Origin: a virus
Lineage: Duplodnaviria; Heunggongvirae; Uroviricota; Caudoviricetes
IMG/VR virus record: IMGVR_UViG_2859805564_000008
Length of the DNA stretch: 53,551 bases
Strand: one strand, 5' to 3'
In this document: positions 1 to 53,551 of the stretch, one piece after another
Layout of the letters: each line of letters opens with the position of its first letter
Numbering within the stretch: position 1 is the stretch's first letter
Position numbers and translations under genes: made by a program
Notes under the pieces: generated by a model
What the model saw: only the letters and a program-made list of their open reading frames with translations
Databases searched by the model: none
Told to the model about the DNA's origin: nothing

Positions 1-1254
1 ATGCTGGAACAAATGGGCATTGCTGCGAAGCAAGCCTCGTATAAATTAGCGCAACTCTCCAGCCGCGAAAAAAATCGCGTGCTGGAAAAAATCGCCGATG
101 AACTGGAAGCACAAAGCGAAATCATCCTCAACGCTAACGCCCAGGATGTTGCTGACGCGCGAGCCAATGGCCTTAGCGAAGCGATGCTTGACCGTCTGGC
201 ACTGACGCCCGCACGGCTGAAAGGCATTGCCGACGATGTACGTCAGGTGTGCAACCTCGCCGATCCGGTGGGGCAGGTAATCGATGGCGGCGTACTGGAC
301 AGCGGCCTGCGTCTTGAGCGTCGTCGCGTACCGCTGGGGGTTATTGGCGTGATTTATGAAGCGCGCCCGAACGTGACGGTTGATGTCGCTTCGCTGTGCC
401 TGAAAACCGGTAATGCGGTGATCCTGCGCGGTGGCAAAGAAACGTGTCGCACTAACGCTGCAACGGTGGCGGTGATTCAGGACGCCCTGAAATCCTGCGG
501 CTTACCGGCGGGTGCCGTGCAGGCGATTGATAATCCTGACCGTGCGCTGGTCAGTGAAATGCTGCGTATGGATAAATACATCGACATGCTGATCCCGCGT
601 GGTGGCGCTGGTTTGCATAAACTGTGCCGTGAACAGTCGACAATCCCGGTGATCACAGGTGGTATAGGCGTATGCCATATTTACGTTGATGAAAGTGTAG
701 AGATCGCTGAAGCATTAAAAGTGATCGTCAACGCGAAAACTCAGCGTCCGAGCACATGTAATACGGTTGAAACGTTGCTGGTGAATAAAAACATCGCCGA
801 TAGCTTCCTGCCCGCATTAAGCAAACAAATGGCGGAAAGCGGCGTGACATTACACGCAGATGCAGCTGCACTGGCGCAGTTGCAGGCAGGCCCTGCGAAG
901 GTGGTTGCTGTTAAAGCCGAAGAGTATGACGATGAGTTTCTGTCATTAGATTTGAACGTCAAAATCGTCAGCGATCTTGACGATGCCATCGCCCATATTC
1001 GTGAACACGGCACACAACACTCCGATGCGATCCTGACCCGCGATATGCGCAACGCCCAGCGTTTTGTTAACGAAGTGGATTCGTCCGCTGTTTACGTTAA
1101 CGCCTCTACGCGTTTTACCGACGGCGGCCAGTTTGGTCTGGGTGCGGAAGTGGCGGTAAGCACACAAAAACTCCACGCGCGTGGCCCAATGGGGCTGGAA
1201 GCACTGACCACTTACAAGTGGATCGGCATTGGTGATTACACCATTCGTGCGTAA
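1..1254 (+). CDS. proA: gamma-glutamyl phosphate reductase
   Basis: 417-aa ORF starting at nt 1; translation recognised as full-length enterobacterial ProA. Confidence 0.95.
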
Positions 1255-1368
1255 ATAAAACCGGGTGATGCAAAAGTAGCCATTTGATTCATAAGGCCAT
1301 TGACGCATCGCCCGGTTAGTTTTAACCTTGTCCACCGTGATTCACGTTCGTGAACATGTCCTTTCAGG

Positions 1369-1444
1369 GCCGATATAGCTCAGTTGGTAGAGCAGCGCAT
1401 TCGTAATGCGAAGGTCGTAGGTTCGACTCCTATTATCGGCACCA
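1369..1444 (+). tRNA. thrW: tRNA-Thr (anticodon CGU)
   Basis: 76-nt cloverleaf GCCGATATAGCTCAGTTGGTAGAGCAGCGCATTCGTAATGCGAAGGTCGTAGGTTCGACTCCTATTATCGGCACCA with CGT anticodon and CCA end, directly downstream of proA. Confidence 0.9.
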
Positions 1445-1448
1445 TTAA
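1399..1448. repeat. attL core (50-bp direct repeat, 3' part of thrW)
   Basis: ATTCGTAATGCGAAGGTCGTAGGTTCGACTCCTATTATCGGCACCATTAA occurs here and again at ~46889-46938. Confidence 0.85.
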
Positions 1449-1458
1449 AATCAATAAG

Positions 1459-2622
1459 TTACACATCATTAGTACCTTCCTTATTTTTTGACTGGGACAA
1501 ATTTGGGACCGATGGGTTCAGGATCGAGTCTATTTGCCGTGCGTGTTCGGTAAGGTGATTAGGTGCAAGGTGAGCATATCGACGAACCATTTCGATAGAC
1601 TCCCAGCCTCCCATTTCCTGTAACACTGACAACGGGACTCCGGCTTGAACCAGCCAACTTGCCCAGGTGTGTCTCAAGTCGTGAAATCTGAAATCATCAA
1701 TACCAGCCCGTCTCAGCGCCGCTTTCCAGGCTGTGTTTGCGTCATACCGCATCTTCCTTACTGTTGGCGCTTTCGTTCCGTCTGGTTTGGTACAGCTTTC
1801 CTTGTACACAAATACCCAACGGTGATGATTCCCGATTTGTTTTTTCAAAACGCGACATGCAGTATCATTCAGCGCAACGCCAATTGCGCGGTTTGATTTA
1901 CTCTCTTCCGGGTTTATCCATGCCACCCGGCGCTGCATGTCTATTTGTTGCCATTCAAGGTTGATGATGTTCGAGCGTCTTAAGCCTGTTGCCAGTGCAA
2001 ATTCAACAACAGACTTTAATGGCTCCGGACATTCATCAATCAGCCTTTGTGCTTCATGGGGCTCCAGCCAGCGGATCCGTTTATTCTTTGGTTGAGGCAC
2101 TTTAATAATTGGTGCCTTATCCAGCATTTTCCATTCACGCTCTGCGGCTCTTAGTAGGGCCTTTATAAATGAAAGATGCGTAGCCTTCGTTGCAACGGAC
2201 GCTGGTTTTGGCGTGTATTCTGGAACAGGTTTCCCTTTTTTTCTGCATGCTTCTGCCCTGAGTCTCCAGTTTTCCTCATGACGCCGGTTCGTCATTTTCT
2301 GCATTGCTGAATAAATTTTTGATTCAGTAATGTCTCTTAGTTGCATTCCTGCGAAATGTTGAAGCCAGAATCCGATCCGGCTTTTGTCATCGTCCAGTGA
2401 TTTTTTATGTGCTTTCTCTTCAAGCCACCTGACACACGCTTCCTCGAACGTTATATCAGGTATTTCACCAAGTTTGCTGACCCGCCATGCTTCAGCCTTT
2501 AGCTTGTCATGGAGTTCTGTCGCCTGCCTTTTGTCCTTTGTTCCAAGAGACTGTTTAAATCTTTTACCGTTCGGCAATGTGAAACTGGCGTACCATATTT
2601 CACCTCTGCGGAAGAGTGACAT
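1459..2622 (-). CDS. int: tyrosine integrase (P22 Int-like)
   Basis: 387-aa ORF; N-terminus [14 protein letters not shown] and C-terminal RHTWASW...VRRYAHL catalytic region typical of P22-type integrases that target thrW. Confidence 0.9.
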
Positions 2623-2849
2623 TTTCTTTCCTCTGTTATGCCATCACCCGCGCTCACCTGGACAGTATGCAGCGGAGACTGAAGAGCCGCAATGCAGGCT
2701 TGTCGTGTTGTGAGGTAAGGAGATTTATTCTTAGTGGGATCTTTGCGTGTTGCCTGAAGACGCCCTGTGCGTATCCAGTTAATGGCAGTCGGTCTGGATA
2801 TCTTGAGAAAATGACAGGCCTCATCGAGTGTGAGGCTGTATGGCTCCAT
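2499..2849 (-). CDS. xis: excisionase / recombination directionality factor (P22 Xis-like)
   Basis: Internal Met start [33 protein letters not shown] (HTH), immediately upstream of and overlapping int. Confidence 0.75.
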
Positions 2850-3154
2850 TATTTCACCTCTTGCTGTGACATTGTTGAAAAATGGATACCAGCTCGTTGC
2901 TGCCAGACGATCCAACCGAGAGTCATATCCCATGCCATGTATTCGTTATCGCCGTTTTTTGCTCTCCGACGATCTACTAAGTCACCGAAACGCTTTTCCA
3001 TGAATAATTCATAAGCTTCGCGTTCATCTGGTTCTACTTCCAGAGATAGGAGTGCGATTTCATAAGCACGGCGCTCAATATCGTCTCGCACGTCAAGGCT
3101 GCTGATACGCTCTTTAATTTCTTTAATCAGTTCTTTGTCGGTAAAAGTGGTCAT
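2849..3154 (-). CDS. early-left prophage protein (YfdT-like, 101 aa)
   Basis: 101-aa ORF, stop overlaps xis start (TAATG); same size and position as KplE1 YfdT. Confidence 0.5.
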   Translation of the reverse strand: MTTFTDKELIKEIKERISSLDVRDDIERRAYEIALLSLEVEPDEREAYELFMEKRFGDLVDRRRAKNGDNEYMAWDMTLGWIVWQQRAGIHFSTMSQQEVK

Positions 3155-3516
3155 TATGCTCCAGCCTCCGGTGCTTTTGGCATTACTGCCCAGTGAGTGA
3201 TATTGACGTTTTCAAGGTCCCCAACCTGAAATGTCCACTGCCATTCTCCGGTTTCTTTTTGTCCCCAGGTGTACCAGAGAGAACGCCAACCAATTAGCCA
3301 GCCTTCTCCGTTAGCATCGAATAACAAAACACTTTCATTTGCTGGTGGCAGTTCAGTTGACACTGGTATTACTTTGTTTTCCTGTGCTGCACATTTAGCT
3401 TCAAGCGCATCGAATTTACGCACCAGGTATTCAGCATCTGTTTCATTTACTTTCAGATCTCGCGGTACACATCTCCCACGAAGAAACCCTTCCATTTCGA
3501 AAACATTCATGCGCAT
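3154..3516 (-). CDS. early-left prophage protein (YfdS-like, 120 aa)
   Basis: 120-aa Trp-rich ORF, translationally coupled to neighbours. Confidence 0.5.
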   Translation of the reverse strand: MRMNVFEMEGFLRGRCVPRDLKVNETDAEYLVRKFDALEAKCAAQENKVIPVSTELPPANESVLLFDANGEGWLIGWRSLWYTWGQKETGEWQWTFQVGDLENVNITHWAVMPKAPEAGA

Positions 3517-4043
3517 TTGCGTAACTCCGATAACTCGTTAAAGCGTTCCATAAACATCCCGTAGGCATGGCCCGGTGCCAGTGGAATCACGTTGAACATC
3601 TCTGTTGCCGGGATACCTTCCAGTACAGGCCAGAAAGAGCCATCATCAAGCCCGAGATCGCGGCGTTCGGTTGCCAGCATGATGAGATCGGCATATTTCA
3701 CGGGCGTACTCATAACTGGGGGTAACCCGTATTTCTCACGGATTACGGCGTCTATTTTTTCTTCCATTTGTTTATAGTCAGGAAGAAGGCGTTTCAGTGG
3801 TGCGGGAATGTCCTGGCAATACGCTTCTGTTGCATCATGCATTAACGCTTCAAAAGCAAATTCCTGCGGCACCAACTGGCTGCAAAGAACCGCATGTTGG
3901 GCGACGCTGTAGAAGTGCGAAAGATGACCGGCAAAGCGACAGATATTTGAAAGGGAAACCGCGATATCGTTAATATCGATGTCGTCTTTATTTATCCTGT
4001 CATAATAAAAATGCTTCCCGGAAAAAGTTTTAATAAATGACAT
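3507..4043 (-). CDS. HD-domain phosphohydrolase (YfdR-like 5'-deoxynucleotidase)
   Basis: H...HD motifs (AQHAVL...MHDATEAY); internal Met MSFIKTFSGKHFYY gives 178 aa; track ORF extends to 4070. Confidence 0.7.
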   Translation of the reverse strand: MSFIKTFSGKHFYYDRINKDDIDINDIAVSLSNICRFAGHLSHFYSVAQHAVLCSQLVPQEFAFEALMHDATEAYCQDIPAPLKRLLPDYKQMEEKIDAVIREKYGLPPVMSTPVKYADLIMLATERRDLGLDDGSFWPVLEGIPATEMFNVIPLAPGHAYGMFMERFNELSELRKCA

Positions 4044-4170
4044 TTTGTTCTCCACGTATATGCGCTGCACCGCGCTGAATTTTGGTTAAAGAAAACCCTC
4101 GCCATCAGGCGATTATTGAGTTAATTACGTTTCTATAAATGCCCCCGCAGGGGCATTTGCAGTAATGAAA

Positions 4171-4995
4171 TCAGGCGGTGAAAGTACCAATAAAGGTTTC
4201 TACTTTGCTGTCTTTGAATTTTTCAACAAGCAGATTACGAAATTCGTTAGCCATTTCTTCCTGTACTGCTTCCAGCTGAATAATGCGCAGAACCAGTACA
4301 GGGCGATCACCAGTGATAATGCTGAGGCGTAATTTAAACGGACGTTCTTTCAGGCCTTCAAACGGAACGCATTTAAACTCAAATGCTACTGGCATAATGT
4401 CTTTAGTTTTCGCTTCGACAGACTCCATCAGAGAGCGTTTGCCGCTGAAGTCATTGTCTTCAAAATCAGCGGTCTGGTTTGCTTCAATCGTGATTTTACG
4501 GACCGCCGCAGCCGCTTTTGTTGCCTGAATGGCGTCACCATTAGCATCAAAGCCCACAAGGTAGTCGGCCCAGTCTTCAATCCATTCTGCCAGTGACTTC
4601 TGGGAGTTACGCTCGCCGTTAACAGACAACAGGGCAGAGAACGGTGCTGTCTTTTTCAGTTTGAGAGTGGCGGTGTTATCTGCGTGACCTGGTTCATCAA
4701 TAGTACCCAGGTTAAGCACACTGACGGCTCGCATATTATCAGCATCGATAAAGCAGCGGGTGCCTTCATCTGCAAGATCTTTAGAATAACGGGTAAAGTC
4801 ATCGATGCTGGCAGTGGAAAGCGCACCACGGAAACGGAAGCGATTTAAATTAAATTTTTCCAGATCATGAATGCGGAAATTCTCAGGCAATGCCACAGCA
4901 TCGGCACCAATCTTACTGATAATTTCATTAACACCCTGAGCAGAAATAAGGGCATGGATTTGATTAATTTCGGTTGCGTCTAAGTTCTGAGACAT
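4171..4995 (-). CDS. DUF2303-type prophage protein (YfdQ-like, 274 aa)
   Basis: 274-aa ORF in the position and size of KplE1 YfdQ. Confidence 0.6.
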
Positions 4996-5060
4996 AATAA
5001 GTCCTCACTATATAAAGATATTCAGTGATGAGATAAATAATCAGTTAATTAAGAACGATA

Positions 5061-5423
5061 TTAATGACCTGCTGCGCGGAGTTTTCCGTCAGGTTCACCG
5101 GCAAGAGTCAGTAATTGTCCCTGGTCTTCCTGCAGAATAGTCAGGCGACCACCGCGATTGACATACATCGGTGTTTCGGTGGTGTCTTCTTCGGAAATTT
5201 TCCCGCGGTTAGTCGGGCGAACATATGAGAGTTTGTGTTTGATTTTCACACGGTTCTCATCAAATGGTTCGATTTCCAGGTTGAGCGAGACCTTACCTTT
5301 GGTTTTCGTGTTCATCACACCGGAAGCGACTTCACTGAGAACTGCGCCGATTTTGGTTTCAAATACGCCGCCGTCCAGCTCCCCGATAAATGCCTGCACA
5401 TCAGTACTGCGTTCGCTAGCCAT
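5061..5423 (-). CDS. early-left prophage protein (YfdP-like, 120 aa)
   Basis: Track ORF 5061-5609; likely start at MASERSTDV preceded by GAGGAG; the upstream extension looks non-coding. Confidence 0.5.
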   Translation of the reverse strand: MASERSTDVQAFIGELDGGVFETKIGAVLSEVASGVMNTKTKGKVSLNLEIEPFDENRVKIKHKLSYVRPTNRGKISEEDTTETPMYVNRGGRLTILQEDQGQLLTLAGEPDGKLRAAGH

Positions 5424-6039
5424 TTTGCTGCTCCTCATCATATCGACCCTGCAAGGTCGGTTAGTTTCTCCACAAAACAGAGAAGAACACCTGCGGTGGC
5501 AGCCGCCCGGATGGATTGGGTTATGAGCCCGTCGTCCGGTGATGCTCTTCTCTGTTTTGTAAAAAGAGCGGTACCAGCCGGAAGCAAGTGTACAAACTGG
5601 TACCGCCAAAGCAGTGGCTGTTGTGGTGACCGGTGCTGATCTCCGGCTTGCGGTTATTTCAGACTCTCACGGGCGTTTAATTGCCCCGCCGAACAGCTCT
5701 TTTCCGCAATAGCTGCAATGTCTTTCGCGCATCAGTCTGCGCATTCACCACAACGCTGAGAGCACTTAGCCAGTTACGGCACCACACTTTGTCGCGGTTC
5801 CATAAATGCCCTCATCGTTGCACCCTGGTCTCTTCCCAGGCGTCAAACCGAATCGCCACGCTGGTTAGGCGTCTTATCAGCATCATCATTGACTTGCACA
5901 TTCCGGCTACCTGGTTTGTTTGCTCGAGCAAGGAGTGGATTGTCCCCTTTAACGTCACCAGACCGCTAACGACGCATGTGCCATACGCCGTGTTACAACC
6001 AAATTTTGTTTTAATCTTGCCTGTGTTATGTTTCTTTTA

Positions 6040-6072
6040 GATACATTATGTATCTCATGGGTACATTGTCAA
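6040..6072 (-). promoter_or_regulatory. candidate pL-like leftward promoter with overlapping 15-bp dyad operator
   Basis: Minus-strand TTGACA, ~17-18 bp spacer, TAATGT; dyad GATACAT-T-ATGTATC overlaps the -10 region. Confidence 0.35.
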
Positions 6073-6074
6073 GT

Positions 6075-6099
6075 ATAAAAAAACCTGCCGAAGCAGGTT
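6075..6099 (-). terminator. intrinsic terminator downstream of the repressor gene
   Basis: Hairpin AACCTGC-CGAA-GCAGGTT followed by a U7 run on the minus strand. Confidence 0.6.
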
Positions 6100-6111
6100 C
6101 ATAAATATTGA

Positions 6112-6786
6112 TTAGGCCTTTATTGTGTATCTTCTTGGTTTTCCCGAGAAAATCACTGTACCAATTATAGAGCAATTACCGTTAATCTTAATGTAAGGCT
6201 CAGGCCAGTTTGGGTTTAATGCTTTGAGATAACGCTGTGTTCCATCTTCTATCAATCGCTTGAAGGTGGTTTCGCCTGTATCGTGCATCAATGCAATAAC
6301 GTCGTCACCGTGGCAGGCAGGGACTTCGGGATCAACAAAAATCATGTCTCCAGGGCGGTACTCATCAATCATTGAATCACCAATCACCCGCAAGATATAA
6401 GTCATTTCGCCACAGGGTACAGGGCAGGGATACGTTTCTGCTGTGCTCAAATCAACCTCAGAATAGCCAACTTCTTTCCATGCTCCGGCCTGTACCCATG
6501 ATATGACAGGGACTAACGTTATTTGTTTGTTAGTGATTGAAACATCAGGTTTTTTTGTGATGTTCGTTGTCTGGTGTTCTTGATCAAGCCATCCGACAGG
6601 CAGGTCGAAACATTTTTCGATGTGCCGTGCCATGCTGTCACCGATATTTTTAGTAGCGCCATCCCCCATAAACCTGCTGGTTTGGGTTGGCTCGCGATCA
6701 ATCATGGTGGCAAAGGATGAATTTCCGCCAACACCATCTCTCAGTTTTCTGGCGTTAGACCGCCGGATGTCATGGATTGTTTTCAT
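6112..6786 (-). CDS. cI: CI-type prophage repressor (HTH plus S24 LexA-like peptidase domain)
   Basis: 224 aa; C-terminal GDSM...PGD...KR autocleavage-domain pattern; divergent from cro. Confidence 0.8.
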   Translation of the reverse strand: MKTIHDIRRSNARKLRDGVGGNSSFATMIDREPTQTSRFMGDGATKNIGDSMARHIEKCFDLPVGWLDQEHQTTNITKKPDVSITNKQITLVPVISWVQAGAWKEVGYSEVDLSTAETYPCPVPCGEMTYILRVIGDSMIDEYRPGDMIFVDPEVPACHGDDVIALMHDTGETTFKRLIEDGTQRYLKALNPNWPEPYIKINGNCSIIGTVIFSGKPRRYTIKA

Positions 6787-6803
6787 AACGAAATTAAAAC
6801 CTT

Positions 6804-6820
6804 TGTACCGATAAGGTACA
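6804..6820. promoter_or_regulatory. operator-like dyad in the cI-cro intergenic region
   Basis: TGTACC-GATAA-GGTACA inverted repeat between the divergent repressor and cro genes. Confidence 0.45.
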
Positions 6821-6876
6821 AGTATCTTGAAGGTTCATTTCAATCATGTAATATGTATACCGGAGGTACATATTGT

Positions 6877-7077
6877 ATGAAAGCGTATTGGGACTCTTTA
6901 ACCAAAGAACAGCAGGGCGAGTTGGCCGGAAAAGTTGGCTCAACACCTGGCTACTTACGGCTGGTTTTCAATGGTTATAAAAAAGCCAGTTTTGTGCTGG
7001 CTAAAAAACTTGAGCAATGCACGTCAGGTGCAATTACGAAATCTGACTTAAGACCGGATATCTATCCGAAAGATTAA
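6877..7077 (+). CDS. cro: Cro-like HTH regulator
   Basis: 66-aa ORF MKAYWDSLTKEQQGELAGKVG... with GGAGG 9 nt upstream; track ORF begins earlier at 6772. Confidence 0.7.
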   Translation: MKAYWDSLTKEQQGELAGKVGSTPGYLRLVFNGYKKASFVLAKKLEQCTSGAITKSDLRPDIYPKD

Positions 7078-7108
7078 CAGAACACCTTCAATTTTTAACC
7101 ACAGAACG

Positions 7109-7672
7109 ATGAGGCTAACCGTGGGTAAGTATCACTGGAAAGTAGAAAAACAGCCTGAGTGGTACGTGAAAGCTGTCAGAAAAACTATCGCAGCGTTGCC
7201 GGGTGGTTACGCTGAAGCAGCTGACTGGCTGGATGTAACAGAGAACGCATTATTTAACCGCCTTCGTGCCTATGGCGATCAGATTTTCCCGCTGGGATGG
7301 GCAATGGTTTTACAGCGCGCGGCTGGCACTCACTACATTGCGGATGCTGTCGCACAGTCTGCTGGTGGGGTGTTCGTATCGCTTCCTGAAATTGAGGAAG
7401 TAGAGAACGCCGATATAAACCAGCGCCTGCTGGAAGTCATTGAACAGATCGGCAGTTATTCAAAACAGATTCGTTCAGCAATTGAAGACGGTGTAGTGGA
7501 ACCGAATGAGAAGACAGCAATTAACGACGAGCTGTACCTCTCAATTTCGAAGCTGCAGGAGCATGCAGCACTGGTCTACAAAATTTTTTGCATTTCAGAA
7601 AGTAATGACGCCCGCGAGTGTGCAGCTCCGGGCGCCGTGGCGTGTCGTGACTGTGGAGAAACTAACGCATGA
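7109..7672 (+). CDS. CII/YdaT-like regulatory protein (putative)
   Basis: 187-aa ORF immediately after cro, the position of CII-type regulators. Confidence 0.4.
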
Positions 7673-8007
7673 ACAGTTTAACAACACACTACCGTCGCTC
7701 GCAACTGATTGCGCTTCCTGTACCGGGTGGAAAAGCGAAGGTGGAGTATTGCTATGCAGTAAATGTACCAGGTGACAGGGAAATTGTAACCCACAGCTTT
7801 GCAGAGTGGGCTGTGGGTGATTTCAACCGGCAGAAGGAGACAGTCCTTTGCGACAAGTTAACCGCTGGTTCAAAGATCACTACGGAGTGCCCGTCAGAGT
7901 CATTCGTTGGGAGCCGGAAACACAACGGGTTATCTACCTCCGCGAAGGCTATGAGCATGAGTGCTTCAGCCCGCTCGAACAGTTTCGTCGTAAATTCAGG
8001 GAAGTAG
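7669..8007 (+). CDS. hypothetical protein, apparently frameshifted
   Basis: N-terminal part looks protein-like; the -1 frame from ~7821 to ~8027 continues with a plausible sequence (...[44 protein letters not shown]...). Confidence 0.3.
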
Positions 8008-8016
8008 AGGTCGGTC

Positions 8017-8958
8017 ATGAGCACTAAATTAACCGGCTATGTATGGGATGGTTGCGCTGCATCAGGCATGAAATTATCCAGCGTGGCAATTATGGCCCGC
8101 CTGGCTGATTTCAGTAATGACGAAGGTGTGTGCTGGCCATCAATTGAAACCATTGCCCGTCAGATTGGCGCGGGGATGAGTACCGTCAGAACGGCTATCG
8201 CACGGCTGGAAGCAGAAGGCTGGTTAACGCGTAAGGCGCGTCGCCAGGGTAACCGCAATGCGTCGAATGTTTATCAGCTTAACGTTGCGAAGCTTCAGGC
8301 AGCGGCATTTTCTCAACTGTCAGATTCTGACCCGTCAAAATCTGACGCATCAAAATCTGACACGTCAAAATTTGATGCGTCGAAATCTGGCAAAAAAGCG
8401 GGTTTTCACCCGTCAGAATCTGGCGGGGATCCGTCAGTAAAATCAAAACATGATCCGTCAGATAAAAAACCTTCTCGTCCGGACGCTTCGCAACCGGACA
8501 CGCAGACGGCTGAACAGGATTTTTTAACTCGCCATCCTGATGCGGTTGTATTCAGCCCTAAAAAGCGCCAGTGGGGAACGCAGGATGATTTGACCTGCGC
8601 ACAGTGGCTCTGGAAAAAAATCATTGCCCTGTACGAGCAGGCCGCCGAATGTGACGGCGAGGTGGTTCGTCCCAAAGAACCGAACTGGACAGCATGGGCA
8701 AACGAAATTCGCCTGATGTGTGTGCAGGATGGTCGTACTCACAAACAAATCTGCGAGATGTACAGCCGCGTCAGCCGCGAGCCGTTCTGGTGCCGTAACG
8801 TGCTCAGCCCGTCGAAGTTGCGGGAAAAATGGGATGAGCTTTCCCTGCGCTTATCGCCGTCCGTCAGCACGCACACAGAAAAACGTGAAGACCCGTACTT
8901 CAAAGCCAGTTACGACAACGTGGACTACAGCCAGATCCCGGCAGGATTCAGGGGGTGA
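8017..8958 (+). CDS. replication initiation protein (O-like, winged-helix N-terminus) containing the iteron array
   Basis: 313 aa; N-terminal HTH; in-gene iterons encode the SKSDASKSDTSKFDASKS repeat. Confidence 0.7.
   Translation: MSTKLTGYVWDGCAASGMKLSSVAIMARLADFSNDEGVCWPSIETIARQIGAGMSTVRTAIARLEAEGWLTRKARRQGNRNASNVYQLNVAKLQAAAFSQLSDSDPSKSDASKSDTSKFDASKSGKKAGFHPSESGGDPSVKSKHDPSDKKPSRPDASQPDTQTAEQDFLTRHPDAVVFSPKKRQWGTQDDLTCAQWLWKKIIALYEQAAECDGEVVRPKEPNWTAWANEIRLMCVQDGRTHKQICEMYSRVSREPFWCRNVLSPSKLREKWDELSLRLSPSVSTHTEKREDPYFKASYDNVDYSQIPAGFRG
8320..8470. repeat. iteron array (candidate ori) inside the replication gene
   Basis: At least 6 direct repeats of CCGTCA(A/G)AATCTGAC-like units. Confidence 0.65.
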
Positions 8959-9449
8959 TCATGAGTCTTTTGAATGACGTTCAGAAATTCATTGAAGCCC
9001 ATCCGGGCTGTACTTCCGGAGACATTGCGGATGCTTTTGCAGGTTACTCACGGCAGCGCGTTCTGCAGTCAGCAAGCAAGTTACGTCAGAGTGGGCGTGT
9101 GGCTCACCGTTGTGAAGGAGATACACACAGACATTTCCCGCGCCTGACTGAGAGAGCGCAGGATCCGGAACCACAACCAGTTCGTGAAACCAGACCTGTG
9201 CGCAATTTCTATGTCGGCACTAACGACCCGCGGGTGATTTTGTGCCTGACCCGCCAGGCGGAAGAACTGGAGTCCAGGGGCTTATACCGTCGAGCTGCAA
9301 CGGTGTGGATGGAGGCATTCCGTGAAAGCCACTCCCAGCCAGAACGAAACAATTTTCTGGCGCGTCGTGAGCAGTGTTTACGGAAAAGCAGCAAGCGCGC
9401 TGTATCGGGTGATGAGTGGTATCTGTCAGGGAATTACGTGGGGGCGTAA
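8955..9449 (+). CDS. PerC-like transcriptional regulator domain protein (putative)
   Basis: 164 aa; C-terminal GLYRRAATVWMEAF...RREQCLRK resembles PerC family; overlaps the neighbouring stop/start codons. Confidence 0.4.
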   Translation: MIMSLLNDVQKFIEAHPGCTSGDIADAFAGYSRQRVLQSASKLRQSGRVAHRCEGDTHRHFPRLTERAQDPEPQPVRETRPVRNFYVGTNDPRVILCLTRQAEELESRGLYRRAATVWMEAFRESHSQPERNNFLARREQCLRKSSKRAVSGDEWYLSGNYVGA

Positions 9450-9775
9450 TGACGACGTTAACTCAATGCCAGCAGCAGGTGCTGGATATGCTGATTTCTT
9501 ATCAGAAAGAGCGTGGCTTTCCGCCAACCAATCAGGAGGTGGCAACCATGCTGGGATACCGTTCAGTGAATGCAGCGGTAGAGCATCTTCGCGCACTGGA
9601 GAAAAAAGGCGTCATCACGATAAAGCGTGGCGTGGCCCGGGGGATAACGCTTCATACCGCGGTGAAGGACGACGACAGCGAGGCGGTCGGGATTATCCGC
9701 GCACTGCTTGCCGGTGAGGAAAACGCAAGGCTGCGTGCAACCCACTGGTTACATGAGAGGGGCCTGAAAGTATGA
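9449..9775 (+). CDS. LexA DNA-binding-domain-like protein (no peptidase domain)
   Basis: MTTLTQCQQQVLDMLISYQKERGFPPTNQEVATMLGYRSVNAAVEHLRALEKKGVITI resembles the LexA N-terminal winged helix. Confidence 0.6.
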   Translation: MTTLTQCQQQVLDMLISYQKERGFPPTNQEVATMLGYRSVNAAVEHLRALEKKGVITIKRGVARGITLHTAVKDDDSEAVGIIRALLAGEENARLRATHWLHERGLKV

Positions 9776-10161
9776 AGCTGATCCTGCCTTTTCCGCCCAG
9801 CGTGAACACGTACTGGCGACACCCCAACAAAGGGGCGTTTGCTGGTAAGAGCCTGATAAGCGCGGCGGGGCGCAAATTCCAGAGCGCGGCGTGTGCAGCA
9901 ATAGTTGAGCAGTTACGTCGTCTGCCAAAACCAACGTCGGCACCTGCTTCAGTGGAGATCGTGTTGTTTCCTCCGGATAACCGGATCCGCGATCTGGACA
10001 ACTATAACAAGGCGCTGTTTGACGCCCTGACCCACGCGGGTGTGTGGGAAGACGACAGTCAGGTGAAAAGAATGCTGGTGGAGTGGGGACCGGTTATCCC
10101 GGAAGGGAAGGTCGAGATCACTATCAGTAAGTACGAGAAAACGGCGGGTGCAGCCGCCTGA
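9772..10161 (+). CDS. rusA: RusA-family Holliday junction resolvase
   Basis: 129 aa with PPSVNTYWRH...DLDNYNKALFDALT pattern. Confidence 0.8.
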   Translation: MKLILPFPPSVNTYWRHPNKGAFAGKSLISAAGRKFQSAACAAIVEQLRRLPKPTSAPASVEIVLFPPDNRIRDLDNYNKALFDALTHAGVWEDDSQVKRMLVEWGPVIPEGKVEITISKYEKTAGAAA

Positions 10162-10180
10162 TTAAGAGGAGAAACGAAGT

Positions 10181-10978
10181 ATGAATAATCTGATGGTCAT
10201 TGATGGTATTGAAGTTCGTCGTGATGCTTATGGTCGTTACAGCCTGAACGATCTTCACAGGGCTGCCGGTTCTCTGGATAAGCATAAGCCTGCATTCTGG
10301 CTCCGCAATGAGCAAACTGAACGTTTAATAAGCGAGTTGCAGATTTGCAACTCGGTCAATATAGAGCCAGTTAACGTTATTCGTGGCGGAAATAACCAGG
10401 GGACGTATGTCTGCAAAGAACTGGTGTATGCCTATGCAATGTGGATAAGCCCGTCATTCCATCTTAAGGTGATCCGTACTTTCGACATGGTAACCAGCGC
10501 ACCGGAAAAATTATCCGGACAGGCTGCTGACAAGATGAAGGCTGGTGTGATTCTGCTGGACTTTATGCGCCGGGAGTTAAATCTGTCTAACTCATCTGTG
10601 CTTGGGGCCTGTCAGAAACTCCAGGAGGCTGTTGGCTTACCGAATCTGGCACCGCGTTATGCCATTGATGCTCCTGCTGACGCGCCTGATGGCTCAAGCC
10701 GCCCCACGCTGTCACTGAGTGCACTGCTGAAGCAGTATGGTATCCGCCTGACGGCTAATCAGGCATATCACCAGATGGCGAAGCTGGGGATCGTCGAACA
10801 GCGCGAACGATACAGCCGTACAGCGATTAACAACATCAAAAAATTCTGGTCGCTGACGGCGAAAGGCTGCATGTTCGGCAAGAACATCACCAGTCCTGCA
10901 AATCCGCGCGAGACGCAGCCGCATTTCTTCGAATCCCGATTCACTGAGCTGTTAAAGCTGCTCGATACCGTTCATTGA
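10181..10978 (+). CDS. KilA-N domain protein (antirepressor-like)
   Basis: N-terminal KilA-N-like region (YSLNDLHRA...ELVYAYAMWISPSFHL). Confidence 0.6.
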   Translation: MNNLMVIDGIEVRRDAYGRYSLNDLHRAAGSLDKHKPAFWLRNEQTERLISELQICNSVNIEPVNVIRGGNNQGTYVCKELVYAYAMWISPSFHLKVIRTFDMVTSAPEKLSGQAADKMKAGVILLDFMRRELNLSNSSVLGACQKLQEAVGLPNLAPRYAIDAPADAPDGSSRPTLSLSALLKQYGIRLTANQAYHQMAKLGIVEQRERYSRTAINNIKKFWSLTAKGCMFGKNITSPANPRETQPHFFESRFTELLKLLDTVH

Positions 10979-10979
10979 G

Positions 10980-11975
10980 GTGACCGTGAGAGCACTACTG
11001 ACCCCTGAAATTGCCCCGCGTATGGGGATCGTATTGTTCAGGCCAGGTTCAGAGCTGATGCCCCTGTTTATGCAGGGGCGTGTCCTGCTGGAGCCTGAGC
11101 CGGAGCGTTATTCATCTTTCGCCAGTGGTGCCGTTCCGGCGGCATCACAACCGCTGGCGGATGATCCTGCCGTTCGGGCCGTGTTCCGCGATGAGGCAGT
11201 GATCCGTCGTGCTGGTGGCGTGGAATGTCTTGAAAGCTGGTTACTTCGTGAAAAAGGCTGCCAGTGGCCTCATTCCGACTGGCACAGCGAGAACATGACC
11301 ACAATGCGACACGCTCCGGGCGCAATCCGTCTGTGCTGGCACTGCGATAACCAGCTGCGCGATCAGTTCACGGAACGGCTGGAATCAATGGCAACGGATA
11401 ACTGTGCCCGCTGGGTGTTGTCTGTTGTGCGTCGGGATCTCGGTTTTGATGACAGTCACGTTGTGACAATGCCGGAACTGTGCTGGTGGCTGGTTCGTAA
11501 TGACCTGGCGGATGCCTTACCGGAAAGTGCAGCCCGTAAGGCACTGAGATTACCGAAGCCTGTTGTGCCGTCTGTCACCCGGGAAAGTGACCTTGTTCCT
11601 TCGGTTCCTGCCACCAGCATCATCCAGGATAAGGCGAAAAAGGTGCTGGCGCTGAAAGTGGAGCCGGAGTCGCCGGAGTCTTTTATGTTACGCCCCAAAC
11701 GTCGCCGCTGGGTTAATGAAAAGTACACGCGCTGGGTTAAGACACAGCCGTGTGCATGTTGTGGAAAGCCTGCTGATGATCCCCACCACCTGATAGGTCA
11801 CGGTCAGGGTGGGATGGGTACAAAAGCGCATGACCTCTTTGTGTTGCCTTTGTGCAGAAAGCATCACGACGAGCTGCATGCGGATACCGTGGCATTTGAA
11901 GAGAAGTATGGCTCCCAGCTGGAGCTGATATTTCGTTTTATCGATCGTGCGCTGGCAATTGGCGTGCTGGCCTGA
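10980..11975 (+). CDS. DUF968-type nin-region protein with C-terminal HNH-like Cys/His motif
   Basis: GTG start; C-terminus CACCGKPADDPHHLIGHGQGGMGTKAHDLFVLPLCRKHHDELH. Confidence 0.6.
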   Translation: MTVRALLTPEIAPRMGIVLFRPGSELMPLFMQGRVLLEPEPERYSSFASGAVPAASQPLADDPAVRAVFRDEAVIRRAGGVECLESWLLREKGCQWPHSDWHSENMTTMRHAPGAIRLCWHCDNQLRDQFTERLESMATDNCARWVLSVVRRDLGFDDSHVVTMPELCWWLVRNDLADALPESAARKALRLPKPVVPSVTRESDLVPSVPATSIIQDKAKKVLALKVEPESPESFMLRPKRRRWVNEKYTRWVKTQPCACCGKPADDPHHLIGHGQGGMGTKAHDLFVLPLCRKHHDELHADTVAFEEKYGSQLELIFRFIDRALAIGVLA

Positions 11976-11990
11976 TTTTTTCGGAGAAAG

Positions 11991-12356
11991 GTGATGCGTG
12001 ATATTCAGATGGTTCTGGATCGTTGGGGAGCATGGGCGGCGAGTGATAGTTCAGGAGTAGATTATTCTCCTATAGCTGCTGGGTTTAAAGGGCTTCTTCC
12101 CTATACAAGCAAAACACGTCAGGCTTGTTCAGATAGTGATGCATTAATTATTGAAGGTTGTCTTGCACGTCTAAAGCAAAAAAGACCTGATGAGCATTCG
12201 CTTCTTGTGGCACATTATTTATACAGAATATCCAAGCGTAAGATTGCAAAGGCGCGTGGAAAGGATGAGAAACTAATACGCATTGAGATACAGATGGCTG
12301 AGGGGTTTATTGATGGATGCCTTTCAATTCTGGATATTAAACTTGAAATGGATTAG
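11991..12356 (+). CDS. late-gene antiterminator Q-like protein
   Basis: 121-aa ORF at the end of the nin region, just upstream of the late promoter/terminator region. Confidence 0.55.
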   Translation: MMRDIQMVLDRWGAWAASDSSGVDYSPIAAGFKGLLPYTSKTRQACSDSDALIIEGCLARLKQKRPDEHSLLVAHYLYRISKRKIAKARGKDEKLIRIEIQMAEGFIDGCLSILDIKLEMD

Positions 12357-12361
12357 TGAAA

Positions 12362-12379
12362 CCCCGGCTTAAGCCGGGG
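12362..12379. terminator. palindromic hairpin between convergent Q and NYN genes
   Basis: CCCCGGCTT-AAGCCGGGG perfect dyad overlapping the NYN stop codon; weak U-tracts. Confidence 0.4.
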
Positions 12380-13232
12380 ATGTTTCAGATTGAAGTGTTT
12401 TTTTCTTGGGCTCGTTCTTAGATGATTTTGTTTTCTTTTGACGATTGAGTTTTTTCTCTTTGCGTCTGTCAATATAATCGTCCCACCAATCAGGTTTTAC
12501 TGTTGGGACGATTCTGCAAATATCAGCAATTGCAACAACAATGTTGCTCGATTGCACTCCATCGACGTGCTCTGCCAGTGAGGGAGGAACTTGTTGGTTC
12601 ATTGGATCGAGGATAAAATCCACACCCTTTATACGGGCATGTTTAGCGGCAGGAACGAAATCAGCATCGCCAGCAATCAGGACGATCACATCAACTAGTT
12701 TCTCATGAGCAAGGATAGTTATATCCATACCAAGCTTAATATCGACGGCTTTTTGTTTATATTCGTAGTAGAAATCGTCGTTAGTTAACTCAGACCATTG
12801 AATTTCATTACGTAATAGTTTCTTAAGAGTATGTTCTTTTATTTGCCAGTTACCGACGTTTGAAAGAATACCCATACGAAGTGCCGTTTTACGATTCTTC
12901 CTTAGCTCCTCATGAAGCTTGTTTCGTAAAACATTCGGAGCATGTGTCTTGAAGTTTTTAGTTGATGGGGTTTTGTTGTCTCCATCAGGCAAAGGATACT
13001 TAATCTGTTTATCAAGCGGCGGGCAGTCGTAATAGTAAATACGGTAAAGCTCAAGTGGTTCACGGTCAGCGTGAGCACCATGTGGAACCTCTACATGAAA
13101 TTTAACAATTCGCCAGATTATTTTAACAAGTTGTTGGCTGTCTAACTCATGCCCAGGGAAATGTTTTCGTAGAAAGTAATCAATCCGACGGATGAAGTAG
13201 CCGCCGTCAATCAAGACTGCTGTTTTCTTCAT
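12369..13232 (-). CDS. NYN-domain (PIN-like/LabA-like) putative ribonuclease with Lys-rich C-terminal tail
   Basis: MKKTAVLIDGGYF ... VLIAGDADFVP acidic-residue pattern of NYN domains; C-terminal KKLNRQKKTKSSKNEPKKK; ATG at 13232, track GTG at 13244. Confidence 0.65.
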   Translation of the reverse strand: MKKTAVLIDGGYFIRRIDYFLRKHFPGHELDSQQLVKIIWRIVKFHVEVPHGAHADREPLELYRIYYYDCPPLDKQIKYPLPDGDNKTPSTKNFKTHAPNVLRNKLHEELRKNRKTALRMGILSNVGNWQIKEHTLKKLLRNEIQWSELTNDDFYYEYKQKAVDIKLGMDITILAHEKLVDVIVLIAGDADFVPAAKHARIKGVDFILDPMNQQVPPSLAEHVDGVQSSNIVVAIADICRIVPTVKPDWWDDYIDRRKEKKLNRQKKTKSSKNEPKKKTLQSETSPA

Positions 13233-13244
13233 TGAAAAACTCAC

Positions 13245-13303
13245 AAAAAAAGCTCAGAACCGTTGAGTAGACCCTAAATATTATCTACGAACAGTGCTGA
13301 GCT
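13245..13303 (-). terminator. leader hairpin plus U-tract immediately upstream of the NYN start
   Basis: Minus-strand hairpin (7-bp outer stem AGCTCAG/CTGAGCT, inner GTAGA/TCTAC) followed by U6-7 that abuts the start codon. Confidence 0.4.
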
Positions 13304-13311
13304 GGTGACGC

Positions 13312-13345
13312 AATAATTAACTATTGACATTTGCGTTGTCAACAA
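13312..13345 (-). promoter_or_regulatory. candidate sigma70 promoter driving the NYN gene
   Basis: Minus strand TTGACA - 17 bp - TAATTA, ending ~10 nt before the leader hairpin. Confidence 0.4.
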
Positions 13346-13430
13346 ATTTTGCACTGTTTAAATGTAAATTTTTTCTGCTGTCAACATATAGTGTCATCTT
13401 TGGTATGTTGACACTATATAAACGCTTACG
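13320..13430 (+). promoter_or_regulatory. candidate late promoter region (pR'-like) with repeated TTGACA/TGTCAA motifs
   Basis: Several TTGACA/TGTCAACA motifs and an A/T-rich -10-like TATATAAA between Q and the tR'-like terminator; exact promoter not resolved. Confidence 0.3.
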
Positions 13431-13485
13431 CGGTCCGCAAAAATAATTGTATCATGTTAAGAGTGGTTACTTCGACTCCTTCCTT

Positions 13486-13510
13486 AAAACCGCAGTTGAG
13501 CGGTTTTTTT
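13486..13510 (+). terminator. tR'-like intrinsic terminator
   Basis: AAAACCGC-AGTTGA-GCGGTTTTTTT hairpin with U-run. Confidence 0.65.
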
Positions 13511-13608
13511 GTACCTGTAAACCTGGTGCAGTACAGTAAACACGCTGGTGGTCGTGAATACTGGCTTTTTATCTTGCTGGCTTTTTAGACAAGAGTTATT
13601 GGTATGTC

Positions 13609-13827
13609 ATGTTAACCAGAAGGAAAAAAGACATGCTAAAACAGCAAGATATGACAGAAACGGCGAAAGTTGTTTTTAATGAATTAAGCATCGAACCGGC
13701 AACAGTCGGGGAGATTGCACAAAACACATATCTTTCACGCGAACGCTGTCAGTTAATACTGACCCAGTTGGTTATGGCGGGGCTGGCAGATTACCAGTTC
13801 GGCTGTTACAGACGCCTTCAGCAATGA
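13609..13827 (+). CDS. small hypothetical protein (possible winged-helix regulator)
   Basis: 72-aa ORF between the tR'-like terminator and the methyltransferase gene. Confidence 0.35.
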   Translation: MLTRRKKDMLKQQDMTETAKVVFNELSIEPATVGEIAQNTYLSRERCQLILTQLVMAGLADYQFGCYRRLQQ

Positions 13828-13976
13828 AGGACTTTTAATTTGTGAAAATGGGCGGCTGGTGGGTGTTGGTAGCACCTGCCAGCCATTCGCTCATGCTTAC
13901 TGGTCACAAGCGAACCACGGCCCACTGCTTTAGCGCAAAAGCAGAGTGAGCCTACCAGAGTTACGCTTACTGATCC

Positions 13977-15029
13977 ATGAAAAATACTGTAAAAATAAAC
14001 AGTGTTGATTTAATCAACGCTGATTGCCTGCATTTTATTCAGTCCCTGCCTGATGATTCCATTGACCTGATTGTTACCGATCCGCCTTACTTCAAGGTGA
14101 AACCTAACGGTTGGGACAATCAGTGGAAAGGGGACGAAGATTACCTTAAGTGGCTGGACCACTGTCTGGCCCAGTTCTGGCGGGTGTTAAAACCTGCCGG
14201 AAGCCTTTACCTGTTCTGTGGGCATCGCCTGGCATCTGATATTGAGATCATGATGCGTGAACGTTTCAACGTGCTTAACCATATCATCTGGGCGAAGCCG
14301 TCCGGACGTTGGAATGGGTGTAATAAAGAAAGTCTGCGCGCATATTTTCCTGCCACAGAGCGCGTTCTGTTTGCTGAACATTACCAGGGGCCATATCGCG
14401 GCAAAAGTGACGGCTATGCGGCAAAAGAAAGGGAACTCAAACAGCACATAATGGCACCGCTGATATCGTATTTCAGGGATGCTCGTGCCGAAATGGGTAT
14501 AACGGCAAAACAAATTGCCGAAGCCACAGGTAAGAAAAATATGGTTTCCCACTGGTTTGGTGCCAGTCAGTGGCAGTTGCCGAATGAGGCTGACTATCGG
14601 AAGTTACAGGCACTGTTTTCCCGTATAGCGGCAGAGAAGTTTCAGGAACAACAACTGGAACAACCACACCACCAGCTGGTGGCATCTTATGATTCACTGA
14701 ATCGCAAATATTCTGAATTGCTGGATGAGTTTAAATCTCTCCGGCGCTATTTCTCCGTATCAGTCTCCGTGCCTTATACCGATGTCTGGACGCATAAGCC
14801 CGTTCAGTTCTACCCGGGTAAACATCCGTGCGAGAAACCGGCGGATATGCTCCGGCAAATAATCAATGCCAGTAGTCGACCTGGTGATCTGGTTGCTGAT
14901 TTCTTTATGGGATCCGGTTCCACAATAAAAGCAGCAATGGCGCTGGGGCGTCGGGCGTTAGGTGTTGAACTTGAGTCAGAGCGGTTTAATCAGACGGTGA
15001 AAGAGGTAAGTGAACTGGTGGGGAAATAA
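13977..15029 (+). CDS. orphan DNA methyltransferase (beta-class, N6-adenine or N4-cytosine)
   Basis: DPPY catalytic motif (LIVTDPPYF) N-terminal and FxGxG SAM-binding motif (FFMGSGST) C-terminal; no adjacent nuclease gene. Confidence 0.8.
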   Translation: MKNTVKINSVDLINADCLHFIQSLPDDSIDLIVTDPPYFKVKPNGWDNQWKGDEDYLKWLDHCLAQFWRVLKPAGSLYLFCGHRLASDIEIMMRERFNVLNHIIWAKPSGRWNGCNKESLRAYFPATERVLFAEHYQGPYRGKSDGYAAKERELKQHIMAPLISYFRDARAEMGITAKQIAEATGKKNMVSHWFGASQWQLPNEADYRKLQALFSRIAAEKFQEQQLEQPHHQLVASYDSLNRKYSELLDEFKSLRRYFSVSVSVPYTDVWTHKPVQFYPGKHPCEKPADMLRQIINASSRPGDLVADFFMGSGSTIKAAMALGRRALGVELESERFNQTVKEVSELVGK

Positions 15030-15105
15030 TTCTGGTGGCCACGTTGCGTGGCCTTTTTATTTCCAACACAGCACCCGCAAATATCGCGAGGTGAGAGATG
15101 ACGAA

Positions 15106-15432
15106 ATGCCTCATAACCCAAATACCTGGCTGGACTTGGTCCAGAGCTGGTGGCGTGGAGACACACCGCTGGGTGCAGTGATTATGTCGATCGTTATGGC
15201 TGGTTTGCGCATCGCCTATTTTGGCGGTGGTGGTGGCTGGAAGCGAAAAACGCTCGAGATTTTGCTATGTGGCGCTCTGACGCTGACCTTTGCATCCGCT
15301 CTTGAGTATGTCGGATGGCCTAAATCACTTTCTGTTGCCATTGGTGGTGGGGTGGGGCTGATCGGTGTCGATGCTATTCGTGGGGCTGCAATGCGAGTAA
15401 TCGGTAACAAATTTGGTGGCTCTAAGGAGTAA
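15106..15432 (+). CDS. holin (putative)
   Basis: ~108-aa protein with 2-3 predicted TM segments and charged C-terminus, immediately upstream of the endolysin. Confidence 0.6.
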   Translation: MPHNPNTWLDLVQSWWRGDTPLGAVIMSIVMAGLRIAYFGGGGGWKRKTLEILLCGALTLTFASALEYVGWPKSLSVAIGGGVGLIGVDAIRGAAMRVIGNKFGGSKE

Positions 15433-15435
15433 TTT

Positions 15436-15912
15436 ATGCAGGTACTAAATTCCCAGCGTAAAGCTTTCCTTGATATGGTGGCTTGGTCAGAAGGAACGGA
15501 TAACGGACGACAACCGACACGTAACCACGGTTATGACGTTATTGTCGGTGGTGAACTCTTCACTGATTACTCCGATCACCCTCGCAAACTTGTCACGCTA
15601 AACCCCAAACTCAAATCAACAGCCGCCGGACGTTACCAGCTTCTTTCACGTTGGTGGGATGCTTACCGTAAACAGCTTGGTTTGAAAGACTTCTCCCCCA
15701 AAAGCCAGGACGCTGTGGCATTGCAGCAGATTAAAGAACGTGGCGCTTTACCGATGATTGATCGTGGTGATATTCGTCAGGCTATCGACCGTTGCAGCAA
15801 TATCTGGGCTTCGTTGCCGGGCGCTGGTTACGGTCAGTTCGAGCATAAGGCTGACAGCCTGATTGCAAAATTCAAAGAAGCAGGCGGAACGGTCAGAGAG
15901 ATTGAGGTATGA
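15436..15912 (+). CDS. R: endolysin, lambda R-type lytic transglycosylase
   Basis: 158 aa, near-identical in pattern to lambda R ([21 protein letters not shown]...). Confidence 0.9.
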
Positions 15913-16370
15913 GCAGAGTAACCGCGATTATTTCCGCTCTGGTTATCTGCATCATCGTTTGCTTGTCATGGGCTGTTAATCATTACCGCGATAACGCCAT
16001 TACCTACAAAGCCCAGCGCGACAAAAATGCCAAAGAACTGAAGCTGGCGAACTCGACAATTACTGACATGCAGATGCGTCAGCGTGATGTTGCTGCGCTC
16101 GATGCAAAATACACGAAGGAGTTAGCTGATGCGAAAGCTGAAAATGATGCTCTGCGTGATGATGTTGCCGCTGGTCGTCGTCGGTTGCACATCAAAGCAG
16201 TCTGTCAGTCAGTGCGTGAAGCCACCACCGCCTCCGGCGTGGATAATGCAGCCTCCCCCCGACTGGCAGACACCGCTGAACGGGATTATTTCACCCTCAG
16301 AGAGAGGCTGATCACTATGCAAAAACAACTGGAAGGAACCCAGAAGTATATTAATGAGCAGTGCAGATAG
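15909..16370 (+). CDS. Rz: i-spanin Rz
   Basis: 153 aa with N-terminal TM and coiled coil; lambda Rz-like. Confidence 0.85.
16129..16311 (+). CDS. Rz1: o-spanin Rz1 (lipoprotein, embedded in Rz in the +1 frame)
   Basis: 60 aa with lipobox LVVVGC and proline-rich region, nested inside Rz. Confidence 0.75.
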
Positions 16371-16401
16371 CGCTGCCCATATCGATGGGCAACTCATGCA
16401 A

Positions 16402-16695
16402 TTATTGTGAGCAATACACCCGTGCTTCCAGCGGAGTATAAATGCCTAAAGTAATAAAACCGAGCAATCCATTTACGAATGTTTGCTGGGTTTCTGTTTT
16501 AACCACATTTTCTGCGCCGCCACAAATTTTGGCTGCATCAACAGTTTTCTCCTGTCCAATTCCCGAAACGAAGAAATGATGGGTGATGGTTTCCTTTGGT
16601 GTTACTGCTGTCGGTTTGTTTCCAACAGTAAACGTCTGTTGAGCACATCCTGTAATAAGCATTGCCAGAGCGGCAGAAAATAACATTTTTTTCAT
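16402..16695 (-). CDS. bor: Bor lipoprotein (serum-resistance-associated)
   Basis: MKKMLFSAALAMLITGCAQQ lipobox; lambda Bor-like; track ORF extends to 16743. Confidence 0.85.
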   Translation of the reverse strand: MKKMLFSAALAMLITGCAQQTFTVGNKPTAVTPKETITHHFFVSGIGQEKTVDAAKICGGAENVVKTETQQTFVNGLLGFITLGIYTPLEARVYCSQ

Positions 16696-17010
16696 CTTAT
16701 TATCCTGCATTGTTAAAAACGGCAGAATCCTATGTGACAACAATTAAACGATAGTTAAATGGATTGATGAAAATTAAAACTATATAGGTGTACGGTCAGA
16801 CTATTGGAGGTAGTCAGGATTTGAATGTCAGTCTGTTGTCGGCATTCTGGCAATGCAATTTGGATAAAGCGGGGATTAAAAAGATAGAGGCGAGCCGGTC
16901 AGGTAGAAATGAATCAGGCTCAAAGTGAAGCGGAAAAGGTCTGTGGCACAAACTGATGCTGCCATAATTACAGCCTGATGACTTGTGGAATGAAACATGT
17001 TGAACCTCCT

Positions 17011-17562
17011 TAATTGATGTGATTCGAGTGAGGAAGGCATTCTGTCCTTCTATAGTGTCCAGTAAATCAAACAGGAAGCTTGTCTCACGTGTGAGACAAG
17101 CCTCTCCATTAGCGAGTTGTATTGATTACAACTCTTCAAAGAGTTCATTACTGGGTAGATGAAAATAGTTTCACGACGAATGGAGGAGACTATGTCGGTG
17201 GCTTCTTCATTGGAGTACATATGCTCCCTCGAACCTCAAAAGCATGCCGAGTTCGCGGCTGCCGCCATACCACGACTGACCCGTGTTGAAGCTCCGTAAT
17301 TGATGTTATTCGAGTGAGGAAGGCATTCTGCCCCCCTATACTGTCCAGTAAATCAAACAGGAAACTTGCCTTACGCGTGAGACAAGCCTCTCCCATCAGT
17401 GAGTTGTATTGATCTCGACTCTTCAAAGAATTCATTACTGGGTAGATGAAAATAGTTTCACGATGAATGGAGGAGGCTATGTTGGTGGCTTCTTCATTGG
17501 AGTACATATGCCCCCACGAACCCCAAAAACCTGCCGTGTTCGCGGCTACCGCAATACCACCA
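17011..17562. repeat. tandem duplication of a ~286-bp unit
   Basis: Two ~90% identical direct copies (start ~17011 and ~17297), each with a GTCTCACGTGTGAGAC-type palindrome and a GGAGGAG-ATG small-ORF start. Confidence 0.8.
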
Positions 17563-17837
17563 CAGATCCGTCAGGCTATTGCAAAAGCCACAAAAGCGAA
17601 GGCTGGAAGCAATACAAGCCGGGCCAGTCCTGTCATCAGCGCGGTTATGGTTCGCGGGGTTGTCCCTCATGCTCGCCAGTCCTGTGCGGGGGTGGAAGAA
17701 ACAGGACACTCACACAGATTCTTGTGGGTCGATGCTATTCCTTTCTGGATTATCCCGATGCCATTCATGCAAGGCGCTGTATCAGACGTTCGTCATGGCT
17801 GTCAGGCTGACGGGTCCTCCCGGTGGGGTGGTCTGCC

Positions 17838-17900
17838 ACGGGGCGGGAGCGTCGCGGAAAAAGGCTAGTTTTTGAAATTTCATTCGTCATCACCACCACT
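17838..17900. promoter_or_regulatory. candidate cos site (cosN/cosB-like)
   Basis: ACGGGGCGGGAGCGTCGCGG resembles the lambda cos end (GGGCGGCGACCT) as I recall it; followed by TTCGTCAT and the dyad CCACTGTAATAGATTGATATTACAGTGG, upstream of the small terminase gene. Confidence 0.4.
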
Positions 17901-18026
17901 GTAATAGATTGATATTACAGTGGTTTTATTTTTATGGTGTCGATTTTGGTTGTTTTTTGTTCATCACTAACACCGTTTGCCTAAAGTTGTTCGCGAGATG
18001 CATGTTTAAAACATTCTGGAGCGGGT

Positions 18027-18521
18027 ATGGATCGAGAGTTAAAAAATCTGACGCTGAATATCAGTCAACTGGCGGCACTGTCAGGTGTACATCGCCAGAC
18101 TGCTGCGGCAAGGCTGCAAAATCTACCCGTTGCAGGGGGGCATGAAAGCAACCTCAAGCTTTATCGGGTGGTTGATATTGTGTCGGCATTTCTGGCATTG
18201 CCACCGCCGGTTGCAGAAGGCGAAATGGACGCGCATGAGCGCAAAGCCTGGTATCAGTCTGAACGTGAGCGTCTTAAGTTCGAACAGGAAACGGCACAAC
18301 TCATTCCGGCCAGTGATGTCAGACGGGAGTTTGCCATCTGGGCAAAAGCGGTCGTGCAGGTGCTGGAGACATTACCGGATATTCTGGAACGTGACTGCGG
18401 TCTGCAGCCTGCCGCTGTGAGCCGTGTTCAGTCCATTATTGATGATCTGCGCGATCAGATAGCCCTGCGGGTGACTGAAGCAGGTGCGGATGATGAGGAG
18501 GAATTACAGCAGGAGGAGTAA
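18027..18521 (+). CDS. terminase small subunit (Nu1-like, putative)
   Basis: 164 aa with N-terminal HTH-like region and acidic C-terminus; stop overlaps the large-subunit start. Confidence 0.6.
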   Translation: MDRELKNLTLNISQLAALSGVHRQTAAARLQNLPVAGGHESNLKLYRVVDIVSAFLALPPPVAEGEMDAHERKAWYQSERERLKFEQETAQLIPASDVRREFAIWAKAVVQVLETLPDILERDCGLQPAAVSRVQSIIDDLRDQIALRVTEAGADDEEELQQEE

Positions 18522-20629
18522 TGCTGAATCAGGAAACCGCAAAGGCAGCACGAACCGATTCAGGTTATATCCTTCGCGCACCGAGACGAATGCGGGTTGC
18601 TGATGCCGTTGCTCAGTATATGCGGGTGCCCATGGGGGCAGGGAACTCAGTCCCGTGGGATCCGCTGGTGGCACCGTATGTTATTGAGCCGATGAACTGC
18701 CTGGCCTCGCGTGAATACGACGCAGTGATATTTGTTGGCCCGGCACGAACCGGCAAGACTATCGGCCTGATTGACGGCTGGGTGATTTACAACGTGATTT
18801 GCGATCCTGCTGATATGCTGATTATTCAGATGACGGAGGAAAAAGCCCGCGAACACTCCAAAAAACGACTCGCCAGAACGTTTCGCGTCAGCCCGGAAGT
18901 GGTCAGTCGCCTGAGTCCGAACAAAAATGACAACAACGTTTATGACAGAACATTCCTTGCTGGTAACTACCTGAAAATCGGCTGGCCGTCAGTCAATATC
19001 ATGTCCTCATCAGATTATAAATGCGTCGCGCTGACGGATTATGACCGTTTTCCGGAAGATATTGATGGCGAGGGGGATGCTTTCTCTCTTGCCTCAAAAC
19101 GTACCACAACATTTATGTCCAGTGGTATGACGCTGGTGGAGAGTTCCCCCGGCAGAGATGTGAAGGATGTGAAATGGCGACGGACTTCACCGCATGAGGC
19201 TCCACCAACCACGGGGATACTGTCGCTCTATAACCGTGGCGATCGCCGTCGCTGGTACTGGCCCTGTCCACACTGTGGTGAGTATTTTCAGCCCTGCGGC
19301 GATGTGGTTGCTGGTTTCCGTGATATTGCCGATCCCGTGCTGGCAAGTGAGGCGGCTTATATTCAGTGTCCTTCCTGTTCAGGACGGATTATGCCTGAAC
19401 AAAAACGTGAGCTGAACGGACGTGGGGTCTGGTTGCGGGATGGTGAATCCATCAATGCGGATGGCAGTCGTTATGGTGATCCCCGACGCTCACGTATTGC
19501 GTCATTCTGGATGGAGGGTCCGGCAGCTGCTTACCAGACACTCTCGCAACTCGTTTACAAACTGCTTACTGCAGAACAGGAATACGAGACAACCGGAAGT
19601 GAAGAAACACTCAAGACGGTTATCAATACCGACTGGGGATTACCTTATCTTCCCCGCGCCAGCATGGAGCAACGAAAAAGTGAACTGCTTGAGCAGCGGG
19701 CAGAGCCAGTTCCTTCCCGCAGTGTGCCGGATGGCGTTAATTTTCTTGTGGCGACAGTGGATGTGCAGGCGGGACGTCATCGCCGTTTTGTGGTTCAGGT
19801 AACGGGCTATGGCAGCCGTGGCGAACGCTGGATTATTGATCGTTACAACATCACGCAGTCATTGCGCGGTGACAGCGACGGGGAGAGCCAGCGAATTGAT
19901 CCGGCCAGCTATCCGGAAGACTGGGATGTCCTGCTGACGGATGTTTTTCATAAAAGCTGGCCGCTGGCCTCCGATCCTTCTCAACAAATGCGACTGATGG
20001 CAATGGCGGTGGACTCCGGCGGTGAAGACGGGGTCACTGATAATGCCTATAAATTCTGGCGTCGTTGCCGTCGTGATGGCCTTGGTAAACGTATTTACCT
20101 GTTTAAGGGCGACAGCATCCGGCGCGCAAAACTGATCACCCGTACATTCCCTGATAACACCGGACGAACGGGCCGACGGGCGCAGGCCGCAGGTGATGTG
20201 CCGCTCTGGCTTCTTCAGACGGATGCACTGAAAGACCGGGTGAATAACGCGTTATGGCGTGACTCGCCAGGTCCCGGCTATGTGCATTTCCCTGACTGGC
20301 TGGGGAGCTGGTTTTACGACGAACTGACGTATGAAGAGCGGAGCAGTGACGGGAAATGGAGTAAGCCGGGTCGCGGTGCCAACGAAGCTTTTGACCTGAT
20401 GGTGTATGCCGAGGCTCTGGTCATTCTGCATGGATACGAAAAGATCCGCTGGCCGGATGCACCGGAGTGGGCGAGCCGGGAAACCTGGCTGGAGTGTGTC
20501 CCGGACAGTATCGAACCGTCACCCTCACCCTCACCGGAACCGGTATCCACGCCTGTTAAAAAACAAAAACGGAAGAAAACAGTAACTGACGATGTTAACC
20601 CCTGGCTGACTTCCGGAGGATGGTTATGA
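18521..20629 (+). CDS. terminase large subunit (GpA family)
   Basis: 702 aa with Walker A-like GPARTGKT and the size/organisation of lambda gpA. Confidence 0.9.
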   Translation: MLNQETAKAARTDSGYILRAPRRMRVADAVAQYMRVPMGAGNSVPWDPLVAPYVIEPMNCLASREYDAVIFVGPARTGKTIGLIDGWVIYNVICDPADMLIIQMTEEKAREHSKKRLARTFRVSPEVVSRLSPNKNDNNVYDRTFLAGNYLKIGWPSVNIMSSSDYKCVALTDYDRFPEDIDGEGDAFSLASKRTTTFMSSGMTLVESSPGRDVKDVKWRRTSPHEAPPTTGILSLYNRGDRRRWYWPCPHCGEYFQPCGDVVAGFRDIADPVLASEAAYIQCPSCSGRIMPEQKRELNGRGVWLRDGESINADGSRYGDPRRSRIASFWMEGPAAAYQTLSQLVYKLLTAEQEYETTGSEETLKTVINTDWGLPYLPRASMEQRKSELLEQRAEPVPSRSVPDGVNFLVATVDVQAGRHRRFVVQVTGYGSRGERWIIDRYNITQSLRGDSDGESQRIDPASYPEDWDVLLTDVFHKSWPLASDPSQQMRLMAMAVDSGGEDGVTDNAYKFWRRCRRDGLGKRIYLFKGDSIRRAKLITRTFPDNTGRTGRRAQAAGDVPLWLLQTDALKDRVNNALWRDSPGPGYVHFPDWLGSWFYDELTYEERSSDGKWSKPGRGANEAFDLMVYAEALVILHGYEKIRWPDAPEWASRETWLECVPDSIEPSPSPSPEPVSTPVKKQKRKKTVTDDVNPWLTSGGWL

Positions 20630-20838
20630 ACCAGAATGATATCGAAGCCATGATTCAGCGTTATACGGAAGCTGAAATGGCGGTGCTGGACGGAAAATCC
20701 GTCACCTTTAATGGTCAGCAGATGACCATGGAAAACTTATCTGAGATCCGGCAGGGACGGCAGGAGTGGGAGCGCCGCCTTGCGGCTCTGATTACACGAC
20801 GACGGGGGCATCCCGGGTACCGGCTGGCGAGGTTCTGA
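20620..20838 (+). CDS. head-tail joining protein W-like
   Basis: 72 aa between terminase and portal, ending RRRGHPGY like lambda gpW. Confidence 0.55.
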   Translation: MVMNQNDIEAMIQRYTEAEMAVLDGKSVTFNGQQMTMENLSEIRQGRQEWERRLAALITRRRGHPGYRLARF

Positions 20839-22346
20839 TGGCAATTCTTGATGATGTGATTGGCGTTTTTTCACCAGGATGGAAAGCGGCAAGGCTGCGT
20901 TCCCGTGCGGTGATCCAGGCTTATGAGGCCGTAAAAACGACGCGGACACACAAAGCCCGGCGGGAGAACCGAACTGCCGACCAGTTAAGCCAGTACGGGG
21001 CCGTGTCGTTACGTGAGCAGGCCCGTTACCTTGATAACAACCACGATCTGGTTATTGGTGTATTTGACAAGCTGGAAGAACGGGTGGTGGGGAAAAACGG
21101 GATTATTGTCGAGCCACATCCGGTATTACGCAATGGGGCCATTGCCCGTGATCTGGCAGCGGAGATTCGCACCCGATGGAGTGAATGGTCTGTCAGCCCG
21201 GAAGTCACCGGGCAGTTTACCCGTCCGATGCTGGAACGTCTGATGCTGCGTACCTGGCTGCGCGATGGTGAGGTGTTTGCCCAGATGGTTTCCGGGCGCA
21301 TAAACAGCCTGACGCCTTCTGCCGGTGTTCATTTCTGGCTGGAGGCGCTCGAGCCGGACTTTATTCCCATGACCAGTGATGAGAGCAACAGGCTGAATCA
21401 GGGCGTGTTTGTTGATGACTGGGGGCGTCCCGAAAAATATCTGGTGTATAAAAGCCGTCCCGTATCCGGACGGCAGATGGAAACCAAAGAAGTGGATGCA
21501 GAGCGAATGCTGCATCTTAAATTTGTTCGCCGTCTGCACCAGATGCGCGGGACGTCTTTATTGTCCGGTGTGCTGATCCGCCTCAGTGCCCTGAAAGAGT
21601 ATGAAGATTCTGAGCTGACTGCAGCAAGGATCGCCGCTGCTCTGGGGATGTACATCCGGAAAGGCGACGGGCAGAGCTATGAAGCGGATGGTAATGGCAG
21701 CAAGGATAAGGAACGCGAGCTTACCATTCAGCCAGGCATTATTTACGATGATCTGAAACCCGGCGAAGAAATCGGAATGGTGAAGTCGGATCGCCCAAAT
21801 CCTAACCTTGAAACTTTTCGTAATGGTCAGTTGCGTGCCGTGGCGGCGGGCAGTCGTCTGAGTTTTTCCAGTACAGCGCGCAACTATAACGGCACTTACA
21901 GCGCCCAGCGTCAGGAGCTGGTTGAATCCACTGATGGCTACCTGATCCTGCAGGACTGGTTTATTGGTGCCGTCACCCGTCCGATGTATCGTGCCTGGCT
22001 GAAACAGGCTGTGGCATCCGGTGTTATCAGGCTACCCCGCGATCTTGACCTTTCTTCACTGTATACCGCGGTGTATTCCGGACCGGTGATGCCGTGGATT
22101 GACCCTGTTAAGGAGGCTGAGGCCTGGAAAATCCAGATTCGTGGTGGAGCGGCGACAGAATCAGACTGGGTACGTGCTGGTGGTCGTAATCCGGATGATG
22201 TCAAACGTCGGCGCAAGGCCGAAATTGATGAAAACCGCAAGCTGGATCTGGTATTTGATACCGATCCGGCCAGTGATAAAGGAGGCAGCAGTGCCGCAAC
22301 GAAACGACAGGAGCCGCAGCACACCGACGACCAGTCCGAAGAATAA
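20838..22346 (+). CDS. portal protein (gpB-like)
   Basis: ~502 aa downstream of terminase/W; start MAILDD overlaps the W stop (TGATG); track ORF starts at 20766. Confidence 0.8.
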   Translation: MAILDDVIGVFSPGWKAARLRSRAVIQAYEAVKTTRTHKARRENRTADQLSQYGAVSLREQARYLDNNHDLVIGVFDKLEERVVGKNGIIVEPHPVLRNGAIARDLAAEIRTRWSEWSVSPEVTGQFTRPMLERLMLRTWLRDGEVFAQMVSGRINSLTPSAGVHFWLEALEPDFIPMTSDESNRLNQGVFVDDWGRPEKYLVYKSRPVSGRQMETKEVDAERMLHLKFVRRLHQMRGTSLLSGVLIRLSALKEYEDSELTAARIAAALGMYIRKGDGQSYEADGNGSKDKERELTIQPGIIYDDLKPGEEIGMVKSDRPNPNLETFRNGQLRAVAAGSRLSFSSTARNYNGTYSAQRQELVESTDGYLILQDWFIGAVTRPMYRAWLKQAVASGVIRLPRDLDLSSLYTAVYSGPVMPWIDPVKEAEAWKIQIRGGAATESDWVRAGGRNPDDVKRRRKAEIDENRKLDLVFDTDPASDKGGSSAATKRQEPQHTDDQSEE

Positions 22347-22359
22347 TTCCTGGTTCAGG

Positions 22360-24318
22360 ATGCAGGCTGGTCACCAGAGTGACGCGGATATTTATATTTA
22401 TGACGAGATTGGTTTCTGGGGTGTTACAGCGAAGCAGTTTATCAGTGATCTGAATGCACTGGGCGATATCACCCATATTAATCTCCATATTAATTCACCG
22501 GGTGGCGATGTCTTTGAAGGCATCGCCATTTTTAATGCACTGAAAACACATGGTGCGTCCATTACCGTTTATGTCGACGGTGTGGCGGCGTCAATGGCGT
22601 CGGTCATTGCGATGGTGGGAAACCCGGTCATTATGCCGGAAAACACCTTCATGATGATTCATAAACCATTTGGCTTTACGGGCGGTGATGCGGAGGACAT
22701 GCGCACCTATGCCGACCTGCTCGATAAAGTTGAGGCGGTTCTGTTACCCGCTTATGCACAGAAAACCGGGAAAACCACCGATGAAATTGCTGCCATGCTG
22801 GCGGATGAGACCTGGATGTCTGGTGCCGAATGTCTGGCACATGGATTTGCTGATCAGGTAACGCCAGCCGTTAAGGCAATGGCATGTATTCAGTCAAAAC
22901 GTACAGAGGAATTTAAAAAGATGCCGGAATCCATTCGAAACATGATTACTCCGCCACGCAACAGTGCTCCACGCGTACAGGATGATGAACCTGCAGCCTC
23001 CCGGACGCCAGTGCAGGCAGCAGCACCCGTGGTGGATGAAAACAGCATCCGTGCGCAGGTACTGGCAGAGCAAAAAGCGCGTGTAAACGGTATTAATGAT
23101 CTGTTTGCCATGTTTGGCGGGCGTTATCAGACGCTGCAGGCTCAGTGTCTTGCCGATCCTGAGTGTTCGCTGGAGCAGGCCCGCGAAAAGCTGTTGAACG
23201 AGATGGGGCGCGAGTCCACGCCATCCAATAAAAATACACCGGCTCATATTTATGCTGGTAACGGTAATTTTGTGGGGGACGGGATTCGCCAGGCGCTGAT
23301 GGCGCGTGCCGGATTTGAAAAAACCGAACGTGATAATGTCTACAACGGGATGACCCTGCGTGAATATGCCCGTATGTCACTGACTGAACGGGGTATTGGG
23401 GTTTCCGGTTATAACCCGATGCAGATGGTCGGTGCGGCGTTCACCCACAGTACGTCTGACTTCGGTAATATTCTGCTGGATGTTGCGAACAAAGCCATTC
23501 TGCAGGGCTGGGAAGATGCCCCTGAAACCTATGAACAATGGACGCGGAAAGGTCAGTTGTCTGATTTTAAAATTGCCCATCGTGTGGGTATGGGGGGCTT
23601 CAGTGCTCTGCGTCAGGTGCGTGAAGGGGCGGAATATAAATACGTCACCACCGGAGATAAACAGGCCACTATTGCACTGGCGACCTATGGCGAGCTGTTC
23701 AGTATCACCCGTCAGGCCATTATCAATGATGATCTGAATATGCTGACCGATGTCCCGATGAAACTGGGCCGTGCGGCGAAATCCACTATTGCCGATCTGG
23801 TTTATGCCATTCTGACGTCTAACCCGAAAATCTCCACAGATAATGTAAGTCTGTTCGATAAAGCGAAACATGCAAACGTACTGGAGAGCGCTGCAATGGA
23901 CGTGGCATCGCTGGATAAAGCCCGCCAGTTGATGCGCGTTCAGAAAGAGGGGGAGCGTCATCTGAATATTCGTCCTGCGTTCGTACTGGTACCGACGGCG
24001 ATGGAGTCTGTTGCTAACCAGGTCATTCGCTCCTCAAGTGTCAAGGGGGCTGACATTAACGCCGGTATTATTAACCCGGTGAAAGATTTTGCGACCGTTA
24101 TTGCAGAGCCCCGTCTTGATGATAACAGCCAGACCACCTTCTACCTGGCTGCGTCAAAAGGCTCCGATACGATTGAAGTGGCTTATCTCAACGGTGTGGA
24201 TACGCCATATATTGATCAGATGGAGGGCTTCAGTGTGGATGGCGTGACAACGAAAGTGCGTATTGACGCCGGTGTCGCGCCAGTTGATCACCGCGGTCTG
24301 GTGAAATGTACGGCGTAA
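22360..24318 (+). CDS. prohead protease (ClpP/S14-like) - scaffold - major capsid fusion protein
   Basis: N-terminal ClpP-like motifs (INSPGGDVFEG, GVAASMASVI, MMIHKP), Ala/Pro/Gln-rich linker, ~400-aa capsid-like C-terminus; track ORF begins at 22099 inside the portal gene. Confidence 0.7.
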   Translation: MQAGHQSDADIYIYDEIGFWGVTAKQFISDLNALGDITHINLHINSPGGDVFEGIAIFNALKTHGASITVYVDGVAASMASVIAMVGNPVIMPENTFMMIHKPFGFTGGDAEDMRTYADLLDKVEAVLLPAYAQKTGKTTDEIAAMLADETWMSGAECLAHGFADQVTPAVKAMACIQSKRTEEFKKMPESIRNMITPPRNSAPRVQDDEPAASRTPVQAAAPVVDENSIRAQVLAEQKARVNGINDLFAMFGGRYQTLQAQCLADPECSLEQAREKLLNEMGRESTPSNKNTPAHIYAGNGNFVGDGIRQALMARAGFEKTERDNVYNGMTLREYARMSLTERGIGVSGYNPMQMVGAAFTHSTSDFGNILLDVANKAILQGWEDAPETYEQWTRKGQLSDFKIAHRVGMGGFSALRQVREGAEYKYVTTGDKQATIALATYGELFSITRQAIINDDLNMLTDVPMKLGRAAKSTIADLVYAILTSNPKISTDNVSLFDKAKHANVLESAAMDVASLDKARQLMRVQKEGERHLNIRPAFVLVPTAMESVANQVIRSSSVKGADINAGIINPVKDFATVIAEPRLDDNSQTTFYLAASKGSDTIEVAYLNGVDTPYIDQMEGFSVDGVTTKVRIDAGVAPVDHRGLVKCTA

Positions 24319-24342
24319 ACGTCGCAGACAACAACTCTGATG

Positions 24343-24361
24343 GCCCGTAAGGGCTTTTTTT
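24343..24361 (+). terminator. intrinsic terminator after the capsid gene
   Basis: GGCCC-GTAA-GGGCC-type hairpin followed by a T7 run. Confidence 0.6.
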
Positions 24362-24404
24362 GTACCTGAAATCAGCCCCTGAACGGGGCTGTGCGGAGAC
24401 AGTT

Positions 24405-24728
24405 ATGGCAAAGAATTTTGTAGAAGAAGGAAAAACGGTGGCGATTGTTGCCAGTGCAGCCATCAGCAGCGGAGACCTGGTGCAGGTGGGTGATGTTTTT
24501 GCGGTGGCGCTGACCGATATTCCACAGGGTGAAACAGGCGACGGCCTGACCGAAGGTGTGTTTATGCTGCCTAAGCTGAAAACGGATGACATGAAAACGG
24601 GTAAGAAGGTTTATCTGAAGTCCGGAAAAGTTCAGCTGACTAACAGCGGCTCTGATCCGCTGGTCGGGGTTGTCTGGGCAGATGCCGGAACCAGTGCAGA
24701 AGAAGTGCCGGTAAAACTCAATGTCTGA
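24405..24728 (+). CDS. DUF2190-like head-associated protein (putative)
   Basis: ~107-aa ORF from MAKNFVEEG after the capsid gene. Confidence 0.45.
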   Translation: MAKNFVEEGKTVAIVASAAISSGDLVQVGDVFAVALTDIPQGETGDGLTEGVFMLPKLKTDDMKTGKKVYLKSGKVQLTNSGSDPLVGVVWADAGTSAEEVPVKLNV

Positions 24729-24996
24729 TCCCTTTTCCCGGCTGGCAGCGCGTATGGATGCGATCACGGTCAGAAAGATGGGAAAGACAGCCTCGATTAA
24801 TGATGTCGATATGACTGTGATCCCGGGAGAAACACTGGCAGAGCTGAATGCTCTGTCCGGACCTGCGGTCTCTCTGGTGGTGTTTTCTTCGGGATACCGC
24901 CCACGGCGCGGGGATCGCGTTGTTTATGACGGACAACATTGGACGGTCACACGGCATGAACGCTTTAACGGTAAGCCAATGATCTTTATTGAGTAA
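24721..24996 (+). CDS. head-tail connector / head completion protein (putative)
   Basis: 91-aa ORF in the head-tail joining region. Confidence 0.4.
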   Translation: MSDPFSRLAARMDAITVRKMGKTASINDVDMTVIPGETLAELNALSGPAVSLVVFSSGYRPRRGDRVVYDGQHWTVTRHERFNGKPMIFIE

Positions 24997-25007
24997 AGAG
25001 GTGTGGG

Positions 25008-25586
25008 ATGAAGGGGCTTGAGAATGCCATCCGCAATCTGAACAGCCTTGATACCCGTATGGTGCCACAGGCCAGCGCATGGGCGATAAACCGTGTGGCA
25101 CAGAAAGCGGTCTCGGTTGCCACCCGGCAGGTTGCCGGGAATACCGTTGCGGGAGATAACCAGGTGAAAGGGATACCCCTGAAACTGGTACGTCAGCGTG
25201 TCCGGGTGTTTAAAGCCAGTCCGTCAGGAAAAATGACGGCCAGGATCCGCGTTAACCGGGGCAATCTGCCTGCCATTAAGCTGGGGACCGCCCGGGTCAG
25301 ACTGACCCGGCGTGGTGGAAAACTGCAGTACCGTGGCAGCGTGCTGAAGGTGGGTAAATATCTTTTCCGGGATGCGTTTATTCAGCAACTGGCGAATGGT
25401 CGCTGGCATGTGATGCGGCGTATTGATGGCAAAAATCGTTACCCCATTGATGTGGTGAAAATCCCTCTGTCCGGACCGCTGACACAGGCATTTGAAGATG
25501 CCCGCGACCGCATCATTGCTGCGGAAATGCCGAAACAGCTGGGGTATGCACTGAAACAACAACTGAGGTTATGGCTGACCCGATGA
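25008..25586 (+). CDS. tail completion protein Z-like
   Basis: 192 aa, same size and position as lambda Z (upstream of U). Confidence 0.5.
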   Translation: MKGLENAIRNLNSLDTRMVPQASAWAINRVAQKAVSVATRQVAGNTVAGDNQVKGIPLKLVRQRVRVFKASPSGKMTARIRVNRGNLPAIKLGTARVRLTRRGGKLQYRGSVLKVGKYLFRDAFIQQLANGRWHVMRRIDGKNRYPIDVVKIPLSGPLTQAFEDARDRIIAAEMPKQLGYALKQQLRLWLTR

Positions 25587-25984
25587 ACCGACATACACAA
25601 ATCCGCCAGGTCGTACTGGCACGCCTTCGGGAACAGTGTGGAGACAGCGCCACGTTTTTTGACGGGCTTCCGGCATTTGTTGATGCGCAGGAACTGCCTG
25701 CCGTGGCGGTGTGGCTGAGTGATGCTCAGTACACCGGAAAAATGACGGATGAAGATGACTGGCAGGCTGTTCTGCATATTGCTGTCTTCATCCGGGCACA
25801 GGCACCGGATTCAGAGCTGGATATGTGGATGGAGAGCACCATTTTCCCGGCCCTGAATGATGTACCGGCACTTTCCGGACTCATCGACACCCTGATCCCA
25901 CTCGGTTTTAACTATCAACGTGATAATGAGATGGCCACCTGGGCGATGGCGGAAATCACGTACCAGATCACGTACACGAATTAA
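25571..25984 (+). CDS. tail terminator protein U
   Basis: 137 aa; ATFFDG...PAVAVWL...AQYTG...ELD.WMES pattern as in lambda U. Confidence 0.8.
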   Translation: MADPMNRHTQIRQVVLARLREQCGDSATFFDGLPAFVDAQELPAVAVWLSDAQYTGKMTDEDDWQAVLHIAVFIRAQAPDSELDMWMESTIFPALNDVPALSGLIDTLIPLGFNYQRDNEMATWAMAEITYQITYTN

Positions 25985-25994
25985 GGAGGTGGCA

Positions 25995-26738
25995 ATGACC
26001 ACACCAAATCCACTGGCAAAAACGAAAGGTGCGGGAACGACGTTCTGGATGTACACCGGCAAGGGCGATGCGTTTGCGAACCCTTTATCGGACACTGACT
26101 GGCTGCGTCTTGCGATGGTGAAGGATCTGCAGCCTGGCGAAATGACCGCTGATGCAGAAGATGACACTTATCTCGATGATGAAGATGCAGACTGGAAAAC
26201 GACAACCCAGGGGCAGAAATCCGTCGGTGATACTTCGGCGACGCTGGCCTGGCGTCCGGGTGACAGCGGGCAGAAAAAACTGGTTCAGTTGTTCGACTCC
26301 GGTGAAGTCTGCGCGTTTCGTATCAAATATCCCAACGGTACTGTTGATGTTTTCCGTGGCTGGCTGAGTTCACTGGGTAAAACCATTGCCTCAAAAGACG
26401 TGATGACCCGCACAGTGAAAATCAGCGGTGTGGGGCGTCCGTATCTGGCAGAAGAAGGCACTGAAACCGTGGGCGTTACCGGGCTGACGGTGGCACCGGC
26501 ATCTGCCAGTGTAAAAGTGGGAGCAACCACCACGCTGACCTTTACAGTAAAACCTGACGGAGCCAGTGACAAAGCGATCAGTGTGCATTCGACAGATCCA
26601 CAGACTGCCACGGTGACCCTGAACGGGCTTGTGGCCACGGTGAAAGGCGTGAAGCAGGGCAGTGTCAGCATTGTGGGCATGACTTCTGACGGCGATTTTG
26701 TGGCAGTGGCTACGGTGGCTGTCAGCGCCGCAGGTTAA
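25995..26738 (+). CDS. major tail protein V with C-terminal Ig-like domain
   Basis: MTTPNPLAKTKGAGTTFWMYTG start with AAGGAGG RBS; C-terminal Big_2-like repeat region; track ORF starts at 25920. Confidence 0.85.
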   Translation: MTTPNPLAKTKGAGTTFWMYTGKGDAFANPLSDTDWLRLAMVKDLQPGEMTADAEDDTYLDDEDADWKTTTQGQKSVGDTSATLAWRPGDSGQKKLVQLFDSGEVCAFRIKYPNGTVDVFRGWLSSLGKTIASKDVMTRTVKISGVGRPYLAEEGTETVGVTGLTVAPASASVKVGATTTLTFTVKPDGASDKAISVHSTDPQTATVTLNGLVATVKGVKQGSVSIVGMTSDGDFVAVATVAVSAAG

Positions 26739-26759
26739 CAGGACGATACTCATCATTTG

Positions 26760-26783
26760 CCCCGATTATCCGGGGCTTTTTTG
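26760..26783 (+). terminator. hairpin plus T-run between V and G
   Basis: GCCCCG-ATTAT-CGGGGC followed by TTTTTT. Confidence 0.55.
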
Positions 26784-26795
26784 CAGGTGGAGAAC

Positions 26796-27185
26796 ATGAT
26801 GTTTCTGAAACAGGGCACGTTTAATTATGAAAAGCAGTCCGTGGTGCTCAGTGAGCTGTCCGGGCTGCAGAGAATTGAATATCTGGCGTTTGTTCAGCAG
26901 CGAACGGCAAAGTTTGATGCCGAAGAGGGAGAACTGCCGGAGGCTGAACGACAGATTGCTTTTCTGCGGATGGGGATGGATATCAATGCCTGGCTGGTTT
27001 CCCGCTCACTGTGGAATGCGGATCAGTCTAAGGATGTAGAGACGCTTTGCGCATCCGTTATTACAACATGGTCGTATGATGCCCTGGGTGCGGGGGCGGA
27101 GATGGTTCTGTCGCTGAGCGGTATGGGGACCATTGATAATGCCGGGGATGATGAGCATGAGGCGCTGACGCCGGAAAAGTCCTGA
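26796..27185 (+). CDS. tail assembly chaperone G
   Basis: MMFLKQGTFNYEK... resembles lambda G; located after the hairpin. Confidence 0.8.
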   Translation: MMFLKQGTFNYEKQSVVLSELSGLQRIEYLAFVQQRTAKFDAEEGELPEAERQIAFLRMGMDINAWLVSRSLWNADQSKDVETLCASVITTWSYDALGAGAEMVLSLSGMGTIDNAGDDEHEALTPEKS

Positions 27186-27193
27186 CGCGGGAA

Positions 27194-27523
27194 ATGCAGT
27201 TTGTCATGCGGCTTGCCCGGGAGTTCCGGCGGGCAGACTGGCGGCGGATGCTGTCGGAAATGTCGGCCACTGAGCTTGGTGAGTGGGGCGATTATTTCCG
27301 GATGCAGAGCTTCAGTGATGTGTGGATGGATGCGCAGTTTGCCTCGCTGAAGGCATTGATCGTGAGAATGGTGTCCGGCAGTAGTGATGCTGCGGTGGCT
27401 GATTTCAGCCTTTTACCGGAAGAGAACGGGATACCGGAGCGAACGGACGAAGAACTGATGCATCTTGGGGAAGGTATTTCCGGAGGTGTGCGTTATGGAC
27501 CAGATAGCCAACCTGGTCATTGA
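27194..27523 (+). CDS. T-region of the G-T tail assembly chaperone (-1 frameshift extension)
   Basis: ORF in the -1 frame relative to G, overlapping its end; conserved G-T arrangement upstream of the tape measure gene. Confidence 0.7.
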   Translation: MQFVMRLAREFRRADWRRMLSEMSATELGEWGDYFRMQSFSDVWMDAQFASLKALIVRMVSGSSDAAVADFSLLPEENGIPERTDEELMHLGEGISGGVRYGPDSQPGH

Positions 27524-30500
27524 TTTGGGGATTGATGCGGCAGAGTTTAAAAATGAAATCCCCCGTATCAAAAACCTTCTGAATGGTGCAGCCAGCGATG
27601 CAGAACGGTCTTCTGCCCGTATGCAGCGTTTTATGGAGCGTCAGACTCAGGCCGCCCGGCAGACAACGCAGGCGGCTTCTTCGGCTGCAACAGCCGCATC
27701 CGTCCATGCGCAGACGGTGGAGAAGAACGCACAGGCTCATGAACGCATGGCCCGCGAGGTGGAGAAAACCCGCCAGCGCATGGAGGCGCTGAGCCAGAAA
27801 ATGCGCGAGGAACAGGCGCAGGCCATGGCTCTGGCGGAGGCTCAGGATAAAGCAGCTGCTGCGTTTTATCGTCAGATTGACAGTGTGAAACAGGCCAGTG
27901 CGGGGCTGCAGGAATTACAGCGTATTCAGCAGCAGATCCGACAGGCCAGAAACAGTGGCGGGATTGGTCAGCAGGATTATCTGGCGCTGATTTCTGAGGT
28001 TACGGCGAAAACCCGTGTTCTTACGCAGGCTGAGGAAGAGTCTACCCGACAGAAAGTGGCGTTTATCCGTCAGCTTAAAGAGCAGGCAACCCGCCAGAAT
28101 CTTTCTTCTTCTGAGTTGCTTCGTGCCAGGGCTGCCCAGCTGGGGGTAAGCAGTGCTGCAGAAGTGTATATCCGCAAAATGGAGCAGGCAGGAAAAGCCA
28201 CGCATTCGCTGGGTCTGAAAAGTGCAGCAGCCCGCCAGGAGATAGGCGTTCTGATAGGTGAACTGGCCCGTGGCAATTTAGGAGCGCTGAGGGGATCCGG
28301 GATAACGCTGGCTAACCGTGCCGGATGGATAGACACACTGATGTCACCGAAAGGCATGATGCTGGGCGGGGTTATTGGCGGTATTGCCGCGGCCGTCTAT
28401 GGTCTGGGTAAAGCCTGGTATGACGGTCAGAAGGAGGGGGAAGAATTTAACCGCCAGCTGTCACTGACGGGGCATTATGCCGGAGTCACTGCCGGGCAGC
28501 TGTGGACGCTCAGTCGTGCTATTTCCGGGAATGGTATCACGCAACATGCTGCAGCCGGTGCGCTGGCTCAGGTGGTGGGGAGTGGTGCATTTCGTGGAAA
28601 CGATATCGGTATGGTGGCGAGAGCTGCCGCACAGATGGAGCGATCGGTTGGCCAGTCGGTCAGCGATACCATAAATCAGTTTAAGCGGCTGAAGGATGAT
28701 CCTGTAAATGCCGCGAAGGCTCTGGACAATGAGCTGCATTTTCTTACTGCCACTCAGCTTGAGCAGATACGCGTCCTTGGGGATCAGGGGCGGTCCAGTG
28801 ATGCTGCACGGATAGCCATGTCTGCACTGGCAGAGGAAACCGGTCGGCGTACTGCGGATATTGATAATAACCTCAATGCGCTGGGCAGTACGCTGAAGTA
28901 TCTGTCTGATTTATGGAGTCGTTTCTGGGATGCGGCCATGAATATTGGTCGTGAAGACTCGCTGGATGAACAGATTGCCGCTTTACAGGAGAAAGTGTCG
29001 CGGGCGAAAAGACTCCCCTGGACGGCATCATCTTCTCAGGTTGAATACGATCAGCAGCGTCTTAACGATCTTCAGGAGAAAAAACGCCAGAAGGATTTGC
29101 AGGATGCAAAAGAGCAGGCAGAGCGGAATTATCAGGAGCAACAGAAACGCCGTAATGCTGAAAATGCTGCACTGAACCGGATGAATGAAACGGAAGCTGC
29201 ACGACATCAGCGTGAAATTGCGCGTATTAATGCCATGCAGTACGCCGATCAGGCTGTCAGGGATGCGGCGATACAACGTGAAAATGAACGTTACGAGAAA
29301 GCCCTGGCATCCGGTAAGAAAAAAACACGCGAAACCCGTAATGATGAGGCCACCCGGTTATTGCTGCAGTACAGTCAGCAACAGGCACAGGTGGAAGGAC
29401 AGATTGCTGCTGCCAGACAGTCAGCAGGCATTGCCACGGAAAGGATGACAGAAGCGCATAAACAGCTTCTGGCTCTGCAGCAGCGCATCAGCGACCTGGA
29501 CGGGAAAAAACTGACGGCAGATGAAAAGAGTGTGCTGGCCCGTAAAGATGAACTGATTCAGGCACTGACGCTGCTGGATGTAAAACAGCAGGAGCTTCAG
29601 AAACAGACGGCACTCAACGAGCTGAAGAAAAAAACAATTCAGCTGACCAGTCAACTGGCTGAAGAAGAGCGCGCTCAGCGTCAGCAACATGACCTGGATA
29701 TCGCCACGGTGGGTATGGGTGATCAGCAGCGACAGCGATATCAGGTACAACTGAGTCTTCGCCAGAAATACCAGCAACAGCTGGAGCAGTTGAGGCGGGA
29801 TAGTGAGCAGAAAGGGACATATAACACGGATGACTACAGAAAGGCCGAGCAGGCGCTGACGGAGAGCCTGAACCGACAACTGAATGAGAATCGCCGTTAC
29901 TGGCAACAGCTTGAAGTTGTGCAGGGTAACTGGAAAAACGGAGTCCTGCGTGCATTTCAGGATTTTACCGTGGATGCAGATAATACGGCAGAAACAGCAG
30001 AACAGGTGTTCTCGTCAGCCTTCAGCAACATGGGAAATGGCCTGGCAACTTTTGTCACTACCGGCAAACTCAATTTCAAATCCTTCACCTCTTCTGTGCT
30101 GTCAGATATGGCGAAAATCCTGGCGCAGGCAACCATGATGAAATCGATAAAAGGGATTGGCAGTGTACTGGGATTTGATCTCAGCAGCCTTTCCCTGAAT
30201 GCCAATGGGGGGATTTATCAGTCTGCTGATTTGAGTCGTTACAGTGGCACGGTGGTTAACCGTCCGACGTTTTTTGCTTTTGCAAAAGGCGCGGGTGTGA
30301 TGGGGGAAGCGGGACCTGAAGCCATTCTGCCATTGCGTCGTGGTGCTGACGGTAAGCTGGGGGTTGTGGCGGATATTGGGGGTTCAGGTATGGCGATGTT
30401 TTCCCCGCAGTACAACATCGAGATCAATAACGATGGCACGAACGGGCAGATAGGTCCGGCTGCCCTGAAGGCGGTTTATGACCTCGGGAAAAAAGCGGCA

Positions 30501-30560
30501 GCGGACTTTATGCAACAGCAGGCCCGTGATGGTGGTCGGTTAAGTGGAGCATATCGGTAA
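27495..30560 (+). CDS. tail tape measure protein (H-like)
   Basis: ~1020 aa, long coiled-coil Q/A/E/R-rich region and C-terminal Gly-rich hydrophobic segment; GGAGGTG RBS before MDQIANL. Confidence 0.9.
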   Translation: MDQIANLVIDLGIDAAEFKNEIPRIKNLLNGAASDAERSSARMQRFMERQTQAARQTTQAASSAATAASVHAQTVEKNAQAHERMAREVEKTRQRMEALSQKMREEQAQAMALAEAQDKAAAAFYRQIDSVKQASAGLQELQRIQQQIRQARNSGGIGQQDYLALISEVTAKTRVLTQAEEESTRQKVAFIRQLKEQATRQNLSSSELLRARAAQLGVSSAAEVYIRKMEQAGKATHSLGLKSAAARQEIGVLIGELARGNLGALRGSGITLANRAGWIDTLMSPKGMMLGGVIGGIAAAVYGLGKAWYDGQKEGEEFNRQLSLTGHYAGVTAGQLWTLSRAISGNGITQHAAAGALAQVVGSGAFRGNDIGMVARAAAQMERSVGQSVSDTINQFKRLKDDPVNAAKALDNELHFLTATQLEQIRVLGDQGRSSDAARIAMSALAEETGRRTADIDNNLNALGSTLKYLSDLWSRFWDAAMNIGREDSLDEQIAALQEKVSRAKRLPWTASSSQVEYDQQRLNDLQEKKRQKDLQDAKEQAERNYQEQQKRRNAENAALNRMNETEAARHQREIARINAMQYADQAVRDAAIQRENERYEKALASGKKKTRETRNDEATRLLLQYSQQQAQVEGQIAAARQSAGIATERMTEAHKQLLALQQRISDLDGKKLTADEKSVLARKDELIQALTLLDVKQQELQKQTALNELKKKTIQLTSQLAEEERAQRQQHDLDIATVGMGDQQRQRYQVQLSLRQKYQQQLEQLRRDSEQKGTYNTDDYRKAEQALTESLNRQLNENRRYWQQLEVVQGNWKNGVLRAFQDFTVDADNTAETAEQVFSSAFSNMGNGLATFVTTGKLNFKSFTSSVLSDMAKILAQATMMKSIKGIGSVLGFDLSSLSLNANGGIYQSADLSRYSGTVVNRPTFFAFAKGAGVMGEAGPEAILPLRRGADGKLGVVADIGGSGMAMFSPQYNIEINNDGTNGQIGPAALKAVYDLGKKAAADFMQQQARDGGRLSGAYR

Positions 30561-30889
30561 TGGAGACGTTTCACTGGAAAGTGCGCCCGGATATGAATGT
30601 GGTATCAGAGCCGAAAGTGGTGACAGTGAAGCTGGGCGATGGTTATGAACAGCGTCGTGCGGCGGGACTGAATAACCAGTTGTCGACTTACAGCGTGACG
30701 ATACGTGTTCGTAAATGTGAACACCCATCTTTAAAAGCCTTTCTGGAACGGCACGGTGGCGTCCGTGCATTTCAGTGGACGCCACCTTATGACTGGAAAC
30801 CGATCAGGGTGGTTTGTCGTAAATGGTCGGCAAGCGTGGGGGCGCTGTGGGTAACCATAACGGCAGATTTTGAACAGGTCGTGGCATAG
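30560..30889 (+). CDS. minor tail protein M
   Basis: 109 aa, lambda M-like. Confidence 0.85.
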   Translation: METFHWKVRPDMNVVSEPKVVTVKLGDGYEQRRAAGLNNQLSTYSVTIRVRKCEHPSLKAFLERHGGVRAFQWTPPYDWKPIRVVCRKWSASVGALWVTITADFEQVVA

Positions 30890-30898
30890 GAGGCTCTG

Positions 30899-31597
30899 AT
30901 GCAGGATATTCCACAGGAAACACATCATGAGACGACACGCCTCACTCAGTCAGCCCAGGTGGTGCTCTGGGAAATCGATCTGACAGAGGTCGGTGGTGAA
31001 CGTTATTTTTTCTGTAATGAGCAGAACGAAAAAGGTGAGCCGGTTACCTGGCAGGGGCGGCAGTATCAGGCATACCCCATTCAGGGGACAGGATTTGAAC
31101 TGAACGGCAAGGGCAGTGCTGCCCGTCCGACACTGACGGTTTCTAACCTGCACGGTATGGTCACCGGGATGGCGGAAGATCTGCAGAGTCTGGTCGGCGG
31201 AACGGTGGTCCGGCGTAAGGTTTACGCCCGTTTTCTGGATGCGGTGAACTTCGTCAACGGAAACAGTGACGCCGACCCGGAGCAGGAGGTGATCAGCCGC
31301 TGGCGCATCGAGCAGTGCAGCGAACTGAGCGCGGTCAGTGCCTCTTTTGTACTGGCCACGCCGACGGAAACGGACGGCGCTGTTTTTCCGGGACGTATCA
31401 TGCTGGCCAACACCTGCACCTGGACCTATCGCGGCGATGAGTGCGGTTATCACGGTCCGGCGGTCGCGGATGAATATGACCAGCCAACGTCCGATATCAC
31501 GAAGGATAAATGCAGCAAATGCCTGAGCGGTTGTAAGTTCCGCAATAACGTCGGCAACTTTGGCGGCTTCCTTTCCATTAACAAACTTTCGCAGTAA
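30899..31597 (+). CDS. minor tail protein L
   Basis: 232 aa with C-terminal Cys cluster (CSKCLSGCKF), lambda L-like. Confidence 0.85.
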   Translation: MQDIPQETHHETTRLTQSAQVVLWEIDLTEVGGERYFFCNEQNEKGEPVTWQGRQYQAYPIQGTGFELNGKGSAARPTLTVSNLHGMVTGMAEDLQSLVGGTVVRRKVYARFLDAVNFVNGNSDADPEQEVISRWRIEQCSELSAVSASFVLATPTETDGAVFPGRIMLANTCTWTYRGDECGYHGPAVADEYDQPTSDITKDKCSKCLSGCKFRNNVGNFGGFLSINKLSQ

Positions 31598-31602
31598 ATC
31601 CC

Positions 31603-32346
31603 ATGACAGAAACAGAATCAGCGATTCTGGCGCACGCCCGGCGATGTGCGCCAGCGGAGTCGTGCGGCTTCGTGGTGAGAACGCCGGAGGGAGAAAGATA
31701 TTTTCCCTGCGTGAATATCTCCGGTGAGCCGGAGGAGTATTTCCGGATGTCGCCGGAGGACTGGCTGCGGGCAGAAATGCAGGGTGAGATTGTGGCGCTG
31801 GTCCACAGCCACCCCGGTGGTCTGCCCTGGCTGAGTGAGGCTGACCGGCGGCTGCAGGTGCAGAGTGATTTGCCGTGGTGGCTGGTCTGCCGGGGTGAGA
31901 TTCATAAATTCCGCTGTGTGCCGCATCTCACCGGGCGGCGCTTTGAGCACGGGGTGACGGACTGTTACACGCTGTTCCGGGATGCTTACCATCTGGCGGG
32001 GATTGAGATGCCGGATTTTCATCGCGGGGATGACTGGTGGCGTAACGGTCAGAATCTCTATCTGGATAATCTGGAGGCCACAGGGCTGTATCAGGTGCCG
32101 TTGTCAGCGGCGCAGCCGGGCGATGTGCTGCTGTGCTGTTTTGGTTCATCGGTGCCGAATCATGCCGCTATTTACTGCGGCGACGGCGAGCTGCTGCACC
32201 ATATTCCTGAACAACTGAGCAAACGAGAGAGGTATACCGACAAATGGCAGCGACGCACACACTCCCTCTGGCGTCACCGGGCATGGCACGCATCTGCCTT
32301 TACGGGGATTTGCAACGATTTGGCCGCCGCATCGACCTTCGTGTGA
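31603..32346 (+). CDS. tail tip assembly protein K (JAB/MPN plus NlpC/P60-like)
   Basis: 247 aa with HSHPGG motif, lambda K-like. Confidence 0.85.
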   Translation: MTETESAILAHARRCAPAESCGFVVRTPEGERYFPCVNISGEPEEYFRMSPEDWLRAEMQGEIVALVHSHPGGLPWLSEADRRLQVQSDLPWWLVCRGEIHKFRCVPHLTGRRFEHGVTDCYTLFRDAYHLAGIEMPDFHRGDDWWRNGQNLYLDNLEATGLYQVPLSAAQPGDVLLCCFGSSVPNHAAIYCGDGELLHHIPEQLSKRERYTDKWQRRTHSLWRHRAWHASAFTGICNDLAAASTFV

Positions 32347-32891
32347 AAACGGGGGCCGAAGCCATCCGGGCGCTGGCCACACAGCTCCCGGCGTTTCGTC
32401 AGAAACTGAATGACGGCTGGTATCAGGTGCGCATTGCCGGGCGTGATGCAGGTGAAACCGAATTATCTGCCCGTCTTAATGAGCCGCTGGCAAATGGTGC
32501 CGTGATCCATATCGTGCCGCGTCTGGCGGGAGCTAAAAGTGGCGGTGTGTTTCAGGTGGTGCTGGGGGCGGCGTTGATTGCGGTGGCATGGTGGAACCCT
32601 GTGGGCTGGCTGGGTGCCGCGGCTGTATCGGGCATGTATGCGGCAGGGGCCAGTATGATCCTGGGCGGTGTGGCGCAGATGCTGGCACCGAAAGCCAGGA
32701 CGTCCACGGCAGCCAGTACAGATAACGGCAAACAGAACACCTATTTTTCCTCACTGGATAACATGGTTGCTCAGGGCAATGTTTTGCCTGTTCTGTACGG
32801 TGAAATGCGTGTGGGGTCGCGGGTGGTTTCTCAGGAGATCAGCACGGCAGACGAAGGGGACGGTGGTCAGGTTGTGGTGATTGGTCGCTGA
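32244..32891 (+). CDS. tail assembly protein I
   Basis: MAATHTLPLASPGMARICLYGDLQRFGRRIDLRV, lambda I-like. Confidence 0.85.
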   Translation: MAATHTLPLASPGMARICLYGDLQRFGRRIDLRVKTGAEAIRALATQLPAFRQKLNDGWYQVRIAGRDAGETELSARLNEPLANGAVIHIVPRLAGAKSGGVFQVVLGAALIAVAWWNPVGWLGAAAVSGMYAAGASMILGGVAQMLAPKARTSTAASTDNGKQNTYFSSLDNMVAQGNVLPVLYGEMRVGSRVVSQEISTADEGDGGQVVVIGR

Positions 32892-32951
32892 TGCAAAATG
32901 TTTTATGTGAAACCGCCTCCGGGCGGTTTTGTCGTTTATGGAGCATGACGA

Positions 32952-35900
32952 ATGGGTAAAGGCAGCAGTAAGGGGCATACCCCGCGCGAAGCGAAGGACA
33001 ACCTGAAATCCACGCAGTTGCTGAGTGTGATTGATGCCATCAGTGAAGGGCCGATTGAAGGTCCGGTGGATGGATTAAAAAGCGTGCTGCTGAACAGTAC
33101 GCCGGTGCTGGACACTGAGGGGAATACCAACATCTCCGGTGTCACGGTGGTGTTCCGGGCAGGTGAGCAGGAGCAGACTCCGCCGGAGGGATTTGAATCC
33201 TCCGGCTCCGAGACGGTGCTGGGTACGGAAGTGAAATATGACACGCCGATCACCCGGACCATCACGTCTGCAAATATCGACCGTCTGCGCTTTACCTTCG
33301 GTGTGCAGGCACTGGTGGAAACCACCTCAAAGGGGGACAGGAATCCGTCGGAAGTCCGCCTGCTGGTTCAGATACAACGTAACGGTGGCTGGGTGACAGA
33401 AAAAGACATCACCATTAAGGGCAAAACCACTTCACAGTATCTGGCCTCGGTGGTGGTGGATAACCTGCCGCCGCGCCCGTTTAATATCCGGATGCGCAGG
33501 ATGACGCCGGACAGCACCACAGACCAGCTGCAGAACAAAACGCTCTGGTCGTCATACACCGAAATTATCGATGTGAAACAGTGCTACCCGAACACGGCAC
33601 TGGTCGGCGTGCAGGTGGACTCGGAGCAGTTCGGCAGCCAGCAGGTGAGCCGTAATTATCATCTGCGCGGGCGCATTCTGCAGGTGCCGTCGAACTATAA
33701 CCCGCAGACGCGGCAATACAGCGGTATCTGGGACGGAACGTTTAAGCCAGCATACAGCAACAACATGGCCTGGTGTCTGTGGGATATGCTGACCCATCCG
33801 CGCTACGGCATGGGGAAACGTCTTGGTGCGGCAGATGTGGATAAATGGGCGCTGTATGTCATCGGCCAGTACTGCGACCAGTCGGTGCCGGACGGTTTTG
33901 GCGGCACGGAGCCGCGCATCACCTGTAATGCCTGGCTGACCACGCAGCGTAAGGCGTGGGATGTGCTCAGTGATTTCTGCTCGGCGATGCGCTGTATGCC
34001 GGTATGGAACGGGCAGACGCTGACGTTCGTGCAGGACCGACCATCAGATAAGGTGTGGACCTATAACCGCAGTAATGTGGTGATGCCGGATGATGGCGCG
34101 CCGTTCCGCTACAGCTTCAGCGCCCTGAAGGACCGCCATAATGCCGTTGAGGTGAACTGGATTGACCCGAACAACGGCTGGGAGACGGCGACAGAGCTTG
34201 TTGAAGATACGCAGGCCATTGCCCGTTACGGTCGTAACGTCACGAAGATGGATGCCTTTGGCTGTACCAGCCGGGGGCAGGCGCACCGCGCCGGGCTGTG
34301 GCTGATTAAAACAGAACTGCTGGAAACGCAGACCGTGGATTTCAGCGTCGGCGCAGAAGGGCTTCGCCATGTACCGGGCGATGTCATTGAAATCTGCGAT
34401 GATGACTATGCCGGTATCAGCACCGGCGGGCGCGTGCTGGCGGTAAACAGCCAGACCCGGACGCTGACGCTCGACCGTGAAATCACGCTGCCATCCTCCG
34501 GTACCACGCTGATAAGCCTGGTTGACGGAAGTGGCAATCCGGTCAGCGTGGAGGTTCAGTCCGTCACCGACGGCGTGAAGGTGAAAGTGAGCCGTGTTCC
34601 TGACGGTGTTGCTGAATACAGCGTGTGGGGGCTGAAGCTGCCGACGCTGCGCCAGCGCCTGTTCCGCTGCGTGAGTATCCGTGAGAACGACGGCGGCACG
34701 TATGCCATCACCGCCGTGCAGCATGTACCGGAAAAAGAAGCCATCGTGGATAACGGGGCGCACTTTGACGGTGACCAGAGCGCCACGGTGAATGGTGTCA
34801 CGCCGCCAGCGGTGCAGCACCTGACTGCCGAAGTCACCGCAGACAGCGGGGAATATCAGGTGCTGGCGCGCTGGGACACGCCGAAGGTGGTGAAGGGCGT
34901 GAGCTTCCTGCTCCGTCTGACCGTAACAGCGGATGACGGCAGTGAGTGGCTGGTCAGCACGGCCCGGACGACGGAAACCACTTACCGCTTCACACAACTG
35001 GCGCTGGGAAATTACAGGCTGACAGTCCGGGCGGTAAATGCATGGGGACAGCAGGGCGATCCGGCATCGGTATTGTTCCGGATCGCCGCACCGGCAGCGC
35101 CGTCGCGGATTGAGCTGACGCCGGGCTATTTTCAGATAACCGCCACGCCGCATCTTGCGGTTTATGATCCGACGGTACAGTTTGAGTTCTGGTTCTCGGA
35201 AAAGCGGATTGCGGATATCAGGCAGGTTGAAACCACAGCCCGCTATCTTGGTACGGCGCTGTACTGGATAGCCGCCAGTATCAATATCAAACCGGGCCAT
35301 GATTATTACTTTTATATCCGCAGTGTGAACACCGTAGGCAAATCGGCATTTGTGGAGGCCGTCGGTCGGGCGAGCGATGATGCATCCGGCTATCTGGATT
35401 TTTTCAAAGGCGAGATAGGGAAAACCCATCTGGCTCAGGAGCTGTGGACGCAGATTGATAACGGTCAGCTTGCGCCTGACCTGGCTGAAATCAGGACGTC
35501 CATTACGGATGTCAGCAATGAAATCACGCAGACCGTCAATAAGAAACTGGAAGACCAGAGTGCGGCAATTCAGCAGATACAGAAGGTTCAGGTTGATACA
35601 AATAATAACCTGAACAGCATGTGGGCTGTGAAGCTGCAGCAGATGCAGGACGGACGCCTTTATATCGCGGGTATTGGTGCCGGTATTGAGAACACCCCTG
35701 ACGGCATGCAGAGTCAGGTGCTGCTGGCGGCGGACAGGATTGCGATGGTTAATCCTGCGAATGGCAACACAAAACCGATGTTTGTTGGTCAGGGCGATCA
35801 GATATTCATGAACGACGTGTTCCTGAAACGCCTGACGGCCCCCACCATTACCAGCGGTGGAAATCCACCGGCATTTTCCCTGACACCGGACGGGCGACTG

Positions 35901-36431
35901 ACGGCGAAAAATGCGGATATCAGTGGCAGTGTGAATGCGAACGCCGGGACGCTCAACAATGTCACGATAAATGAAAACTGTCGGGTTCTGGGAAAACTGT
36001 CTGCGAACCAGATTGAAGGCGATCTCGTTAAAACAGTGGGCAAAGCTTTCCCCCGGGACTCCCGTGCACCGGAGCGGTGGCCATCAGGGACCATTACCGT
36101 CAGGGTTTATGACGATCAGCCGTTTGACCGGCAGATTGTTATTCCCGCGGTGGCGTTTCGTGGCGCTAAACATGAGCGGGAGAATAACGATATTTATTCG
36201 TCATGCCGCCTGATAGTGAAGAAAAACGGTGCTGAAATTTATAACCGTACCGCGCTGGATAATACGCTGGTTTATACAGGTGTTATTGATATGCCTGCTG
36301 GTCGCGGTCACATGACGCTGGAGTTTTCGGTATCAGCGTGGCTGGTAAATGACTGGTATCCCACAGCCAGTATCAGTGATTTGCTGGTTGTGGTGATGAA
36401 GAAATCCACAGCAGGTATCACGATTAGCTGA
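32952..36431 (+). CDS. tail tip / host specificity protein J
   Basis: 1159 aa, lambda J-like architecture with fibronectin-like repeats and distinct C-terminal receptor-binding region. Confidence 0.9.
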
Positions 36432-36451
36432 ATTTTCATAACCCATATGCG

Positions 36452-36476
36452 GGCGCCATTTCTGGCGCCTTTTTTA
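36452..36476 (+). terminator. intrinsic terminator after J
   Basis: GGCGCCA-TTTC-TGGCGCC followed by TTTTTT. Confidence 0.6.
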
Positions 36477-36499
36477 TTGCAGAAAAGCGAGAGGTAATT

Positions 36500-37099
36500 A
36501 TGCGTAAAGTTTGTGCAGCCATTTTGTCCGCAGCCATCTGTCTGGCCGTATCCGGTGCGCCTGCATGGGCGTCTGAGCATCAGTCCACGCTGAGCGCGGG
36601 GTATCTTCATGCCCGGACGAACGTTCCCGGCAGTGATGATCTGAACGGGATTAACGTGAAATACCGTTATGAGTTTACGGACACACTGGGGATGGTGACG
36701 TCGTTCAGCTATGCAGGAGACAAGAATCGCCAGATTACCCGTTACAGCGATACCCGCTGGCATGAAGATTCCGTTCGTAACCGCTGGTTCAGCGTAATGG
36801 CGGGGCCGTCTGTGCGCGTGAATGAATGGTTCAGCGCGTATGCGATGGCGGGTGTGGCTTACAGCCGTGTGTCGACTTTCTCCGGGGATTATCTCCGCGT
36901 AACTGACAACAAGGGGAAAAAGCACGATGTGCTGACCGGAAGTGATGACGGTCGCCACAGCAACACGTCTCTGGCGTGGGGAGCTGGCGTGCAGTTTAAC
37001 CCGACCGAATCCGTGGCCATTGATGTCGCTTATGAAGGCTCCGGCAGTGGTGACTGGCGCACTGACGGGTTCATCGTGGGTGTTGGTTATAAATTCTGA
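36500..37099 (+). CDS. lom: Lom-like outer membrane beta-barrel protein
   Basis: 199 aa with signal peptide and C-terminal ...GVGYKF; lambda Lom/Ail/PagC family. Confidence 0.85.
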
Positions 37100-37125
37100 T
37101 TAGCCAGGTAACACAGTGTTATGAC

Positions 37126-37152
37126 AGCCCGCCGGTTCAGGCGGGCTTTTTT
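37126..37152 (+). terminator. intrinsic terminator after lom
   Basis: AGCCCGCC-GGTTCAG-GCGGGCT followed by TTTTTT. Confidence 0.6.
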
Positions 37153-37157
37153 GTGGG

Positions 37158-40100
37158 GTGAATATGGCAGTAAAAATTTCAGGTGTACTGAAAGACGGCA
37201 CAGGAAAACCGGTACAGAACTGCACAATCCAGCTGAAAGCAAAACGTAACAGTACCACGGTGGTGGTGAACACGCTGGCATCTGAAAATCCGGATGAAGC
37301 CGGGCGTTACAGTATGGACGTTGAGTACGGTCAGTACAGCGTTATTCTGTTGGTGGAAGGATTCCCGCCGTCACATGCCGGGACCATCACAGTGTATGAA
37401 GATTCCCGACCCGGTACGCTGAATGATTTTCTCGGTGCCATGACGGAGGATGATGCCCGTCCGGAGGCACTGCGCCGTTTTGAGCTGATGGTGGAAGAGG
37501 TGGCGCGTAACGCGTCCGTGGTGGCACAGAACACGGCAGCCGCGAAGAAGTCAGCCAGTGATGCCAGCACATCAGCCCGTGAGGCGGCAACCCATGCGAC
37601 TGATGCTGCAGGCTCAGCACGCGCAGCCAGCACGTCAGCCGGACAGGCCGCGTCGTCGGCTCAGTCAGCGACTTCCAGCGCAGGAACGGCATCAACAAAG
37701 GCCACTGAAGCATCAAAAAGTGCTGCCGCTGCAGAGTCCTCAAAAAGCGCGGCAGCTACCAGTGCCAGTGCCGCGAAAACGTCAGAAACGAATGCGGCAG
37801 CGTCACAACAATCAGCAGCCACTTCTGCATCCACCGCGACCACGAAAGCGTCAGAAGCTGCCACCTCAGCCCGGGATGCGGCGGCTTCAAAAGAGGCGGC
37901 AAAATCATCAGAAACGAACGCATCCTCGAGCGCCAGTAGCGCAGCTTCCTCGGCAACGGCGGCAGCAAATTCTGCGAAGGCGGCCAAAACGTCCGAGACG
38001 AACGCCAGGTCTTCTGAAACGGCAGCGGGACAGAGTGCCTCAGCTGCGGCAGGCTCAAAAACAGCGGCTGCATCATCTGCCAGTGCCGCGTCAACAAGTG
38101 CCGGGCAGGCCTCAGCCAGTGCCACCGCTGCCGGAAAGTCGGCAGAAAGCGCCGCATCATCCGCTTCAACAGCCACAACGAAGGCTGGCGAAGCCACTGA
38201 GCAGGCCAGCGCAGCAGCGAGGTCAGCTTCCGCAGCGAAGACATCCGAAACGAACGCGAAAGCGTCGGAAACCCGTGCAGAATCCTCAAAAACGGCTGCT
38301 GCATCGTCCGCCAGTTCGGCGGCGTCATCGGCATCATCTGCGTCTGCTTCAAAAGATGAGGCGAGCAGACAGGCATCAGCAGCGAAAGGCAGCGCCACGA
38401 CGGCATCCACGAAGGCGACAGAGGCAGCTGGCAGTGCGACGGCGGCAGCTCAGAGCAAAAGTACGGCGGAATCCGCGGCAACGCGCGCTGAGACAGCGGC
38501 AAAACGGGCAGAGGATATTGCATCCGCCGTGGCGCTTGAGGATGCGAGCACGACGAAAAAGGGGATAGTACAGCTCAGCAGTGCGACCAACAGCACTTCC
38601 GAGTCACTGGCGGCAACGCCAAAAGCCGTTAAGGCCGCGTATGACCTGGCTAACGGGAAATACACCGCACAGGATGCAACGACAGCACAGAAAGGGATAA
38701 TCCAGCTAAGCAGCGCGACCAACAGCACGTCTGAAACGCTGGCGGCAACGCCAAAGGCAGTAAAATCAGCCTATGACAATGCAGAGAAACGTCTGCAGAA
38801 AGACCAGAACGGCGCTGATATACCCGATAAGGGACGCTTCCTGAACAACATTAACGCGGTCAGTAAAACAGACTTTGCTGATAAGCGTGGTATGCGTTAT
38901 GTGCGGGTTAACGCTCCTGCAGGTGCAACATCTGGAAAATATTACCCTGTTGTTGTTATGCGTTCTGCTGGCTCAGTAAGCGAACTGGCATCAAGGGTCA
39001 TTATCACCACGGCAACGCGAACCGCAGGCGATCCGATGAATAACTGCGAGTTTAACGGATTTGTTATGCCTGGTGGCTGGACTGACAGGGGGCGTTATGC
39101 TTATGGAATGTTCTGGCAATATCAAAACAATGAACGAGCCATCCACTCAATAATGATGAGTAATAAGGGCGATGATTTGCGCTCTGTGTTCTATGTTGAT
39201 GGCGCTGCTTTCCCTGTTTTTGCGTTTATCGAAGATGGCCTGTCAATATCCGCACCTGGTGCTGATCTCGTTGTTAATGATACGACCTATAAGTTTGGGG
39301 CAACAAATCCGGCGACTGAATGTATTGCGGCGGACGTTATCCTTGATTTTAAGAGTGGGCGTGGTTTTTATGAGTCTCATTCGTTAATCGTTAACGATAA
39401 CTTGTCGTGCAAAAAACTTTTTGCCACAGACGAAATTGTAGCGCGTGGTGGTAATCAGATTCGAATGATAGGTGGGGAGTATGGTGCATTATGGCGTAAT
39501 GATGGCGCTAAAACTTACCTGCTGCTTACCAATCAAGGTGATGTTTATGGTGGCTGGAATACATTAAGACCGTTTGCTATTGATAACGCAACCGGCGAAC
39601 TGGTTATTGGAACCAAACTGTCCGCAAGTCTGAACGGTAATGCATTAACAGCAACAAAGCTGCAAACGCCAAGACTGGTTTCTGGTGTTGAGTTTGATGG
39701 TTCCAAAGATATTACTTTAACCGCCGCGCATGTGGCTGCTTTTGCCAGAAGGGCAACGGATACATATGCCGATGCGGATGGTGGCGTTCCCTGGAATGCC
39801 GAATCAGGCGCTTATAATGTCACCCGCTCTGGCGACAGCTATATTCTGGTTAACTTCTATACCGGAGTCGGAAGTTGCCGGACATTGCAGATGAAGGCGC
39901 ATTACAGAAATGGTGGTCTGTTCTACCGTTCTTCAAGAGACGGTTATGGTTTTGAAGAAGACTGGGCAGAAGTTTATACCTCGAAAAATCTTCCACCAGA
40001 AAGCTACCCAGTAGGCGCACCAATCCCGTGGCCATCAGATACCGTTCCGTCTGGCTATGCCCTGATGCAGGGGCAGGCTTTTGACAAATCTGCTTACCCG

Positions 40101-40709
40101 AAACTCGCAGCCGCTTATCCGTCAGGCGTGATCCCTGATATGCGTGGCTGGACGATTAAGGGCAAACCTGCCAGTGGTCGTGCCGTATTGTCTCAGGAAC
40201 AGGACGGCATTAAATCGCACACCCACAGCGCCAGCGCATCCAGTACGGATTTGGGGACGAAAACCACATCGTCGTTTGATTACGGCACTAAATCCACGAA
40301 TAACACCGGGGCGCATACGCACAGTCTGAGTGGCTCTACGGGGTCTGCCGGTGCTCATACTCATGGTAATGGTATTCGTTGGCCAGGAGGCGGCGGTTCT
40401 GCGTTAGCATTTTATGATGGCGGTGGGTTCACTTATGTCAAGGATTCACAGTATCAAGTAAGCCCGGGGACTTCTTCCAGTAGATCGTATTATCAACGTA
40501 TTCAGACACAGTCAGCAGGTGCTCATACCCACTCGCTGTCTGGTACTGCAGCAAGTTCTGGCGCACATGCACATACTGTAGGTATTGGTGCGCATACGCA
40601 CTCGGTTGCGATTGGCTCACATGGACACACCATCACCGTTAACGCTGCTGGTAACGCGGAAAACACCGTCAAAAACATCGCATTTAACTATATTGTGAGG
40701 CTTGCATAA
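37158..40709 (+). CDS. side tail fiber protein (Stf-like)
   Basis: 1183 aa; Stf-like N-terminus, ~330-aa Ala/Ser/Thr-rich repeat region, C-terminal His-containing repeats (GAHTHSLSG). Confidence 0.8.
37540..38560. repeat. GC-rich low-complexity coding repeat within the tail fiber gene
   Basis: Repeated ...AAKTSETNA.../...SASSAAS... units; produces long spurious ORFs in the other frames and on the opposite strand. Confidence 0.8.
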
Positions 40710-41293
40710 TGGCATTCAGAATGAGTGAACAAGCACGGACCATAAAAATTTATAATCTGCTGGCCGGAACTAATGAATTTATTGGTGAAGGTGATGCATA
40801 TATTCCGCCTCATACAGGTCTGCCAGCAAACAGTACCGATATTGCACCACCAGATATTCCTGCTGGCTTTGTGGCTGTTTTCAACAGTGATGAGGCATCG
40901 TGGCATCTCGTTGAAGACCATCGGGGTAAAACGGTTTATGACGTAGCGTCAGGGGACGAGTTATTTATTTCTGAACTCGGTCCGTTACCGGAAAATGTTA
41001 CCTGGTTATCGCCGGAAGGGGAGTTTCAGAAGTGGAACGGCACAGCCTGGGTGAAAGATGCAGAAGCAGAAAAACTGTTCCGGATCCGGGAGGCGGAAGA
41101 AACAAAAAACAGCCTGATGCAGGTAGCCAGCGAGCATATTGCGCCGCTTCAGGATGCTGCAGATCTGGAAATTGCAACGGAGGAAGAAACCTCATTGCTG
41201 GAAGCCTGGAAAAAGTATCGGGTGTTGCTGAACCGTGTTGATACATCAACTGCACCGGATATTGAGTGGCCAGAAGAACCAGACACCGTGTAA
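40709..41293 (+). CDS. tail fiber assembly protein (Tfa-like)
   Basis: 194 aa, overlaps the stf stop; N-terminus [17 protein letters not shown] typical of Tfa chaperones. Confidence 0.8.
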
Positions 41294-41305
41294 GCAAAAA
41301 AGAAA

Positions 41306-41342
41306 AACCGCAGACACGACGTATGCATGACGTGCTGCGGTT
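41306..41342 (-). terminator. terminator between convergent tfa and GIY-YIG genes
   Basis: Hairpin AACCGCAG...CTGCGGTT; on the minus strand it is followed by a U-rich tract. Confidence 0.55.
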
Positions 41343-41362
41343 TATGCTTATCACTTAAAGAC

Positions 41363-42181
<819 letters not shown>

Positions 42182-42542
42182 TCATTGCAAGGGCTCACAA
42201 CCAGTAGTGTTGAGAAAACCATCGGAGAAATGAGGCTAAGCCTTTGAATTTACATAGTACAAAAAAGATACTTTTCCTCATAATGTGAGCTAATTTTATG
42301 TTTCGTTTGATGATTGGACCGGTCTCGAAAACCGTAGACACATAGTATGCGTTAATTTATGAACAAACTACTTGTCTGCTGTTTTTCTGTCATTAGTCGT
42401 ATATAGAATGATTCTCTATGCCTAACAAAGCATCACCAGTGCTAGATTACGTTGTAGTCACTGTTTAAATATCCAGATAAAACATTTCCTTCTGGGTTGA
42501 ATGAGTGATAAAGTTTCACCCATTAGACCCCTTGGAGGAATT

Positions 42543-43976
42543 ATGTCTGAATTTGAAGTGTTGGCACAGCATCTGCTGAAGGAAGCCGAGGCGGAAGAAA
42601 AGTTGCGACAGGAAAATGATAAAAAGCTTATCGAGAAAGTGCTGGAAATCTATGATCAGAAGTATGTGGCTGAATTACTGAGAAAAGTCGGAAAAAATGA
42701 GTGGAGCCGTGAAACCATTAACCGCTGGATTAATGGCAAGTGTTTACCAAAATCGTTGACTTCAGTAGAAGAGTCTCTTCTGCGTAAGATGCTACCAGAA
42801 CCACCTGCAAACCATCCGGAATATGCTTTCCGCTTCATTGACTTATTTGCTGGAATTGGAGGGATACGGAAAGGTTTTGAGGCCATTGGAGGCCAGTGTG
42901 TTTTTACCAGTGAATGGAATAAAGATGCTGTGCGTACATACAAGGCCAACTGGTTTAACGATGAACAGGTGCATAAATTCAATCTCGATATTCGGGAAGT
43001 CACGCTGAGTGATAAAACCGATGTATTGGAAACGGATGCTTATGCATATATTGATGAGCATGTGCCGGATCATGATGTGCTTCTTGCGGGGTTCCCGTGC
43101 CAGCCATTTAGCCTTGCTGGTGTTAGTAAGAAAAACTCACTTGGTCGTGCGCATGGTTTTGAATGTGAAGCACAAGGAACACTTTTTTTTGACGTGGCAC
43201 GTATTATACGAGCAAAAAAACCGGCAATTTTTGTGCTGGAAAATGTCAAAAATCTGAAGAGCCATGATAAGGGTAAAACTTTCAAAGTCATTATGGAGAC
43301 CCTTGACGAGCTGGGCTACGAAGTTGCCGATGCTGCAGAAATGGGAAAAAACGATCCAAAGATTATCGATGGGAAGCATTTTTTGCCTCAGCATCGTGAA
43401 CGCATTGTTCTGGTCGGATTTAGACGAGATCTGAATATTCACAAGGGGTTTACCTTGCGTGATATCAGTCGTTTTTATCCGGAACACCGCCCATCATTTG
43501 GTGAATTGCTGGAGCCTGTAGTCGACAGTAAATATATACTTACGCCAAAACTATGGGAGTACCTTTATAACTACGCCAAAAAGCATGCAGCCAAGGGGAA
43601 TGGTTTTGGCTTTGGGTTGGTCAATCCTGAGAATAAGGAAAGCATTGCACGCACACTTTCTGCCAGATATCACAAAGACGGATCAGAAATTCTTATTGAT
43701 CGTGGTTGGGATATGGCAACGGGAGAGGCTGACTTTATGAATGAGAGTAATCAGGCTCGTCGACCACGCAGGCTGACTCCCCGAGAGTGCGCACGCCTTA
43801 TGGGATTTGAAAAACCTGGAGGGAAACCATTCCGTATTCCGGTTTCAGATACTCAGTCATATCGGCAGTTCGGTAACTCAGTTGTGGTGCCAGTATTTGA
43901 AGCTGTTGCCAGACTTCTGGAACCCTATATCCTCAAAGCTGTTTCTGCTGATGCTGGTAAGACTGGGCAGCCTTGA
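42543..43976 (+). CDS. ecoRIIM: C5-cytosine DNA methyltransferase, Dcm/M.EcoRII type (CCWGG)
   Basis: [12 protein letters not shown] (motif I), GFPCQPFS (motif IV), ENV, QFGNSV; close to M.EcoRII/Dcm throughout; GGAGG RBS before MSEFEV; track ORF starts at 42501. Confidence 0.95.
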
Positions 43977-44010
43977 GAACATCTCCCGGCCTTTTAAGCC
44001 GGGAGTCAGC

Positions 44011-45225
44011 CTATGATAGTTCAGCGTAAAGCTCTATCAGCTCAGTAATGAATGCTCCGAGCGTTATTAATTCTTCTCTAACTGCTTCTGGGTATTTTTT
44101 ATGTAAAGTTGATGGTACAACGAGTCTGACACCCGCATCTTTCATTTCTCGGTATTGTGCTGAAGAAACACCTTCTTGCAGTGTAAATAAATGTACCTGA
44201 TGGATTTTATCTGCTTCATTCAGTATCTGACGCCAGCGATCTTTGCAGGTGGTCTTTACTGCCAGCATACGTAAGTTTTCTACAGGAAATTCAACGTTAT
44301 GATATGCCTCTGCTGAAGGAAACAGGAAATCTGGTTTTTTATTACCTTCAGTTACTGCCTGAGTGGAGAAATGCCGTAGTCCGTGCTCGATAAAAAGCTT
44401 CTCTAGGTGAAGTTCAAGTGATTTGCCTGCCCTTGATTTACGTCGATTACTGACAGAGTTGGCTAATGCAATAAACTCATCTACAGAATCGAATCCTTTC
44501 TTAATAATATCAAGAACATGTAATTCCTCGACGAGTAGAAAAATATCATACTCGACACGCCGACGGTCAATCAGTTGCTCATCTGGATCCTTGGAGTTTT
44601 TAGCATAATGGCCAGCAGCATATTGAATAATTTCGTTTCCAGAAGGAAAACGCTTCTTCCAGTCTTCAGGAATAACATATTTATGATTTACTGGAGTTTG
44701 CTGAAGAGACAATCCGCCCAAAATTTGTCCGGCAGGGCCGGAAATTAGGGTTCCAGGTATGATTTCGCCAATAGCAGACTCGATGATATCCTCTTCATCG
44801 GGATTGACGCAGACCCATATATCTACCTCGGAACAGTCAGTGTTCTGTTCGTTTAACCTGAAAGCAAGAATTGTGAGGGCTCCTGTATTTTCAGGGTTCT
44901 GTAATGGACTTCCTCTCCCCCAGCGCGTAATTCTTTTTTCGTTTCGGGTCTTACCAAAATAACGGTTGTTGTAATAAATTGCGCGTGCTTGGGTATCAGG
45001 GCAATCATGGGATGATACATGCGCAGTAAGGAAGACTGAAGGGTTCAGTTCGCGAGTATGATTGATAGATGGAAAAAGCTTTTCAACGATATTTGAGGGG
45101 ATATAAAGTCCGACCTGATGGCCACCTGTTGCGCCTGTGTCGTTTGCAGAAAGGCGTTTGATGTAGATAAAGTAATTCCCGCTTGCGATATCAAGCAGCC
45201 AGTTATGAAAAACCGACATATACAT
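44011..45225 (-). CDS. ecoRIIR: type IIE restriction endonuclease, EcoRII type
   Basis: 404-aa ORF (MYMSVFHNWLLD...) highly similar to my recollection of R.EcoRII, convergent with the methylase gene; start may be the internal Met at 45219. Confidence 0.9.
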   Translation of the reverse strand: MYMSVFHNWLLDIASGNYFIYIKRLSANDTGATGGHQVGLYIPSNIVEKLFPSINHTRELNPSVFLTAHVSSHDCPDTQARAIYYNNRYFGKTRNEKRITRWGRGSPLQNPENTGALTILAFRLNEQNTDCSEVDIWVCVNPDEEDIIESAIGEIIPGTLISGPAGQILGGLSLQQTPVNHKYVIPEDWKKRFPSGNEIIQYAAGHYAKNSKDPDEQLIDRRRVEYDIFLLVEELHVLDIIKKGFDSVDEFIALANSVSNRRKSRAGKSLELHLEKLFIEHGLRHFSTQAVTEGNKKPDFLFPSAEAYHNVEFPVENLRMLAVKTTCKDRWRQILNEADKIHQVHLFTLQEGVSSAQYREMKDAGVRLVVPSTLHKKYPEAVREELITLGAFITELIELYAELS

Positions 45226-45290
45226 CCCTTTGTTAACATACAGTCAGGGTTAACATTTTTCCATAGTTATAGATAAGCGGCTAGGAACTT

Positions 45291-45326
45291 AAGGGAAAAA
45301 CAAAAAGCCCGCATAAGCGGGCTTTT
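45291..45326 (-). terminator. minus-strand intrinsic terminator upstream of the endonuclease gene
   Basis: AAAGCCCGC-ATAA-GCGGGCTTT hairpin followed on the minus strand by UUUUUGUUUUU. Confidence 0.6.
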
Positions 45327-45453
45327 GTGTCACTCGAGAGCCGCGGCTCCTTTGCGTATCCTTTTTTGTCTCCTCACCGTCTGGTCGGTGTCCTGCTGAG
45401 ACTGCTAACTTCCTGTTTTTGTTGGTGTTGTCCTTACACCGTCCAATCATGAT

Positions 45454-45478
45454 TGGTGGAGCTGGCGGGAGTTGAAAC
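45454..45478 (-). other. tmRNA (ssrA) 3'-end-like fragment
   Basis: Minus strand reads CGGTTTCAACTCCCGCCAGCTCCACCA, one mismatch to the E. coli ssrA 3' terminus as I recall it; no upstream tmRNA body. Confidence 0.45.
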
Positions 45479-45818
45479 CGTAGCCACGTCGTATGCAAGA
45501 ACGTGCTACGACTGGCTGGTGAACTTCCGATAGTGCGAGTATTGAATGATTTCCAACTGTTATCGATTTTGCGTATTTTTTGCATGAGAGGATTTTTACC
45601 TCCTCCCACCGATCCTCCATGGCTTTACGCCAGTGTCTCTAGGACTGCTATGTGCCAAAAGCAGAACTTGCTTACATTGTGCTATGTTAATTTGTTGGGA
45701 GCAGGTCACAAAGTCCAGCCAGGACGAAAATAAATAATTGCCATACATTTAGTGTTGATTATTTCGGGATTGTTCATCTATTCTGATTGTATCAGCGAGC
45801 AGGCCGGAGTCACTCTTC

Positions 45819-46043
45819 GTGGATCATCCCATACTTCAGAAAACAATCGTTCTCTTTATTCTTGCCCTATGGGTAATTGATCCATTCAGGACAAAGAGAA
45901 GAAAGCATACTGAATCCACCATTGAAGAAGCCGATGCCAGAGAACGTCATAAATGGCGATATCTCAGATGGGGAGTACGAACAATACAAATTGCAGCGAC
46001 AGTATATATGTTTGCTATGCTGATTCAGTTTTTACTGAAGTAG
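45819..46043 (+). CDS. small hypothetical membrane protein
   Basis: 74-aa ORF with two hydrophobic segments flanking a basic loop. Confidence 0.25.
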   Translation: MDHPILQKTIVLFILALWVIDPFRTKRRKHTESTIEEADARERHKWRYLRWGVRTIQIAATVYMFAMLIQFLLK

Positions 46044-46888
46044 ACGGCTCAGGCAGGTACGACCGGACGGAATTGGCAGCCAATTCAGCGGAGGCCGGAC
46101 GGGGTTAAACGTCCCCTCTGTGCCAGTGACCTGCTCCCCGTTGATTCACACGGAAGGCTGTTAGAAATGTGCAATTTTTGCTCACAGCAGACTGTAAGAG
46201 TTGATTGTGTGTTGCACTGTGAGATCAAATCAAAACCAATATATTCAGGCATCTTCCCACAGCGCCCCCATTCAACAGGCAATTGCTCCTTATCAAATCC
46301 CTCAAACCAGTAAACACTACTTTTTGCCCAACAATAGGCACTTCTCCCCAACCCTAATGAAACAATGCGCGACTCCAGTCCGGCTTGAGACGACCATGCC
46401 GTTTAAGGCGCACACCATTACAAGCAGTTGCTCATATTGAGGGAAAGTTAATAAAGAAACTTAACGGCATTTCCTCTTTTGCGCACGTTTCAATTGCCTT
46501 GATATCCAGTCTTGGTTACGTTTGCGAATTTTTTGTTTCATTGGCTACTGTTCTGATTCGACTCACTTATTAATCAATGATCTTACTGTATTCCAACGCC
46601 ATGCTTTGTACAGGAATGTCCGCTTTTCGCTCATAACAGACATTAACTACAGTTATGGTAGAAGGTATGCATGCTGGGTGGGGAAAGTATGAAGGAAAAG
46701 AAGACTGCTGCGCCGTTTGTCGTCACATTTATCTTCATTGGCTATGCAAGTCGTAATACAAGGTGGGACAAAACTGAGACACATAAGGCCTCGCAATGAC
46801 TTGCAAGGCTTTACATGTTTTGATGTGGTGGGACGTGTGAGCGCAGTGTTGATGGGGTAATGCTTTGAATTAGAAGCGGATTCTTATA

Positions 46889-46938
46889 ATTCGTAATGCG
46901 AAGGTCGTAGGTTCGACTCCTATTATCGGCACCATTAA
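46889..46938. repeat. attR core (50-bp direct repeat of the thrW 3' half)
   Basis: Identical to 1399-1448; not preceded by the tRNA 5' half. Confidence 0.85.
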
Positions 46939-47539
46939 GAAAATTAATAACTTAGCTTAACTTCTCTAAGAAATTGTATCTTCTGTTATCACTTACAAAC
47001 GCCTATACGTTGTTATGGGCTTTGGTAGTGTAACACGTATGGGCGAGTAGTTCCCAGGCTCAACCTCGTAACAAGTTCCTTTGAAGCTGGAAGACGTGCC
47101 ACCGTCTCTAAACCTTCTACCAAAACTCTTAGCAAGATGTTCCACACCTGGCGCGGTGTCCAATGATGCTACACGTCGTGAGACGTTGCAGAGGATAAAC
47201 AGGCTAAATGATGGGAAGAGTTTTAAGTGCAATAGTGGATTAAAGCCCACCTCTTCAAAACCTAACTTGATCGGGAAAGAATCAAGCTCTAGCACGGTTT
47301 CGTCCACCGGAGTACAACGGGTGCCTGATAAGAGAAGAACTGCTAAGACTTCATAGCTTTTGTGAAAAAGCCCTTTTTAGTGGATACGCCTACGGCGCTT
47401 ATTTTTTGGTATAACCATCAAAGGCGCTTTATGGCTCCTATTGTCTTGAAAATGTATCTTTACTTGTATTGTGTTTTATGCGTAGTCTCCCTGTGTAGTA
47501 TGTAACTTGTTAATTTTCATATGAATACAGAGGCACACG

Positions 47540-47698
47540 ATGAAAAACATTGCAGCAATCAAACGTAATAACCGCAAGATTCACGCTCGTAAGTTCCTGT
47601 CTACGCCAGAAGGAAAAGCCTGGCTAGAGCGTAAACAGAGAGAGAACGAAGAAAGAAAACTCCTTAGTGAGTTGAAATGGCTTAGAGAGGATTTCTGA
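47540..47698 (+). CDS. small basic hypothetical protein (52 aa)
   Basis: ATG preceded by GAGG; MKNIAAIKRNNRKIHARKFLSTPEGKAWLERKQRENEERKLLSELKWLREDF; below the ORF-track length cut-off. Confidence 0.3.
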   Translation: MKNIAAIKRNNRKIHARKFLSTPEGKAWLERKQRENEERKLLSELKWLREDF

Positions 47699-48689
47699 AA
47701 ATCTCCAGAACGCAACAGGACGCATTCTAACGCTGTTTTCATTACTCGGTATAGGGATAGGTGATGTGTGTTTAATGCGTCTGTGCGCTTGTTTTGTGCC
47801 TTATTTTGCATTTTCATAATGCGGAAGAGAACACGGAAAACCTTAAAATTAATTATTGGGGTATTTAAGGCTATTTTCAGGTGATTTAAGGGTATTAAAC
47901 TTGATTTAATTGATTAAAATATAAACAGATAATTATGTATCTTATTGATTTATAAGGTTATTTTTAAGTAAAGGTAAATAAAAAATAAATAGCCATAAAT
48001 AGCTATAAATACATCTTAATACCTATATCCCTTCCCTTATGGCTAGATTGCGAGAGGTGCTTAACGCGATTTTCAGCGCCCCCCGATCTGGAAAATCCAG
48101 AATCCCCAAATATCAGCAAGGAATTTTCTTGCGTAATCAACATCGTTTTTACCTATTAAATCATTACACAGAAAGCCTTTCTGTAATGTCTCTCACTAAA
48201 CTTTCACTAAACACGAGAATGATCGGTTTTATGTCGGATCAGATGCTAGAAACAGCACCACGTCTCACAAGGGCTGTAAGCGATGAAACCAGTGTTTATG
48301 CGGGTGCAGGTCAAAATATAGGCCAAAATCCATTTAACATAATAAATGTTATATGTGCTAAGGAACACATATAACGCCTTGAATTGATGTATCAGTGGAA
48401 AAGTGATGGATTTTTTACGTAGGAGCACGAAAGGGCTTCTATTGACTTTTGTGTGCTATGAAATATAATTAAAGTTTTTTGTTTTTATTGTGTGATGTGG
48501 TGGGTTACACAGGGGAATAGATTAAATGGTGTTCTGTTTATACAGGTTTATTTGTTAGATCAACAATTTGGCATTTCTAAACAGATGTTTGAACGTTGCC
48601 AAATGTCTTGACAACACAAGAAAAGGGCTTGCTATGCCAGGCATTATGAGGTGTACTGGCAATAGCGGACACTACCATTTGTTCTTTTT

Positions 48690-49508
48690 TTAAGCAGCCA
48701 TCTGATGATATTTTTCCCTGAAGGCTGCCGGGGAGATATTCCCCAGACGAGAGTGACGACGCTGACGATTGTAGAAAATCTCAATGTATTCCCGTATTAC
48801 TGAGATGGCTTCATCCCGGTTATTAAAACGATAGTGGCTCAGGCTCTCATTTTTCAGCGTTCCCCAGAAGCTTTCCATCGGAGCGTTGTCGTAACAGTTA
48901 CCTTTACGCGACATTGATGTTTTCAGACCAGACTGCTCCTGTATGACCCGGTAATCGTATGCGCAGTACTGTGAACCTCGATCAGAGTGGTGGATTAGCC
49001 CGGCAGGTGGGCGCTGGCTCCTGAGCGCCATAAACAGGGCTTTACCTGTCAGCTCTTTTGTCATGCGCTCTCCCATGGCGTAGCCGACAATTTCGCACGT
49101 ATAAACATCTTTGATGCCAGCGAGGTACAACCATCCCTCCTGTGTGGCAACATACGTCAGGTCCGCCACCCAGACCTGATTTGGTGCTGTAGGAGCGAAC
49201 GTCTGGTTCAGCAGATTTGGCGCAACTGGCAGATTGTGGTTCGAGTTCGTAGTCGCTCTGAACTTGCGTTTCTGCTTACAGCGTAGCCTTAGCTCCTTAC
49301 GAAGACGTGCCAGTCGGTCACGACCAACAATGATGCCATTCTCTGCCAGCTCCGTCTGGAGCCGCCGGGTTCCATATGTTTCGCGAGTGCGGATATGTGC
49401 CACCTTAATCTCCAGTTTTAGCCGCTCATCACTTTGTTTTCTGTCTGAGGGTTCATGCTGTACCCAGTTGTAATAACCGCTCCTGGATACACCAAATACC
49501 TGACACAT
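48690..49508 (-). CDS. IS3-family transposase OrfB (DDE catalytic domain)
   Basis: 272 aa with integrase-core motifs (VWVADLTY...HSDRGSQY...NAPMESF). Confidence 0.85.
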   Translation of the reverse strand: MCQVFGVSRSGYYNWVQHEPSDRKQSDERLKLEIKVAHIRTRETYGTRRLQTELAENGIIVGRDRLARLRKELRLRCKQKRKFRATTNSNHNLPVAPNLLNQTFAPTAPNQVWVADLTYVATQEGWLYLAGIKDVYTCEIVGYAMGERMTKELTGKALFMALRSQRPPAGLIHHSDRGSQYCAYDYRVIQEQSGLKTSMSRKGNCYDNAPMESFWGTLKNESLSHYRFNNRDEAISVIREYIEIFYNRQRRHSRLGNISPAAFREKYHQMAA

Positions 49509-49543
49509 CGCTTCAATGGGAAATTGTTGTCGCCATTGTTCGA

Positions 49544-49846
49544 TTAACGCGTATTTTTCAGCGACTCCTGTGCAAAATACGCTGTTGCTTTTTTTAATAT
49601 ATCTCGCTCAAGGCGAGCTTCATTTAACGCCTTACGCAGTTGCAGAATTTCAGATTCCAGTTCAGCCACCGTGCGGGAACCAGGAGTACCGAGCCCTTTT
49701 CTGGCGGCGGTAACCCATTGTCCTAAAGTGCCTTCAGGAAGAGATAATCGGGAAGCGCCTTCACTGATCGAAAGTTGATTTTCAGGAACCGTTCTGACAG
49801 CTTCGGCTTTGAACTCTTTAGAGTAACGTTGGGTTTTTCTGCTCAT
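49544..49846 (-). CDS. IS3-family transposase OrfA (HTH, leucine zipper)
   Basis: 100 aa with HTH and LxxxxxxL heptads, upstream of OrfB in a different frame. Confidence 0.85.
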   Translation of the reverse strand: MSRKTQRYSKEFKAEAVRTVPENQLSISEGASRLSLPEGTLGQWVTAARKGLGTPGSRTVAELESEILQLRKALNEARLERDILKKATAYFAQESLKNTR

Positions 49847-50384
49847 TATTAGCTCCTTCTGATGCCATTCTATTTCAGGAAGGAGTGTCCGTTAAACTCA
49901 GGCTACCTCATTACACGAAATAAGGCTATAAAAACAAAATAAATTTTAAAATTTGCACAAACGAGAAACTCGTTCAGAAACAAACAGAACAATTTTTAGC
50001 CAACAATTTCTGATGGTGCTCTGTAAGCCGCATTACACAAGGCTTTGCGAAAGTGATGTAAAAGTGAAGAAAGTAAGAATTGAACTTTTAAGCTACTTTT
50101 CATTGGATTTTTTAGTAGGGAATTACACAGGGAATAGAGAGCATTATTCTATGATTTACACAGGGAATATAGGGGGATTATGGCACACACATAGAAAGAC
50201 ATTACACAGAGTGCTATGTGACAAATGGATGTAACGAGAGGTTACATTCATTTATCTGAAATGCTCTCTGTAAGAAAGTTGGTAGTAACGATATATTACA
50301 TAGACTAATTATTGAATGTAACGATATTACACATCGGTAGTAACGATACGTTACATCGGAAGATGATTGGATGTAACGGTAGCT

Positions 50385-51825
50385 CACAGTGAACTAGGGG
50401 TAGGTCATAGTGAACTACCCCCACAGAATTCTGTTACCCCTATCAAGTCTGATACCCCTATCAAAACTGATACCCGATAAGTATAAATAACACCTAAATA
50501 GCTGCGCGGAATAGTAGATCACTTTGAGGGAACTTAGCCCGGATTGTGCGATCTGATCAATCGCCAAATCAAAACAAATCACCAACCGGACTGAGCAATG
50601 CCGATCATAGCACCAATTTCCCGTGACGAACGACGCCTGATGCAGAAAGCCATCCATAAAACACACGATAAAAATTATGCCCGCAGACTGACTGCCATGC
50701 TGATGCTGCACCGGGGCGACCGTGTCAGCGACGTTGCCAGAACGCTCTGCTGCGCCCGTTCCTCTGTTGGACGCTGGATTAACTGGTTCACGCAGTCGGG
50801 TGTTGAGGGACTGAAATCATTACCTGCCGGGCGTGCCCGTCGCTGGCCGTTTGAGCATATCTGCACACTGTTACGTGAGCTGGTAAAACATTCTCCCGGC
50901 GACTTTGGCTACCAGCGTTCACGCTGGAGTACAGAACTGCTGGCAATAAAAATCAATGAGATAACCGGTTGCCAGTTAAATGCCGGAACCGTTCGCCGCT
51001 GGTTGCCGTCTGCGGGGATTGTGTGGCGAAGGGCTGCGCCAACTCTGCGTATCCGTGACCCGCATAAAGATGAAAAGATGGCAGCAATCCATAAAGCACT
51101 GGACGAATGCAGCGCAGAGCATCCGGTCTTTTATGAAGATGAAGTGGATATCCATCTTAATCCCAAAATCGGTGCGGACTGGCAACTGCGCGGACAGCAA
51201 AAACGGGTGGTCACGCCGGGACAGAATGAAAAATATTATCTGGCCGGAGCGCTGCACAGCGGGACAGGTAAAGTCAGCTGTGTGGGCGGCAACAGCAAAA
51301 GTTCGGCGCTGTTCATCAGCCTGCTGAAGCGGCTTAAAGCGACATACCGTCGGGCGAAAACCATCACGCTGATCGTGGACAACTACATTATCCACAAAAG
51401 CCGGGAAACACAGAGCTGGCTGAAGGAGAACCCGAAGTTCAGGGTCATTTATCAGCCGGTTTACTCGCCATGGGTGAATCATGTTGAACGGCTATGGCAG
51501 GCACTTCACGACACAATAACGCGTAATCATCAGTGCAGCTCAATGTGGCAACTGTTGAAAAAAGTTCGCCATTTTATGGAAACCGTCAGCCCATTCCCCG
51601 GAGGCAAACATGGGCTGGCAAAAGTGTAGCGGTATTAAGCGCAGCTATTTAGGAAATGATTTCCGATCTATTTAGGAAGTAACCTAGGAAGTGGTTTCCT
51701 ACCTACTTAGGAAATGACTTCCACCAATACTATAATTAAATACTATAAATAATATTCTTTATACTATATAGGTCACTGTGAACTAGGGGGGTAGTTCACT
51801 ATGAGCTAGGGGGTAGGTCACTGTG
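50385..51825 (+). mobile_element. IS630-family insertion sequence (putative; ends approximate)
   Basis: Transposase flanked by ~40-bp imperfect inverted repeats beginning CACAGTGA; right end abuts IS1. Confidence 0.55.
50598..51629 (+). CDS. IS630-family transposase
   Basis: 343 aa, N-terminal HTH, C-terminal DDE-type region. Confidence 0.85.
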   Translation: MPIIAPISRDERRLMQKAIHKTHDKNYARRLTAMLMLHRGDRVSDVARTLCCARSSVGRWINWFTQSGVEGLKSLPAGRARRWPFEHICTLLRELVKHSPGDFGYQRSRWSTELLAIKINEITGCQLNAGTVRRWLPSAGIVWRRAAPTLRIRDPHKDEKMAAIHKALDECSAEHPVFYEDEVDIHLNPKIGADWQLRGQQKRVVTPGQNEKYYLAGALHSGTGKVSCVGGNSKSSALFISLLKRLKATYRRAKTITLIVDNYIIHKSRETQSWLKENPKFRVIYQPVYSPWVNHVERLWQALHDTITRNHQCSSMWQLLKKVRHFMETVSPFPGGKHGLAKV

Positions 51826-51880
51826 GGTGATGCTGCCAACTTACTGATTTAGTGTATGATGGTGTTTTTGAGGTGCTCCA

Positions 51881-52156
51881 GTGGCTTCTGTTTCTATCAG
51901 CTGTCCCTCCTGTTCAGCTACTGACGGGGTGGTGCGTAACGGCAAAAGCACTGCCGGACATCAGCGCTATCTCTGCTCTCACTGCCGTAAAACATGGCAA
52001 CTGCAGTTCACTTACACCGCTTCTCAACCCGGTACGCACCAGAAAATCATTGATATGGCCATGAATGGCGTTGGATGCCGGGCAACTGCACGCATTATGG
52101 GCGTTGGCCTCAACACGATTTTACGTCACTTAAAAAACTCAGGCCGCAGTCGGTAA
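51881..52156 (+). CDS. insA: IS1 InsA
   Basis: 91 aa, [42 protein letters not shown]... Confidence 0.95.
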
Positions 52157-52578
52157 CCTCGCGCATACAGCCGGGCAGTGACGTCATCGTCTGCGCGGAA
52201 ATGGACGAACAGTGGGGCTATGTCGGGGCTAAATCGCGCCAGCGCTGGCTGTTTTACGCGTATGACAGTCTCCGGAAGACGGTTGTTGCGCACGTATTCG
52301 GTGAACGCACTATGGCGACGCTGGGGCGTCTTATGAGCCTGCTGTCACCCTTTGACGTGGTGATATGGATGACGGATGGCTGGCCGCTGTATGAATCCCG
52401 CCTGAAGGGAAAGCTGCACGTAATCAGCAAGCGATATACGCAGCGAATTGAGCGGCATAACCTGAATCTGAGGCAGCACCTGGCACGGCTGGGACGGAAG
52501 TCGCTGTCGTTCTCAAAATCGGTGGAGCTGCATGACAAAGTCATCGGGCATTATCTGAACATAAAACACTATCAATAA
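52075..52578 (+). CDS. insB: IS1 InsB (expressed as InsAB' by -1 frameshift)
   Basis: Overlapping -1 frame ORF with IS1 InsB sequence. Confidence 0.9.
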
Positions 52579-52579
52579 G

Positions 52580-53551
52580 TTGGAGTCATTACCCAAGATT
52601 GCTCAACAGAAAGCTAAAACAGAAAAGCAGAATCAAAGAGCACAAGCTGCCGCAGCAAGAGCACAGGCAAGGCAACAGCAACAAATAGCAGCACGTAAAG
52701 AGAAAGCAGAATTAAAACTCCTTGATGTATCAAGCTCTATCAGTGCAATGCACCGTCTCTCTGTAGCGGAACAATACAAAGCTATTGCACAGGCTAGAGA
52801 GATAGCAAAACAATATGAGCAAGGGGCTATCAGCCTGGCGCGTATGAATAGTCAGATGAAACGCCTACAACAGCAACAACGTAAGATTAATGGCAACAGA
52901 AAAGCTCAATTTGCCCCCGTTAAGGGAGGATCAGGGAATTCCGCCACGATGGGCGCTCTGTTATTTGGAGGCGCTACGGCTGCTGCTGGCGTGATGGCTG
53001 TTAGTAAAACCTCTGAATTTATGGCTAACAGCTTTGCTAATGCTGAAACAGAAGGGGAGCTAATCCAACGTGCAAGGCTTGGTGGAGTTGATTACAACTT
53101 ACTTAATAATCTTGAGCGTTGGGCGTATGACAACGGGATCGATAGCCTCCAGGGTGATCCGGGACGCAGAAAAATACTAGATGCCATCGGTAAAGATGTA
53201 AAGGAACGCGCTACCAAAAGCTATGACGAGGCTGAATATGTAGTTGATAAGAAAACAGGGAAAGGCATATGGAAGGGCGGTGATTCTGGTATTAACACTT
53301 TAATGAATGAAGGATTCTTAACTAAAAAGGATTTGAAAGACTTTGCCAATAACTCTGCTGGTTTAATTTCAAAAGCTGTCAACGGAATGGTGAAAAAGGG
53401 CTATACCGACGCACAGATCGGTAGTCGTCTGGAAGATTTAGCGGACGACCTCCTCTTAACTTCTAAATATTGGCAAAGATCAGCCAGAGAGGTGCAGGCA
53501 AGCATTACCCAGCAAAAAGCCGCCGGACAATGGCTAACAGAAACACAGTAG
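52580..53551 (+). pseudogene. hypothetical gene, likely 5'-disrupted by IS1
   Basis: Reading frame opens inside the IS1 right end with no ATG for ~57 codons; Gln/Ala-rich coiled-coil region then hydrophobic Gly-rich segment; product not recognised. Confidence 0.35.

Follow-up and report, generated by a model that had tools for sequence, protein, structure and literature searches.

The tandem repeat described here reflects ordinary mosaicism among prophages rather than two new small genes. We interpret the region, which lies in a 53,551-nt stretch of viral DNA (hereafter, the window), as a double recombination scar in a mosaic lambdoid E. coli prophage, in which neither the stub of an HNH endonuclease gene nor the out-of-frame open reading frames (ORFs) are functional genes, and we place the probability of this reading at roughly 80%.

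The repeat itself is unambiguous. Tandem Repeats Finder returned a single array at 16998–17571 (period 287, 2.0 copies, 88% matches, score 922), while a repeat search resolved collinear blocks at 16988–17107/17274–17393 (88%) and 17106–17284/17393–17571 (89%) with a 1-nt indel offset between them; by blastn, copy 1 and copy 2 are 88.9% identical across 288 nt. The copies (16998–17284 and 17285–17571, both taken on the plus strand) lie head to tail across one novel joint, and single-copy relatives exist. The first-pass annotation had described a tandem duplication of ~286 bp and ~90% identity, and this is real, with a period of 287 and an identity of 88–89% that are far beyond chance; the coordinates given there, 17011–17562, fall inside the true unit limits. 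An assembly artefact was considered and ruled out, as the structure recurs in 19 or more independent complete genomes of E. coli as well as in 6 IMG/VR contigs.

Alignment with single-copy relatives (alignment A1) reveals what was duplicated. Each unit consists of ~223 nt of non-coding leader followed by the start of a terminase-associated HNH endonuclease gene; in copy 1, this corresponds to the leader at 16998–17220 and then the ribosome site, start codon, and initial 21 codons of HNH, with copy 2 having the same content except that its HNH frame runs on past the unit. The HNH Shine-Dalgarno (SD) sequence and start codon (TTGGAGTACATATG), with the ATG at 17221 and again at 17508, are invariant across alleles. 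Stub 1 (17221–17289, plus strand) thus keeps its SD/ATG and spans 22 codons (MLPRTSKACRVRGCRHTTTDPC and then a stop codon) before being ended by the duplication joint, a configuration found in all two-copy loci. Stub 2 (17508–17654, plus strand) contains HNH codons 1–49, i.e., the N-terminal zinc-ribbon part only. Homology to this zinc ribbon (CxxxxC ... CxxH) is evident from alignment A1 and from PHROG phrog_144 (HNH), which matches residues 1–49 of the copy-2 ORF only (E = 4e-8), and the motif class is that of cos-associated HNH enzymes (PMC3592412), of whose zinc ribbon the stubs keep just a portion. Since the Pfam HNH domain (PF01844) occupies aa 66–112 of the intact 116-aa homologue, both stubs are without a catalytic domain: they end at codons 21 and 49, the catalytic beta-beta-alpha metal motif with its CxxC zinc site is missing from them, and no Pfam HNH domain was detected in window ORFs 17508–17810 or 17159–17299. 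In an identical genome, PGAP (RefSeq) calls stub 2 an HNH pseudogene missing its C-terminus.

Sequence variation within the HNH frame is in keeping with this call. Over the 20 overlapping codons of the unit, pN/pS in the HNH frame is 0.40, with intact HNH genes at 0.17. Two substitutions are restricted to stub alleles, namely R42C and C14Y, the latter abolishing one Cys in the CxxxxC motif of the zinc ribbon, and copy 2 has both; the C-terminal read-through tail after the module-swap joint ranges from 36 to 131 aa by locus. In two IMG/VR contigs, L057 and L075, the same HNH gene was independently truncated near codon 12 and codon 47, respectively, suggesting that recombination joints recur in the 5' part of this gene. 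The location of such HNH genes upstream of cos, TerS, and TerL, along with their role in cos cleavage, has been described (PMC3592412, PMC9410871), with HK97 gp74 stimulating cos cleavage by TerL and lambda encoding no HNH endonuclease (PMC9410871). Because HK97 gp74 aids its own TerL but lambda has no such protein, an HNH stub beside a GpA-type terminase is expected to be a functionless relic, in agreement with the restriction of C14Y/R42C to stub alleles, the variable read-through, and the independent truncations.

The first of the two joints, at 17284–17285, connects HNH codon 21 (...GACCCGT) to the leader start (GTTGAAGCTCC...) with 1 nt of microhomology (T), such that the sequence reads GACCCGT/GTTGAA. 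This breakpoint is identical in all 8 of the two-copy loci examined: the junction sequence in loci L012, L038, L041, L047, L050, and L080 is the same as that of the window, and the diverged L111 has the same breakpoint. The joint precedes an intact HNH gene (L012, L041, L080, L111) as well as the stub; in XH993, L041, L080, and L111, the second copy runs into an intact HNH gene and an HK97-type module. The same breakpoint before intact and truncated HNH genes therefore points to a single duplication event that was later moved by recombination. The exact 40-nt duplication joint is present in 19 of 5426 complete E. coli genomes.

The first-pass annotation had counted absence or high variability of the repeat in related prophages against its own reading, and most relatives are indeed single-copy. 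In BLAST searches of phage and E. coli collections, the region is 287 bp shorter in most related E. coli/Shigella prophages, which accordingly carry one copy, and these single-copy relatives encode the intact 116-aa HNH protein followed by a P27-family TerS and then TerL. Classification of the units yielded 71 that are single-copy with intact HNH, 19 single-copy with a stub, 5 two-copy with a stub (counting the window and L001, its near-identical twin), and 4 two-copy with intact HNH. When viral contigs were scanned with the invariant 22-mer at the HNH start, 98 stretches were recovered, 6 of them two-copy, and the leader occurs in about 650 of the 5426 complete E. coli genomes. Over this region, the window shows 99.7% identity to a prophage of E. 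coli WP5-W18-ESBL-11.

Only some E. coli/Shigella prophages have the leader. Its motif gave 0 matches in a one-genome-per-species scan, and an HNH-protein scan of the same collection recovered 44 loci, none of which has the leader upstream, including a Shigella flexneri HNH gene product that is 93% identical; the HNH homologues of Shigella flexneri, Edwardsiella, Citrobacter, and others are instead preceded by unrelated sequence. The leader is therefore a mosaic block separate from the HNH gene. It also occurs without bor (SfIV, XH993, LH85-a). Leader diversity (pi 0.04–0.06) is low compared to that of HNH third codon positions (0.25), which could reflect a further function of the leader or its recent spread by recombination. 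In L007 (E. coli MS 69-1; 1879–2204), the leader has acquired a 325-bp insertion between the hairpin and the HNH start, bearing an annotated 64-aa hypothetical ORF on the plus strand.

The second joint, at 17640–17654, is where the HNH gene gives way to a different packaging module. Here, the HNH sequence ...CAGCGCGGTTATGGTTCG meets mEp460-type sequence ...CCGCGTTTATGGTTCG-CGGG across a 15-nt microhomology (CGCGGTTATGGTTCG; 10 nt exact, one mismatch), as delimited from alignment A2 and the blast boundaries. The exact HNH/mEp460 joint was found in 33 complete E. coli genomes, mostly single-copy. To its right, the window matches mEp460, vB_EcoS-569R4, and E. coli E1648, all of which have a DUF1441 TerS without the HNH stub: an mEp460-type region (17655–18026, plus strand; ~373 bp) leads into the gene for the DUF1441 terminase small subunit (18027–18521, plus strand; Pfam, and PHROG terminase small subunit) and that for a lambda-type, GpA-family large subunit (18521–20629, plus strand; Pfam GpA_ATPase and GpA_nuclease). 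Lambda is the type phage of the GpA terminase family. The stub is thereby positioned immediately upstream of the terminase genes, 373 bp from TerS; intact HNH genes lie ~125 bp upstream of their P27 TerS. The lambda cosN sequence (GGGCGGCGACCT, allowing up to 2 mismatches) is absent from the window, so the cos site that had been taken as the right-hand border of the repeat was assumed rather than located, and the landmark there is the terminase small subunit gene at 18027. In L009 (E. coli LH85-a), the same 49-codon stub and joint lie upstream of a nohD (lambda Nu1-like) small terminase gene and not DUF1441, with the first 203 bp right of the joint 98.5% identical to the window; the stub and the start of the adjoining segment therefore travel together across lambda-type packaging modules.

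The mEp460-type region has features of its own. Across ~17580–17810, all three plus-strand frames are open. An mEp460_059 homologue (phrog_17397; 17621–17869, plus strand), the family of which is called a "putative late gene regulator" in phage Ayreon, was considered as a gene of the window and rejected, its start having been lost to the HNH joint and its frame interrupted by a 1-nt frameshift; the corresponding ORF in FDAARGOS_1300 bears a further 1-nt deletion. Downstream, at 17895–17924 on the plus strand, a 12-bp stem (ACCACTGTAATA...TATTACAGTGGT) with TTTATTTTTA after it makes up a strong terminator-like hairpin. As it sits inside the late operon, ~100 bp upstream of the DUF1441 TerS start, Q-modified polymerase would have to read through it.

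On the left, the repeat is preceded by genes for lysozyme (15436–15912) and Rz (15909–16370), and by bor/iss (16402–16695, minus strand; Pfam Lambda_Bor, iss in RefSeq), confirming the earlier placement of bor at this side. A terminator-like hairpin with a T-run (16329–16343, minus strand), just downstream of the bor/iss stop codon and inside Rz, is probably the bor/iss terminator. Immediately right of bor/iss, a remnant of a P2/SfIV-type lysC (Rz1-like o-spanin) gene, namely of its 3' end (16812–16928, plus strand), marks another mosaic joint at ~16809–16837; it shows no codon periodicity and contains in-frame stops in L009, L010, and L045.

Apart from the HNH start, the unit contains a palindrome, and this hairpin is the only element of the unit for which sequence comparisons suggest a function. 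In copy 1 (17075–17104, minus strand), it forms a 13-bp stem with a 4-nt loop, followed by CCUGUUUGAUUU (17074 to 17063); the dyad has 14-nt arms that are 93% complementary. Predicted folding energies are -23 kcal/mol for the minus strand (z = -3.5) and -18.4 kcal/mol for the plus strand (z = -2.9). The counterpart in copy 2 (17361–17390, minus strand) is weakened, in line with the original description of the dyad as intact in copy 1 and degraded in copy 2, yet its minus strand still pairs via G-U: the fold reaches -13.8 kcal/mol on this strand compared to -6.5 kcal/mol on the plus strand, with z = -0.77 for the minus strand in a 67-nt context; a plus-strand value of -7.7 kcal/mol with z = +0.8 was also obtained. 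No other part of the leader varies as much as the palindrome (pi 0.125 versus 0.04–0.06 in the flanks), yet the palindrome stays paired, with stem alleles including TCTCAC/GTGAGA, TCCAAC/GTTGGA, and CCTCAC/GTGAGG. Considering 15 pairs on the minus strand, 97.1% of cells are paired compared to 39–55% in slid controls, and 3 pairs change on both sides, in 20 cells versus 8.3 in shuffles, a control that overstates the significance of the covariation as the sequences are related.

The hairpin is also strand biased. For the same 13 pairs in 21 distinct sequences, 96.7% of cells are paired on the minus strand versus 86.4% on the plus strand, a difference attributable to two stem positions that are A-C on the plus strand (in 17/21 and 11/21 distinct sequences) but G-U on the minus strand; one of these wobble positions displays the series G-C / G-U / A-U. 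The minus strand has the more stable fold in 13 of 17 variants, and the plus strand in the other 4. A U-rich tail follows the stem on the minus strand alone, and the hairpin was picked up by terminator scans of the window and of the relative L002; a stem-loop followed by a U-rich tract is thus present on this strand, in weaker form in copy 2 of the window. Given the covariation, the strand bias with wobbles that fit the minus strand, and the minus-only U-rich tail, we read the hairpin as a leftward intrinsic terminator; it is probably a Rho-independent terminator of transcription antisense to the late operon.

Searches for further regulatory elements around the hairpin came back empty. Scans of the window region and an intact-HNH relative, plus manual inspection, revealed no sigma-70-like leftward promoter upstream of the hairpin, and the same scans revealed no plus-strand sigma-70-like promoter in the leader. 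By cmscan of 14000–20000 on both strands (E <= 1), there was no Rfam match save for a chance miRNA match inside bor, and RNAalifold, applied to both strands of the entire leader, predicted nothing convincing apart from the hairpin. Publications on prophage sRNAs (EHEC anti-sRNAs, Pas sRNAs) describe no element at the position of the leader, and the Pas sRNA paper makes no mention of HNH, terminase, bor, or lysis genes. ORFs spanning the hairpin on either strand of the leader were rejected as genes, since 1-nt indels (A1 columns 152 and 213) shift their frames and they have no Pfam or PHROG match.

Just outside the unit, a 40-codon minus-strand ORF (MFHSTSHQAVIMAASVCATDLFRFTLSLIHFYLTGSPLSF; 16876–16998) has a perfect SD sequence (TAAGGAGGT at 17005–17011) 6 nt from its ATG. 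The ATG falls exactly at the left edge of the repeat and has become ACG in copy 2 by way of the duplication joint. Situated 65 nt downstream (in the minus sense) of the antisense hairpin, this ORF is open and 40 codons long in 27 of 27 distinct alleles. Its C-terminal half changes at synonymous sites (third codon positions account for 7 of 8 variable sites; pN 0.004, pS 0.084) and its N-terminal half is without a coding signature; a protein search returned only 15 near-identical, unnamed E. coli entries. It may encode a small protein expressed in the lysogen or be a chance pattern. By extension, the ~400-bp block between the lysis genes and HNH might be conceived of as an antisense (leftward) expression unit comprising an intrinsic terminator and the 40-codon ORF, with the duplication doubling the terminator; we regard this as improbable, but if true, a small protein or regulatory RNA expressed in the lysogen might be encoded there.

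What, then, might the duplicated unit do? The most eye-catching proposal was that each copy encodes a small late-expressed protein from a strong ribosome site and start codon, and all of the elements that motivated it are present: GGAGGAG at 17182–17188/17469–17475, ATGs at 17192/17479, and the predicted N-termini MSVASSLEYIC.../MLVASSLEYIC.... In both window copies, the SD-like sequence lies 5 nt before the ATG, and the GGAGGAG-ATG stretch is kept in most alleles. However, neither start codon nor ribosome site is conserved throughout homologous loci, with ATT in place of ATG and GAAGGCNG in place of GGAGGAG in 15 units including SfIV-type phages (14–15, according to how much flank was demanded). 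Out of frame with the true HNH start, which it overlaps, the ORF varies in length from 35 to 200 codons by context and displays no sign of purifying selection: over the 20 HNH-overlapping codons, pN/pS is 1.02 in the GGAGGAG-ATG frame and 1.14 in the third frame. Nor do these ORFs have any Pfam or PHROG match. The small-protein proposal thus fails these coding tests, and we consider it extremely improbable. The first-pass annotation had alternatively suggested a structured RNA at the end of the late transcript, and the half of this suggestion concerning structure holds, as the hairpin is real and covarying. For it to act in the plus-strand late mRNA, e.g., as an RNase III/processing site or stabiliser that the repeat would double, one could invoke the plus-strand fold of copy 1, the inner-stem compensatory changes that suit either strand equally, and the established biology of lambdoid phages, in which it is the late operon that transcribes the plus strand here after induction. 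The late-transcript strand nonetheless fits the structure less well, owing to the A-C positions, the greater minus-strand stability in most variants, and the tail found only there, while copy 2 of the window has barely any plus-strand fold (-7.7 kcal/mol) and Rfam offers no counterpart; a plus-strand role is therefore unlikely in our estimation.

The divergence of the copies raises a related matter, namely whether the repeat has been held in place by selection. In the initial view, an old duplication had diverged under partial constraint, and the identical joint common to diverged phage lineages, including L111, the copies of which are 85.8% identical, does indicate that the event is not recent. 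The remainder of that view did not stand. Each copy has single-copy counterparts at 98.96% identity, copy 1 in EC9682 and E10 and copy 2 in E. coli LH85-a; when all units were placed in a distance tree, the copies did not sort into an upstream and a downstream clade, and every allele cluster has single-copy members. With such ~99% counterparts and no copy-specific clades, the 11% divergence is due to allele shuffling and not decay in place. Divergence within a locus moreover varies from 5.6% to 14.2% (identities of 85.8% in L111 to 94.4%), which, together with the single-copy counterparts, argues for recombination with other alleles as opposed to clock-like decay, leaving in-place divergence to 89% very unlikely. 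The single-copy look-alikes of each copy could be parents or, alternatively, deletion derivatives of a two-copy ancestor. One may still ask whether the duplication was itself selected, with tandem antisense terminators, or a doubled antisense RNA/leader element, tightening insulation or regulation. That the two-copy form occurs in both types of module context and in 19 or more complete genomes, that leader diversity is low, and that most two-copy loci retain the hairpin in both copies would accord with this. Yet the two-copy form is a minority at 6 of 98 viral contigs, and at 19 genomes compared to ~650 with the leader; the second hairpin of the window is weakened, no promoter was found, and the duplication breakpoints cut a coding sequence and a start codon and not the boundaries of an element, making selection for the duplication very improbable. 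Persistence in two module contexts is compatible with some benefit, but a benefit is not required.

We thus return to the double recombination scar, for which the following sequence of events is proposed. The ancestral, and still the commonest, order would have been lysis genes, a ~400-bp non-coding leader, an intact HNH gene, cos, P27 TerS, and HK97-type TerL, with the ancestral HNH protein expected to help the terminase to cut cos, as does its HK97 counterpart. In a first event, illegitimate recombination at 1 nt of microhomology would have linked HNH codon 21 to a site 223 nt ahead of the HNH start, generating a 287-bp tandem copy of the leader, hairpin, ribosome site, and 21 codons, with the upstream copy ending as a 22-codon stub; the duplication, likely neutral, would merely have copied the hairpin. 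In what we infer to have been the later event, illegitimate recombination at 15 nt of microhomology would have fused HNH codon 49 to the sequence preceding the genes of a lambda-type terminase; with the incoming DUF1441 TerS/GpA TerL module having its own nuclease domain, the HNH gene would have been reduced to a zinc-ribbon stub. Homologous recombination among co-circulating prophages would then have shuffled the leader alleles, such that the two copies in the window now differ by 11%.

Several implications arise from this reconstruction. The region provides a clean negative, in which an attractive pair of strong-RBS ORFs with a dyad turns out to be the duplicated 5' end of a known gene, created through two datable illegitimate recombinations. 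It also affords a resolved case of a lambdoid packaging-module swap, from an HK97-type module with an HNH partner to a lambda-type module with none, in which the microhomologies are still visible, and it captures the drift of an HNH relic after such a swap, exemplified by C14Y at a zinc-ligand cysteine. For those mapping prophage transcription in lysogens, the conserved antisense hairpin and its neighbouring small ORF offer minor leads.

Comparison with known systems places the region on familiar ground. In the Hendrix/Juhala model, the mosaic joints of lambdoid phages reportedly derive from illegitimate recombination at sites of short or no homology, followed by homologous shuffling; the window conforms to this in having two novel joints (with 1-nt and 15-nt microhomology), a change from HK97-type to lambda/mEp460-type packaging, and shuffled alleles, and differs in that one of its joints made a tandem duplication, not a replacement, that was later found in both module types. 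Relative to intrinsic terminators, including those flanking morons, the leader hairpin shares a 13–14-bp stem, a 4-nt loop, a U-rich minus-strand tail, and compensatory/wobble changes, but its tail is only moderately U-rich (CUGUUUGAUUU), its activity is putative, and no leftward promoter was found for it. With respect to lambda bor and E. coli iss, the resemblance is restricted to the left neighbour of the repeat, a Bor-family lipoprotein gene on the minus strand that lies outside the repeat. Finally, the coding part of the unit is homologous to the N-terminus of terminase-associated HNH proteins of the HK97 gp74 type (PF01844, PHROG 144), the gene for which is carried by single-copy relatives in its canonical place directly upstream of cos, TerS, and TerL; in contrast, the copies in the window are 21- and 49-codon stubs beside a lambda-type GpA terminase.

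Follow-up and report, generated by a model that had tools for sequence, protein, structure and literature searches.

Sequence analysis of an StfR-type side tail fibre with a long Ala/Ser/Thr heptad stalk

The stf gene and its neighbours

The DNA analysed here (the window) is a stretch of 53,551 nucleotides from a virus of the Caudoviricetes (IMG/VR record IMGVR_UViG_2859805564_000008). An open reading frame on its plus strand (37158..40709; 1183 aa when read from a GTG codon) had been described in an earlier note, made from the sequence alone, as an unusually long side tail fibre of the Stf type. Both the reading frame and its assignment to the lambda-type side tail fibres were confirmed: the product matched profile positions 1-134 of 134 in Pfam PF08400 (E=1.7e-71), and the gene lies downstream of J, between lom and tfa. 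The order J (32952-36431), Lom (36500-37099), Stf and Tfa is likewise annotated in E. coli, lambda and K-12. The tfa ATG and the stf TAA stop codon share one nucleotide (TAATG), an arrangement of translational coupling. The features of the locus are shown in Table 1.

With regard to the start codon, MAVKISG is the beginning of the protein in the closest E. coli copy as annotated in RefSeq, in lambda Stf and in the deposited lambda Stf chain 9e7m. This sequence maps to the ATG at 37164 and gives a protein of 1181 aa. On the basis of this comparison, the ATG is probably the true start of stf, and the GTG at 37158, which adds two residues, is probably not.

Table 1 Features identified at the stf locus (residues counted from the ATG)
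Feature	Position	Strand	Basis or details
Intrinsic-terminator-like hairpin and T-run, after lom and directly upstream of stf	37126..37152	+	8-bp stem with 7 GC pairs, then TTTTT
stf, encoding an StfR-type side tail fibre (1181 aa, ATG start)	37164..40709	+	Homology and start comparison
N-terminal tail-attachment (collar) domain, aa 1-94	37164..37445	+	Lambda Stf 9e7m residues 1-94, E=2.4e-51; PF08400
Heptad-repeat Ala/Ser/Thr stalk, aa ~102-458, ~51 heptads	37467..38537	+	Residue autocorrelation, heptad register, AF2 helix, DNA repeat spacing
Two tandem 44-aa Phage_fiber_2 units, equivalent of the hinge region	38547..38810 (38547-38678, 38679-38810)	+	Pfam PF03406, E=4e-37, 2 stretches
Modules of the distal shaft without counterpart in lambda Stf	38811..40013	+	Pfam, PDB matches, lambda alignment
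T4 gp34-like trimerisation domain in distal shaft	39282-39581	+	Pfam PF21446, E=3.6e-27; PDB 5nxf/4uxe (gp34)
Mu fibre S-like segment in distal shaft	within 38811..40013	+	PDB 8ju3/5yvq (Mu S)
Phage tail collar domain	40014..40157	+	Pfam PF07484, E=1.6e-11; inside 2XGF alignment
gp37-type needle with seven HxH motifs	40218..40706	+	HxH scan; all seven aligned with T4 gp37 HxH
Variable ('head') insert of the tip, separating HxH 3 from HxH 4, aa 1070-1115	40371..40508	+	Poorly aligned, longer segment vs 2XGF; cassette comparison
tfa, tail fibre assembly chaperone	40709..41293	+	Pfam PF02413, E=5.3e-45; phrog_105

The 1181-aa protein was 100% identical to an NCBI entry named 'prophage tail fiber N-terminal domain-containing protein [Shigella sonnei]', and its exact sequence is a RefSeq entry. 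The identical protein was found on 55 independent contigs, one of them a 4.9-Mb chromosome, and homologues covering at least 80% of stf were present in 1231 of 5426 complete E. coli genomes. StfR of the Rac prophage of K-12 (b1372, 1120 aa) was near-identical over its full length, with the same N-terminal domain, a 340-aa stalk from anchor to anchor, the distal shaft and seven HxH motifs; the protein examined here differs from it in having an extra (second) 44-aa Phage_fiber_2 unit and, between HxH 3 and 4, a different cassette that is 17 aa longer. The description of the fibre as unusually long could not be maintained, since near-identical proteins are commonly found with lengths of 1137, 1176, 1181 and 1220 aa. 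By these sequence matches, Stf is an ordinary and already catalogued allele of the K-12 Rac StfR-type prophage fibre, real and not new; as such, belonging to a well-studied family, it carries little weight as a discovery.

An invertible or shufflon-type fibre switch was also considered and rejected on the basis of the neighbouring gene, as tfa is followed here by a gene for a GIY-YIG protein and not for a recombinase. In K-12 Rac, pinR adjoins tfaR.

Heptad periodicity and predicted structure of the stalk

The Ala/Ser/Thr-rich stalk proposed from the sequence was found to be real and about 350 aa long: residues 111-470 consisted of 36.7% Ala, 23.3% Ser and 11.9% Thr, and windows with an A+S+T fraction of at least 0.6 spanned aa 115-466. 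It had been placed in the middle third of the protein, but in fact extends from the second ninth to ~39% of its length. The coding DNA is GC-rich, as had been stated (GC 0.618 versus 0.497 in the rest of the gene), because of the GCN, TCN and ACN codons. Long alternative-frame open reading frames inside this DNA were rejected as by-products of stop-free runs of Ala, Ser and Thr codons.

Autocorrelation of the stalk residues was high at all multiples of 7 up to lag 56 (z = 7.9-11.2) and near or below zero at other lags. The heptads, with the consensus S-A-(S/T)-x-A-x-(T/S) and Ala residues 3 and 4 positions apart, share one register that is unbroken over the whole stalk. Single-sequence AF2 modelling of aa 1-511 gave beta strands in the N-terminal domain and helix over aa 99-466, with pLDDT values mostly between 60 and 86; the model was used for secondary structure only, as the monomer folded the stalk back on itself. 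The stalk is therefore predicted to be a trimeric alpha-helical coiled-coil rod of ~53 nm. We know of no experimental structure of any Stf stalk. A PDB search with the stalk alone returned a single match, the L-shaped fibre protein pb1 of T5 (8hqz), which was not accepted as a homologue because the match was weak and composition-biased (E=0.027). On the other hand, by sequence the segment is the counterpart of the proximal coiled-coil trimer reported for Stf of Ur-lambda, in which cryo-ET revealed a straight proximal rod that was modelled as a coiled coil, AlphaFold3 segments being fitted to the cryo-ET data (PMC12617516).

It should be considered whether the segment might instead be a disordered, flexible tether or a non-helical (for example, beta-structured) shaft. 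Its high Ser/Thr content, the weakness of an all-Ala core and the only moderate pLDDT values would agree with such a state, and the Ala-14 mutant of Lpp is largely unfolded in solution (PMC4137666). However, a strict 7-residue periodicity over 51 heptads is not something that disorder would conserve; the register is also kept through changes of stalk length in the family, the AF2 helices are continuous, and the rod of Ur-lambda is straight. We thus regard a disordered or non-helical stalk as very unlikely and retain the coiled coil. A parallel is offered by Lpp-56, which forms alanine-zipper trimers, and by its Ala-rich mutants: these also have Ala-core heptads, which can associate into coiled coils of three parallel strands (PMC4137666). 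The likeness is one of pattern only, as there is no sequence homology and Lpp has few Ala layers, compared with ~51 heptads and a near-exclusive Ala/Ser core here. Because all-alanine cores have been reported to be destabilising in Lpp mutants (PMC4137666), the stability of the rod is something that we infer rather than observe.

Stalk length among relatives

The earlier note had suggested that the stalk DNA is a likely hotspot for recombination or length variation. Read in this way, it would be a contingency-type locus in which slippage or unequal recombination alters the repeat number among close prophages. In the 1077 nt scanned, the longest exact direct repeat was 13 nt, close to the value expected from codon shuffles (mean 12.1, maximum 17), and TRF reported no array in the stalk DNA, its only hit being of 19 nt. 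The weak direct repeats that could be detected (61-83% identity) were mostly spaced by multiples of 21 nt. The stalk repeat is thus a heptad at the protein level, far beyond chance, and not a DNA repeat.

Comparison of related prophages gave a similar picture. The distance between the stalk anchors was 340 aa in all of the 120 closest homologue clusters (91-100% identity), without any variation. In the wider family, lengths of 87, 116, 123, 132, 137, 228, 235 and 340 aa were observed; five of the seven other classes were in heptad register with 340 aa (P ~0.001), the exceptions being 87 and 132 aa. Across this wider family, stalk length therefore changes mostly by whole heptads. The several lengths of distant members and the 21-nt spacing of the weak repeats are what a hotspot might leave behind, but the lack of an array, the shortness of the exact repeats and the uniform stalk of close relatives, K-12 StfR included, all argue against it. 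Moreover, the polymorphism seen at short range lies elsewhere, in the tip cassette and in the 44-aa unit, whose copy number ranges from 1 to 3 among close relatives and whose tandem arrangement is also visible as a DNA direct repeat (D4) with a spacing of 132 nt. Hence, the hotspot reading appears improbable.

Even less credit can be given to the idea that the repeat was collapsed or expanded during sequencing or assembly, which the earlier note had named as the result that would overturn it. Nothing was found in its favour apart from the general risk that goes with low-complexity, GC-rich DNA. The same protein occurs on the 55 contigs mentioned above, StfR of K-12 MG1655 has the same stalk, neither the reading frame nor the heptad register is interrupted, and there are no long exact repeats to be mis-assembled. 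An artefact was thus effectively refuted, and we assign it a negligible probability. Being non-repetitive, the stalk DNA is no product of mis-assembly, and it is not a hotspot for slippage either.

Fibre tip, related fibres and a working model

[quoted passage not shown] In total, seven HxH motifs were found, at aa 1019, 1051, 1065, 1121, 1135, 1144 and 1153 (1021, 1053, 1067, 1123, 1137, 1146 and 1155 when counted from the GTG), and the 14 His residues present in the C-terminal 243 aa all belong to them. Three of the motifs precede the head insert and four follow it. The C-terminal 236 residues (aa 948-1183 when counted from the GTG) matched the tip of T4 gp37 (2XGF, Bartual et al. 2010) with E=3e-81 and with 7/7 HxH motifs aligned. 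Collar, needle and head align over this region, and a C-terminal motif of 11 residues is conserved. In both phages a chaperone gene lies directly downstream, gp38 in T4 versus a lambda Tfa-type gene (PF02413) here. The rest of Stf is unrelated to gp37, its head insert is ~20 aa longer and could not be aligned, and gp37 is the distal subunit of a myovirus long tail fibre whereas Stf is a siphovirus side fibre. One report, which cites Bartual 2010, states that T4 gp37 binds seven iron ions via its HxH motifs (PMC11705849).

These motifs had been interpreted as a probable metal-binding, receptor-recognition tip. The first half of this view is consistent with the alignment, by which the HxH motifs are of the gp37 metal-binding type and belong to the structural needle. 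The second half needs to be revised, as receptor contact would probably be made by the insert between HxH 3 and 4 and not by the extreme C-terminus. Among proteins that are otherwise 91-100% identical, this site holds three unrelated cassettes, and the DNA of the cassette found here was present in 720 of 5426 E. coli genomes. Earlier work has described receptor specificity as residing in a variable segment with conserved sequence on either side (PMC9659904). Thus, the insert is a probable receptor-contacting cassette. Structure prediction of the C-terminal region, which the earlier note had proposed as a check, gave a mean pLDDT of 39.3 for a single-sequence AF2 monomer of the last 244 aa, a model too poor to be used. 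Such a low value would be in keeping with a trimer that is intertwined, stapled by iron and dependent on a chaperone, and it is sequence homology that supports the tip structure.

The closest characterised system is Ur-lambda Stf (774 aa; 9e7m; PMC12617516). The two genes occupy the same position, and the N-terminal domain of Stf is ~95% identical to the solved lambda collar domain. They also share the sequence family of the heptad stalk, a hinge motif of 25 residues and a gp37-type HxH C-terminus accompanied by Tfa. However, the stalk of Ur-lambda falls short of the one here by exactly 105 aa (15 heptads), the shaft of ~350 aa with the gp34-like and Mu S-like modules is missing, eight HxH motifs are seen in the alignment instead of seven, and the tip insert is different. 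In Ur-lambda, the gpV/gpM junction is surrounded by a collar built from twelve copies of the N-terminal domain (PMC12617516). Each virion carries four trimeric fibres at its tail tip, and these bind OmpC and accelerate adsorption (PMC12617516).

Given these similarities, it is very probable that stf encodes the StfR-type side tail fibre of a lambda-like prophage, whose mode of action is most likely that of Ur-lambda Stf. One fibre would then consist of three chains, whose N-terminal beta domains would become part of a tail collar located directly above the tip and be followed by a short linker. The heptads, with Ala in the core and Ser/Thr outside, would form a thin and rigid trimeric 'alanine zipper', ~15 nm longer than that of lambda, which would serve as a spacer setting the reach of the fibre. 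Beyond a hinge region made of the two 44-aa units, beta-structured shaft modules like those of T4 gp34 and Mu S would lead to a collar, needle and head of the T4 gp37 type. There, the HxH motifs of the three chains would coordinate a line of iron ions and thereby staple a six-stranded needle, each chain running down the needle, through the variable head and back up. The co-translated Tfa chaperone would be needed for folding and register of the C-terminal trimer. The fibres of lambda and T4 use OmpC and/or LPS as receptors, and Stf would similarly be the first to touch an outer-membrane receptor, quickly and reversibly, with J engaging its own receptor afterwards.

A more speculative extension, which we consider rather doubtful, is that the stalk ranks among the longest natural uninterrupted Ala/Ser-zipper coiled coils (~51 heptads free of stutters and stammers), that its weak and uniform core could be zipped in register only via the Tfa-folded C-terminal trimer, and that fibre reach is tuned in whole-heptad quanta (12-48 heptads between the anchor motifs), perhaps matching the thickness of the host O-antigen or capsule. 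The heptad-quantised length classes are observed; the match to the surface layer and the Tfa-dependent folding pathway are speculation. Such quantised lengths offer a simple design rule for fibres of different reach. Finally, close StfR-type relatives have three parts in fixed form, namely collar domain, heptad rod and HxH needle, whereas the head cassette that separates HxH 3 from HxH 4 and the copy number of the 44-aa hinge unit are swappable, a division that is useful for lambda Stf chimeras in host-range retargeting (for example, PMC11338833).

Identity, start and length of the side tail fibre gene

The ORF listing gave a product of 1183 aa with a GTG start for stf, a side tail fibre gene of the StfR type. 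Its third codon is an ATG (37164) that opens the sequence MAVKISG..., and since the closest E. coli copy in RefSeq, lambda, K-12 StfR and the deposited cryo-EM chain of lambda Stf (9e7m) all use this start, the product is most likely the 1181-aa protein. A terminator-like hairpin with a T-run lies after lom, just 5' of stf, and the TAA stop of stf overlaps the ATG of tfa by 1 base, in the gene order J (1159 aa), Lom, stf and Tfa. Five Pfam domains were identified in Stf (see table), and Tfa was recognised as a lambda-type tail fibre assembly chaperone (PF02413, 5.3e-45). In PDB searches, the N-terminus matched the lambda Stf collar chain 9e7m (E=2.4e-51), and internal segments matched Mu fibre S (8ju3, 5yvq) and T4 gp34 (5nxf, 4uxe). 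The domains, gene order and PDB matches thus point to a lambda-type fibre and bear out the assignment to side tail fibres made in the earlier note; the feature is real and was rightly recognised, and its kind and exact sequence were already known. It should be noted that many NCBI records call exact or near-identical Stf proteins 'short-chain fatty acid transporter', an evident propagated misannotation.

Features of stf and its surroundings (residues of Pfam domains in GTG numbering, which is two residues more than ATG numbering)
Feature	Pfam	E value	Residues	Window position	Strand
Tyrosine integrase, near left end				1459-2622	minus
Terminator-like hairpin				37126-37147	
stf ORF				37158-40709	plus
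Prophage tail fibre N-terminal	PF08400	1.7e-71	3-136		
Phage_fiber_2 repeat, best of two stretches	PF03406	4e-37	464-504		
T4 gp34 trimerisation domain	PF21446	3.6e-27	709-808		
Tail collar domain	PF07484	1.6e-11	953-1000		
Phage_fiber repeat	PF03335	4e-05	1048-1061		
Stalk			~102-458	37467-38537	plus
ORF inside stalk DNA, 336 aa				37558-38568	plus
ORF inside stalk DNA, 249 aa				37661-38410	minus
ORF inside stalk DNA, 255 aa				37756-38523	minus
Tip cassette			1070-1115	40371-40508	
GIY-YIG (LEM-3-like) domain protein				41363-42136	minus
C5 cytosine DNA methyltransferase with DNA_meth_N domain				42501-43976	plus
EcoRII-type restriction endonuclease				44011-45225	minus
Insertion-sequence transposase				48690-49508	minus
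Insertion-sequence transposase				50598-51629	plus

The fibre had also been described as unusually long, which is not supported by its relatives. The exact 1181-aa protein is an NCBI entry under Shigella sonnei and is found on 55 contigs, one of them a 4.9-Mb chromosome. In the 120 closest homologue clusters, 1176 and 1181 aa were the prevailing lengths and 1220-aa forms occurred too. K-12 StfR (Rac prophage) has 1120 aa, and alignment revealed that the window Stf equals StfR plus one 44-aa unit and a 17-aa longer tip insert. Lambda Stf (774 aa) was the sole comparison in which the protein appeared exceptional. Lengths reached 1200 aa among the best 150 of 660 family representatives with the N-terminal domain. 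Of 5426 complete E. coli genomes, 5069 had some match to stf, and in 1231 the match extended over 80% or more of the gene. The window Stf thus stands at the long end of its family, yet belongs to a common class.

Periodicity and length of the stalk

Residues 111-470 of Stf contain 36.7% Ala, 23.3% Ser and 11.9% Thr, and the stalk DNA had a higher GC content than the remaining gene (61.8% vs 49.7%) because of its GCN, TCN and ACN codons, in agreement with the Ala/Ser/Thr-rich stalk in GC-rich DNA noticed previously. This 'low-complexity' region has a strict periodicity: autocorrelation of its residues, scored against composition-preserving shuffles, gave z = 7.9-11.2 at lags 7, 14 and so on to 56, and values around zero or negative at all others. 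When the sequence was set in rows of seven, ~51 heptads (~aa 104-460) followed one unbroken register with the consensus S-A-(S/T)-x-A-x-(T/S), in which, among 49 rows, Ala occupied position 5 in 47 and position 2 in 35, and Ser stood first in 37. Small residues at 3- and 4-residue spacing characterise alpha-helical coiled coils whose core consists of alanine and serine. AF2 modelling of the single sequence predicted aa 99-466 to be helical (pLDDT mostly 60-86), with the lone chain folding back on itself. In the Ur-lambda study, the homologous lambda residues 102-393 make up the proximal section of the side fibre and were modelled as a trimeric coiled coil, beyond which come a hinge and a distal section resembling gp37 (PMC12617516). 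Lpp-56 provides known examples of parallel trimers whose cores are alanine zippers, although stability was reportedly weak for long all-Ala cores (PMC4137666). Taking 0.148 nm for each residue, we calculated for 357 residues a predicted rod of about 53 nm, ~15 nm longer than that of lambda.

Three long ORFs were also present in other frames or on the opposite strand of the stalk DNA; they were rejected as genes, the simplest explanation being stop-free by-products of GCN/TCN/ACN runs. In addition, the N-terminal Ala/Ser/Glu-rich part of the L-shaped tail fibre of phage T5 (PDB 8hqz chain d) resembled the stalk weakly and with a bias from composition (E=0.027), and may represent an analogous coiled coil, likewise rich in Ala, from the side fibre of another siphovirus.

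The stalk had been suggested as a hotspot of recombination or length variation. TRF found nothing in its DNA besides one 19-nt match, the longest exact direct repeat in 1077 nt was 13 nt (codon-shuffled controls: mean 12.1, maximum 17), and synonymous codons were well mixed. Direct-repeat families were weak (61-83% identical), with spacings mostly in multiples of 21 nt, and reflect heptad structure and no recent duplication. With two conserved motifs as anchors ([10 protein letters not shown] at one side and [13 protein letters not shown] at the other), the stalk measured 340 aa in every one of the 120 closest homologue clusters (91-100% identity), as it did in K-12 StfR. With no DNA repeats above codon-shuffle expectation and such constancy, the hotspot proposal was not supported. 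An assembly artefact was excluded as well, considering that the same sequence occurs in many independent assemblies and lacks long repeats to mis-assemble. Constant among close relatives, the stalk has several lengths in the wider family (87, 116, 123, 132, 137, 228, 235 and 340 aa between anchors). Of the seven other classes, five lay a whole number of heptads away from 340 aa (binomial P about 0.001), and the lambda stalk is shorter by exactly 15 heptads. This pattern argues for length change over long time scales that is constrained to keep the coiled-coil register, rather than for a rapidly varying repeat. The unbroken 51-heptad register and the heptad-quantised length classes are small additions of this study.

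C-terminal tip, variable segments and proposed function

The His repeats noticed at the C-terminus were confirmed as seven HxH motifs within the last 165 residues, which include all 14 His of the C-terminal 243 aa. The last 236 aa matched the T4 gp37 receptor-binding tip 2XGF (E=3e-81), with 7/7 motifs paired with a T4 HxH and poor alignment only in the insert between motifs 3 and 4. [quoted passage not shown] 2010), and the receptor-specificity segment is located in the head domain, between conserved flanks (PMC9659904). Since the T4 motifs bind iron and those of Stf align with them, the previous reading as a probable metal-binding receptor-recognition tip was essentially right, with one correction. 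By homology, the His repeats would be structural staples of the needle, the variable insert between HxH 3 and 4 is the likely receptor contact, and the conserved extreme C-terminus would run back up the needle. AF2 modelling of the C-terminal 244 aa as a monomer gave a pLDDT of 39, so the gp37-like assignment rests on sequence homology.

Close relatives varied in two places. One was how many copies they had of a tandem unit of 44 aa (132 nt) 3' of the stalk, containing KGI(V/I)[11 protein letters not shown](S/T)LAATPKAVK: one copy in lambda, K-12 StfR and a 1137-aa E. coli form, two in the window Stf and the 1176-aa form, and three in the 1220-aa form. The other was the HxH 3-4 segment, where at least three unrelated cassettes (48-53 aa) occurred in otherwise near-identical proteins. 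Of the 5426 complete E. coli genomes, 720 contained the window cassette at ≥95% DNA identity, and just two records of the phage collection did. A further small addition is that short-term variation maps to the 44-aa unit and this head cassette. For T-even phages, Tetart, Krisch and colleagues reportedly described conserved 'His boxes' that flank adhesin segments, with duplication or exchange of the segments between them, and the cassette pattern fits this idea.

By analogy, the window Stf most likely acts as Ur-lambda Stf does. Trimeric fibres would hang from the collar at the tail tip and make the first, reversible touch on an outer-membrane receptor, a contact that would speed adsorption ahead of J engaging its own receptor (PMC12617516, PMC11338833). 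Lambda and T4 both use OmpC as receptor, either alone or together with LPS. Tfa would be needed for folding of the C-terminal trimer, which, once folded, might also fix the register of the repetitive stalk.

Neighbouring cargo and mobile genes

Three cargo genes lie directly 3' of tfa (41363-45225), of which the methyltransferase and the EcoRII-type endonuclease form an EcoRII/Dcm-like restriction-modification system at the prophage end. Two insertion-sequence transposases of the rve and DDE_3 families are located to the right of this region, and a tyrosine integrase lies near the left end of the window.

Follow-up and report, generated by a model that had tools for sequence, protein, structure and literature searches.

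The window analysed here, a 53,551-nt stretch of a Caudoviricetes genome (IMG/VR record IMGVR_UViG_2859805564_000008), holds an EcoRII-type restriction-modification (R-M) pair inside a prophage, which raises the question of why a CCWGG R-M unit is kept in E. coli, a species in which ~99% of strains already carry Dcm. We consider it probable that the pair is a functional type II R-M unit isospecific with EcoRII (CCWGG), that it forms half of a three-gene defence cassette in an mEp460-like thrW prophage, and that its loss is largely harmless in dcm-vsr hosts. The analysis established that the genes are intact, to which families they belong, which residues are conserved, where the cassette lies, how widely it occurs and that it is linked to the neighbouring nuclease CMoRE; from these we infer specificity, expression in the lysogen and defensive pay-off.

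The EcoRII-type C5-cytosine methyltransferase gene (M; 42543-43976, plus strand), delimited by its open reading frame, Pfam and comparison with plasmid pN3, encodes 477 amino acids. A GGAGG Shine-Dalgarno sequence precedes 42543, the point at which pN3 and RefSeq also begin M, and an alternative in-frame ATG further upstream at 42501 would yield a protein of 491 amino acids. The EcoRII-type (type IIE) restriction endonuclease gene (R; 44011-45225, minus strand), placed by Pfam, PDB and pN3 comparison, encodes 404 amino acids; the RefSeq version starts at 45219 and has 402. Both genes are intact and convergent, with a 34-bp gap between their stop ends, and their products give gap-free alignments with the pN3 enzymes M.EcoRII and R.EcoRII, at 91% and 86% identity, respectively. 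With functional residues intact and the same layout as in pN3, these data bear out the sequence-only reading, which had described a complete EcoRII-type pair consisting of a Dcm/M.EcoRII-type methyltransferase and a convergent 404-aa endonuclease; the open reading frames lie where it had placed them, at 42543-45225.

The M protein matches the Pfam families DNA_methylase (PF00145, E = 5e-78) and DNA_meth_N (PF18284, E = 7e-27, over the full profile length, 1-57 of 57), and it scores 927 bits against NCBIfam PRK10458, for which the cut-off is 710. Its C5-methyltransferase motifs can be located as FAGIG at residue 102 (motif I), PCQ at 185 with the catalytic Cys186 (IV), ENV at 233 (VI), QHRER at 283 (VIII), RECAR at 414 (IX) and GNS at 444 (X), and few substitutions relative to M.EcoRII fall between motifs VIII and IX. 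M would thus be expected to methylate the inner cytosine of CCWGG. K-12 dcm-vsr belongs to the same C5-methyltransferase subfamily (PRK10458), has the same DNA_meth_N domain and presumably the same CCWGG target; however, K-12 Dcm is only 69% identical to M, and the window differs in having no overlapping vsr, in having a restriction gene as partner and in its prophage location. A tblastn search of the whole window gave no vsr homologue (lowest E = 1.3), in agreement with the earlier statement that none is adjacent. Since the window has no Vsr homologue and M is followed by R in convergent orientation, M is not a chromosomal dcm, and we rejected the idea that such a gene had been misread as an R-M methylase, the 69% identity to K-12 Dcm being set against 91% to M.EcoRII. 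The contrast that had been drawn with chromosomal dcm-vsr is correct as far as the missing neighbour goes, but it carries little weight: the pN3 prototype also lacks vsr beside it, and the host supplies Vsr.

R combines an N-terminal B3-like effector domain (Pfam EcoRII-N at residues 18-165, E = 4e-61) with a C-terminal PD-(D/E)XK catalytic domain (EcoRII-C at residues 229-393, E = 2e-71), and the EcoRII structure PDB 1NA6 matches it over residues 1-403 (E = 3e-243). When R was compared with published residue lists (PMC2770665, which includes the active site, and PMC6344858, which includes the PD...K...E motif), the permuted PD...K...E active site was found at the same positions (Glu271, Asp299, Lys324 and Glu337), along with the residues that read CC:GG (Lys328-Asp329-Arg330 and Asn260) and those of the pocket for the flipped bases (Arg222, Glu225, Tyr226, Phe229, Arg265 and Ala266); R262 and K263 are also conserved. 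In the effector domain, the base contacts His36, Gln37, Arg94, Glu96 and Arg98 are kept, as are the backbone contacts K23, N28, Y41, N61, R81, Y85, K92, T93, T100 and R101. Because of the 86% identity to the prototype and these conserved contacts, R is predicted to cleave /CCWGG, to be blocked by C5 methylation of the inner cytosine and to need two or more sites. Two findings that would have spoken against the pair, inactivating substitutions among the catalytic residues and a closest relative of different specificity, did not emerge: R has no such substitution, and its closest characterised enzyme is EcoRII. A changed specificity or a dead nuclease was likewise rejected as far as the sequence tells, all published contact and catalytic residues being conserved.

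The resemblance to EcoRII of the IncN plasmid N3 (pN3; NC_015599.1, M at 30097-31530 and R at 31564-32778) extends to gene organisation, with 477 and 404 amino acids, convergent genes, a gap of 33-34 bp and a conserved hairpin in addition to matching active-site, CC:GG-recognition, base-flipping-pocket and effector-domain residues. The hairpin in the gap (43983-44005, predicted fold -15.9 kcal/mol), whose stems are kept in both the window and pN3, is likely a bidirectional terminator for the two genes. Blocks of ~80 bp upstream of M and ~60 bp upstream of R are also conserved. The former (42461-42542, plus strand) is near-identical to pN3 and to a Salmonella IncF plasmid, with unrelated sequence further upstream, and contains an inverted repeat, CCAGA-N13-TCTGG (42473-42495), as well as the GGAGG; it presumably comprises a promoter and M-operator. 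The latter (45226-45287, minus strand), common to the plasmid units by alignment, has a TATAAT-like box and is the presumed R promoter. In contrast with the conserved proteins, nucleotide identity to pN3 is only ~80% (79.9% across the span), and homology ends at 42461 on the left and at 45287 on the right. Beyond the right edge, a terminator scan identified a strong symmetric hairpin flanked by runs of A and T (45303-45326, predicted fold -18.1 kcal/mol), which is terminator-like and would insulate the unit on that side. The carriers and flanks differ as well: a chromosomal prophage with att-like repeats and CMoRE here, compared with a conjugative plasmid with IS6100 and plasmid genes at the pN3 locus.

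A consensus promoter scan of the cassette returned 9 matches compared with 8.5 expected in shuffled sequence, which is not above chance, so we propose the promoters from conservation only and regard expression of the cassette in the lysogen as presumed. An Rfam scan of 40000-53551 found nothing in the R-M unit, its sole match being IS009 inside tfa. M.EcoRII has been described to autoregulate through a fused N-terminal repressor-type domain (PMC12707154), and because M has such a domain, the unit should need no C protein. The R-M unit would thereby be self-contained, with its own conserved upstream blocks and a hairpin shared between the convergent genes.

A lambdoid prophage of 45.5 kb, mEp460-like and integrated at thrW, contains the pair and is flanked by exact 50-bp att repeats. 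The left copy, attL (1399-1448, plus strand), consists of the 3' part of the tRNA-Thr(CGU) gene thrW, which ARAGORN places at 1369-1444, plus 4 nt, as established by extension of the exact repeat; the integrase gene directly adjoins it (1459-2622, minus strand; PHROGs). The right copy, attR (46889-46938, plus strand), was found by the same extension, and prophage-free genomes match from attR onward, where a tRNA-Thr is annotated. Between the two lie genes for integrase, repressor, terminase, portal, tape measure, J, Lom, stf and tfa, and over 17000-41300 the backbone shares 97-98% identity with the phages mEp460 and Ayreon. The last morphogenesis gene is the tail fibre assembly gene tfa (40709-41293, plus strand; Pfam Caudo_TAP, E = 5e-45), and in the cargo-free mEp460 genome tfa is joined directly to the DinI flank. 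The cassette is also atypical in composition, at 42.8% GC compared with 50.7% for the prophage. The cassette is thus prophage cargo (a "moron") in the slot from tfa to att, a slot described as non-essential, and the earlier placement of the pair as cargo between tfa and attR is confirmed.

The cargo includes a third gene. Between tfa and M, a gene for a 257-aa GIY-YIG type IV modification-dependent endonuclease (41363-42136, minus strand) matches the PADLOC PD-T4-3 profile at positions 1-255 of 256 (E = 7.6e-140), and its product is identical to PDB 9U75 at 250 of 257 positions (97%; E = 5e-171, residues 1-257). The GIYxY-YIG tyrosines Y17, Y19 and Y31 could be read directly from the sequence. 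This enzyme, CMoRE, combines in one polypeptide a GIYxY-YIG nuclease domain at the N-terminus and a modification-sensing domain at the C-terminus; the E. coli O157:H7 protein has been crystallised (PDB 9U75 and 9U7U) and shown to cut 5hmC- and 5ghmC-containing DNA (PMC12923530). The window protein shows no notable difference from the crystallised one, and on the function reported in that study it would target hmC- and glucosyl-hmC-containing (T4-type modified) DNA. Because CMoRE lies between tfa and M, the cargo is a three-gene defence cassette (M, R and CMoRE), and its nature therefore differs from the R-M pair alone that had been proposed. The sequence-only reading mentioned neither this 257-aa GIY-YIG gene in the tfa-M interval nor a 23-nt ssrA relic in the R-attR interval.

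The cassette is widespread. It is present in full in ~244 of 5426 complete E. coli genomes (roughly 5%), in unrelated phage backbones, and some 35 prophage contigs in IMG/VR have the R allele. In 34 such contigs whose R is at least 95% identical, M accompanies R in every one and CMoRE lies next to them in 32; across their different phage backbones, M and R are mostly 100% identical, with R at 99-100% amino acid identity. Both genes are intact in 30 of the 34 loci and R in 33; M is frameshifted next to an intact R in three loci, and R is broken in one. These disruptions may be sequencing errors or may reflect relaxed selection. The prophage allele (at least 95% in R) was found only in E. coli, the best match in any species being 88% in a collection with one genome per species. 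EcoRII-type units on plasmids match 655 PLSDB records, 486 of them conjugative, and the prophage alleles document an E. coli-specific prophage-borne EcoRII lineage with ~80% nucleotide identity to its plasmid counterpart. The exact M and R proteins are already in public databases (RefSeq, UniProt and IMG; at least 1000 contigs each). The R-M pair is thus real but common in E. coli and already annotated, and by itself it matters little; the new aspect of CMoRE is that it is tightly linked here to an R-M unit of the EcoRII type.

Among the isolated phages in INPHARED, no genome with the R-M unit was found: Megablast gave only a 99-bp flank match, and the only tblastn matches to R, at 38-40% identity, were Burkholderia phage KL3 and two contigs of faecal origin. 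KL3, a P2-like phage, has an EcoRII-C/Vsr/methylase module described in 2010 (PMC3091744), which similarly places an EcoRII-family endonuclease and a Dcm-type methylase on a temperate phage and was proposed to cut non-self DNA. However, the alignment of KL3 gp45 with R, at 38.6% identity, covers only the C-terminal catalytic domain (R residues 171-397), and the KL3 module includes vsr, has its three genes co-oriented, and sits in a P2-like backbone in another host. Literature searches on EcoRII with prophage, on EcoRII with ssrA, and on defence hotspots at tail-fibre or attR ends found no paper on this E. coli prophage allele. The earlier remark that EcoRII is classically plasmid-borne and here sits in a phage is accurate about the location, but it overstated the surprise, given hundreds of E. 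coli chromosomes, ~35 IMG/VR contigs and KL3.

The position of the unit next to an att site invites the idea that the unit acts as an addiction module, in which prophage loss would dilute M faster than R, leading to cutting at unmethylated CCWGG and to post-segregational killing that stabilises the prophage; the sequence-only reading had called prophage loss potentially toxic through such killing. The R-M unit adjoins the att site and would therefore be lost together with the prophage, and EcoRII is a system with demonstrated post-segregational killing, which is enhanced by an unstable M mutant (PMC3874152). The same study, however, reports that Dcm attenuates killing after EcoRII loss, and plasmids from dcm+ donors are unrestricted by EcoRII, with Dcm fully protective in conjugation assays (PMC11602122). 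Using a chimeric query composed of the R gene and K-12 vsr, in which one copying error made matches read 99.9% rather than 100%, we found chromosomal vsr in all 60 of the best-matching carrier chromosomes, and a match to vsr is present in ~99% of complete E. coli genomes. Because vsr overlaps dcm in K-12, the sampled carriers almost certainly hold dcm-vsr. A second match place per record was dropped as a sign of host dcm, since the query held ~100 nt of ssrA flank that could explain it. The natural M frameshifts beside an intact R, if genuine, would also be lethal without a back-up methylase in the host. Since the sampled carriers have vsr and almost certainly dcm, and Dcm blunts EcoRII killing, we judge stabilisation of the prophage by addiction unlikely, and the predicted toxicity of prophage loss is not well supported.

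A functional cassette in a dcm-vsr host, the reading that we favour, would operate as follows. M would methylate the inner cytosine of CCWGG, marking 5mC at these sites as self. R would act as a type IIE dimer: further CCWGG copies must first occupy the effector domains at its N-terminus, and only then would the C-terminal domains flip out the central base pair and cleave. Under-methylated CCWGG DNA would be attacked by R, and hypermodified T-even DNA by CMoRE. Because E. coli hosts already carry dcm-vsr, the R-M unit could establish safely, and its loss would be largely harmless. Restriction would mainly bite DNA from dcm-negative cells or DNA that fast phage replication leaves under-methylated. 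The selective value of the unit as a barrier is in doubt because Dcm is present in ~99% of E. coli and EcoRII does not restrict plasmids from dcm+ donors. The near-constant pairing with CMoRE would nonetheless make the cassette a natural combination of type II and type IV systems, in which 5mC is self and DNA with unmodified or hypermodified cytosine is attacked.

The benefit could instead fall to the phage, with M topping up CCWGG methylation of replicating phage DNA against EcoRII-type enzymes encoded by plasmids (IncN, IncF and others) in the next host, and R kept mainly as a co-travelling gene. Such plasmid units are common in enterobacteria, as the PLSDB counts above indicate, and protection by Dcm against enzymes such as EcoRII has been reported as only partial (PMC4659465). 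The prophage also encodes a second, solitary N6/N4 methyltransferase, and it has 92 CCWGG sites compared with 91.3 expected; because this shows no avoidance, the prophage would depend on methylation. However, the near-invariance of R and its integrity in 33 of 34 loci are unexpected for a dispensable passenger, though the spread may be recent, and the usual phage answer is a solitary methyltransferase. We consider this account quite improbable. Still less credible is a silent or decaying passenger, an R-M unit that is unexpressed, for example as silenced low-GC foreign DNA, or that is being lost because Dcm makes it redundant. It would fit the low GC content of the cassette (42.8%), the promoter signal at chance level and the disruption of M or R in 4 of 34 loci, but it accords poorly with functional residues that are all intact and with 30 of 34 loci in which both genes are intact and nearly invariant across phage backbones. 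The upstream blocks, too, are conserved with the plasmid versions at ~80% overall nucleotide identity, and this conservation despite overall divergence points to constraint on them.

On either side of the cassette stands a decayed att copy of the ssrA type. Just 3' of the tfa stop codon, a 36-nt hairpin element (AAACCGCAG...CTGCGG; 41305-41340, plus strand, predicted fold -20.8 kcal/mol), which we term att-A, marks the left boundary; it resembles 45475-45510, homology to the CT01 phage circle begins at it, and in cargo-free mEp460 one copy links tfa to the DinI flank. A degenerate att-like copy, att-B (42306-42351, plus strand), was recognised between the CMoRE and R-M units by MAFFT alignment with att-C, the right boundary. 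A pattern search showed att-C (45443-45510, plus strand) to consist of a palindrome, CCAATCATGATTGG, a 23-nt copy of the ssrA 3' end and the hairpin element. The 23 nt (45454-45476) match the 3' end of ssrA (tmRNA) exactly, in reverse orientation, and 1.4 kb of other DNA separates them from attR. In P13-6, the att-C sequence runs on into a real ssrA gene, and att-C thus reads as a relic of an ssrA-type phage attP.

These elements suggest, tentatively, that the arm from tfa to att is a serially assembled, att-bounded cargo array, in which CMoRE and the EcoRII unit were captured as separate islets together with ssrA-type att copies (now att-A, att-B and att-C, variously decayed) by integrase-mediated or att-guided recombination, in an integron-like accretion, and that the block, a "cytosine-state" immunity pair, now passes between temperate phages that are unrelated to each other. 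We regard this as a possible, rather doubtful account. Empty and half-filled sites fit it: mEp460 is free of cargo; E203449 carries CMoRE but not the R-M unit, 42348 being joined to 45475 in one hybrid att-B/att-C site; and in L093 the R-M unit is present without CMoRE, with homology resuming at 42320 and a different left-hand module beginning exactly at att-B. Such sites agree with capture by att sites without proving the mechanism, and the nested att-like repeats offer a testable model for how temperate phages gain defence genes at the att arm. The CT01 43.7-kb "plasmid" is a whole contractile-tail phage genome with the cassette, either an excised circle or an assembly product; beyond the ssrA core the window keeps matching it to 45581, where the aligned stretch ends beside a DinI-like gene.

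The two genes of the restriction-modification (R-M) unit were found exactly where the sequence-only reading had placed them. The methyltransferase gene M (42543-43976, + strand) encodes a 477-aa protein with Pfam DNA_methylase and DNA_meth_N domains, and the endonuclease gene R (44011-45225, - strand) encodes a 404-aa protein with EcoRII-N and EcoRII-C domains that can be aligned along its full length with the crystal structure of EcoRII (1NA6, E 3e-243). A second in-frame ATG for M, at 42501, is also conserved in the IncN plasmid N3 (pN3), the original source of EcoRII. We place the start at 42543 rather than at 42501 because GGAGG lies just before this ATG and because RefSeq and pN3 alike use it. 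M and R are convergent, and the 34-bp gap between them holds a hairpin (43983-44005) whose stems are conserved with pN3. Together, these ORFs, their layout, their domains and the structural match cannot be due to chance.

When the proteins were compared with their pN3 counterparts, M was identical to M.EcoRII at 431/474 positions (91%) and R to R.EcoRII at 348/403 (86%), in both cases free of gaps, whereas M was just 69% identical to K-12 Dcm. Functional residues of R, listed in the EcoRII-DNA co-crystal paper (PMC2770665) and a CCGG-family paper (PMC6344858), were checked position by position. All were conserved, namely the active site (E271, D299, K324 and E337), the CC:GG readout (K328-D329-R330 and N260), the flipped-base pocket (R222, E225, Y226, F229, R265 and A266, with R262-K263), the base contacts of the effector domain (H36, Q37, R94, E96 and R98) and 10/10 backbone-contact residues. 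M likewise has motifs I, IV (PCQ, Cys186), VI, VIII, IX and X. The earlier description of a complete EcoRII-type pair thus stands, with both genes intact, catalytic residues included, and EcoRII rather than an enzyme of other specificity as the closest characterised relative. The assignment to the EcoRII family is secure and the observation real; by homology, the pair would be expected to recognise CCWGG.

From 42461 to 45287, the sequence is homologous to plasmid-borne EcoRII units, those of pN3 and of a Salmonella IncF plasmid (~80% nucleotide identity), with a sharp edge on either side. Conserved non-coding blocks lie 5' of M (82 bp, 42461-42542), where an inverted repeat CCAGA-N13-TCTGG is found, and 5' of R (~60 bp), where there is a TATAAT-like box. 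Both blocks are presumably promoters, and the one 5' of M is presumably also the site of M self-repression; M.EcoRII autoregulates and carries a fused repressor domain (PMC12707154). Because the hits of a simple promoter scan of the cassette were not above chance, the promoters of M and R are treated here as putative. A strong hairpin (45303-45326) closes the unit at the right.

The window starts in a 417-aa ORF, which by position we take to be proA, followed by thrW (tRNA-Thr CGU, 1369-1444) with an integrase gene directly next to it. A stretch made up of the last 46 nt of thrW and the next 4 nt (1399-1448) recurs exactly at 46889-46938; the two copies are attL and attR, and they bound a 45.5-kb prophage. 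Within it, PHROGs calls include integrase, CI-type repressor, large terminase, portal, protease/capsid, tape measure, J, Lom and side tail fibre, and its 24-kb morphogenesis half is 97-98% identical to phages mEp460 and Ayreon. E. coli E6474 has the same prophage end at the same chromosomal place. With these att ends and this backbone, the R-M unit (42.8% GC vs 50.7% for the prophage) therefore lies between tfa and the att site, in the classical non-essential slot, and its earlier reading as prophage cargo was right.

Between an ssrA-type att relic and attR, 45582-46888 (~1.3 kb) holds no confident gene; its longest ORFs include one of 74 aa (45819-46043). This stretch is common at 100% to IMG/VR contigs L106 and L124 and, by locus comparison, is also present in E6474. 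IS sequences are abundant 3' of attR (46939-53551), among them an IS3-type element (orfA 49544-49846 and orfB 48690-49508, both - strand), a DDE_3/IS630-like transposase (50598-51629) and an IS1 transposase (52075-52578); E6474 has an integrase, a reverse transcriptase gene and P4-like satellite genes at this position instead.

A gene that had gone unmentioned separates tfa from M (41363-42136, - strand). It encodes a 257-aa PD-T4-3/CMoRE protein (PADLOC, E 7.6e-140, full length) that is identical at 250/257 positions to CMoRE of E. coli O157:H7, whose crystal structure is PDB 9U75. The cargo is therefore a three-gene cassette of CMoRE, M and R. CMoRE, a modification-dependent (type IV) endonuclease of the GIY-YIG family, degrades DNA that contains 5hmC or glucosyl-5hmC, protects against T-even phages and has much lower affinity for 5mC or plain DNA (PMC12923530). 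In such a cassette, R would attack CCWGG DNA without 5mC and CMoRE would attack DNA with hypermodified cytosine, while 5mC from M (and Dcm) would be tolerated by both. Complementary cover through pairing of type II and type IV restriction is a known principle.

Three att-like elements bracket the two units of the cassette, CMoRE and R-M. Right of R, att-C (45443-45510) combines the palindrome CCAATCATGATTGG with 23 nt that exactly copy the 3' end of ssrA and with a hairpin element of 36 nt; past it, up to 45581, the sequence still matches the phage circle of E. coli CT01, where the alignment ends beside a DinI-like gene. Between the two units, att-B (42306-42351) is a decayed att-like copy, and att-A (41305-41340), after the tfa stop codon, consists of the hairpin part alone, with fuller versions in CT01 and E203449. 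Natural comparators form a nested series that breaks exactly at these elements: mEp460 has a single hairpin and lacks cargo; E203449 carries CMoRE but not the R-M unit, and one hybrid site there joins window position 42348 to 45475; and in locus L093 the R-M unit begins exactly at att-B (42320), next to a different left-hand module of 870 bp. This series suggests that att-flanked islets were captured one after another at an att site of the ssrA type. Similar junctions would be expected from ordinary recombination at a shared terminator-like linker, and those seen here do not tell the two apart.

The cassette lies directly beside the genuine ssrA gene in P13-6 and in an ST131 strain. CT01 carries it on a 43.7-kb circular 'plasmid', inside the complete genome of a contractile-tail phage, where it is flanked by an acyltransferase gene and DinI-int. 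This record (L002; NZ_CP081794.1, 'plasmid unnamed3', 43,671 bp, circular) is filed as a plasmid but has the content of a temperate phage (terminase to baseplate, tfa, acyltransferase, CMoRE, M, R, DinI and integrase), and may be an excised, circular phage; the small records H27 and H29 are similar. Further att-like elements are found in L002 (18920-19045) and in two other compared loci, L009 (~4950-5050 and 5980-6104) and L008 (~5880-5990).

To check host dcm status, a chimeric query of the window R gene and K-12 vsr, which overlaps dcm in K-12, was run on 5426 complete E. coli genomes, with matches in 5369/5426. A second matching place was present in 60/60 of the best R-carrying chromosomes and, since vsr is without similarity to the cassette, can only be vsr. 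Host killing after EcoRII loss is attenuated by Dcm (PMC3874152). Because carriers also hold vsr, and Dcm blunts this killing, addiction to the R-M unit is unlikely in natural hosts, and the earlier proposal that prophage loss could be toxic is weak. Dcm is widespread in natural E. coli, and an EcoRII recipient restricted 0 conjugative plasmids from a dcm+ donor, only those from dcm-minus donors (PMC11602122); Dcm protection against enzymes such as EcoRII has been described as partial (PMC4659465). Since EcoRII spares plasmids from dcm+ donors, the barrier role of the unit is limited to DNA that comes from dcm-negative sources or is under-methylated by Dcm. No vsr adjoins the unit, as had been observed in contrasting it with chromosomal dcm-vsr, although the pN3 prototype also lacks an adjacent vsr. 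Among four IMG/VR loci (L108, L115, L124 and L125), M has a frameshift or stop beside intact R in three and R is frameshifted beside intact M in one; the M frameshifts, if real and not sequencing or assembly errors, fit Dcm as a back-up methylase.

At least 80% of the R-M region (3.1 kb) was found in 378/5426 complete E. coli genomes, some of which represent the plasmid lineage, and at least 80% of the cassette including CMoRE (4.3 kb) in 244. The exact M and R proteins each occur on at least 1000 contigs, under database names that include 'type II restriction endonuclease' and 'Restriction endonuclease EcoRII, N-terminal/EcoRII C terminal'. Within IMG/VR, the R allele (≥95% identity) is present in 34 prophage contigs, with M in 34/34 and CMoRE adjacent in 32/34; the M and R proteins are mostly 100% identical among them though neighbouring tail genes differ. 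In a one-genome-per-species collection, no species had an R above 88% identity, the best matches lying mostly on contigs from other enterobacteria that were short or resembled plasmids, and none of the cultured phages in INPHARED had the R-M unit. Among phages, the closest precedent is found in Burkholderia phage KL3, for which an EcoRII-C/Vsr/methylase module was reported in 2010 (PMC3091744). Since the R-M unit is a close relative of the EcoRII prototype, uncharacterised yet already annotated, and is common in E. coli, its novelty is low; only the CMoRE linkage and the att-bounded modular structure are of possible specialist interest.

The prophage also carries a second, solitary DNA methyltransferase gene of the N6/N4 class (13977-15029, + strand; Pfam N6_N4_Mtase; PADLOC MTase_II, E 2e-152), for which no partner nuclease was identified; it is adjoined by a divergent gene for an NYN-domain protein (12369-13244, - strand). 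Inside the coding sequence of tfa, in its 3' part, 41052-41250 (+ strand) matches Rfam IS009, a candidate small RNA of E. coli, at 224.7 bits. The side tail fibre gene (37158-40709, + strand) has a long repetitive Ala/Ser/Thr-rich stretch (~residues 110-450) with GC >0.6 and strong AT skew, which gives rise to spurious long ORFs on both strands (37558-38568, 37661-38410 and 37756-38523).

Follow-up and report, generated by a model that had tools for sequence, protein, structure and literature searches.

The thrW prophage and its cargo genes

The window, i.e., the whole stretch of viral DNA analyzed in this study (53,551 nt; IMG/VR record IMGVR_UViG_2859805564_000008), contains a prophage that is bracketed by two exact 50-nt copies of a thrW repeat (repeat family D4) at 1399–1448 and 46889–46938. 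The presence of this repeat on both sides bears out an earlier model-made reading of the letters (the sequence-only reading), which had placed the locus of interest inside a thrW prophage. The homology of the window to strain E6474 stops at 46935. The features that are needed below are listed in the order of the window.

1399–1448, plus strand: thrW attL core, located inside the tRNA-Thr(CGT) gene at 1369–1444 (ARAGORN); repeat D4, the att site that is actually used
1459–2622, minus strand: tyrosine integrase adjoining thrW (Pfam Phage_integrase), not of the ssrA type
41363–42136, minus strand: LEM-3-like GIY-YIG domain protein (Pfam PF22945; RefSeq annotation)
42501–43976, plus strand: C5 cytosine DNA methyltransferase, Dcm-like (Pfam DNA_methylase and DNA_meth_N)
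44011–45225, minus strand: EcoRII-type restriction endonuclease (Pfam EcoRII-N and EcoRII-C; RefSeq WP_000110239.1), the first cargo gene past the ssrA-like block
45299–45453, minus strand: copy of the ssrA-ypjA spacer (P'/B'-like arm) defined by alignment, which terminates in an intrinsic terminator hairpin
45443–45456, no strand: perfect 14-bp palindrome CCAATCATGATTGG, native and directly 3' of ssrA
45454–45480, minus strand: ssrA 3'-terminal 27-mer, comprising the 3' part of the T-arm, the 3' strand of the acceptor and CCA (att core)
45481–45677, minus strand: U, a conserved non-coding sequence of the lambda b-region type that adjoins the core upstream
46889–46938, plus strand: thrW attR core, the displaced 3' end of thrW; repeat D4

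The integrase of the window shares only 25% identity over 180 aa with the ssrA-type integrase, and tblastn revealed no other homologue of the latter in the window.

Some further features were observed elsewhere. Rfam gives a match to IS009 (224.7 bits) at 41052–41250 on the plus strand, inside the tail-fibre-assembly ORF at 40709–41293. To the right of the thrW attR, the stretch 46939–53551 is rich in IS elements. By reading the translations, we named two IS3-like transposase ORFs (48690–49846, minus strand), a DDE-type transposase ORF resembling IS630 (50598–51629) and two IS1 InsA/InsB-like ORFs (51881–52578). Past this stretch, a tape-measure-like ORF runs off the end of the window. At the same position right of attR, strain E6474 carries a P4-like element with a retron reverse transcriptase.

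A copy of the ssrA 3' end and its native spacer

On the minus strand, positions 45454–45480 read CGGTTTCAACTCCCGCCAGCTCCACCA, which equals the last 27 nt of the annotated E. coli ssrA gene of an unoccupied locus (L016) with a single mismatch (T for G). In alignment with ssrA of three loci (L016, L004, and L014), 23 bases of this att core are exact and 27 match with the one mismatch. The minus-strand context is ...GCATACGACGTGGCTA CGGTTTCAACTCCCGCCAGCTCCACCA ATCATGATTGG ACGG.... When up to three mismatches are allowed, the 27-mer has one match in the whole window; 100 dinucleotide shuffles gave none. The sequence-only reading had pointed out this one-mismatch resemblance, and it stands against the annotated gene. 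The span then given (45443–45478) was correctly located, but its upper coordinate is 2 nt short, as the 27-mer ends at 45480. Likewise, the adjacent palindrome is indeed perfect over 14 bp, but it does not follow the terminal CCA; it overlaps this triplet by 3 nt. CCAATCATGATTGG is identical in the unoccupied ssrA locus of strain KKa019, the CP4-57 attR of K-12, the attP of phage LLS and the attL of the sibling prophage described below. It is the native ssrA 3' trailer and therefore no independent phage feature; a role as phage operator or att feature was rejected because the same trailer is found in unoccupied loci.

The similarity is not limited to the 27-mer that was described at first. It continues for about 155 nt past the CCA to 45299, and the complete block of 182 nt (45299–45480) is a copy of the ssrA 3' end together with the entire native ssrA-ypjA spacer, including the intrinsic terminator hairpin that a terminator scan located at 45303–45326. 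A megablast comparison of the region with 5,426 complete E. coli genomes gave matches from 45480 to about 45299 in about 5,000 cases. Most matches lie under or beside an annotated ssrA, and the best match is 90–95% identical in most genomes. The resemblance to ssrA, for which a BLASTN-type check had been proposed, is thus significant beyond chance (E about 4e-64 versus ssrA loci), with a likeness to the unoccupied chromosomal locus of about 92% over 179 nt of ssrA 3' end and spacer. Over the core and arm, the identity amounts to 92.2% with the native locus of KKa019, where the gene order is smpB-ssrA-160 nt-ypjA, 99.5% with the sibling attL, 91.6% with the LLS attP and 94.9% with E. ruysiae. 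The counterpart of the block in K-12 is the attR of CP4-57, which lies between ypjF and ypjA at the far end of this prophage. The exact junction between U and the core was not found in the species-representative genomes. A second scan of this set yielded only the ssrA loci of Escherichia sp. and E. ruysiae along with one contaminant contig, and therefore no donor is identifiable.

No tmRNA body accompanies the 27-mer, as the sequence-only reading had also stated. ARAGORN predicts only the tRNA-Thr at 1369–1444 and no tmRNA in the window, Rfam gives no tmRNA at the gathering threshold or at E ≤ 10, and the 5' end of ssrA is absent from the window at up to three mismatches, leaving the acceptor strand without a partner. 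A tmRNA or tRNA gene was rejected on these grounds, with only the last 27 nt of ssrA being present. The block might still act as a functional RNA, either as a truncated tmRNA or tRNA-like domain or as an sRNA employing the 3' end of tmRNA. The fold of the region is good (z = -3.96), the adjoining hairpin of U shows compensatory changes, and a weak Rfam match to CssrB lies on the opposite strand (23.6 bits versus a gathering score of 76). However, the good fold is accounted for by the U hairpin, the native palindrome and the terminator, and the ssrA-derived bases carry indels in other copies. Together with the missing tmRNA and tRNA predictions and the unpaired acceptor strand, this makes a functional RNA extremely improbable. 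A literature search on CssrB returned nothing relevant.

The closest relatives of the block were found in prophages that are integrated into ssrA itself. Strain 2014C-3655 has a full ssrA and, behind it, a spacer that is 99.3% identical to 45200–45480 and forms the attL of a lambdoid ssrA prophage. Past this attL, the same EcoRII, Dcm and GIY-YIG proteins are encoded, followed by tail-fibre genes. The window prophage and this sibling are collinear in blocks of 84–99% identity over most of 3166–45480. One end of the alignment coincides exactly with the core edge and the other falls in the early-left genes, the int/xis/att module being the sole difference between both prophages. The far end of the sibling comprises the integrase of this prophage, two accessory genes and another copy of the core. 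This integrase is 87% identical to that of phage LLS (PQ299149.1), whose GenBank record lists a ‘tmRNA pseudogene’ of 39 nt and attP, after which this spacer arm follows as well. Both the 99.3% identity to the attL of an ssrA prophage and the LLS annotation of the same block as attP support the att remnant that had been suspected from the sequence. With a 541-nt probe, the arrangement ssrA-spacer-EcoRII was detected in 131 of the 5,426 complete E. coli genomes (at least 80% covered), and an equivalent probe for U-core-spacer-EcoRII is covered in 112 genomes. A search of other genomes for the cassette beside ssrA, as had been advised, thus places the EcoRII cassette directly behind an intact ssrA in 131 of them. 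These genomes, of which 2014C-3655 is an example, tie the EcoRII/GIY-YIG cargo to an ssrA-targeting element, as was suggested at first, either direction of descent being possible.

The same comparisons bear on the idea that the block is host DNA which was captured directly and recently from ssrA by aberrant excision, in the manner of specialised transduction. The extent of the block would suit such an event, since its boundaries are exactly those of the ssrA 3' end plus the whole ssrA-ypjA spacer as far as the terminator. However, identity reaches only about 92% with the native E. coli flank, versus 99–100% with the arms of sibling prophages. The free phage LLS also has this arm, and neither ypjA sequence nor any part of ssrA beyond the 27 nt was brought along. 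We thus consider a recent capture very unlikely. An ancient capture that founded the phage arm is plausible; it concerns the origin of the arm and is no rival explanation for the window locus. The present identities point to a window copy that nests inside the phage arms and not among the E. coli flanks.

The fusion of U with the core and its distribution

The sequence upstream of the core is U, which is 87% identical to lambda 24162–24340, a part of the b region between ea31 and ea47. Bases 45486–45581 of U also share 83% identity over 96 nt with the chromosomal ykgJ-ecpE spacer (L017, 11649–11744). U is thus common to the lambda b region, hundreds of prophages and this chromosomal spacer. 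It ends in a hairpin (CCGCAGCACG...CGTG(T)CTGCGG, then TTTC) that is located at 45478–45511 in the window, where it overlaps the first CGG of the 27-mer, and its pairing is kept through compensatory changes between copies. Past the hairpin, at least five continuations other than the ssrA core are found in other loci, including pinE and the lambda sequence toward ea47, which makes the hairpin a recurrent module boundary. U usually ends in GCGGTTTCA, a sequence similar to the T-arm of ssrA, GCGGGTTCA, and the fusion lies within the look-alike GCGG[T/G]TTCA. The single mismatch of the 27-mer (T) is the base typical of U ends in other contexts.

Several observations concern U and its annotation. 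A plus-strand ORF over U (45503–45733) has no PHROG match, and the substitutions of U relative to lambda looked partly synonymous on the plus strand when the alignment was inspected by eye. In identical genomes, U carries the RefSeq annotation of an 81-nt ‘capsid protein’ pseudogene (45497–45577, plus strand), and so does the ykgJ-ecpE spacer; this annotation is probably an artefact that spread from an ORF with a wrong name. Fragments such as those described here should be named neither tmRNA genes nor ‘capsid protein’ pseudogenes. The 30-kb ‘plasmid’ pHNAH212872-4 was considered as a circular phage and rejected as a chromosome-like fragment; it revealed the ykgJ-ecpE similarity. The chromosomal ykgJ-ecpE spacer (L017, 11560–11760) resembles the 3' end of a phage DinI-like gene plus U (L010, 7754–8090); the 96-bp att sequence may thus have a chromosomal ‘origin’ that is a phage remnant in its own right. 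In strain G5, a lone GIY-YIG gene is present between two copies of the U hairpin (L007, 6180 and 7205), the second of which abuts the pinE stop codon; this looks like a cassette inserted at the hairpin.

The junction of U and the core is widespread. It was detected in 453 of the 5,426 complete E. coli genomes (about 8%; a 201-nt probe across the junction, covered), in 18 IMG/VR contigs and in 17 metagenome contigs. Besides the window, lambdoid thrW prophages with this junction are found in E6474 and VTB97585v, and that of strain A2 is combined with pin-type tail genes. LWY6 carries the junction in a dusA prophage, and E28 in a prophage beside sitABCD. The fused U-core-arm copies differ by 11–17% from the window (83–89% identity). 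Those of LWY6 and E28 have indels and substitutions in the ssrA-derived bases, and a perfect 28-nt match to ssrA is kept in 13 of 35 environmental or viral contigs. The spacer is followed by at least nine unrelated genes across 34 loci, EcoRII being the neighbor in 17 of these. The block therefore borders a variable slot, which is a slot for variable cargo or defence genes. In addition to EcoRII, the genes past the block encode proteins of 232, 502, 365, 227 and 641 aa, and a DUF4145 protein (RefSeq annotation) is also among them. The 227-aa protein starts with MCGRF... and presumably resembles SRAP/YedK-type peptidases.

A probable orphaned attachment site and its relation to known systems

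Taken together, 45299–45480 is likely an orphaned attachment-site piece of LLS-like lambdoid phages that integrate into ssrA. It would consist of the att core, i.e., the last 23–27 nt of the tmRNA gene, and of the phage arm beside the cargo genes. As the comparison shows, the cognate integrase of the sibling phages recombines the core with ssrA, whereby the phage copy replaces the 3' end of the gene and supplies a look-alike trailer and terminator, so that tmRNA is still made. The EcoRII/Dcm/GIY-YIG cargo thereby lands directly behind ssrA.

In the window, the ssrA core is single and has no direct repeat at the prophage ends, the bracketing repeat being thrW. Of the attP of ssrA-integrating LLS-like phages, we find the core and the cargo-side arm, and neither the integrase-side arm nor the cognate integrase. 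The core is preceded by U and not by the AT-rich arm common to LLS and 2014C-3655. An intact attP with U as the second arm of the sibling site was also considered and rejected, as the arms of the sibling and LLS differ from U. The window phage has an integrase/att module of the thrW type; the second half of the ssrA attP is missing, as is the matching integrase, and the core is fused to U. This fusion could have been formed when GCGG[T/G]TTCA served as a short homology for recombination, or when an integrase acted on the look-alike end of U as a secondary site. It presumably arose once, some time ago, and would since have spread by homologous exchange via U and the arm.

As the U-core-P' form is old and widespread (453 genomes), both directions of descent, from an ssrA phage to a thrW phage and the reverse, are possible, and the cargo could have come from either of the two parents. 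The fused form is present in several types of prophages and sites (thrW, dusA, next to sit), so the window phage need not have been an ssrA phage. It could have received the cargo and the relic by homologous exchange. The block today would most likely be no more than a terminator or insulator ahead of EcoRII and a homology patch shared with ssrA loci and ssrA prophages.

An orphaned att relic is an ordinary by-product of phage module swapping. Such a relic records how lambdoid phages switch their integration site yet keep their late genes and cargo, with the old att half staying as a scar beside the cargo. The scar dates the R-M/GIY-YIG cassette and links it to ssrA phages, with 131 genomes having the cassette at ssrA and 112 at the scar. 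Moreover, a 180-bp look-alike of the ssrA flank constitutes homology between the ssrA locus and prophages elsewhere, which could drive rearrangements and module exchange.

A related explanation assigns a present function to the block, namely that of an attB-in-prophage: a host-derived ssrA site (core and flank) serving as a landing pad for ssrA-specific elements. Its users would be P4/CP4-57-like satellites or LLS-like phages, giving rise to nested or hitch-hiking elements. Because the arm is equally near to the host flank (92%) and to LLS (91.6%), a host attB copy and a phage attP arm are inseparable by sequence alone. Nested elements are known at attB-in-PP sites derived from yecE, ykgJ/ecpE and ompW, and the published sequences of these sites are 81–87% identical to the chromosomal loci and cluster (PMC8112680). 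The chromosomal flank homology of the window block (92% over 179 nt) is of the same character as that of the published sites. The block also abuts the 96-nt ykgJ-ecpE-like stretch (83%), which fits both the description of attB-in-PP_2 and the clustering given there (PMC8112680). Based on this description only (96 bp, ykgJ/ecpE-like), U would correspond to attB-in-PP_2 (PMC8112680).

The landing pad is further favored by copies with a perfect T-stem (GCGGG), which are common, and by one contig, L025 (IMGVR_UViG_2698536560_000011). L025 contains accessory genes, U and the core, and the CCA is followed by a CP4-57-like attL flank. Past the core, at 2032–11072, it encodes an integrase 60% identical to CP4-57 IntA along with Psu, Delta and Ash, and thus a P4-like satellite. 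The flank of this type of satellite is found at the true ssrA in many complete genomes. On the other hand, L025 is a single short contig of a draft assembly, and this one unverified case could be a rare real insertion or an assembly join across a 23-nt repeat. The junction U-core-satellite is present in 0 of the 5,426 complete genomes and in 0 of the 17 metagenome contigs, all 17 of which are unoccupied. The window copy has two changes in the 5' half of the T-stem (ACGGT versus GCGGG), the LWY6 and E28 copies have a decayed core, and the ssrA sequence 5' of the T-arm is missing. We therefore regard a functional landing pad as unlikely, although less so than a recent capture. The perfect 28-nt copies and the one contig with a satellite at the core indicate that the site may not be fully inert, and L025 gives a hint that a P4-like satellite may still be captured at the relic. 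With the same low probability, U-ssrA'-spacer would be a fourth, ssrA-derived attB-in-prophage, acting as a decoy of the tmRNA gene end in about 8% of E. coli genomes. If so, this decoy would lie beside a ykgJ/ecpE-type att at the edge of a defence-cargo slot, and satellites and LLS-like phages would insert into the prophage and not into the chromosome. A scar that is still a target would extend ‘prophage-in-prophage’ to the busiest integration site of E. coli.

The preferred reading as an orphaned piece of an ssrA attachment site can be compared with four known systems. The first are the prophages with an attL at ssrA, e.g., that of 2014C-3655, whose core, arm, EcoRII promoter and cargo are 99% alike and which are collinear with the window over about 42 kb. 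In these prophages, the core belongs to an uninterrupted full ssrA of 363 nt, and the prophage is closed by another copy of the core, whereas the window core is single, joined to U and located inside a thrW prophage.

The attP of phage LLS shares the ssrA 3' core and the arm of about 155 nt with its palindrome and terminator (91.6%), and LLS and the window also have the yfdP/yfdQ/yfdR-type early region in common. In LLS, the ssrA-like sequence measures 39 nt, an arm of the phage's own lies upstream and the cognate integrase is encoded 0.9 kb away. In contrast, the window has 23–27 ssrA-like nucleotides, U in place of the upstream arm and no cognate integrase.

The attR of CP4-57 in K-12 resembles the window in that a displaced ssrA 3' end is followed by the native spacer (and ypjA in K-12). 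It differs in being a true attR at ssrA with a paired attL, and its core is degenerate in another way. This core (L015, about 5000–5030) reads AATTCAGACTCCGCCAGC-CCACCA. Its degenerate state is consistent with reports on tmRNA rescue, according to which the excision of CP4-57 affects tmRNA-dependent ribosome rescue (PMC10107115).

The fourth system comprises attB-in-PP_1, 2 and 3, which are described as chromosome-like att sequences with flank homology lying side by side at lambdoid accessory ends (Nakamura et al., 2021; PMC8112680). The window block is likewise a chromosome-like att sequence with flank homology inside a prophage. The paper describes no ssrA-derived member (Nakamura et al., 2021; PMC8112680). 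The use of attB-in-PP sites as targets is shown there by many nested prophages (PMC8112680), as opposed to one unverified contig for the ssrA relic. The relic belongs to a well-known kind of sequence, that of phage-borne tRNA and tmRNA 3' ends and of chromosome-like att sequences in the accessory regions of prophages.

Follow-up and report, generated by a model that had tools for sequence, protein, structure and literature searches.

The window considered here, the whole stretch of 53,551 nucleotides that was analysed (IMG/VR virus record IMGVR_UViG_2859805564_000008), contains an SfV/SfIV-like prophage inserted at thrW, and it raises the question of what the DNA beyond the attR of this prophage is and what its many repeats may be for. 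The earlier note had regarded this DNA as the remains of another element rather than core chromosome. Comparison with other genomes bears this out, since 46939-51825 forms the left arm, almost devoid of genes, of an att-bounded integrative island of 12.4 kb and is colinear with the DNA immediately 3' of thrW in E2865 and APEC O1. The ends of the island are formed by 28-bp att repeats that lie 12,386 bp apart. The features of the window are compiled in the table below. Taken together, it seems fairly probable that 46939-53551 represents an inactivated copy of a hitherto undescribed satellite of phi92-like virulent phages, the arm of which would combine a module mimicking the phage genome terminus with an iteron-type origin of replication.

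Of 5426 complete E. coli genomes, 604 (about 11%) carry the island next to thrW, and its first segment (46939-48646) is matched in 605 E. coli records, in 284 of them over the full length. Syntenic islands adjoin tRNA-Leu or tRNA-Gly genes in Citrobacter, Klebsiella and Enterobacter. A tyrosine integrase (PF00589 and DUF6538), att repeats and tRNA targets in four genera characterise the island as a discrete integrative element. The thrW 3'-end copy at the border of the arm matches both the attL and the attR core of K-12 CP4-6 at 100%, and the gene content of CP4-6 is different. Presumably, the SfV-like prophage integrated into thrW later than the island and displaced it from the tRNA gene. For APEC O1, reviews list a 20-kb thrW pathogenicity island (VAT-PAI or PAI-APECO1-thrW, 295124-315041; PMC7545054), of which the 12-kb island forms the thrW-proximal part. 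The descriptions of VAT-PAI and CP4-6 concern the vat toxin or unrelated cargo, and in the literature that we found the 12-kb thrW part was neither treated as a satellite nor were its repeats noted.

Features of the window in the region of the thrW island and its surroundings (positions refer to the whole window; a slash marks the position corresponding to the phi92 genome end)
Feature	Position	Strand	Remarks
tRNA-Thr(cgt), intact	1369-1444
SfV/SfIV-like prophage	1445-46888		matches SfV/SfIV at 95-97%
thrW 3'-end copy	46889-46938	+	attR of the SfV/SfIV-like prophage; also att core bordering the older island
Island left arm, segment 1	46939-48646	+	97.7% identical to E2865 L001 6398-8160
p52, 52-aa ORF	47540-47698	+	annotated as WP_000788777.1 in E2865 and APEC O1
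AT-rich block with short direct repeats	47830-48040	.	16-30% GC
Tandem ATAAATAGCC array	47985-48011		in the AT-rich block
Phage-terminus-like site	48042-48115	+	core 48048-48087, TTGCGAGAGGTGCT/TAACGCGATTTTCAGCGCCCCCCGAT
TTACACA(G) copies	48164, 48505; in segment 2: 50033, 50123, 50156, 50202, 50327	+
Sigma-70-like promoter consensus	48442-48469	+	TTGACT-16-TATAAT; points toward the iterons; consensus match only
Palindrome (motif 2)	48568-48605	+	TTGGCATTTCTAAACAGATGTTTGAACGTTGCCAAATG; also inside phage direct terminal repeats
IS600	48647-49910	-	TTA target duplication at 48644-46 and 49911-13
Island left arm, segment 2	49911-50496	+	91.4% identical to L001 8156-8724
dyadB	50226-50388	.	five 17-bp palindromes TGTAAC-N5-GTTACA; start-to-start 54, 33, 22, 33 bp
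iterA (RepA-type iteron)	50378-50417	+	two 21-bp GGTAGSTCAYAGTGAACTA units
iterC	50418-50475	+	one CCCCCACAGAATTCTGTTACCCC unit, then 2.6 copies of TCTGATACCCCTATCAAA; 18-bp period
IS630, 1153 bp	50497-51649	+	TA duplication at CTAG inside CCTAGGAAAT repeat
Island left arm, segment 3	51650-51825	+	83.5% identical to L001 8723-8915
Repeats of segment 3	51650-51825	+	three CCTAGGAAATGAnTTCC-type units (first split by IS630), AT-rich AATAATATTCTTTATACTATATA, about three iterA units
IS1	51826-52593	-	98.8% identical to K-12 IS1 copies
Tape-measure-like gene remnant	52594-53551	+	from about codon 61; runs past the window end

The proposed relationship to phi92-like phages is based on the phage-terminus-like site. 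Its core agrees in 40 of 40 positions with phi92 318-357 read as the reverse complement. In this alignment the physical end of the phi92 genome, which forms the inner boundary of its direct terminal repeat (DTR), falls between 48061 and 48062. Of the 40 matching positions, 26 belong to the annotated 343-bp DTR and 14 lie beyond its end. For BME3, a close relative of phi92, a DTR of 342 bp has been determined with PhageTerm (PMC12210895). The sole significant DNA similarity to 50,697 phage records comprises 46 bp and is common to 54 phi92-like genomes and phage Tr1. The distal block CCCCAAATATC follows downstream of the core at fixed spacing, and the elements GTGCT/TAACG, CCC and AAATATC are invariant and equally spaced in four Stephanstirmvirinae phages and four islands from three genera. 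The site was found in 427 of the 5426 E. coli genomes, with at least 99% identity in 315, and each island carries one strong copy. The corresponding block in E2865 (L001 7550-7624) is about 100% conserved between flanks of 88-95%, and the ORF overlapping the site shows no gene-like conservation. In its variable linker the Klebsiella island is nearest to Klebsiella phages (24/34 positions vs 14-15/34 for phi92 and Tr1), the records of which contain matching sites at 321-367 and 482-541 near their left ends; in the core the sites of the Klebsiella and Enterobacter islands fit sequenced phages less well (21-25/32).

Furthermore, the palindrome termed motif 2 is common to phages and islands in the same order and orientation relative to the terminus motif. 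In phi92, phi1_175008 and FKP3 its distance from the cut motif is +176/177 bp, with 9-10 mismatches in 38 positions, and in Enterobacter islands +75 bp, with 6 mismatches; none of 200 shuffled sequences reached 10 or fewer mismatches. Motif 2 is part of a block (48505-48646) that is 98-100% conserved, and it is absent from some island lineages. The two elements (48042-48115 and 48568-48605) may therefore be copies of the genome-end processing region of phi92-like virulent myoviruses (Stephanstirmvirinae). In an intact island the terminase of the helper would recognise and cut the replicated island DNA at this site, which would lead to packaging in helper-derived particles by a route analogous to that of P4 with its P2 cos site. 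We infer such packaging mimicry from the likeness of the sites. A point against mimicry of a DTR is that two boundaries are needed to form one, and the second copy of the motif, located 196 bp upstream at 47860-47880 (repeat family D9), is degenerate with only 17 of 21 positions identical to 48056-48076.

Between the site and this degenerate copy, and directly left of the site, lies the AT-rich block with direct repeats that had been pointed out before. Its base composition (16% GC in 47900-47999, 30% in 47800-47899) and its repeats could be reproduced: ATTTAAGG occurs twice, at 47863 and 47885, and ATAAATAGC forms a tandem array of 2.7 copies. The block itself is not an iteron array. The identity of 48048-48087 to a phage genome terminus had been overlooked by the earlier note.

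Alternatively, the phi92-like site could be a promoter or operator for a transcription factor encoded or modified by the phage, through which the island senses the infection and is switched on. Satellites such as PLE and P4 are activated by helper products, the phage site immediately precedes the early genes, the first of which begins at 699 in phi92, and the site in the island precedes a promoter-like sequence and the entire gene set. This promoter consensus has an 11/12 match at the homologous position of L001 (7955-7982). However, no sigma-70-like hexamers occur at the site itself, and the physical genome end of phi92 falls into the middle of the invariant core. In addition, GGTGCT/YAAC is present at both DTR boundaries of Tr1 (as placed by alignment to phi92) and a more diverged version, AGGCT/CAAC, at the left boundary of phi92. 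A motif present at both DTR boundaries is what a nuclease site would show, whereas a single promoter would not be expected to recur in this way. A regulatory role in place of DNA-end processing is thus regarded as unlikely.

Packaging of the island by a phi92-like helper would also be in line with its structural genes. The Dit-like protein shares 62% identity (E 2e-79) with the tail-tube initiator of Justusliebigvirus and the tape-measure-like protein 35-37% with Justusliebigvirus tape measure proteins; in the one phage record showing both (KMB37) the two genes are close together and in the same order. According to these sequence similarities, the tail proteins of the island are closest to those of the phi92-like phages which share the terminus motif. 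For the capsid protein, the identity to other myovirus capsid proteins amounts to only about 25%, and none of its detected matches fell into the phi92 group. The genome size of the island, 12 kb, compared with a capsid sized for 148 kb speaks against the satellite interpretation. Of the 13 ORFs of the island only two, encoding the tape-measure-like protein and the integrase, exceed 350 aa. The capsid, tape-measure-like and Dit-like proteins are its only recognisable structural proteins: searches against Pfam and PHROGs detected no terminase, portal, sheath, tube or lysis families among the island proteins, and the remaining ORFs are too small or too dissimilar for a terminase or portal. The small protein p52, which varies by no more than one residue in eight of nine aligned islands and is replaced in the ninth (L017), has no family match in Pfam or PHROG.

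The same genes could be explained if the island were a decaying prophage fragment or a defence island, the capsid, tape-measure and Dit-like proteins of which act as decoys poisoning the assembly of phi92-like phages, and if the 40-mer were a leftover of recombination without function in cis. The tail-gene homologs indeed belong to the same phage group, and interference of island-borne genes with tail assembly is documented (PMC11364771, PMC10884400). Moreover, the island-length metagenome contigs stop at the att sites and are not circular, none of 25 metagenome loci was recognised as a circular or virion-derived contig, and mobilisation was not seen directly. On the other hand, the shared proteins are 35-62% identical while the non-coding 40-mer is 100% identical amid flanks that cannot be aligned, and the invariant positions of the site are kept in islands of three genera with differing flanks. 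Besides, hundreds of genomes retain intact ORFs, the Rep/iteron cassettes described below are actively exchanged, and PADLOC found no defence family in the island. Decoy function of a decaying element is hence quite improbable as an explanation of the locus, even if one element may combine a defence with a satellite lifestyle.

Regarding the repeats of the second segment, the earlier note had described a cluster of GTAACG...TTACA dyads and compared it with origin or partition iterons of a plasmid or satellite. The cluster proved to be a family of five copies (dyadB), the spacings of which are multiples of 11 bp; all exact and one-mismatch matches to GTAACG-N5-TTACA in the 53.5-kb window are confined to a single stretch of 160 bp. 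The end of the region as delimited in the earlier note (46939-50384) was arbitrary, as the arrays extend to 50496 and resume at 51650-51825, whereas its features were found at or near the given positions. The last part appears to be the start of a RepA-type origin core that is ended by IS1. The intact core in E2865 consists of four tandem 22-bp iterons between copies of a perfect 23-bp AT-rich repeat, of which the window keeps the left copy only (about 51747-51770), in front of IS1. Thus, tandem series of at least three repeats of about 17-23 bp with helical phasing are formed by the dyads, the 21-bp and 18-bp arrays and the 22-bp units of E2865, and an AT-rich region suited for unwinding lies beside the iterons in E2865.

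A candidate for the cognate initiator is encoded in the relatives, while in the window rep is deleted. The Rep proteins (197-308 aa) match HTH_36, PHROG 270 and PHROG families of replication initiators and O-like proteins in all three types of the N-terminal domain, with the Pfam HTH_36 scores of 19.9-24.2 bits lying under the curated cut-off of 25. In 17 distinct contigs, several of them closely related, and across genera the repeat family is paired with the type of the Rep N-domain: RepA occurs with GGTAGGTCAYWGTGARCTA, RepB with TGTAAC-N5-GTTACA and RepC with ACAGAAnnCTGT. Accordingly, iterA is present only where the N-domain is of type A, and dyadB is the sole array, with four to five copies, in two RepB-type islands (L023 and L028). 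IterC forms arrays of four to five copies in RepC-type islands and in Citrobacter, where the N-domain is 64% identical to that of RepC and the iteron family is the same, so that the co-variation extends across genera. The CTGATACCCC family constitutes the main array in the Enterobacter island L065. The genes between iterons and rep as well as the capsid type reassort independently of this pairing.

The co-variation of Rep domain and repeat family therefore supports the interpretation of the dyad units as candidate iteron-type binding sites of a lambda-O-like Rep in an origin of replication. The origin would comprise 50226-50496 and 51650-51825 with their tandem dyad-symmetric repeats of 17-23 bp, and the winged-helix N-domain of Rep would bind the iterons beside an AT-rich stretch. 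In this lineage the array is a composite of RepA-type iterons and partial arrays of other specificities including the TGTAAC-N5-GTTACA dyads. Because dyadB is the sole array only in RepB-type islands and the present arm is a RepA-type composite, its dyadB units are probably non-cognate.

It is very unlikely that the arrays are instead operators for the small HTH or RHH proteins of the island or a partition centromere: the palindromic units do resemble repressor operators, an Arc-like RHH protein (weak match) and a 92-aa protein are encoded nearby, and the arrays precede both the first gene and a strong promoter-like site (L001 10028-10056), but the repeat family tracks the N-domain of Rep, which matches replication-initiator families, rather than the independently reassorting RHH or p62 alleles, the AT-rich flanking repeats suit an origin, and the scanned island proteins yielded no ParA/ParB/ParR-type matches in Pfam, PHROGs or NCBIfam. 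An initiator autoregulating through the same sites would be compatible with an origin. Of the possibilities raised in the earlier note, a satellite origin fits best, whereas neither a partition function nor derivation from a plasmid is borne out; 72,556 plasmid records gave only three matches, two of them in chromosome-sized records. The region is likewise no ordinary conserved chromosome lacking a repeat-binding protein in its relatives, which would have spoken against this assignment, as the Rep N-domain is a putative partner there.

Both sides of IS600 carry a further motif that had also been noticed previously. TTACACAGGGAATA occurs exactly at 50123 and 50156 (0.22 occurrences expected in the whole window) and in a copy longer by one base at 48505. 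Its core TTACACA has seven copies, all on the plus strand, with 0.25 expected and a maximum of three in 500 shuffles. The TTACACAGGGAATAG motif is real; no partner was identified for it, and TTACACA is absent from some island lineages.

The copy of the island in the window has been damaged by three insertion sequences, the first of which, IS600, had been recognised before as an IS600-like insertion. IS600 is flanked by the TTA and IS630 by the TA target duplication, the terminal inverted repeats of IS630 are perfect, and IS1 is identified by its identity to the K-12 copies. The corresponding empty sites exist in E2865, including the uninterrupted junction at the position of IS600. Beside IS1 about 6 kb of the island are absent (equivalent to L001 8915-14915). 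Lost with this IS1-linked deletion are the remaining part of the origin, the p62, RHH, rep, wHTH and capsid genes, a number of small genes, and the 5' portion of the tape-measure-like gene. From L001 14915 onward the island is present again, with the remnant of the tape-measure-like gene, which has 79% nucleotide identity to L001 14915-15863 and is covered by an ORF at 52580-53551; the intact homolog matches the tape measure protein family PHROG 16051 (E 1e-54). Due to the absence of rep the copy in the window is inert. With the capsid gene and part of the origin gone as well, the arm is an IS-disrupted fossil from which no activity of its own is expected.

Among the known satellites, P4 is a tRNA-adjacent integrative element with its own integrase and replication functions and without a terminase, and a near-identical copy of the P2 cos site allows the terminase of the helper to package it. 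The island resembles the P4/P2 pair in its location beside a tRNA gene, in having an integrase and putative replication functions but no terminase, and in a near-identical DNA-end site of the presumed helper. Whereas P2 is a temperate cos phage, this helper would be a virulent myovirus of 148 kb that carries direct terminal repeats of 343 bp, and unlike P4 the island encodes its own capsid protein as well as homologs of a tape measure and a tail-tube initiator. Since no island protein matched the P4-like core (sid, psu, delta, alpha primase-helicase, P2-type cos) in PHROGs or Pfam, the island is not assigned to the P4-like satellites.

The cf-PICIs encode the whole head module, comprising portal, protease, adaptors and small terminase, and only the tails are borrowed. 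The island shares with them an own HK97-fold major capsid protein (Pfam Phage_cap_E), but of the head module it has this protein alone in addition to tail-related genes; as its other proteins are at most 136 aa long or tail-related, it is not a member of this group.

The Rep-iteron module is reminiscent of those of PICI/SaPI and of lambda O with ori-lambda, in which a winged-helix initiator domain is likewise combined with dyad-symmetric tandem iterons beside AT-rich DNA and specificity modules differ between otherwise related elements. However, in the island two small genes separate the iterons from rep, which follows 1.3-2 kb downstream, and the iterons lie neither within rep nor immediately 3' of it. 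Furthermore, Rep has no recognisable helicase or primase domain and the present lineage is a composite of several iteron families.

PLE of Vibrio cholerae, which is directed at phage ICP1, and PICMI of Vibrionaceae are chromosomal islands of 6-18 kb with a strictly lytic helper that replicate after infection (PMC10803314). By analogy, the thrW island may depend on a lytic helper as well, although it has no gene content in common with them. No pac or cos site is identifiable in PICMI, the concatemers of which are packaged by a headful mechanism (PMC10803314), whereas the island contains a discrete site identical to a phage terminus.

For the window itself the conclusion is modest, as it contains an inert fossil disrupted by IS elements. 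In a wider sense, we tentatively suggest that this fossil may be the dead copy of an unrecognised satellite family of Enterobacterales (E. coli/Shigella, Citrobacter, Klebsiella, Enterobacter and probably Cronobacter and Serratia), which would parasitise DTR-bearing virulent Stephanstirmvirinae by means of a copied cleavage site and an internal DTR palindrome, with exchangeable Rep/iteron cassettes and its own capsid protein and tape-measure and tail-tube-initiator homologs. Given its own capsid and tail homologs, such a satellite would remodel both the head and the tail of its helper, which has not been described for any satellite. It would also provide the first indication of a satellite exploiting helper packaging via short direct terminal repeats, and comparison alone would have pinned down the likely terminase cleavage motif of the Stephanstirmvirinae. 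The co-variation of Rep and iterons offers a ready set of putatively orthogonal origin-initiator pairs. If the proposal holds, a satellite directed at phi92-like phages resides in roughly one of every nine sequenced E. coli strains and in many strains of Klebsiella, Enterobacter and Citrobacter. These phages infect a very broad range of hosts and attract therapeutic interest, and the islands could reduce the phage yield or spread on therapeutic phage preparations.

Right of position 46938, the DNA of the window belongs to an older element and not to the prophage that occupies thrW. This prophage is SfV/SfIV-like and lambdoid with its integrase adjoining the tRNA gene, and shares 95-97% identity with SfV, SfIV and phage 569R4 of E. 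coli across some 60% of the first 20 kb. The two arm segments that flank IS600 are colinear with the DNA located directly 3' of thrW in E. coli E2865 and APEC O1, where they abut with a 3-bp overlap representing the TTA target duplication of IS600. The arm continues past 50384, where the earlier note had let it end, and resumes after IS630. At IS1 the sequence jumps into a tape-measure-like gene, and the island has therefore lost about 6 kb beside this insertion. The joint presence of the SfV/SfIV-like prophage, IS600, IS630 and IS1 points to Shigella or a Shigella-like E. coli as host.

Features of the thrW locus and of the arm beyond the prophage (positions in the window)
Feature	Position	Remarks
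proA and thrW	window start
tRNA-Thr(cgt)	1369-1444
Prophage	1445-46888	in thrW
Copy of the thrW 3' end	46889-46938	50 bp; right limit of the prophage
Arm, first segment	46939-48646	97.7% identity to E2865
52-aa ORF	47540-47698
Direct repeat at the terminus-like site	47860-47880, 48056-48076
Core of the terminus-like site	48048-48087
Motif 2 (palindrome)	48568-48605
IS600	48647-49910	TTA target duplication
Arm, second segment	49911-50496	91.4% identity to E2865
TTACACA(G) copies	48164, 48505, 50033, 50123, 50156, 50202, 50327	all + strand
IS630	50497-51649	in CTAG, TA duplication
Arm, third segment	51650-51825
IS1	51826-52593	followed by about codon 61 of the tape-measure-like gene

The intact island of E2865 is delimited by a 28-bp att repeat (26/28 identical), the copies of which lie 12,386 bp apart. 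From the thrW side it starts with approximately 3.7 kb of nearly gene-free DNA whose sole ORF, of 52 aa, is conserved; in the window this ORF (MKNIAAIKRNNRK...) encodes the same protein as in nearly all E. coli islands compared, is annotated by PGAP and has no Pfam or PHROG family match. Two small genes follow, one of them weakly Arc-like, and then a gene for a 238-aa protein with an O-like N-domain (HTH_36; PHROG 'replication initiation'). Several small genes without known function separate it from the structural genes, which encode a Phage_cap_E major capsid protein, a 609-aa tape-measure-like protein and a Dit-like protein. A tyrosine integrase gene on the opposite strand closes the island, in which no terminase, portal, sheath, tube or lysis genes were detected. 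Rfam scans of the window arm and the intact arm matched thrW only.

The arm was found in 604 of 5426 complete E. coli genomes. Capsid homologs of 55-64% identity mark syntenic islands beside tRNA-Leu or tRNA-Gly in Citrobacter, Klebsiella and Enterobacter, and more distant ones occur in Serratia and Sodalis. The APEC O1 copy is listed in reviews within a 20-kb thrW pathogenicity island carrying vat; no account was found in the literature of its 12-kb part as a satellite, nor of any satellite of phi92-like phages. The capsid protein was dropped as a pointer to a helper phage, as it shares no more than about 25% identity with capsids of unrelated myoviruses. Likewise, the left 600 bp were considered as a pseudogene of the small recombinase of other genera, which was rejected for lack of similarity. 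That recombinase-like gene (186-205 aa, tyrosine type) is part of a cargo that Citrobacter, Klebsiella and Enterobacter islands (L061, L063, L065, L066) carry to the left of the terminus-like site and that is absent from E. coli islands; some non-E. coli islands add an HNH protein (L061, L062, L065) or a Dam methylase (Klebsiella L063, L064).

A further region of the E2865 island, 9000-10160, is deleted in the window. Its roughly 1.1 kb, which separate the iterons from the first island gene, contain no genes but include blocks of about 100% conservation (9099-9221, 9293-9340, 9390-9464) and GC-rich hairpin-like sequences. This conserved DNA, to which Rfam gave no match, could represent an uncharacterised RNA or another cis element.

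A sensitive BLAST search with the intact arm as query, run on 50,697 phage records, gave matches of a single kind, all in Stephanstirmvirinae: 46 bp are common to 54 phi92-like (Justusliebigvirus) genomes, and 68 bp are shared with Citrobacter phage Tr1. The core of the site, which the earlier note had missed, is identical to phi92 318-357 (40/40). As the annotated left terminal repeat of phi92 ends at 343 and its physical right genome end reads ...GCGTTA, the terminus separates GGTGCT from TAACGCG at the centre of the shared core. A terminal repeat of 342 bp has been determined by PhageTerm for the close relative BME3. Alignment with phi92 places both repeat boundaries of Tr1 at GGTGCT/YAAC (slash, boundary), and the left boundary of phi92 is more diverged (AGGCT/CAAC). 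Four records labelled 'Campylobacter phage' (MG065639, MG065645, MG065656, MG065689; 146 kb) also carry the phi92-type site and the tape measure gene, at the identity level seen for E. coli Justusliebigvirus genomes, and their host labels look doubtful.

A homologous site occupies the corresponding position in the left arm of Klebsiella and Enterobacter islands, with best phage matches in Klebsiella Stephanstirmvirinae (record positions 321-367 and 482-541). When four phages and four islands are aligned, GTGCT/TAACG, CCC and AAATATC show no variation and keep a fixed spacing, and in the variable linker the Klebsiella island is nearest to the Klebsiella phages (24/34 versus 14-15/34 for phi92 and Tr1). 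Furthermore, three phages carry motif 2, the palindrome TTGGCA...TAAACA..TGTTT...TGCCAAAT, within their terminal repeats, 176-177 bp in, and E. coli and Enterobacter islands have it in matching orientation downstream of the site; a comparable match occurred in 0 of 200 shuffles. In Klebsiella phage FKP3 this palindrome is found twice near the left record end, at 159 and 659 and hence exactly 500 bp apart, which points to a terminal repeat that is longer or duplicated in that assembly. A match of borderline significance (21/22; TTAAAAATAAGsGGTCTAAA) between E2865 island 9673-9694 and phi92 at about 147,334-147,355 ties conserved non-coding island DNA to the non-coding region upstream of the right terminal repeat of phi92.

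Among E. coli islands the site block is about 100% conserved, with flanks of 88-95% identity that are prone to indels, and it is intact in 315 E. coli genomes. A 127-aa ORF overlapping the site was rejected as a gene, as it is not conserved; it is frameshifted or replaced in several lineages. The conservation of the block across this broken ORF therefore reflects a constraint on the DNA itself. The same phages are linked to the island by its tail proteins: the Dit-like protein shares 62% identity (E 2e-79) with their tail-tube initiator, the tape-measure-like protein 35-37% with their tape measure proteins, and in the one phage record showing both genes, KMB37, they lie close together and in the island order. 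Since these identities are far below the 100% of the non-coding 40-mer, it seems unlikely that the site is a passive leftover of gene transfer.

A search of the island for a second strong terminus site or a left-boundary-like site gave no more than a degenerate copy (17/21) 196 bp upstream, and the AT-rich block of the earlier note sits between the two. Direct repeats 196-197 bp apart flank or precede the site both in the window and in an Enterobacter island (L066, 4901-4916 and 5098-5113), and might delimit a terminal repeat of the satellite itself. The single strong cut site per island and the imperfect matches of non-E. coli islands are weak points of the satellite reading, and the site may instead be an infection-sensing regulatory element.

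The repeats described in the earlier note were all found to be real, at or near the places reported. The GTAACG...TTACA units are five 17-bp palindromes TGTAAC-N5-GTTACA spaced by 54, 33, 22 and 33 bp, followed by two GGTAGSTCAYAGTGAACTA units, one CCCCCACAGAATTCTGTTACCCC unit and 2.6 TCTGATACCCCTATCAAA units; beyond IS630 come three CCTAGGAAAT-type units, an AT-rich stretch and about three GGTAGGTCA-type units. TTACACA(G) is present in seven copies versus 0.25 expected, at offsets constant in nearly all E. coli islands irrespective of the Rep type. It was not found in islands of other genera, and no binding partner or function was identified for it.

We scored the covariation of repeat family and protein type on 17 distinct island contigs. 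Islands with a RepA N-domain carry two to six GGTAGGTCA-type units, with the exception of L031, which has none in the stretch covered; those with RepB carry four to five TGTAAC-N5-GTTACA dyads and no other family, and those with RepC four to five ACAGAAnnCTGT units and no more than a single GGTAGGTCA unit. The candidate pairs are thus RepA with GGTAGGTCAYWGTGARCTA, RepB with TGTAAC-N5-GTTACA and RepC with ACAGAAnnCTGT. Pairing of the dyads with a 92-aa gene downstream of rep was dropped, as more loci tie them to the RepB N-domain. The capsid type and two small genes between array and rep reassort independently, so that simple physical linkage is an unlikely cause of the pairing.

Judged by sequence comparison, the pairing extends to other genera: the Citrobacter Rep, with an N-domain 64% identical to RepC and an unrelated C-terminal half, accompanies a ACAGAATTCTGT array, and the main array of an Enterobacter island is of the TACCCCTATCAAnnnTGATACCCC family. 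Klebsiella islands contain two additional families of iterons, with units repeating every 32 bp. The RepA core of E2865 is built from four 22-bp iterons in tandem, flanked by the two copies of a perfect 23-bp AT-rich repeat. The repeat arrays may be operators and not an origin; the covariation is the pattern that a Rep/iteron origin predicts, from which we infer Rep binding and replication. The window arm is of a composite type, combining RepA iterons with partial arrays of other specificities, and the dyads are therefore probably not the cognate set here. Of the proposals in the earlier note, satellite origin iterons proved largely right, given the Rep N-domain/repeat pairing in the 17 contigs and across genera; a plasmid database search gave no plasmid relatives, and a partition function is not supported.

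As an alternative to the satellite reading, the island may serve decoy-based defence; PADLOC and NCBIfam scans of it gave no match to defence genes. The most economical reading is fourfold: the island would be a satellite with phi92-like virulent myoviruses as helpers; in its left arm it would hold a copy of the helper's genome-end processing region, serving packaging; this arm would also hold a Rep/iteron origin, serving amplification; and the window copy has been inactivated by IS600, IS630 and the IS1-linked deletion. Packaging of 12 kb in the helper's capsid is a weak point of this satellite reading. No free form was recognised in 25 metagenome loci or in a capsid cluster (longest contig 12.3 kb), island contigs from metagenomes end at att sites or include chromosomal flanks, and scanning genome contigs for the core gave no more than two contigs, both of E. 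coli type and mis-binned. In this window the element is a fossil, and the island family that it represents appears to be undescribed and is of real interest.
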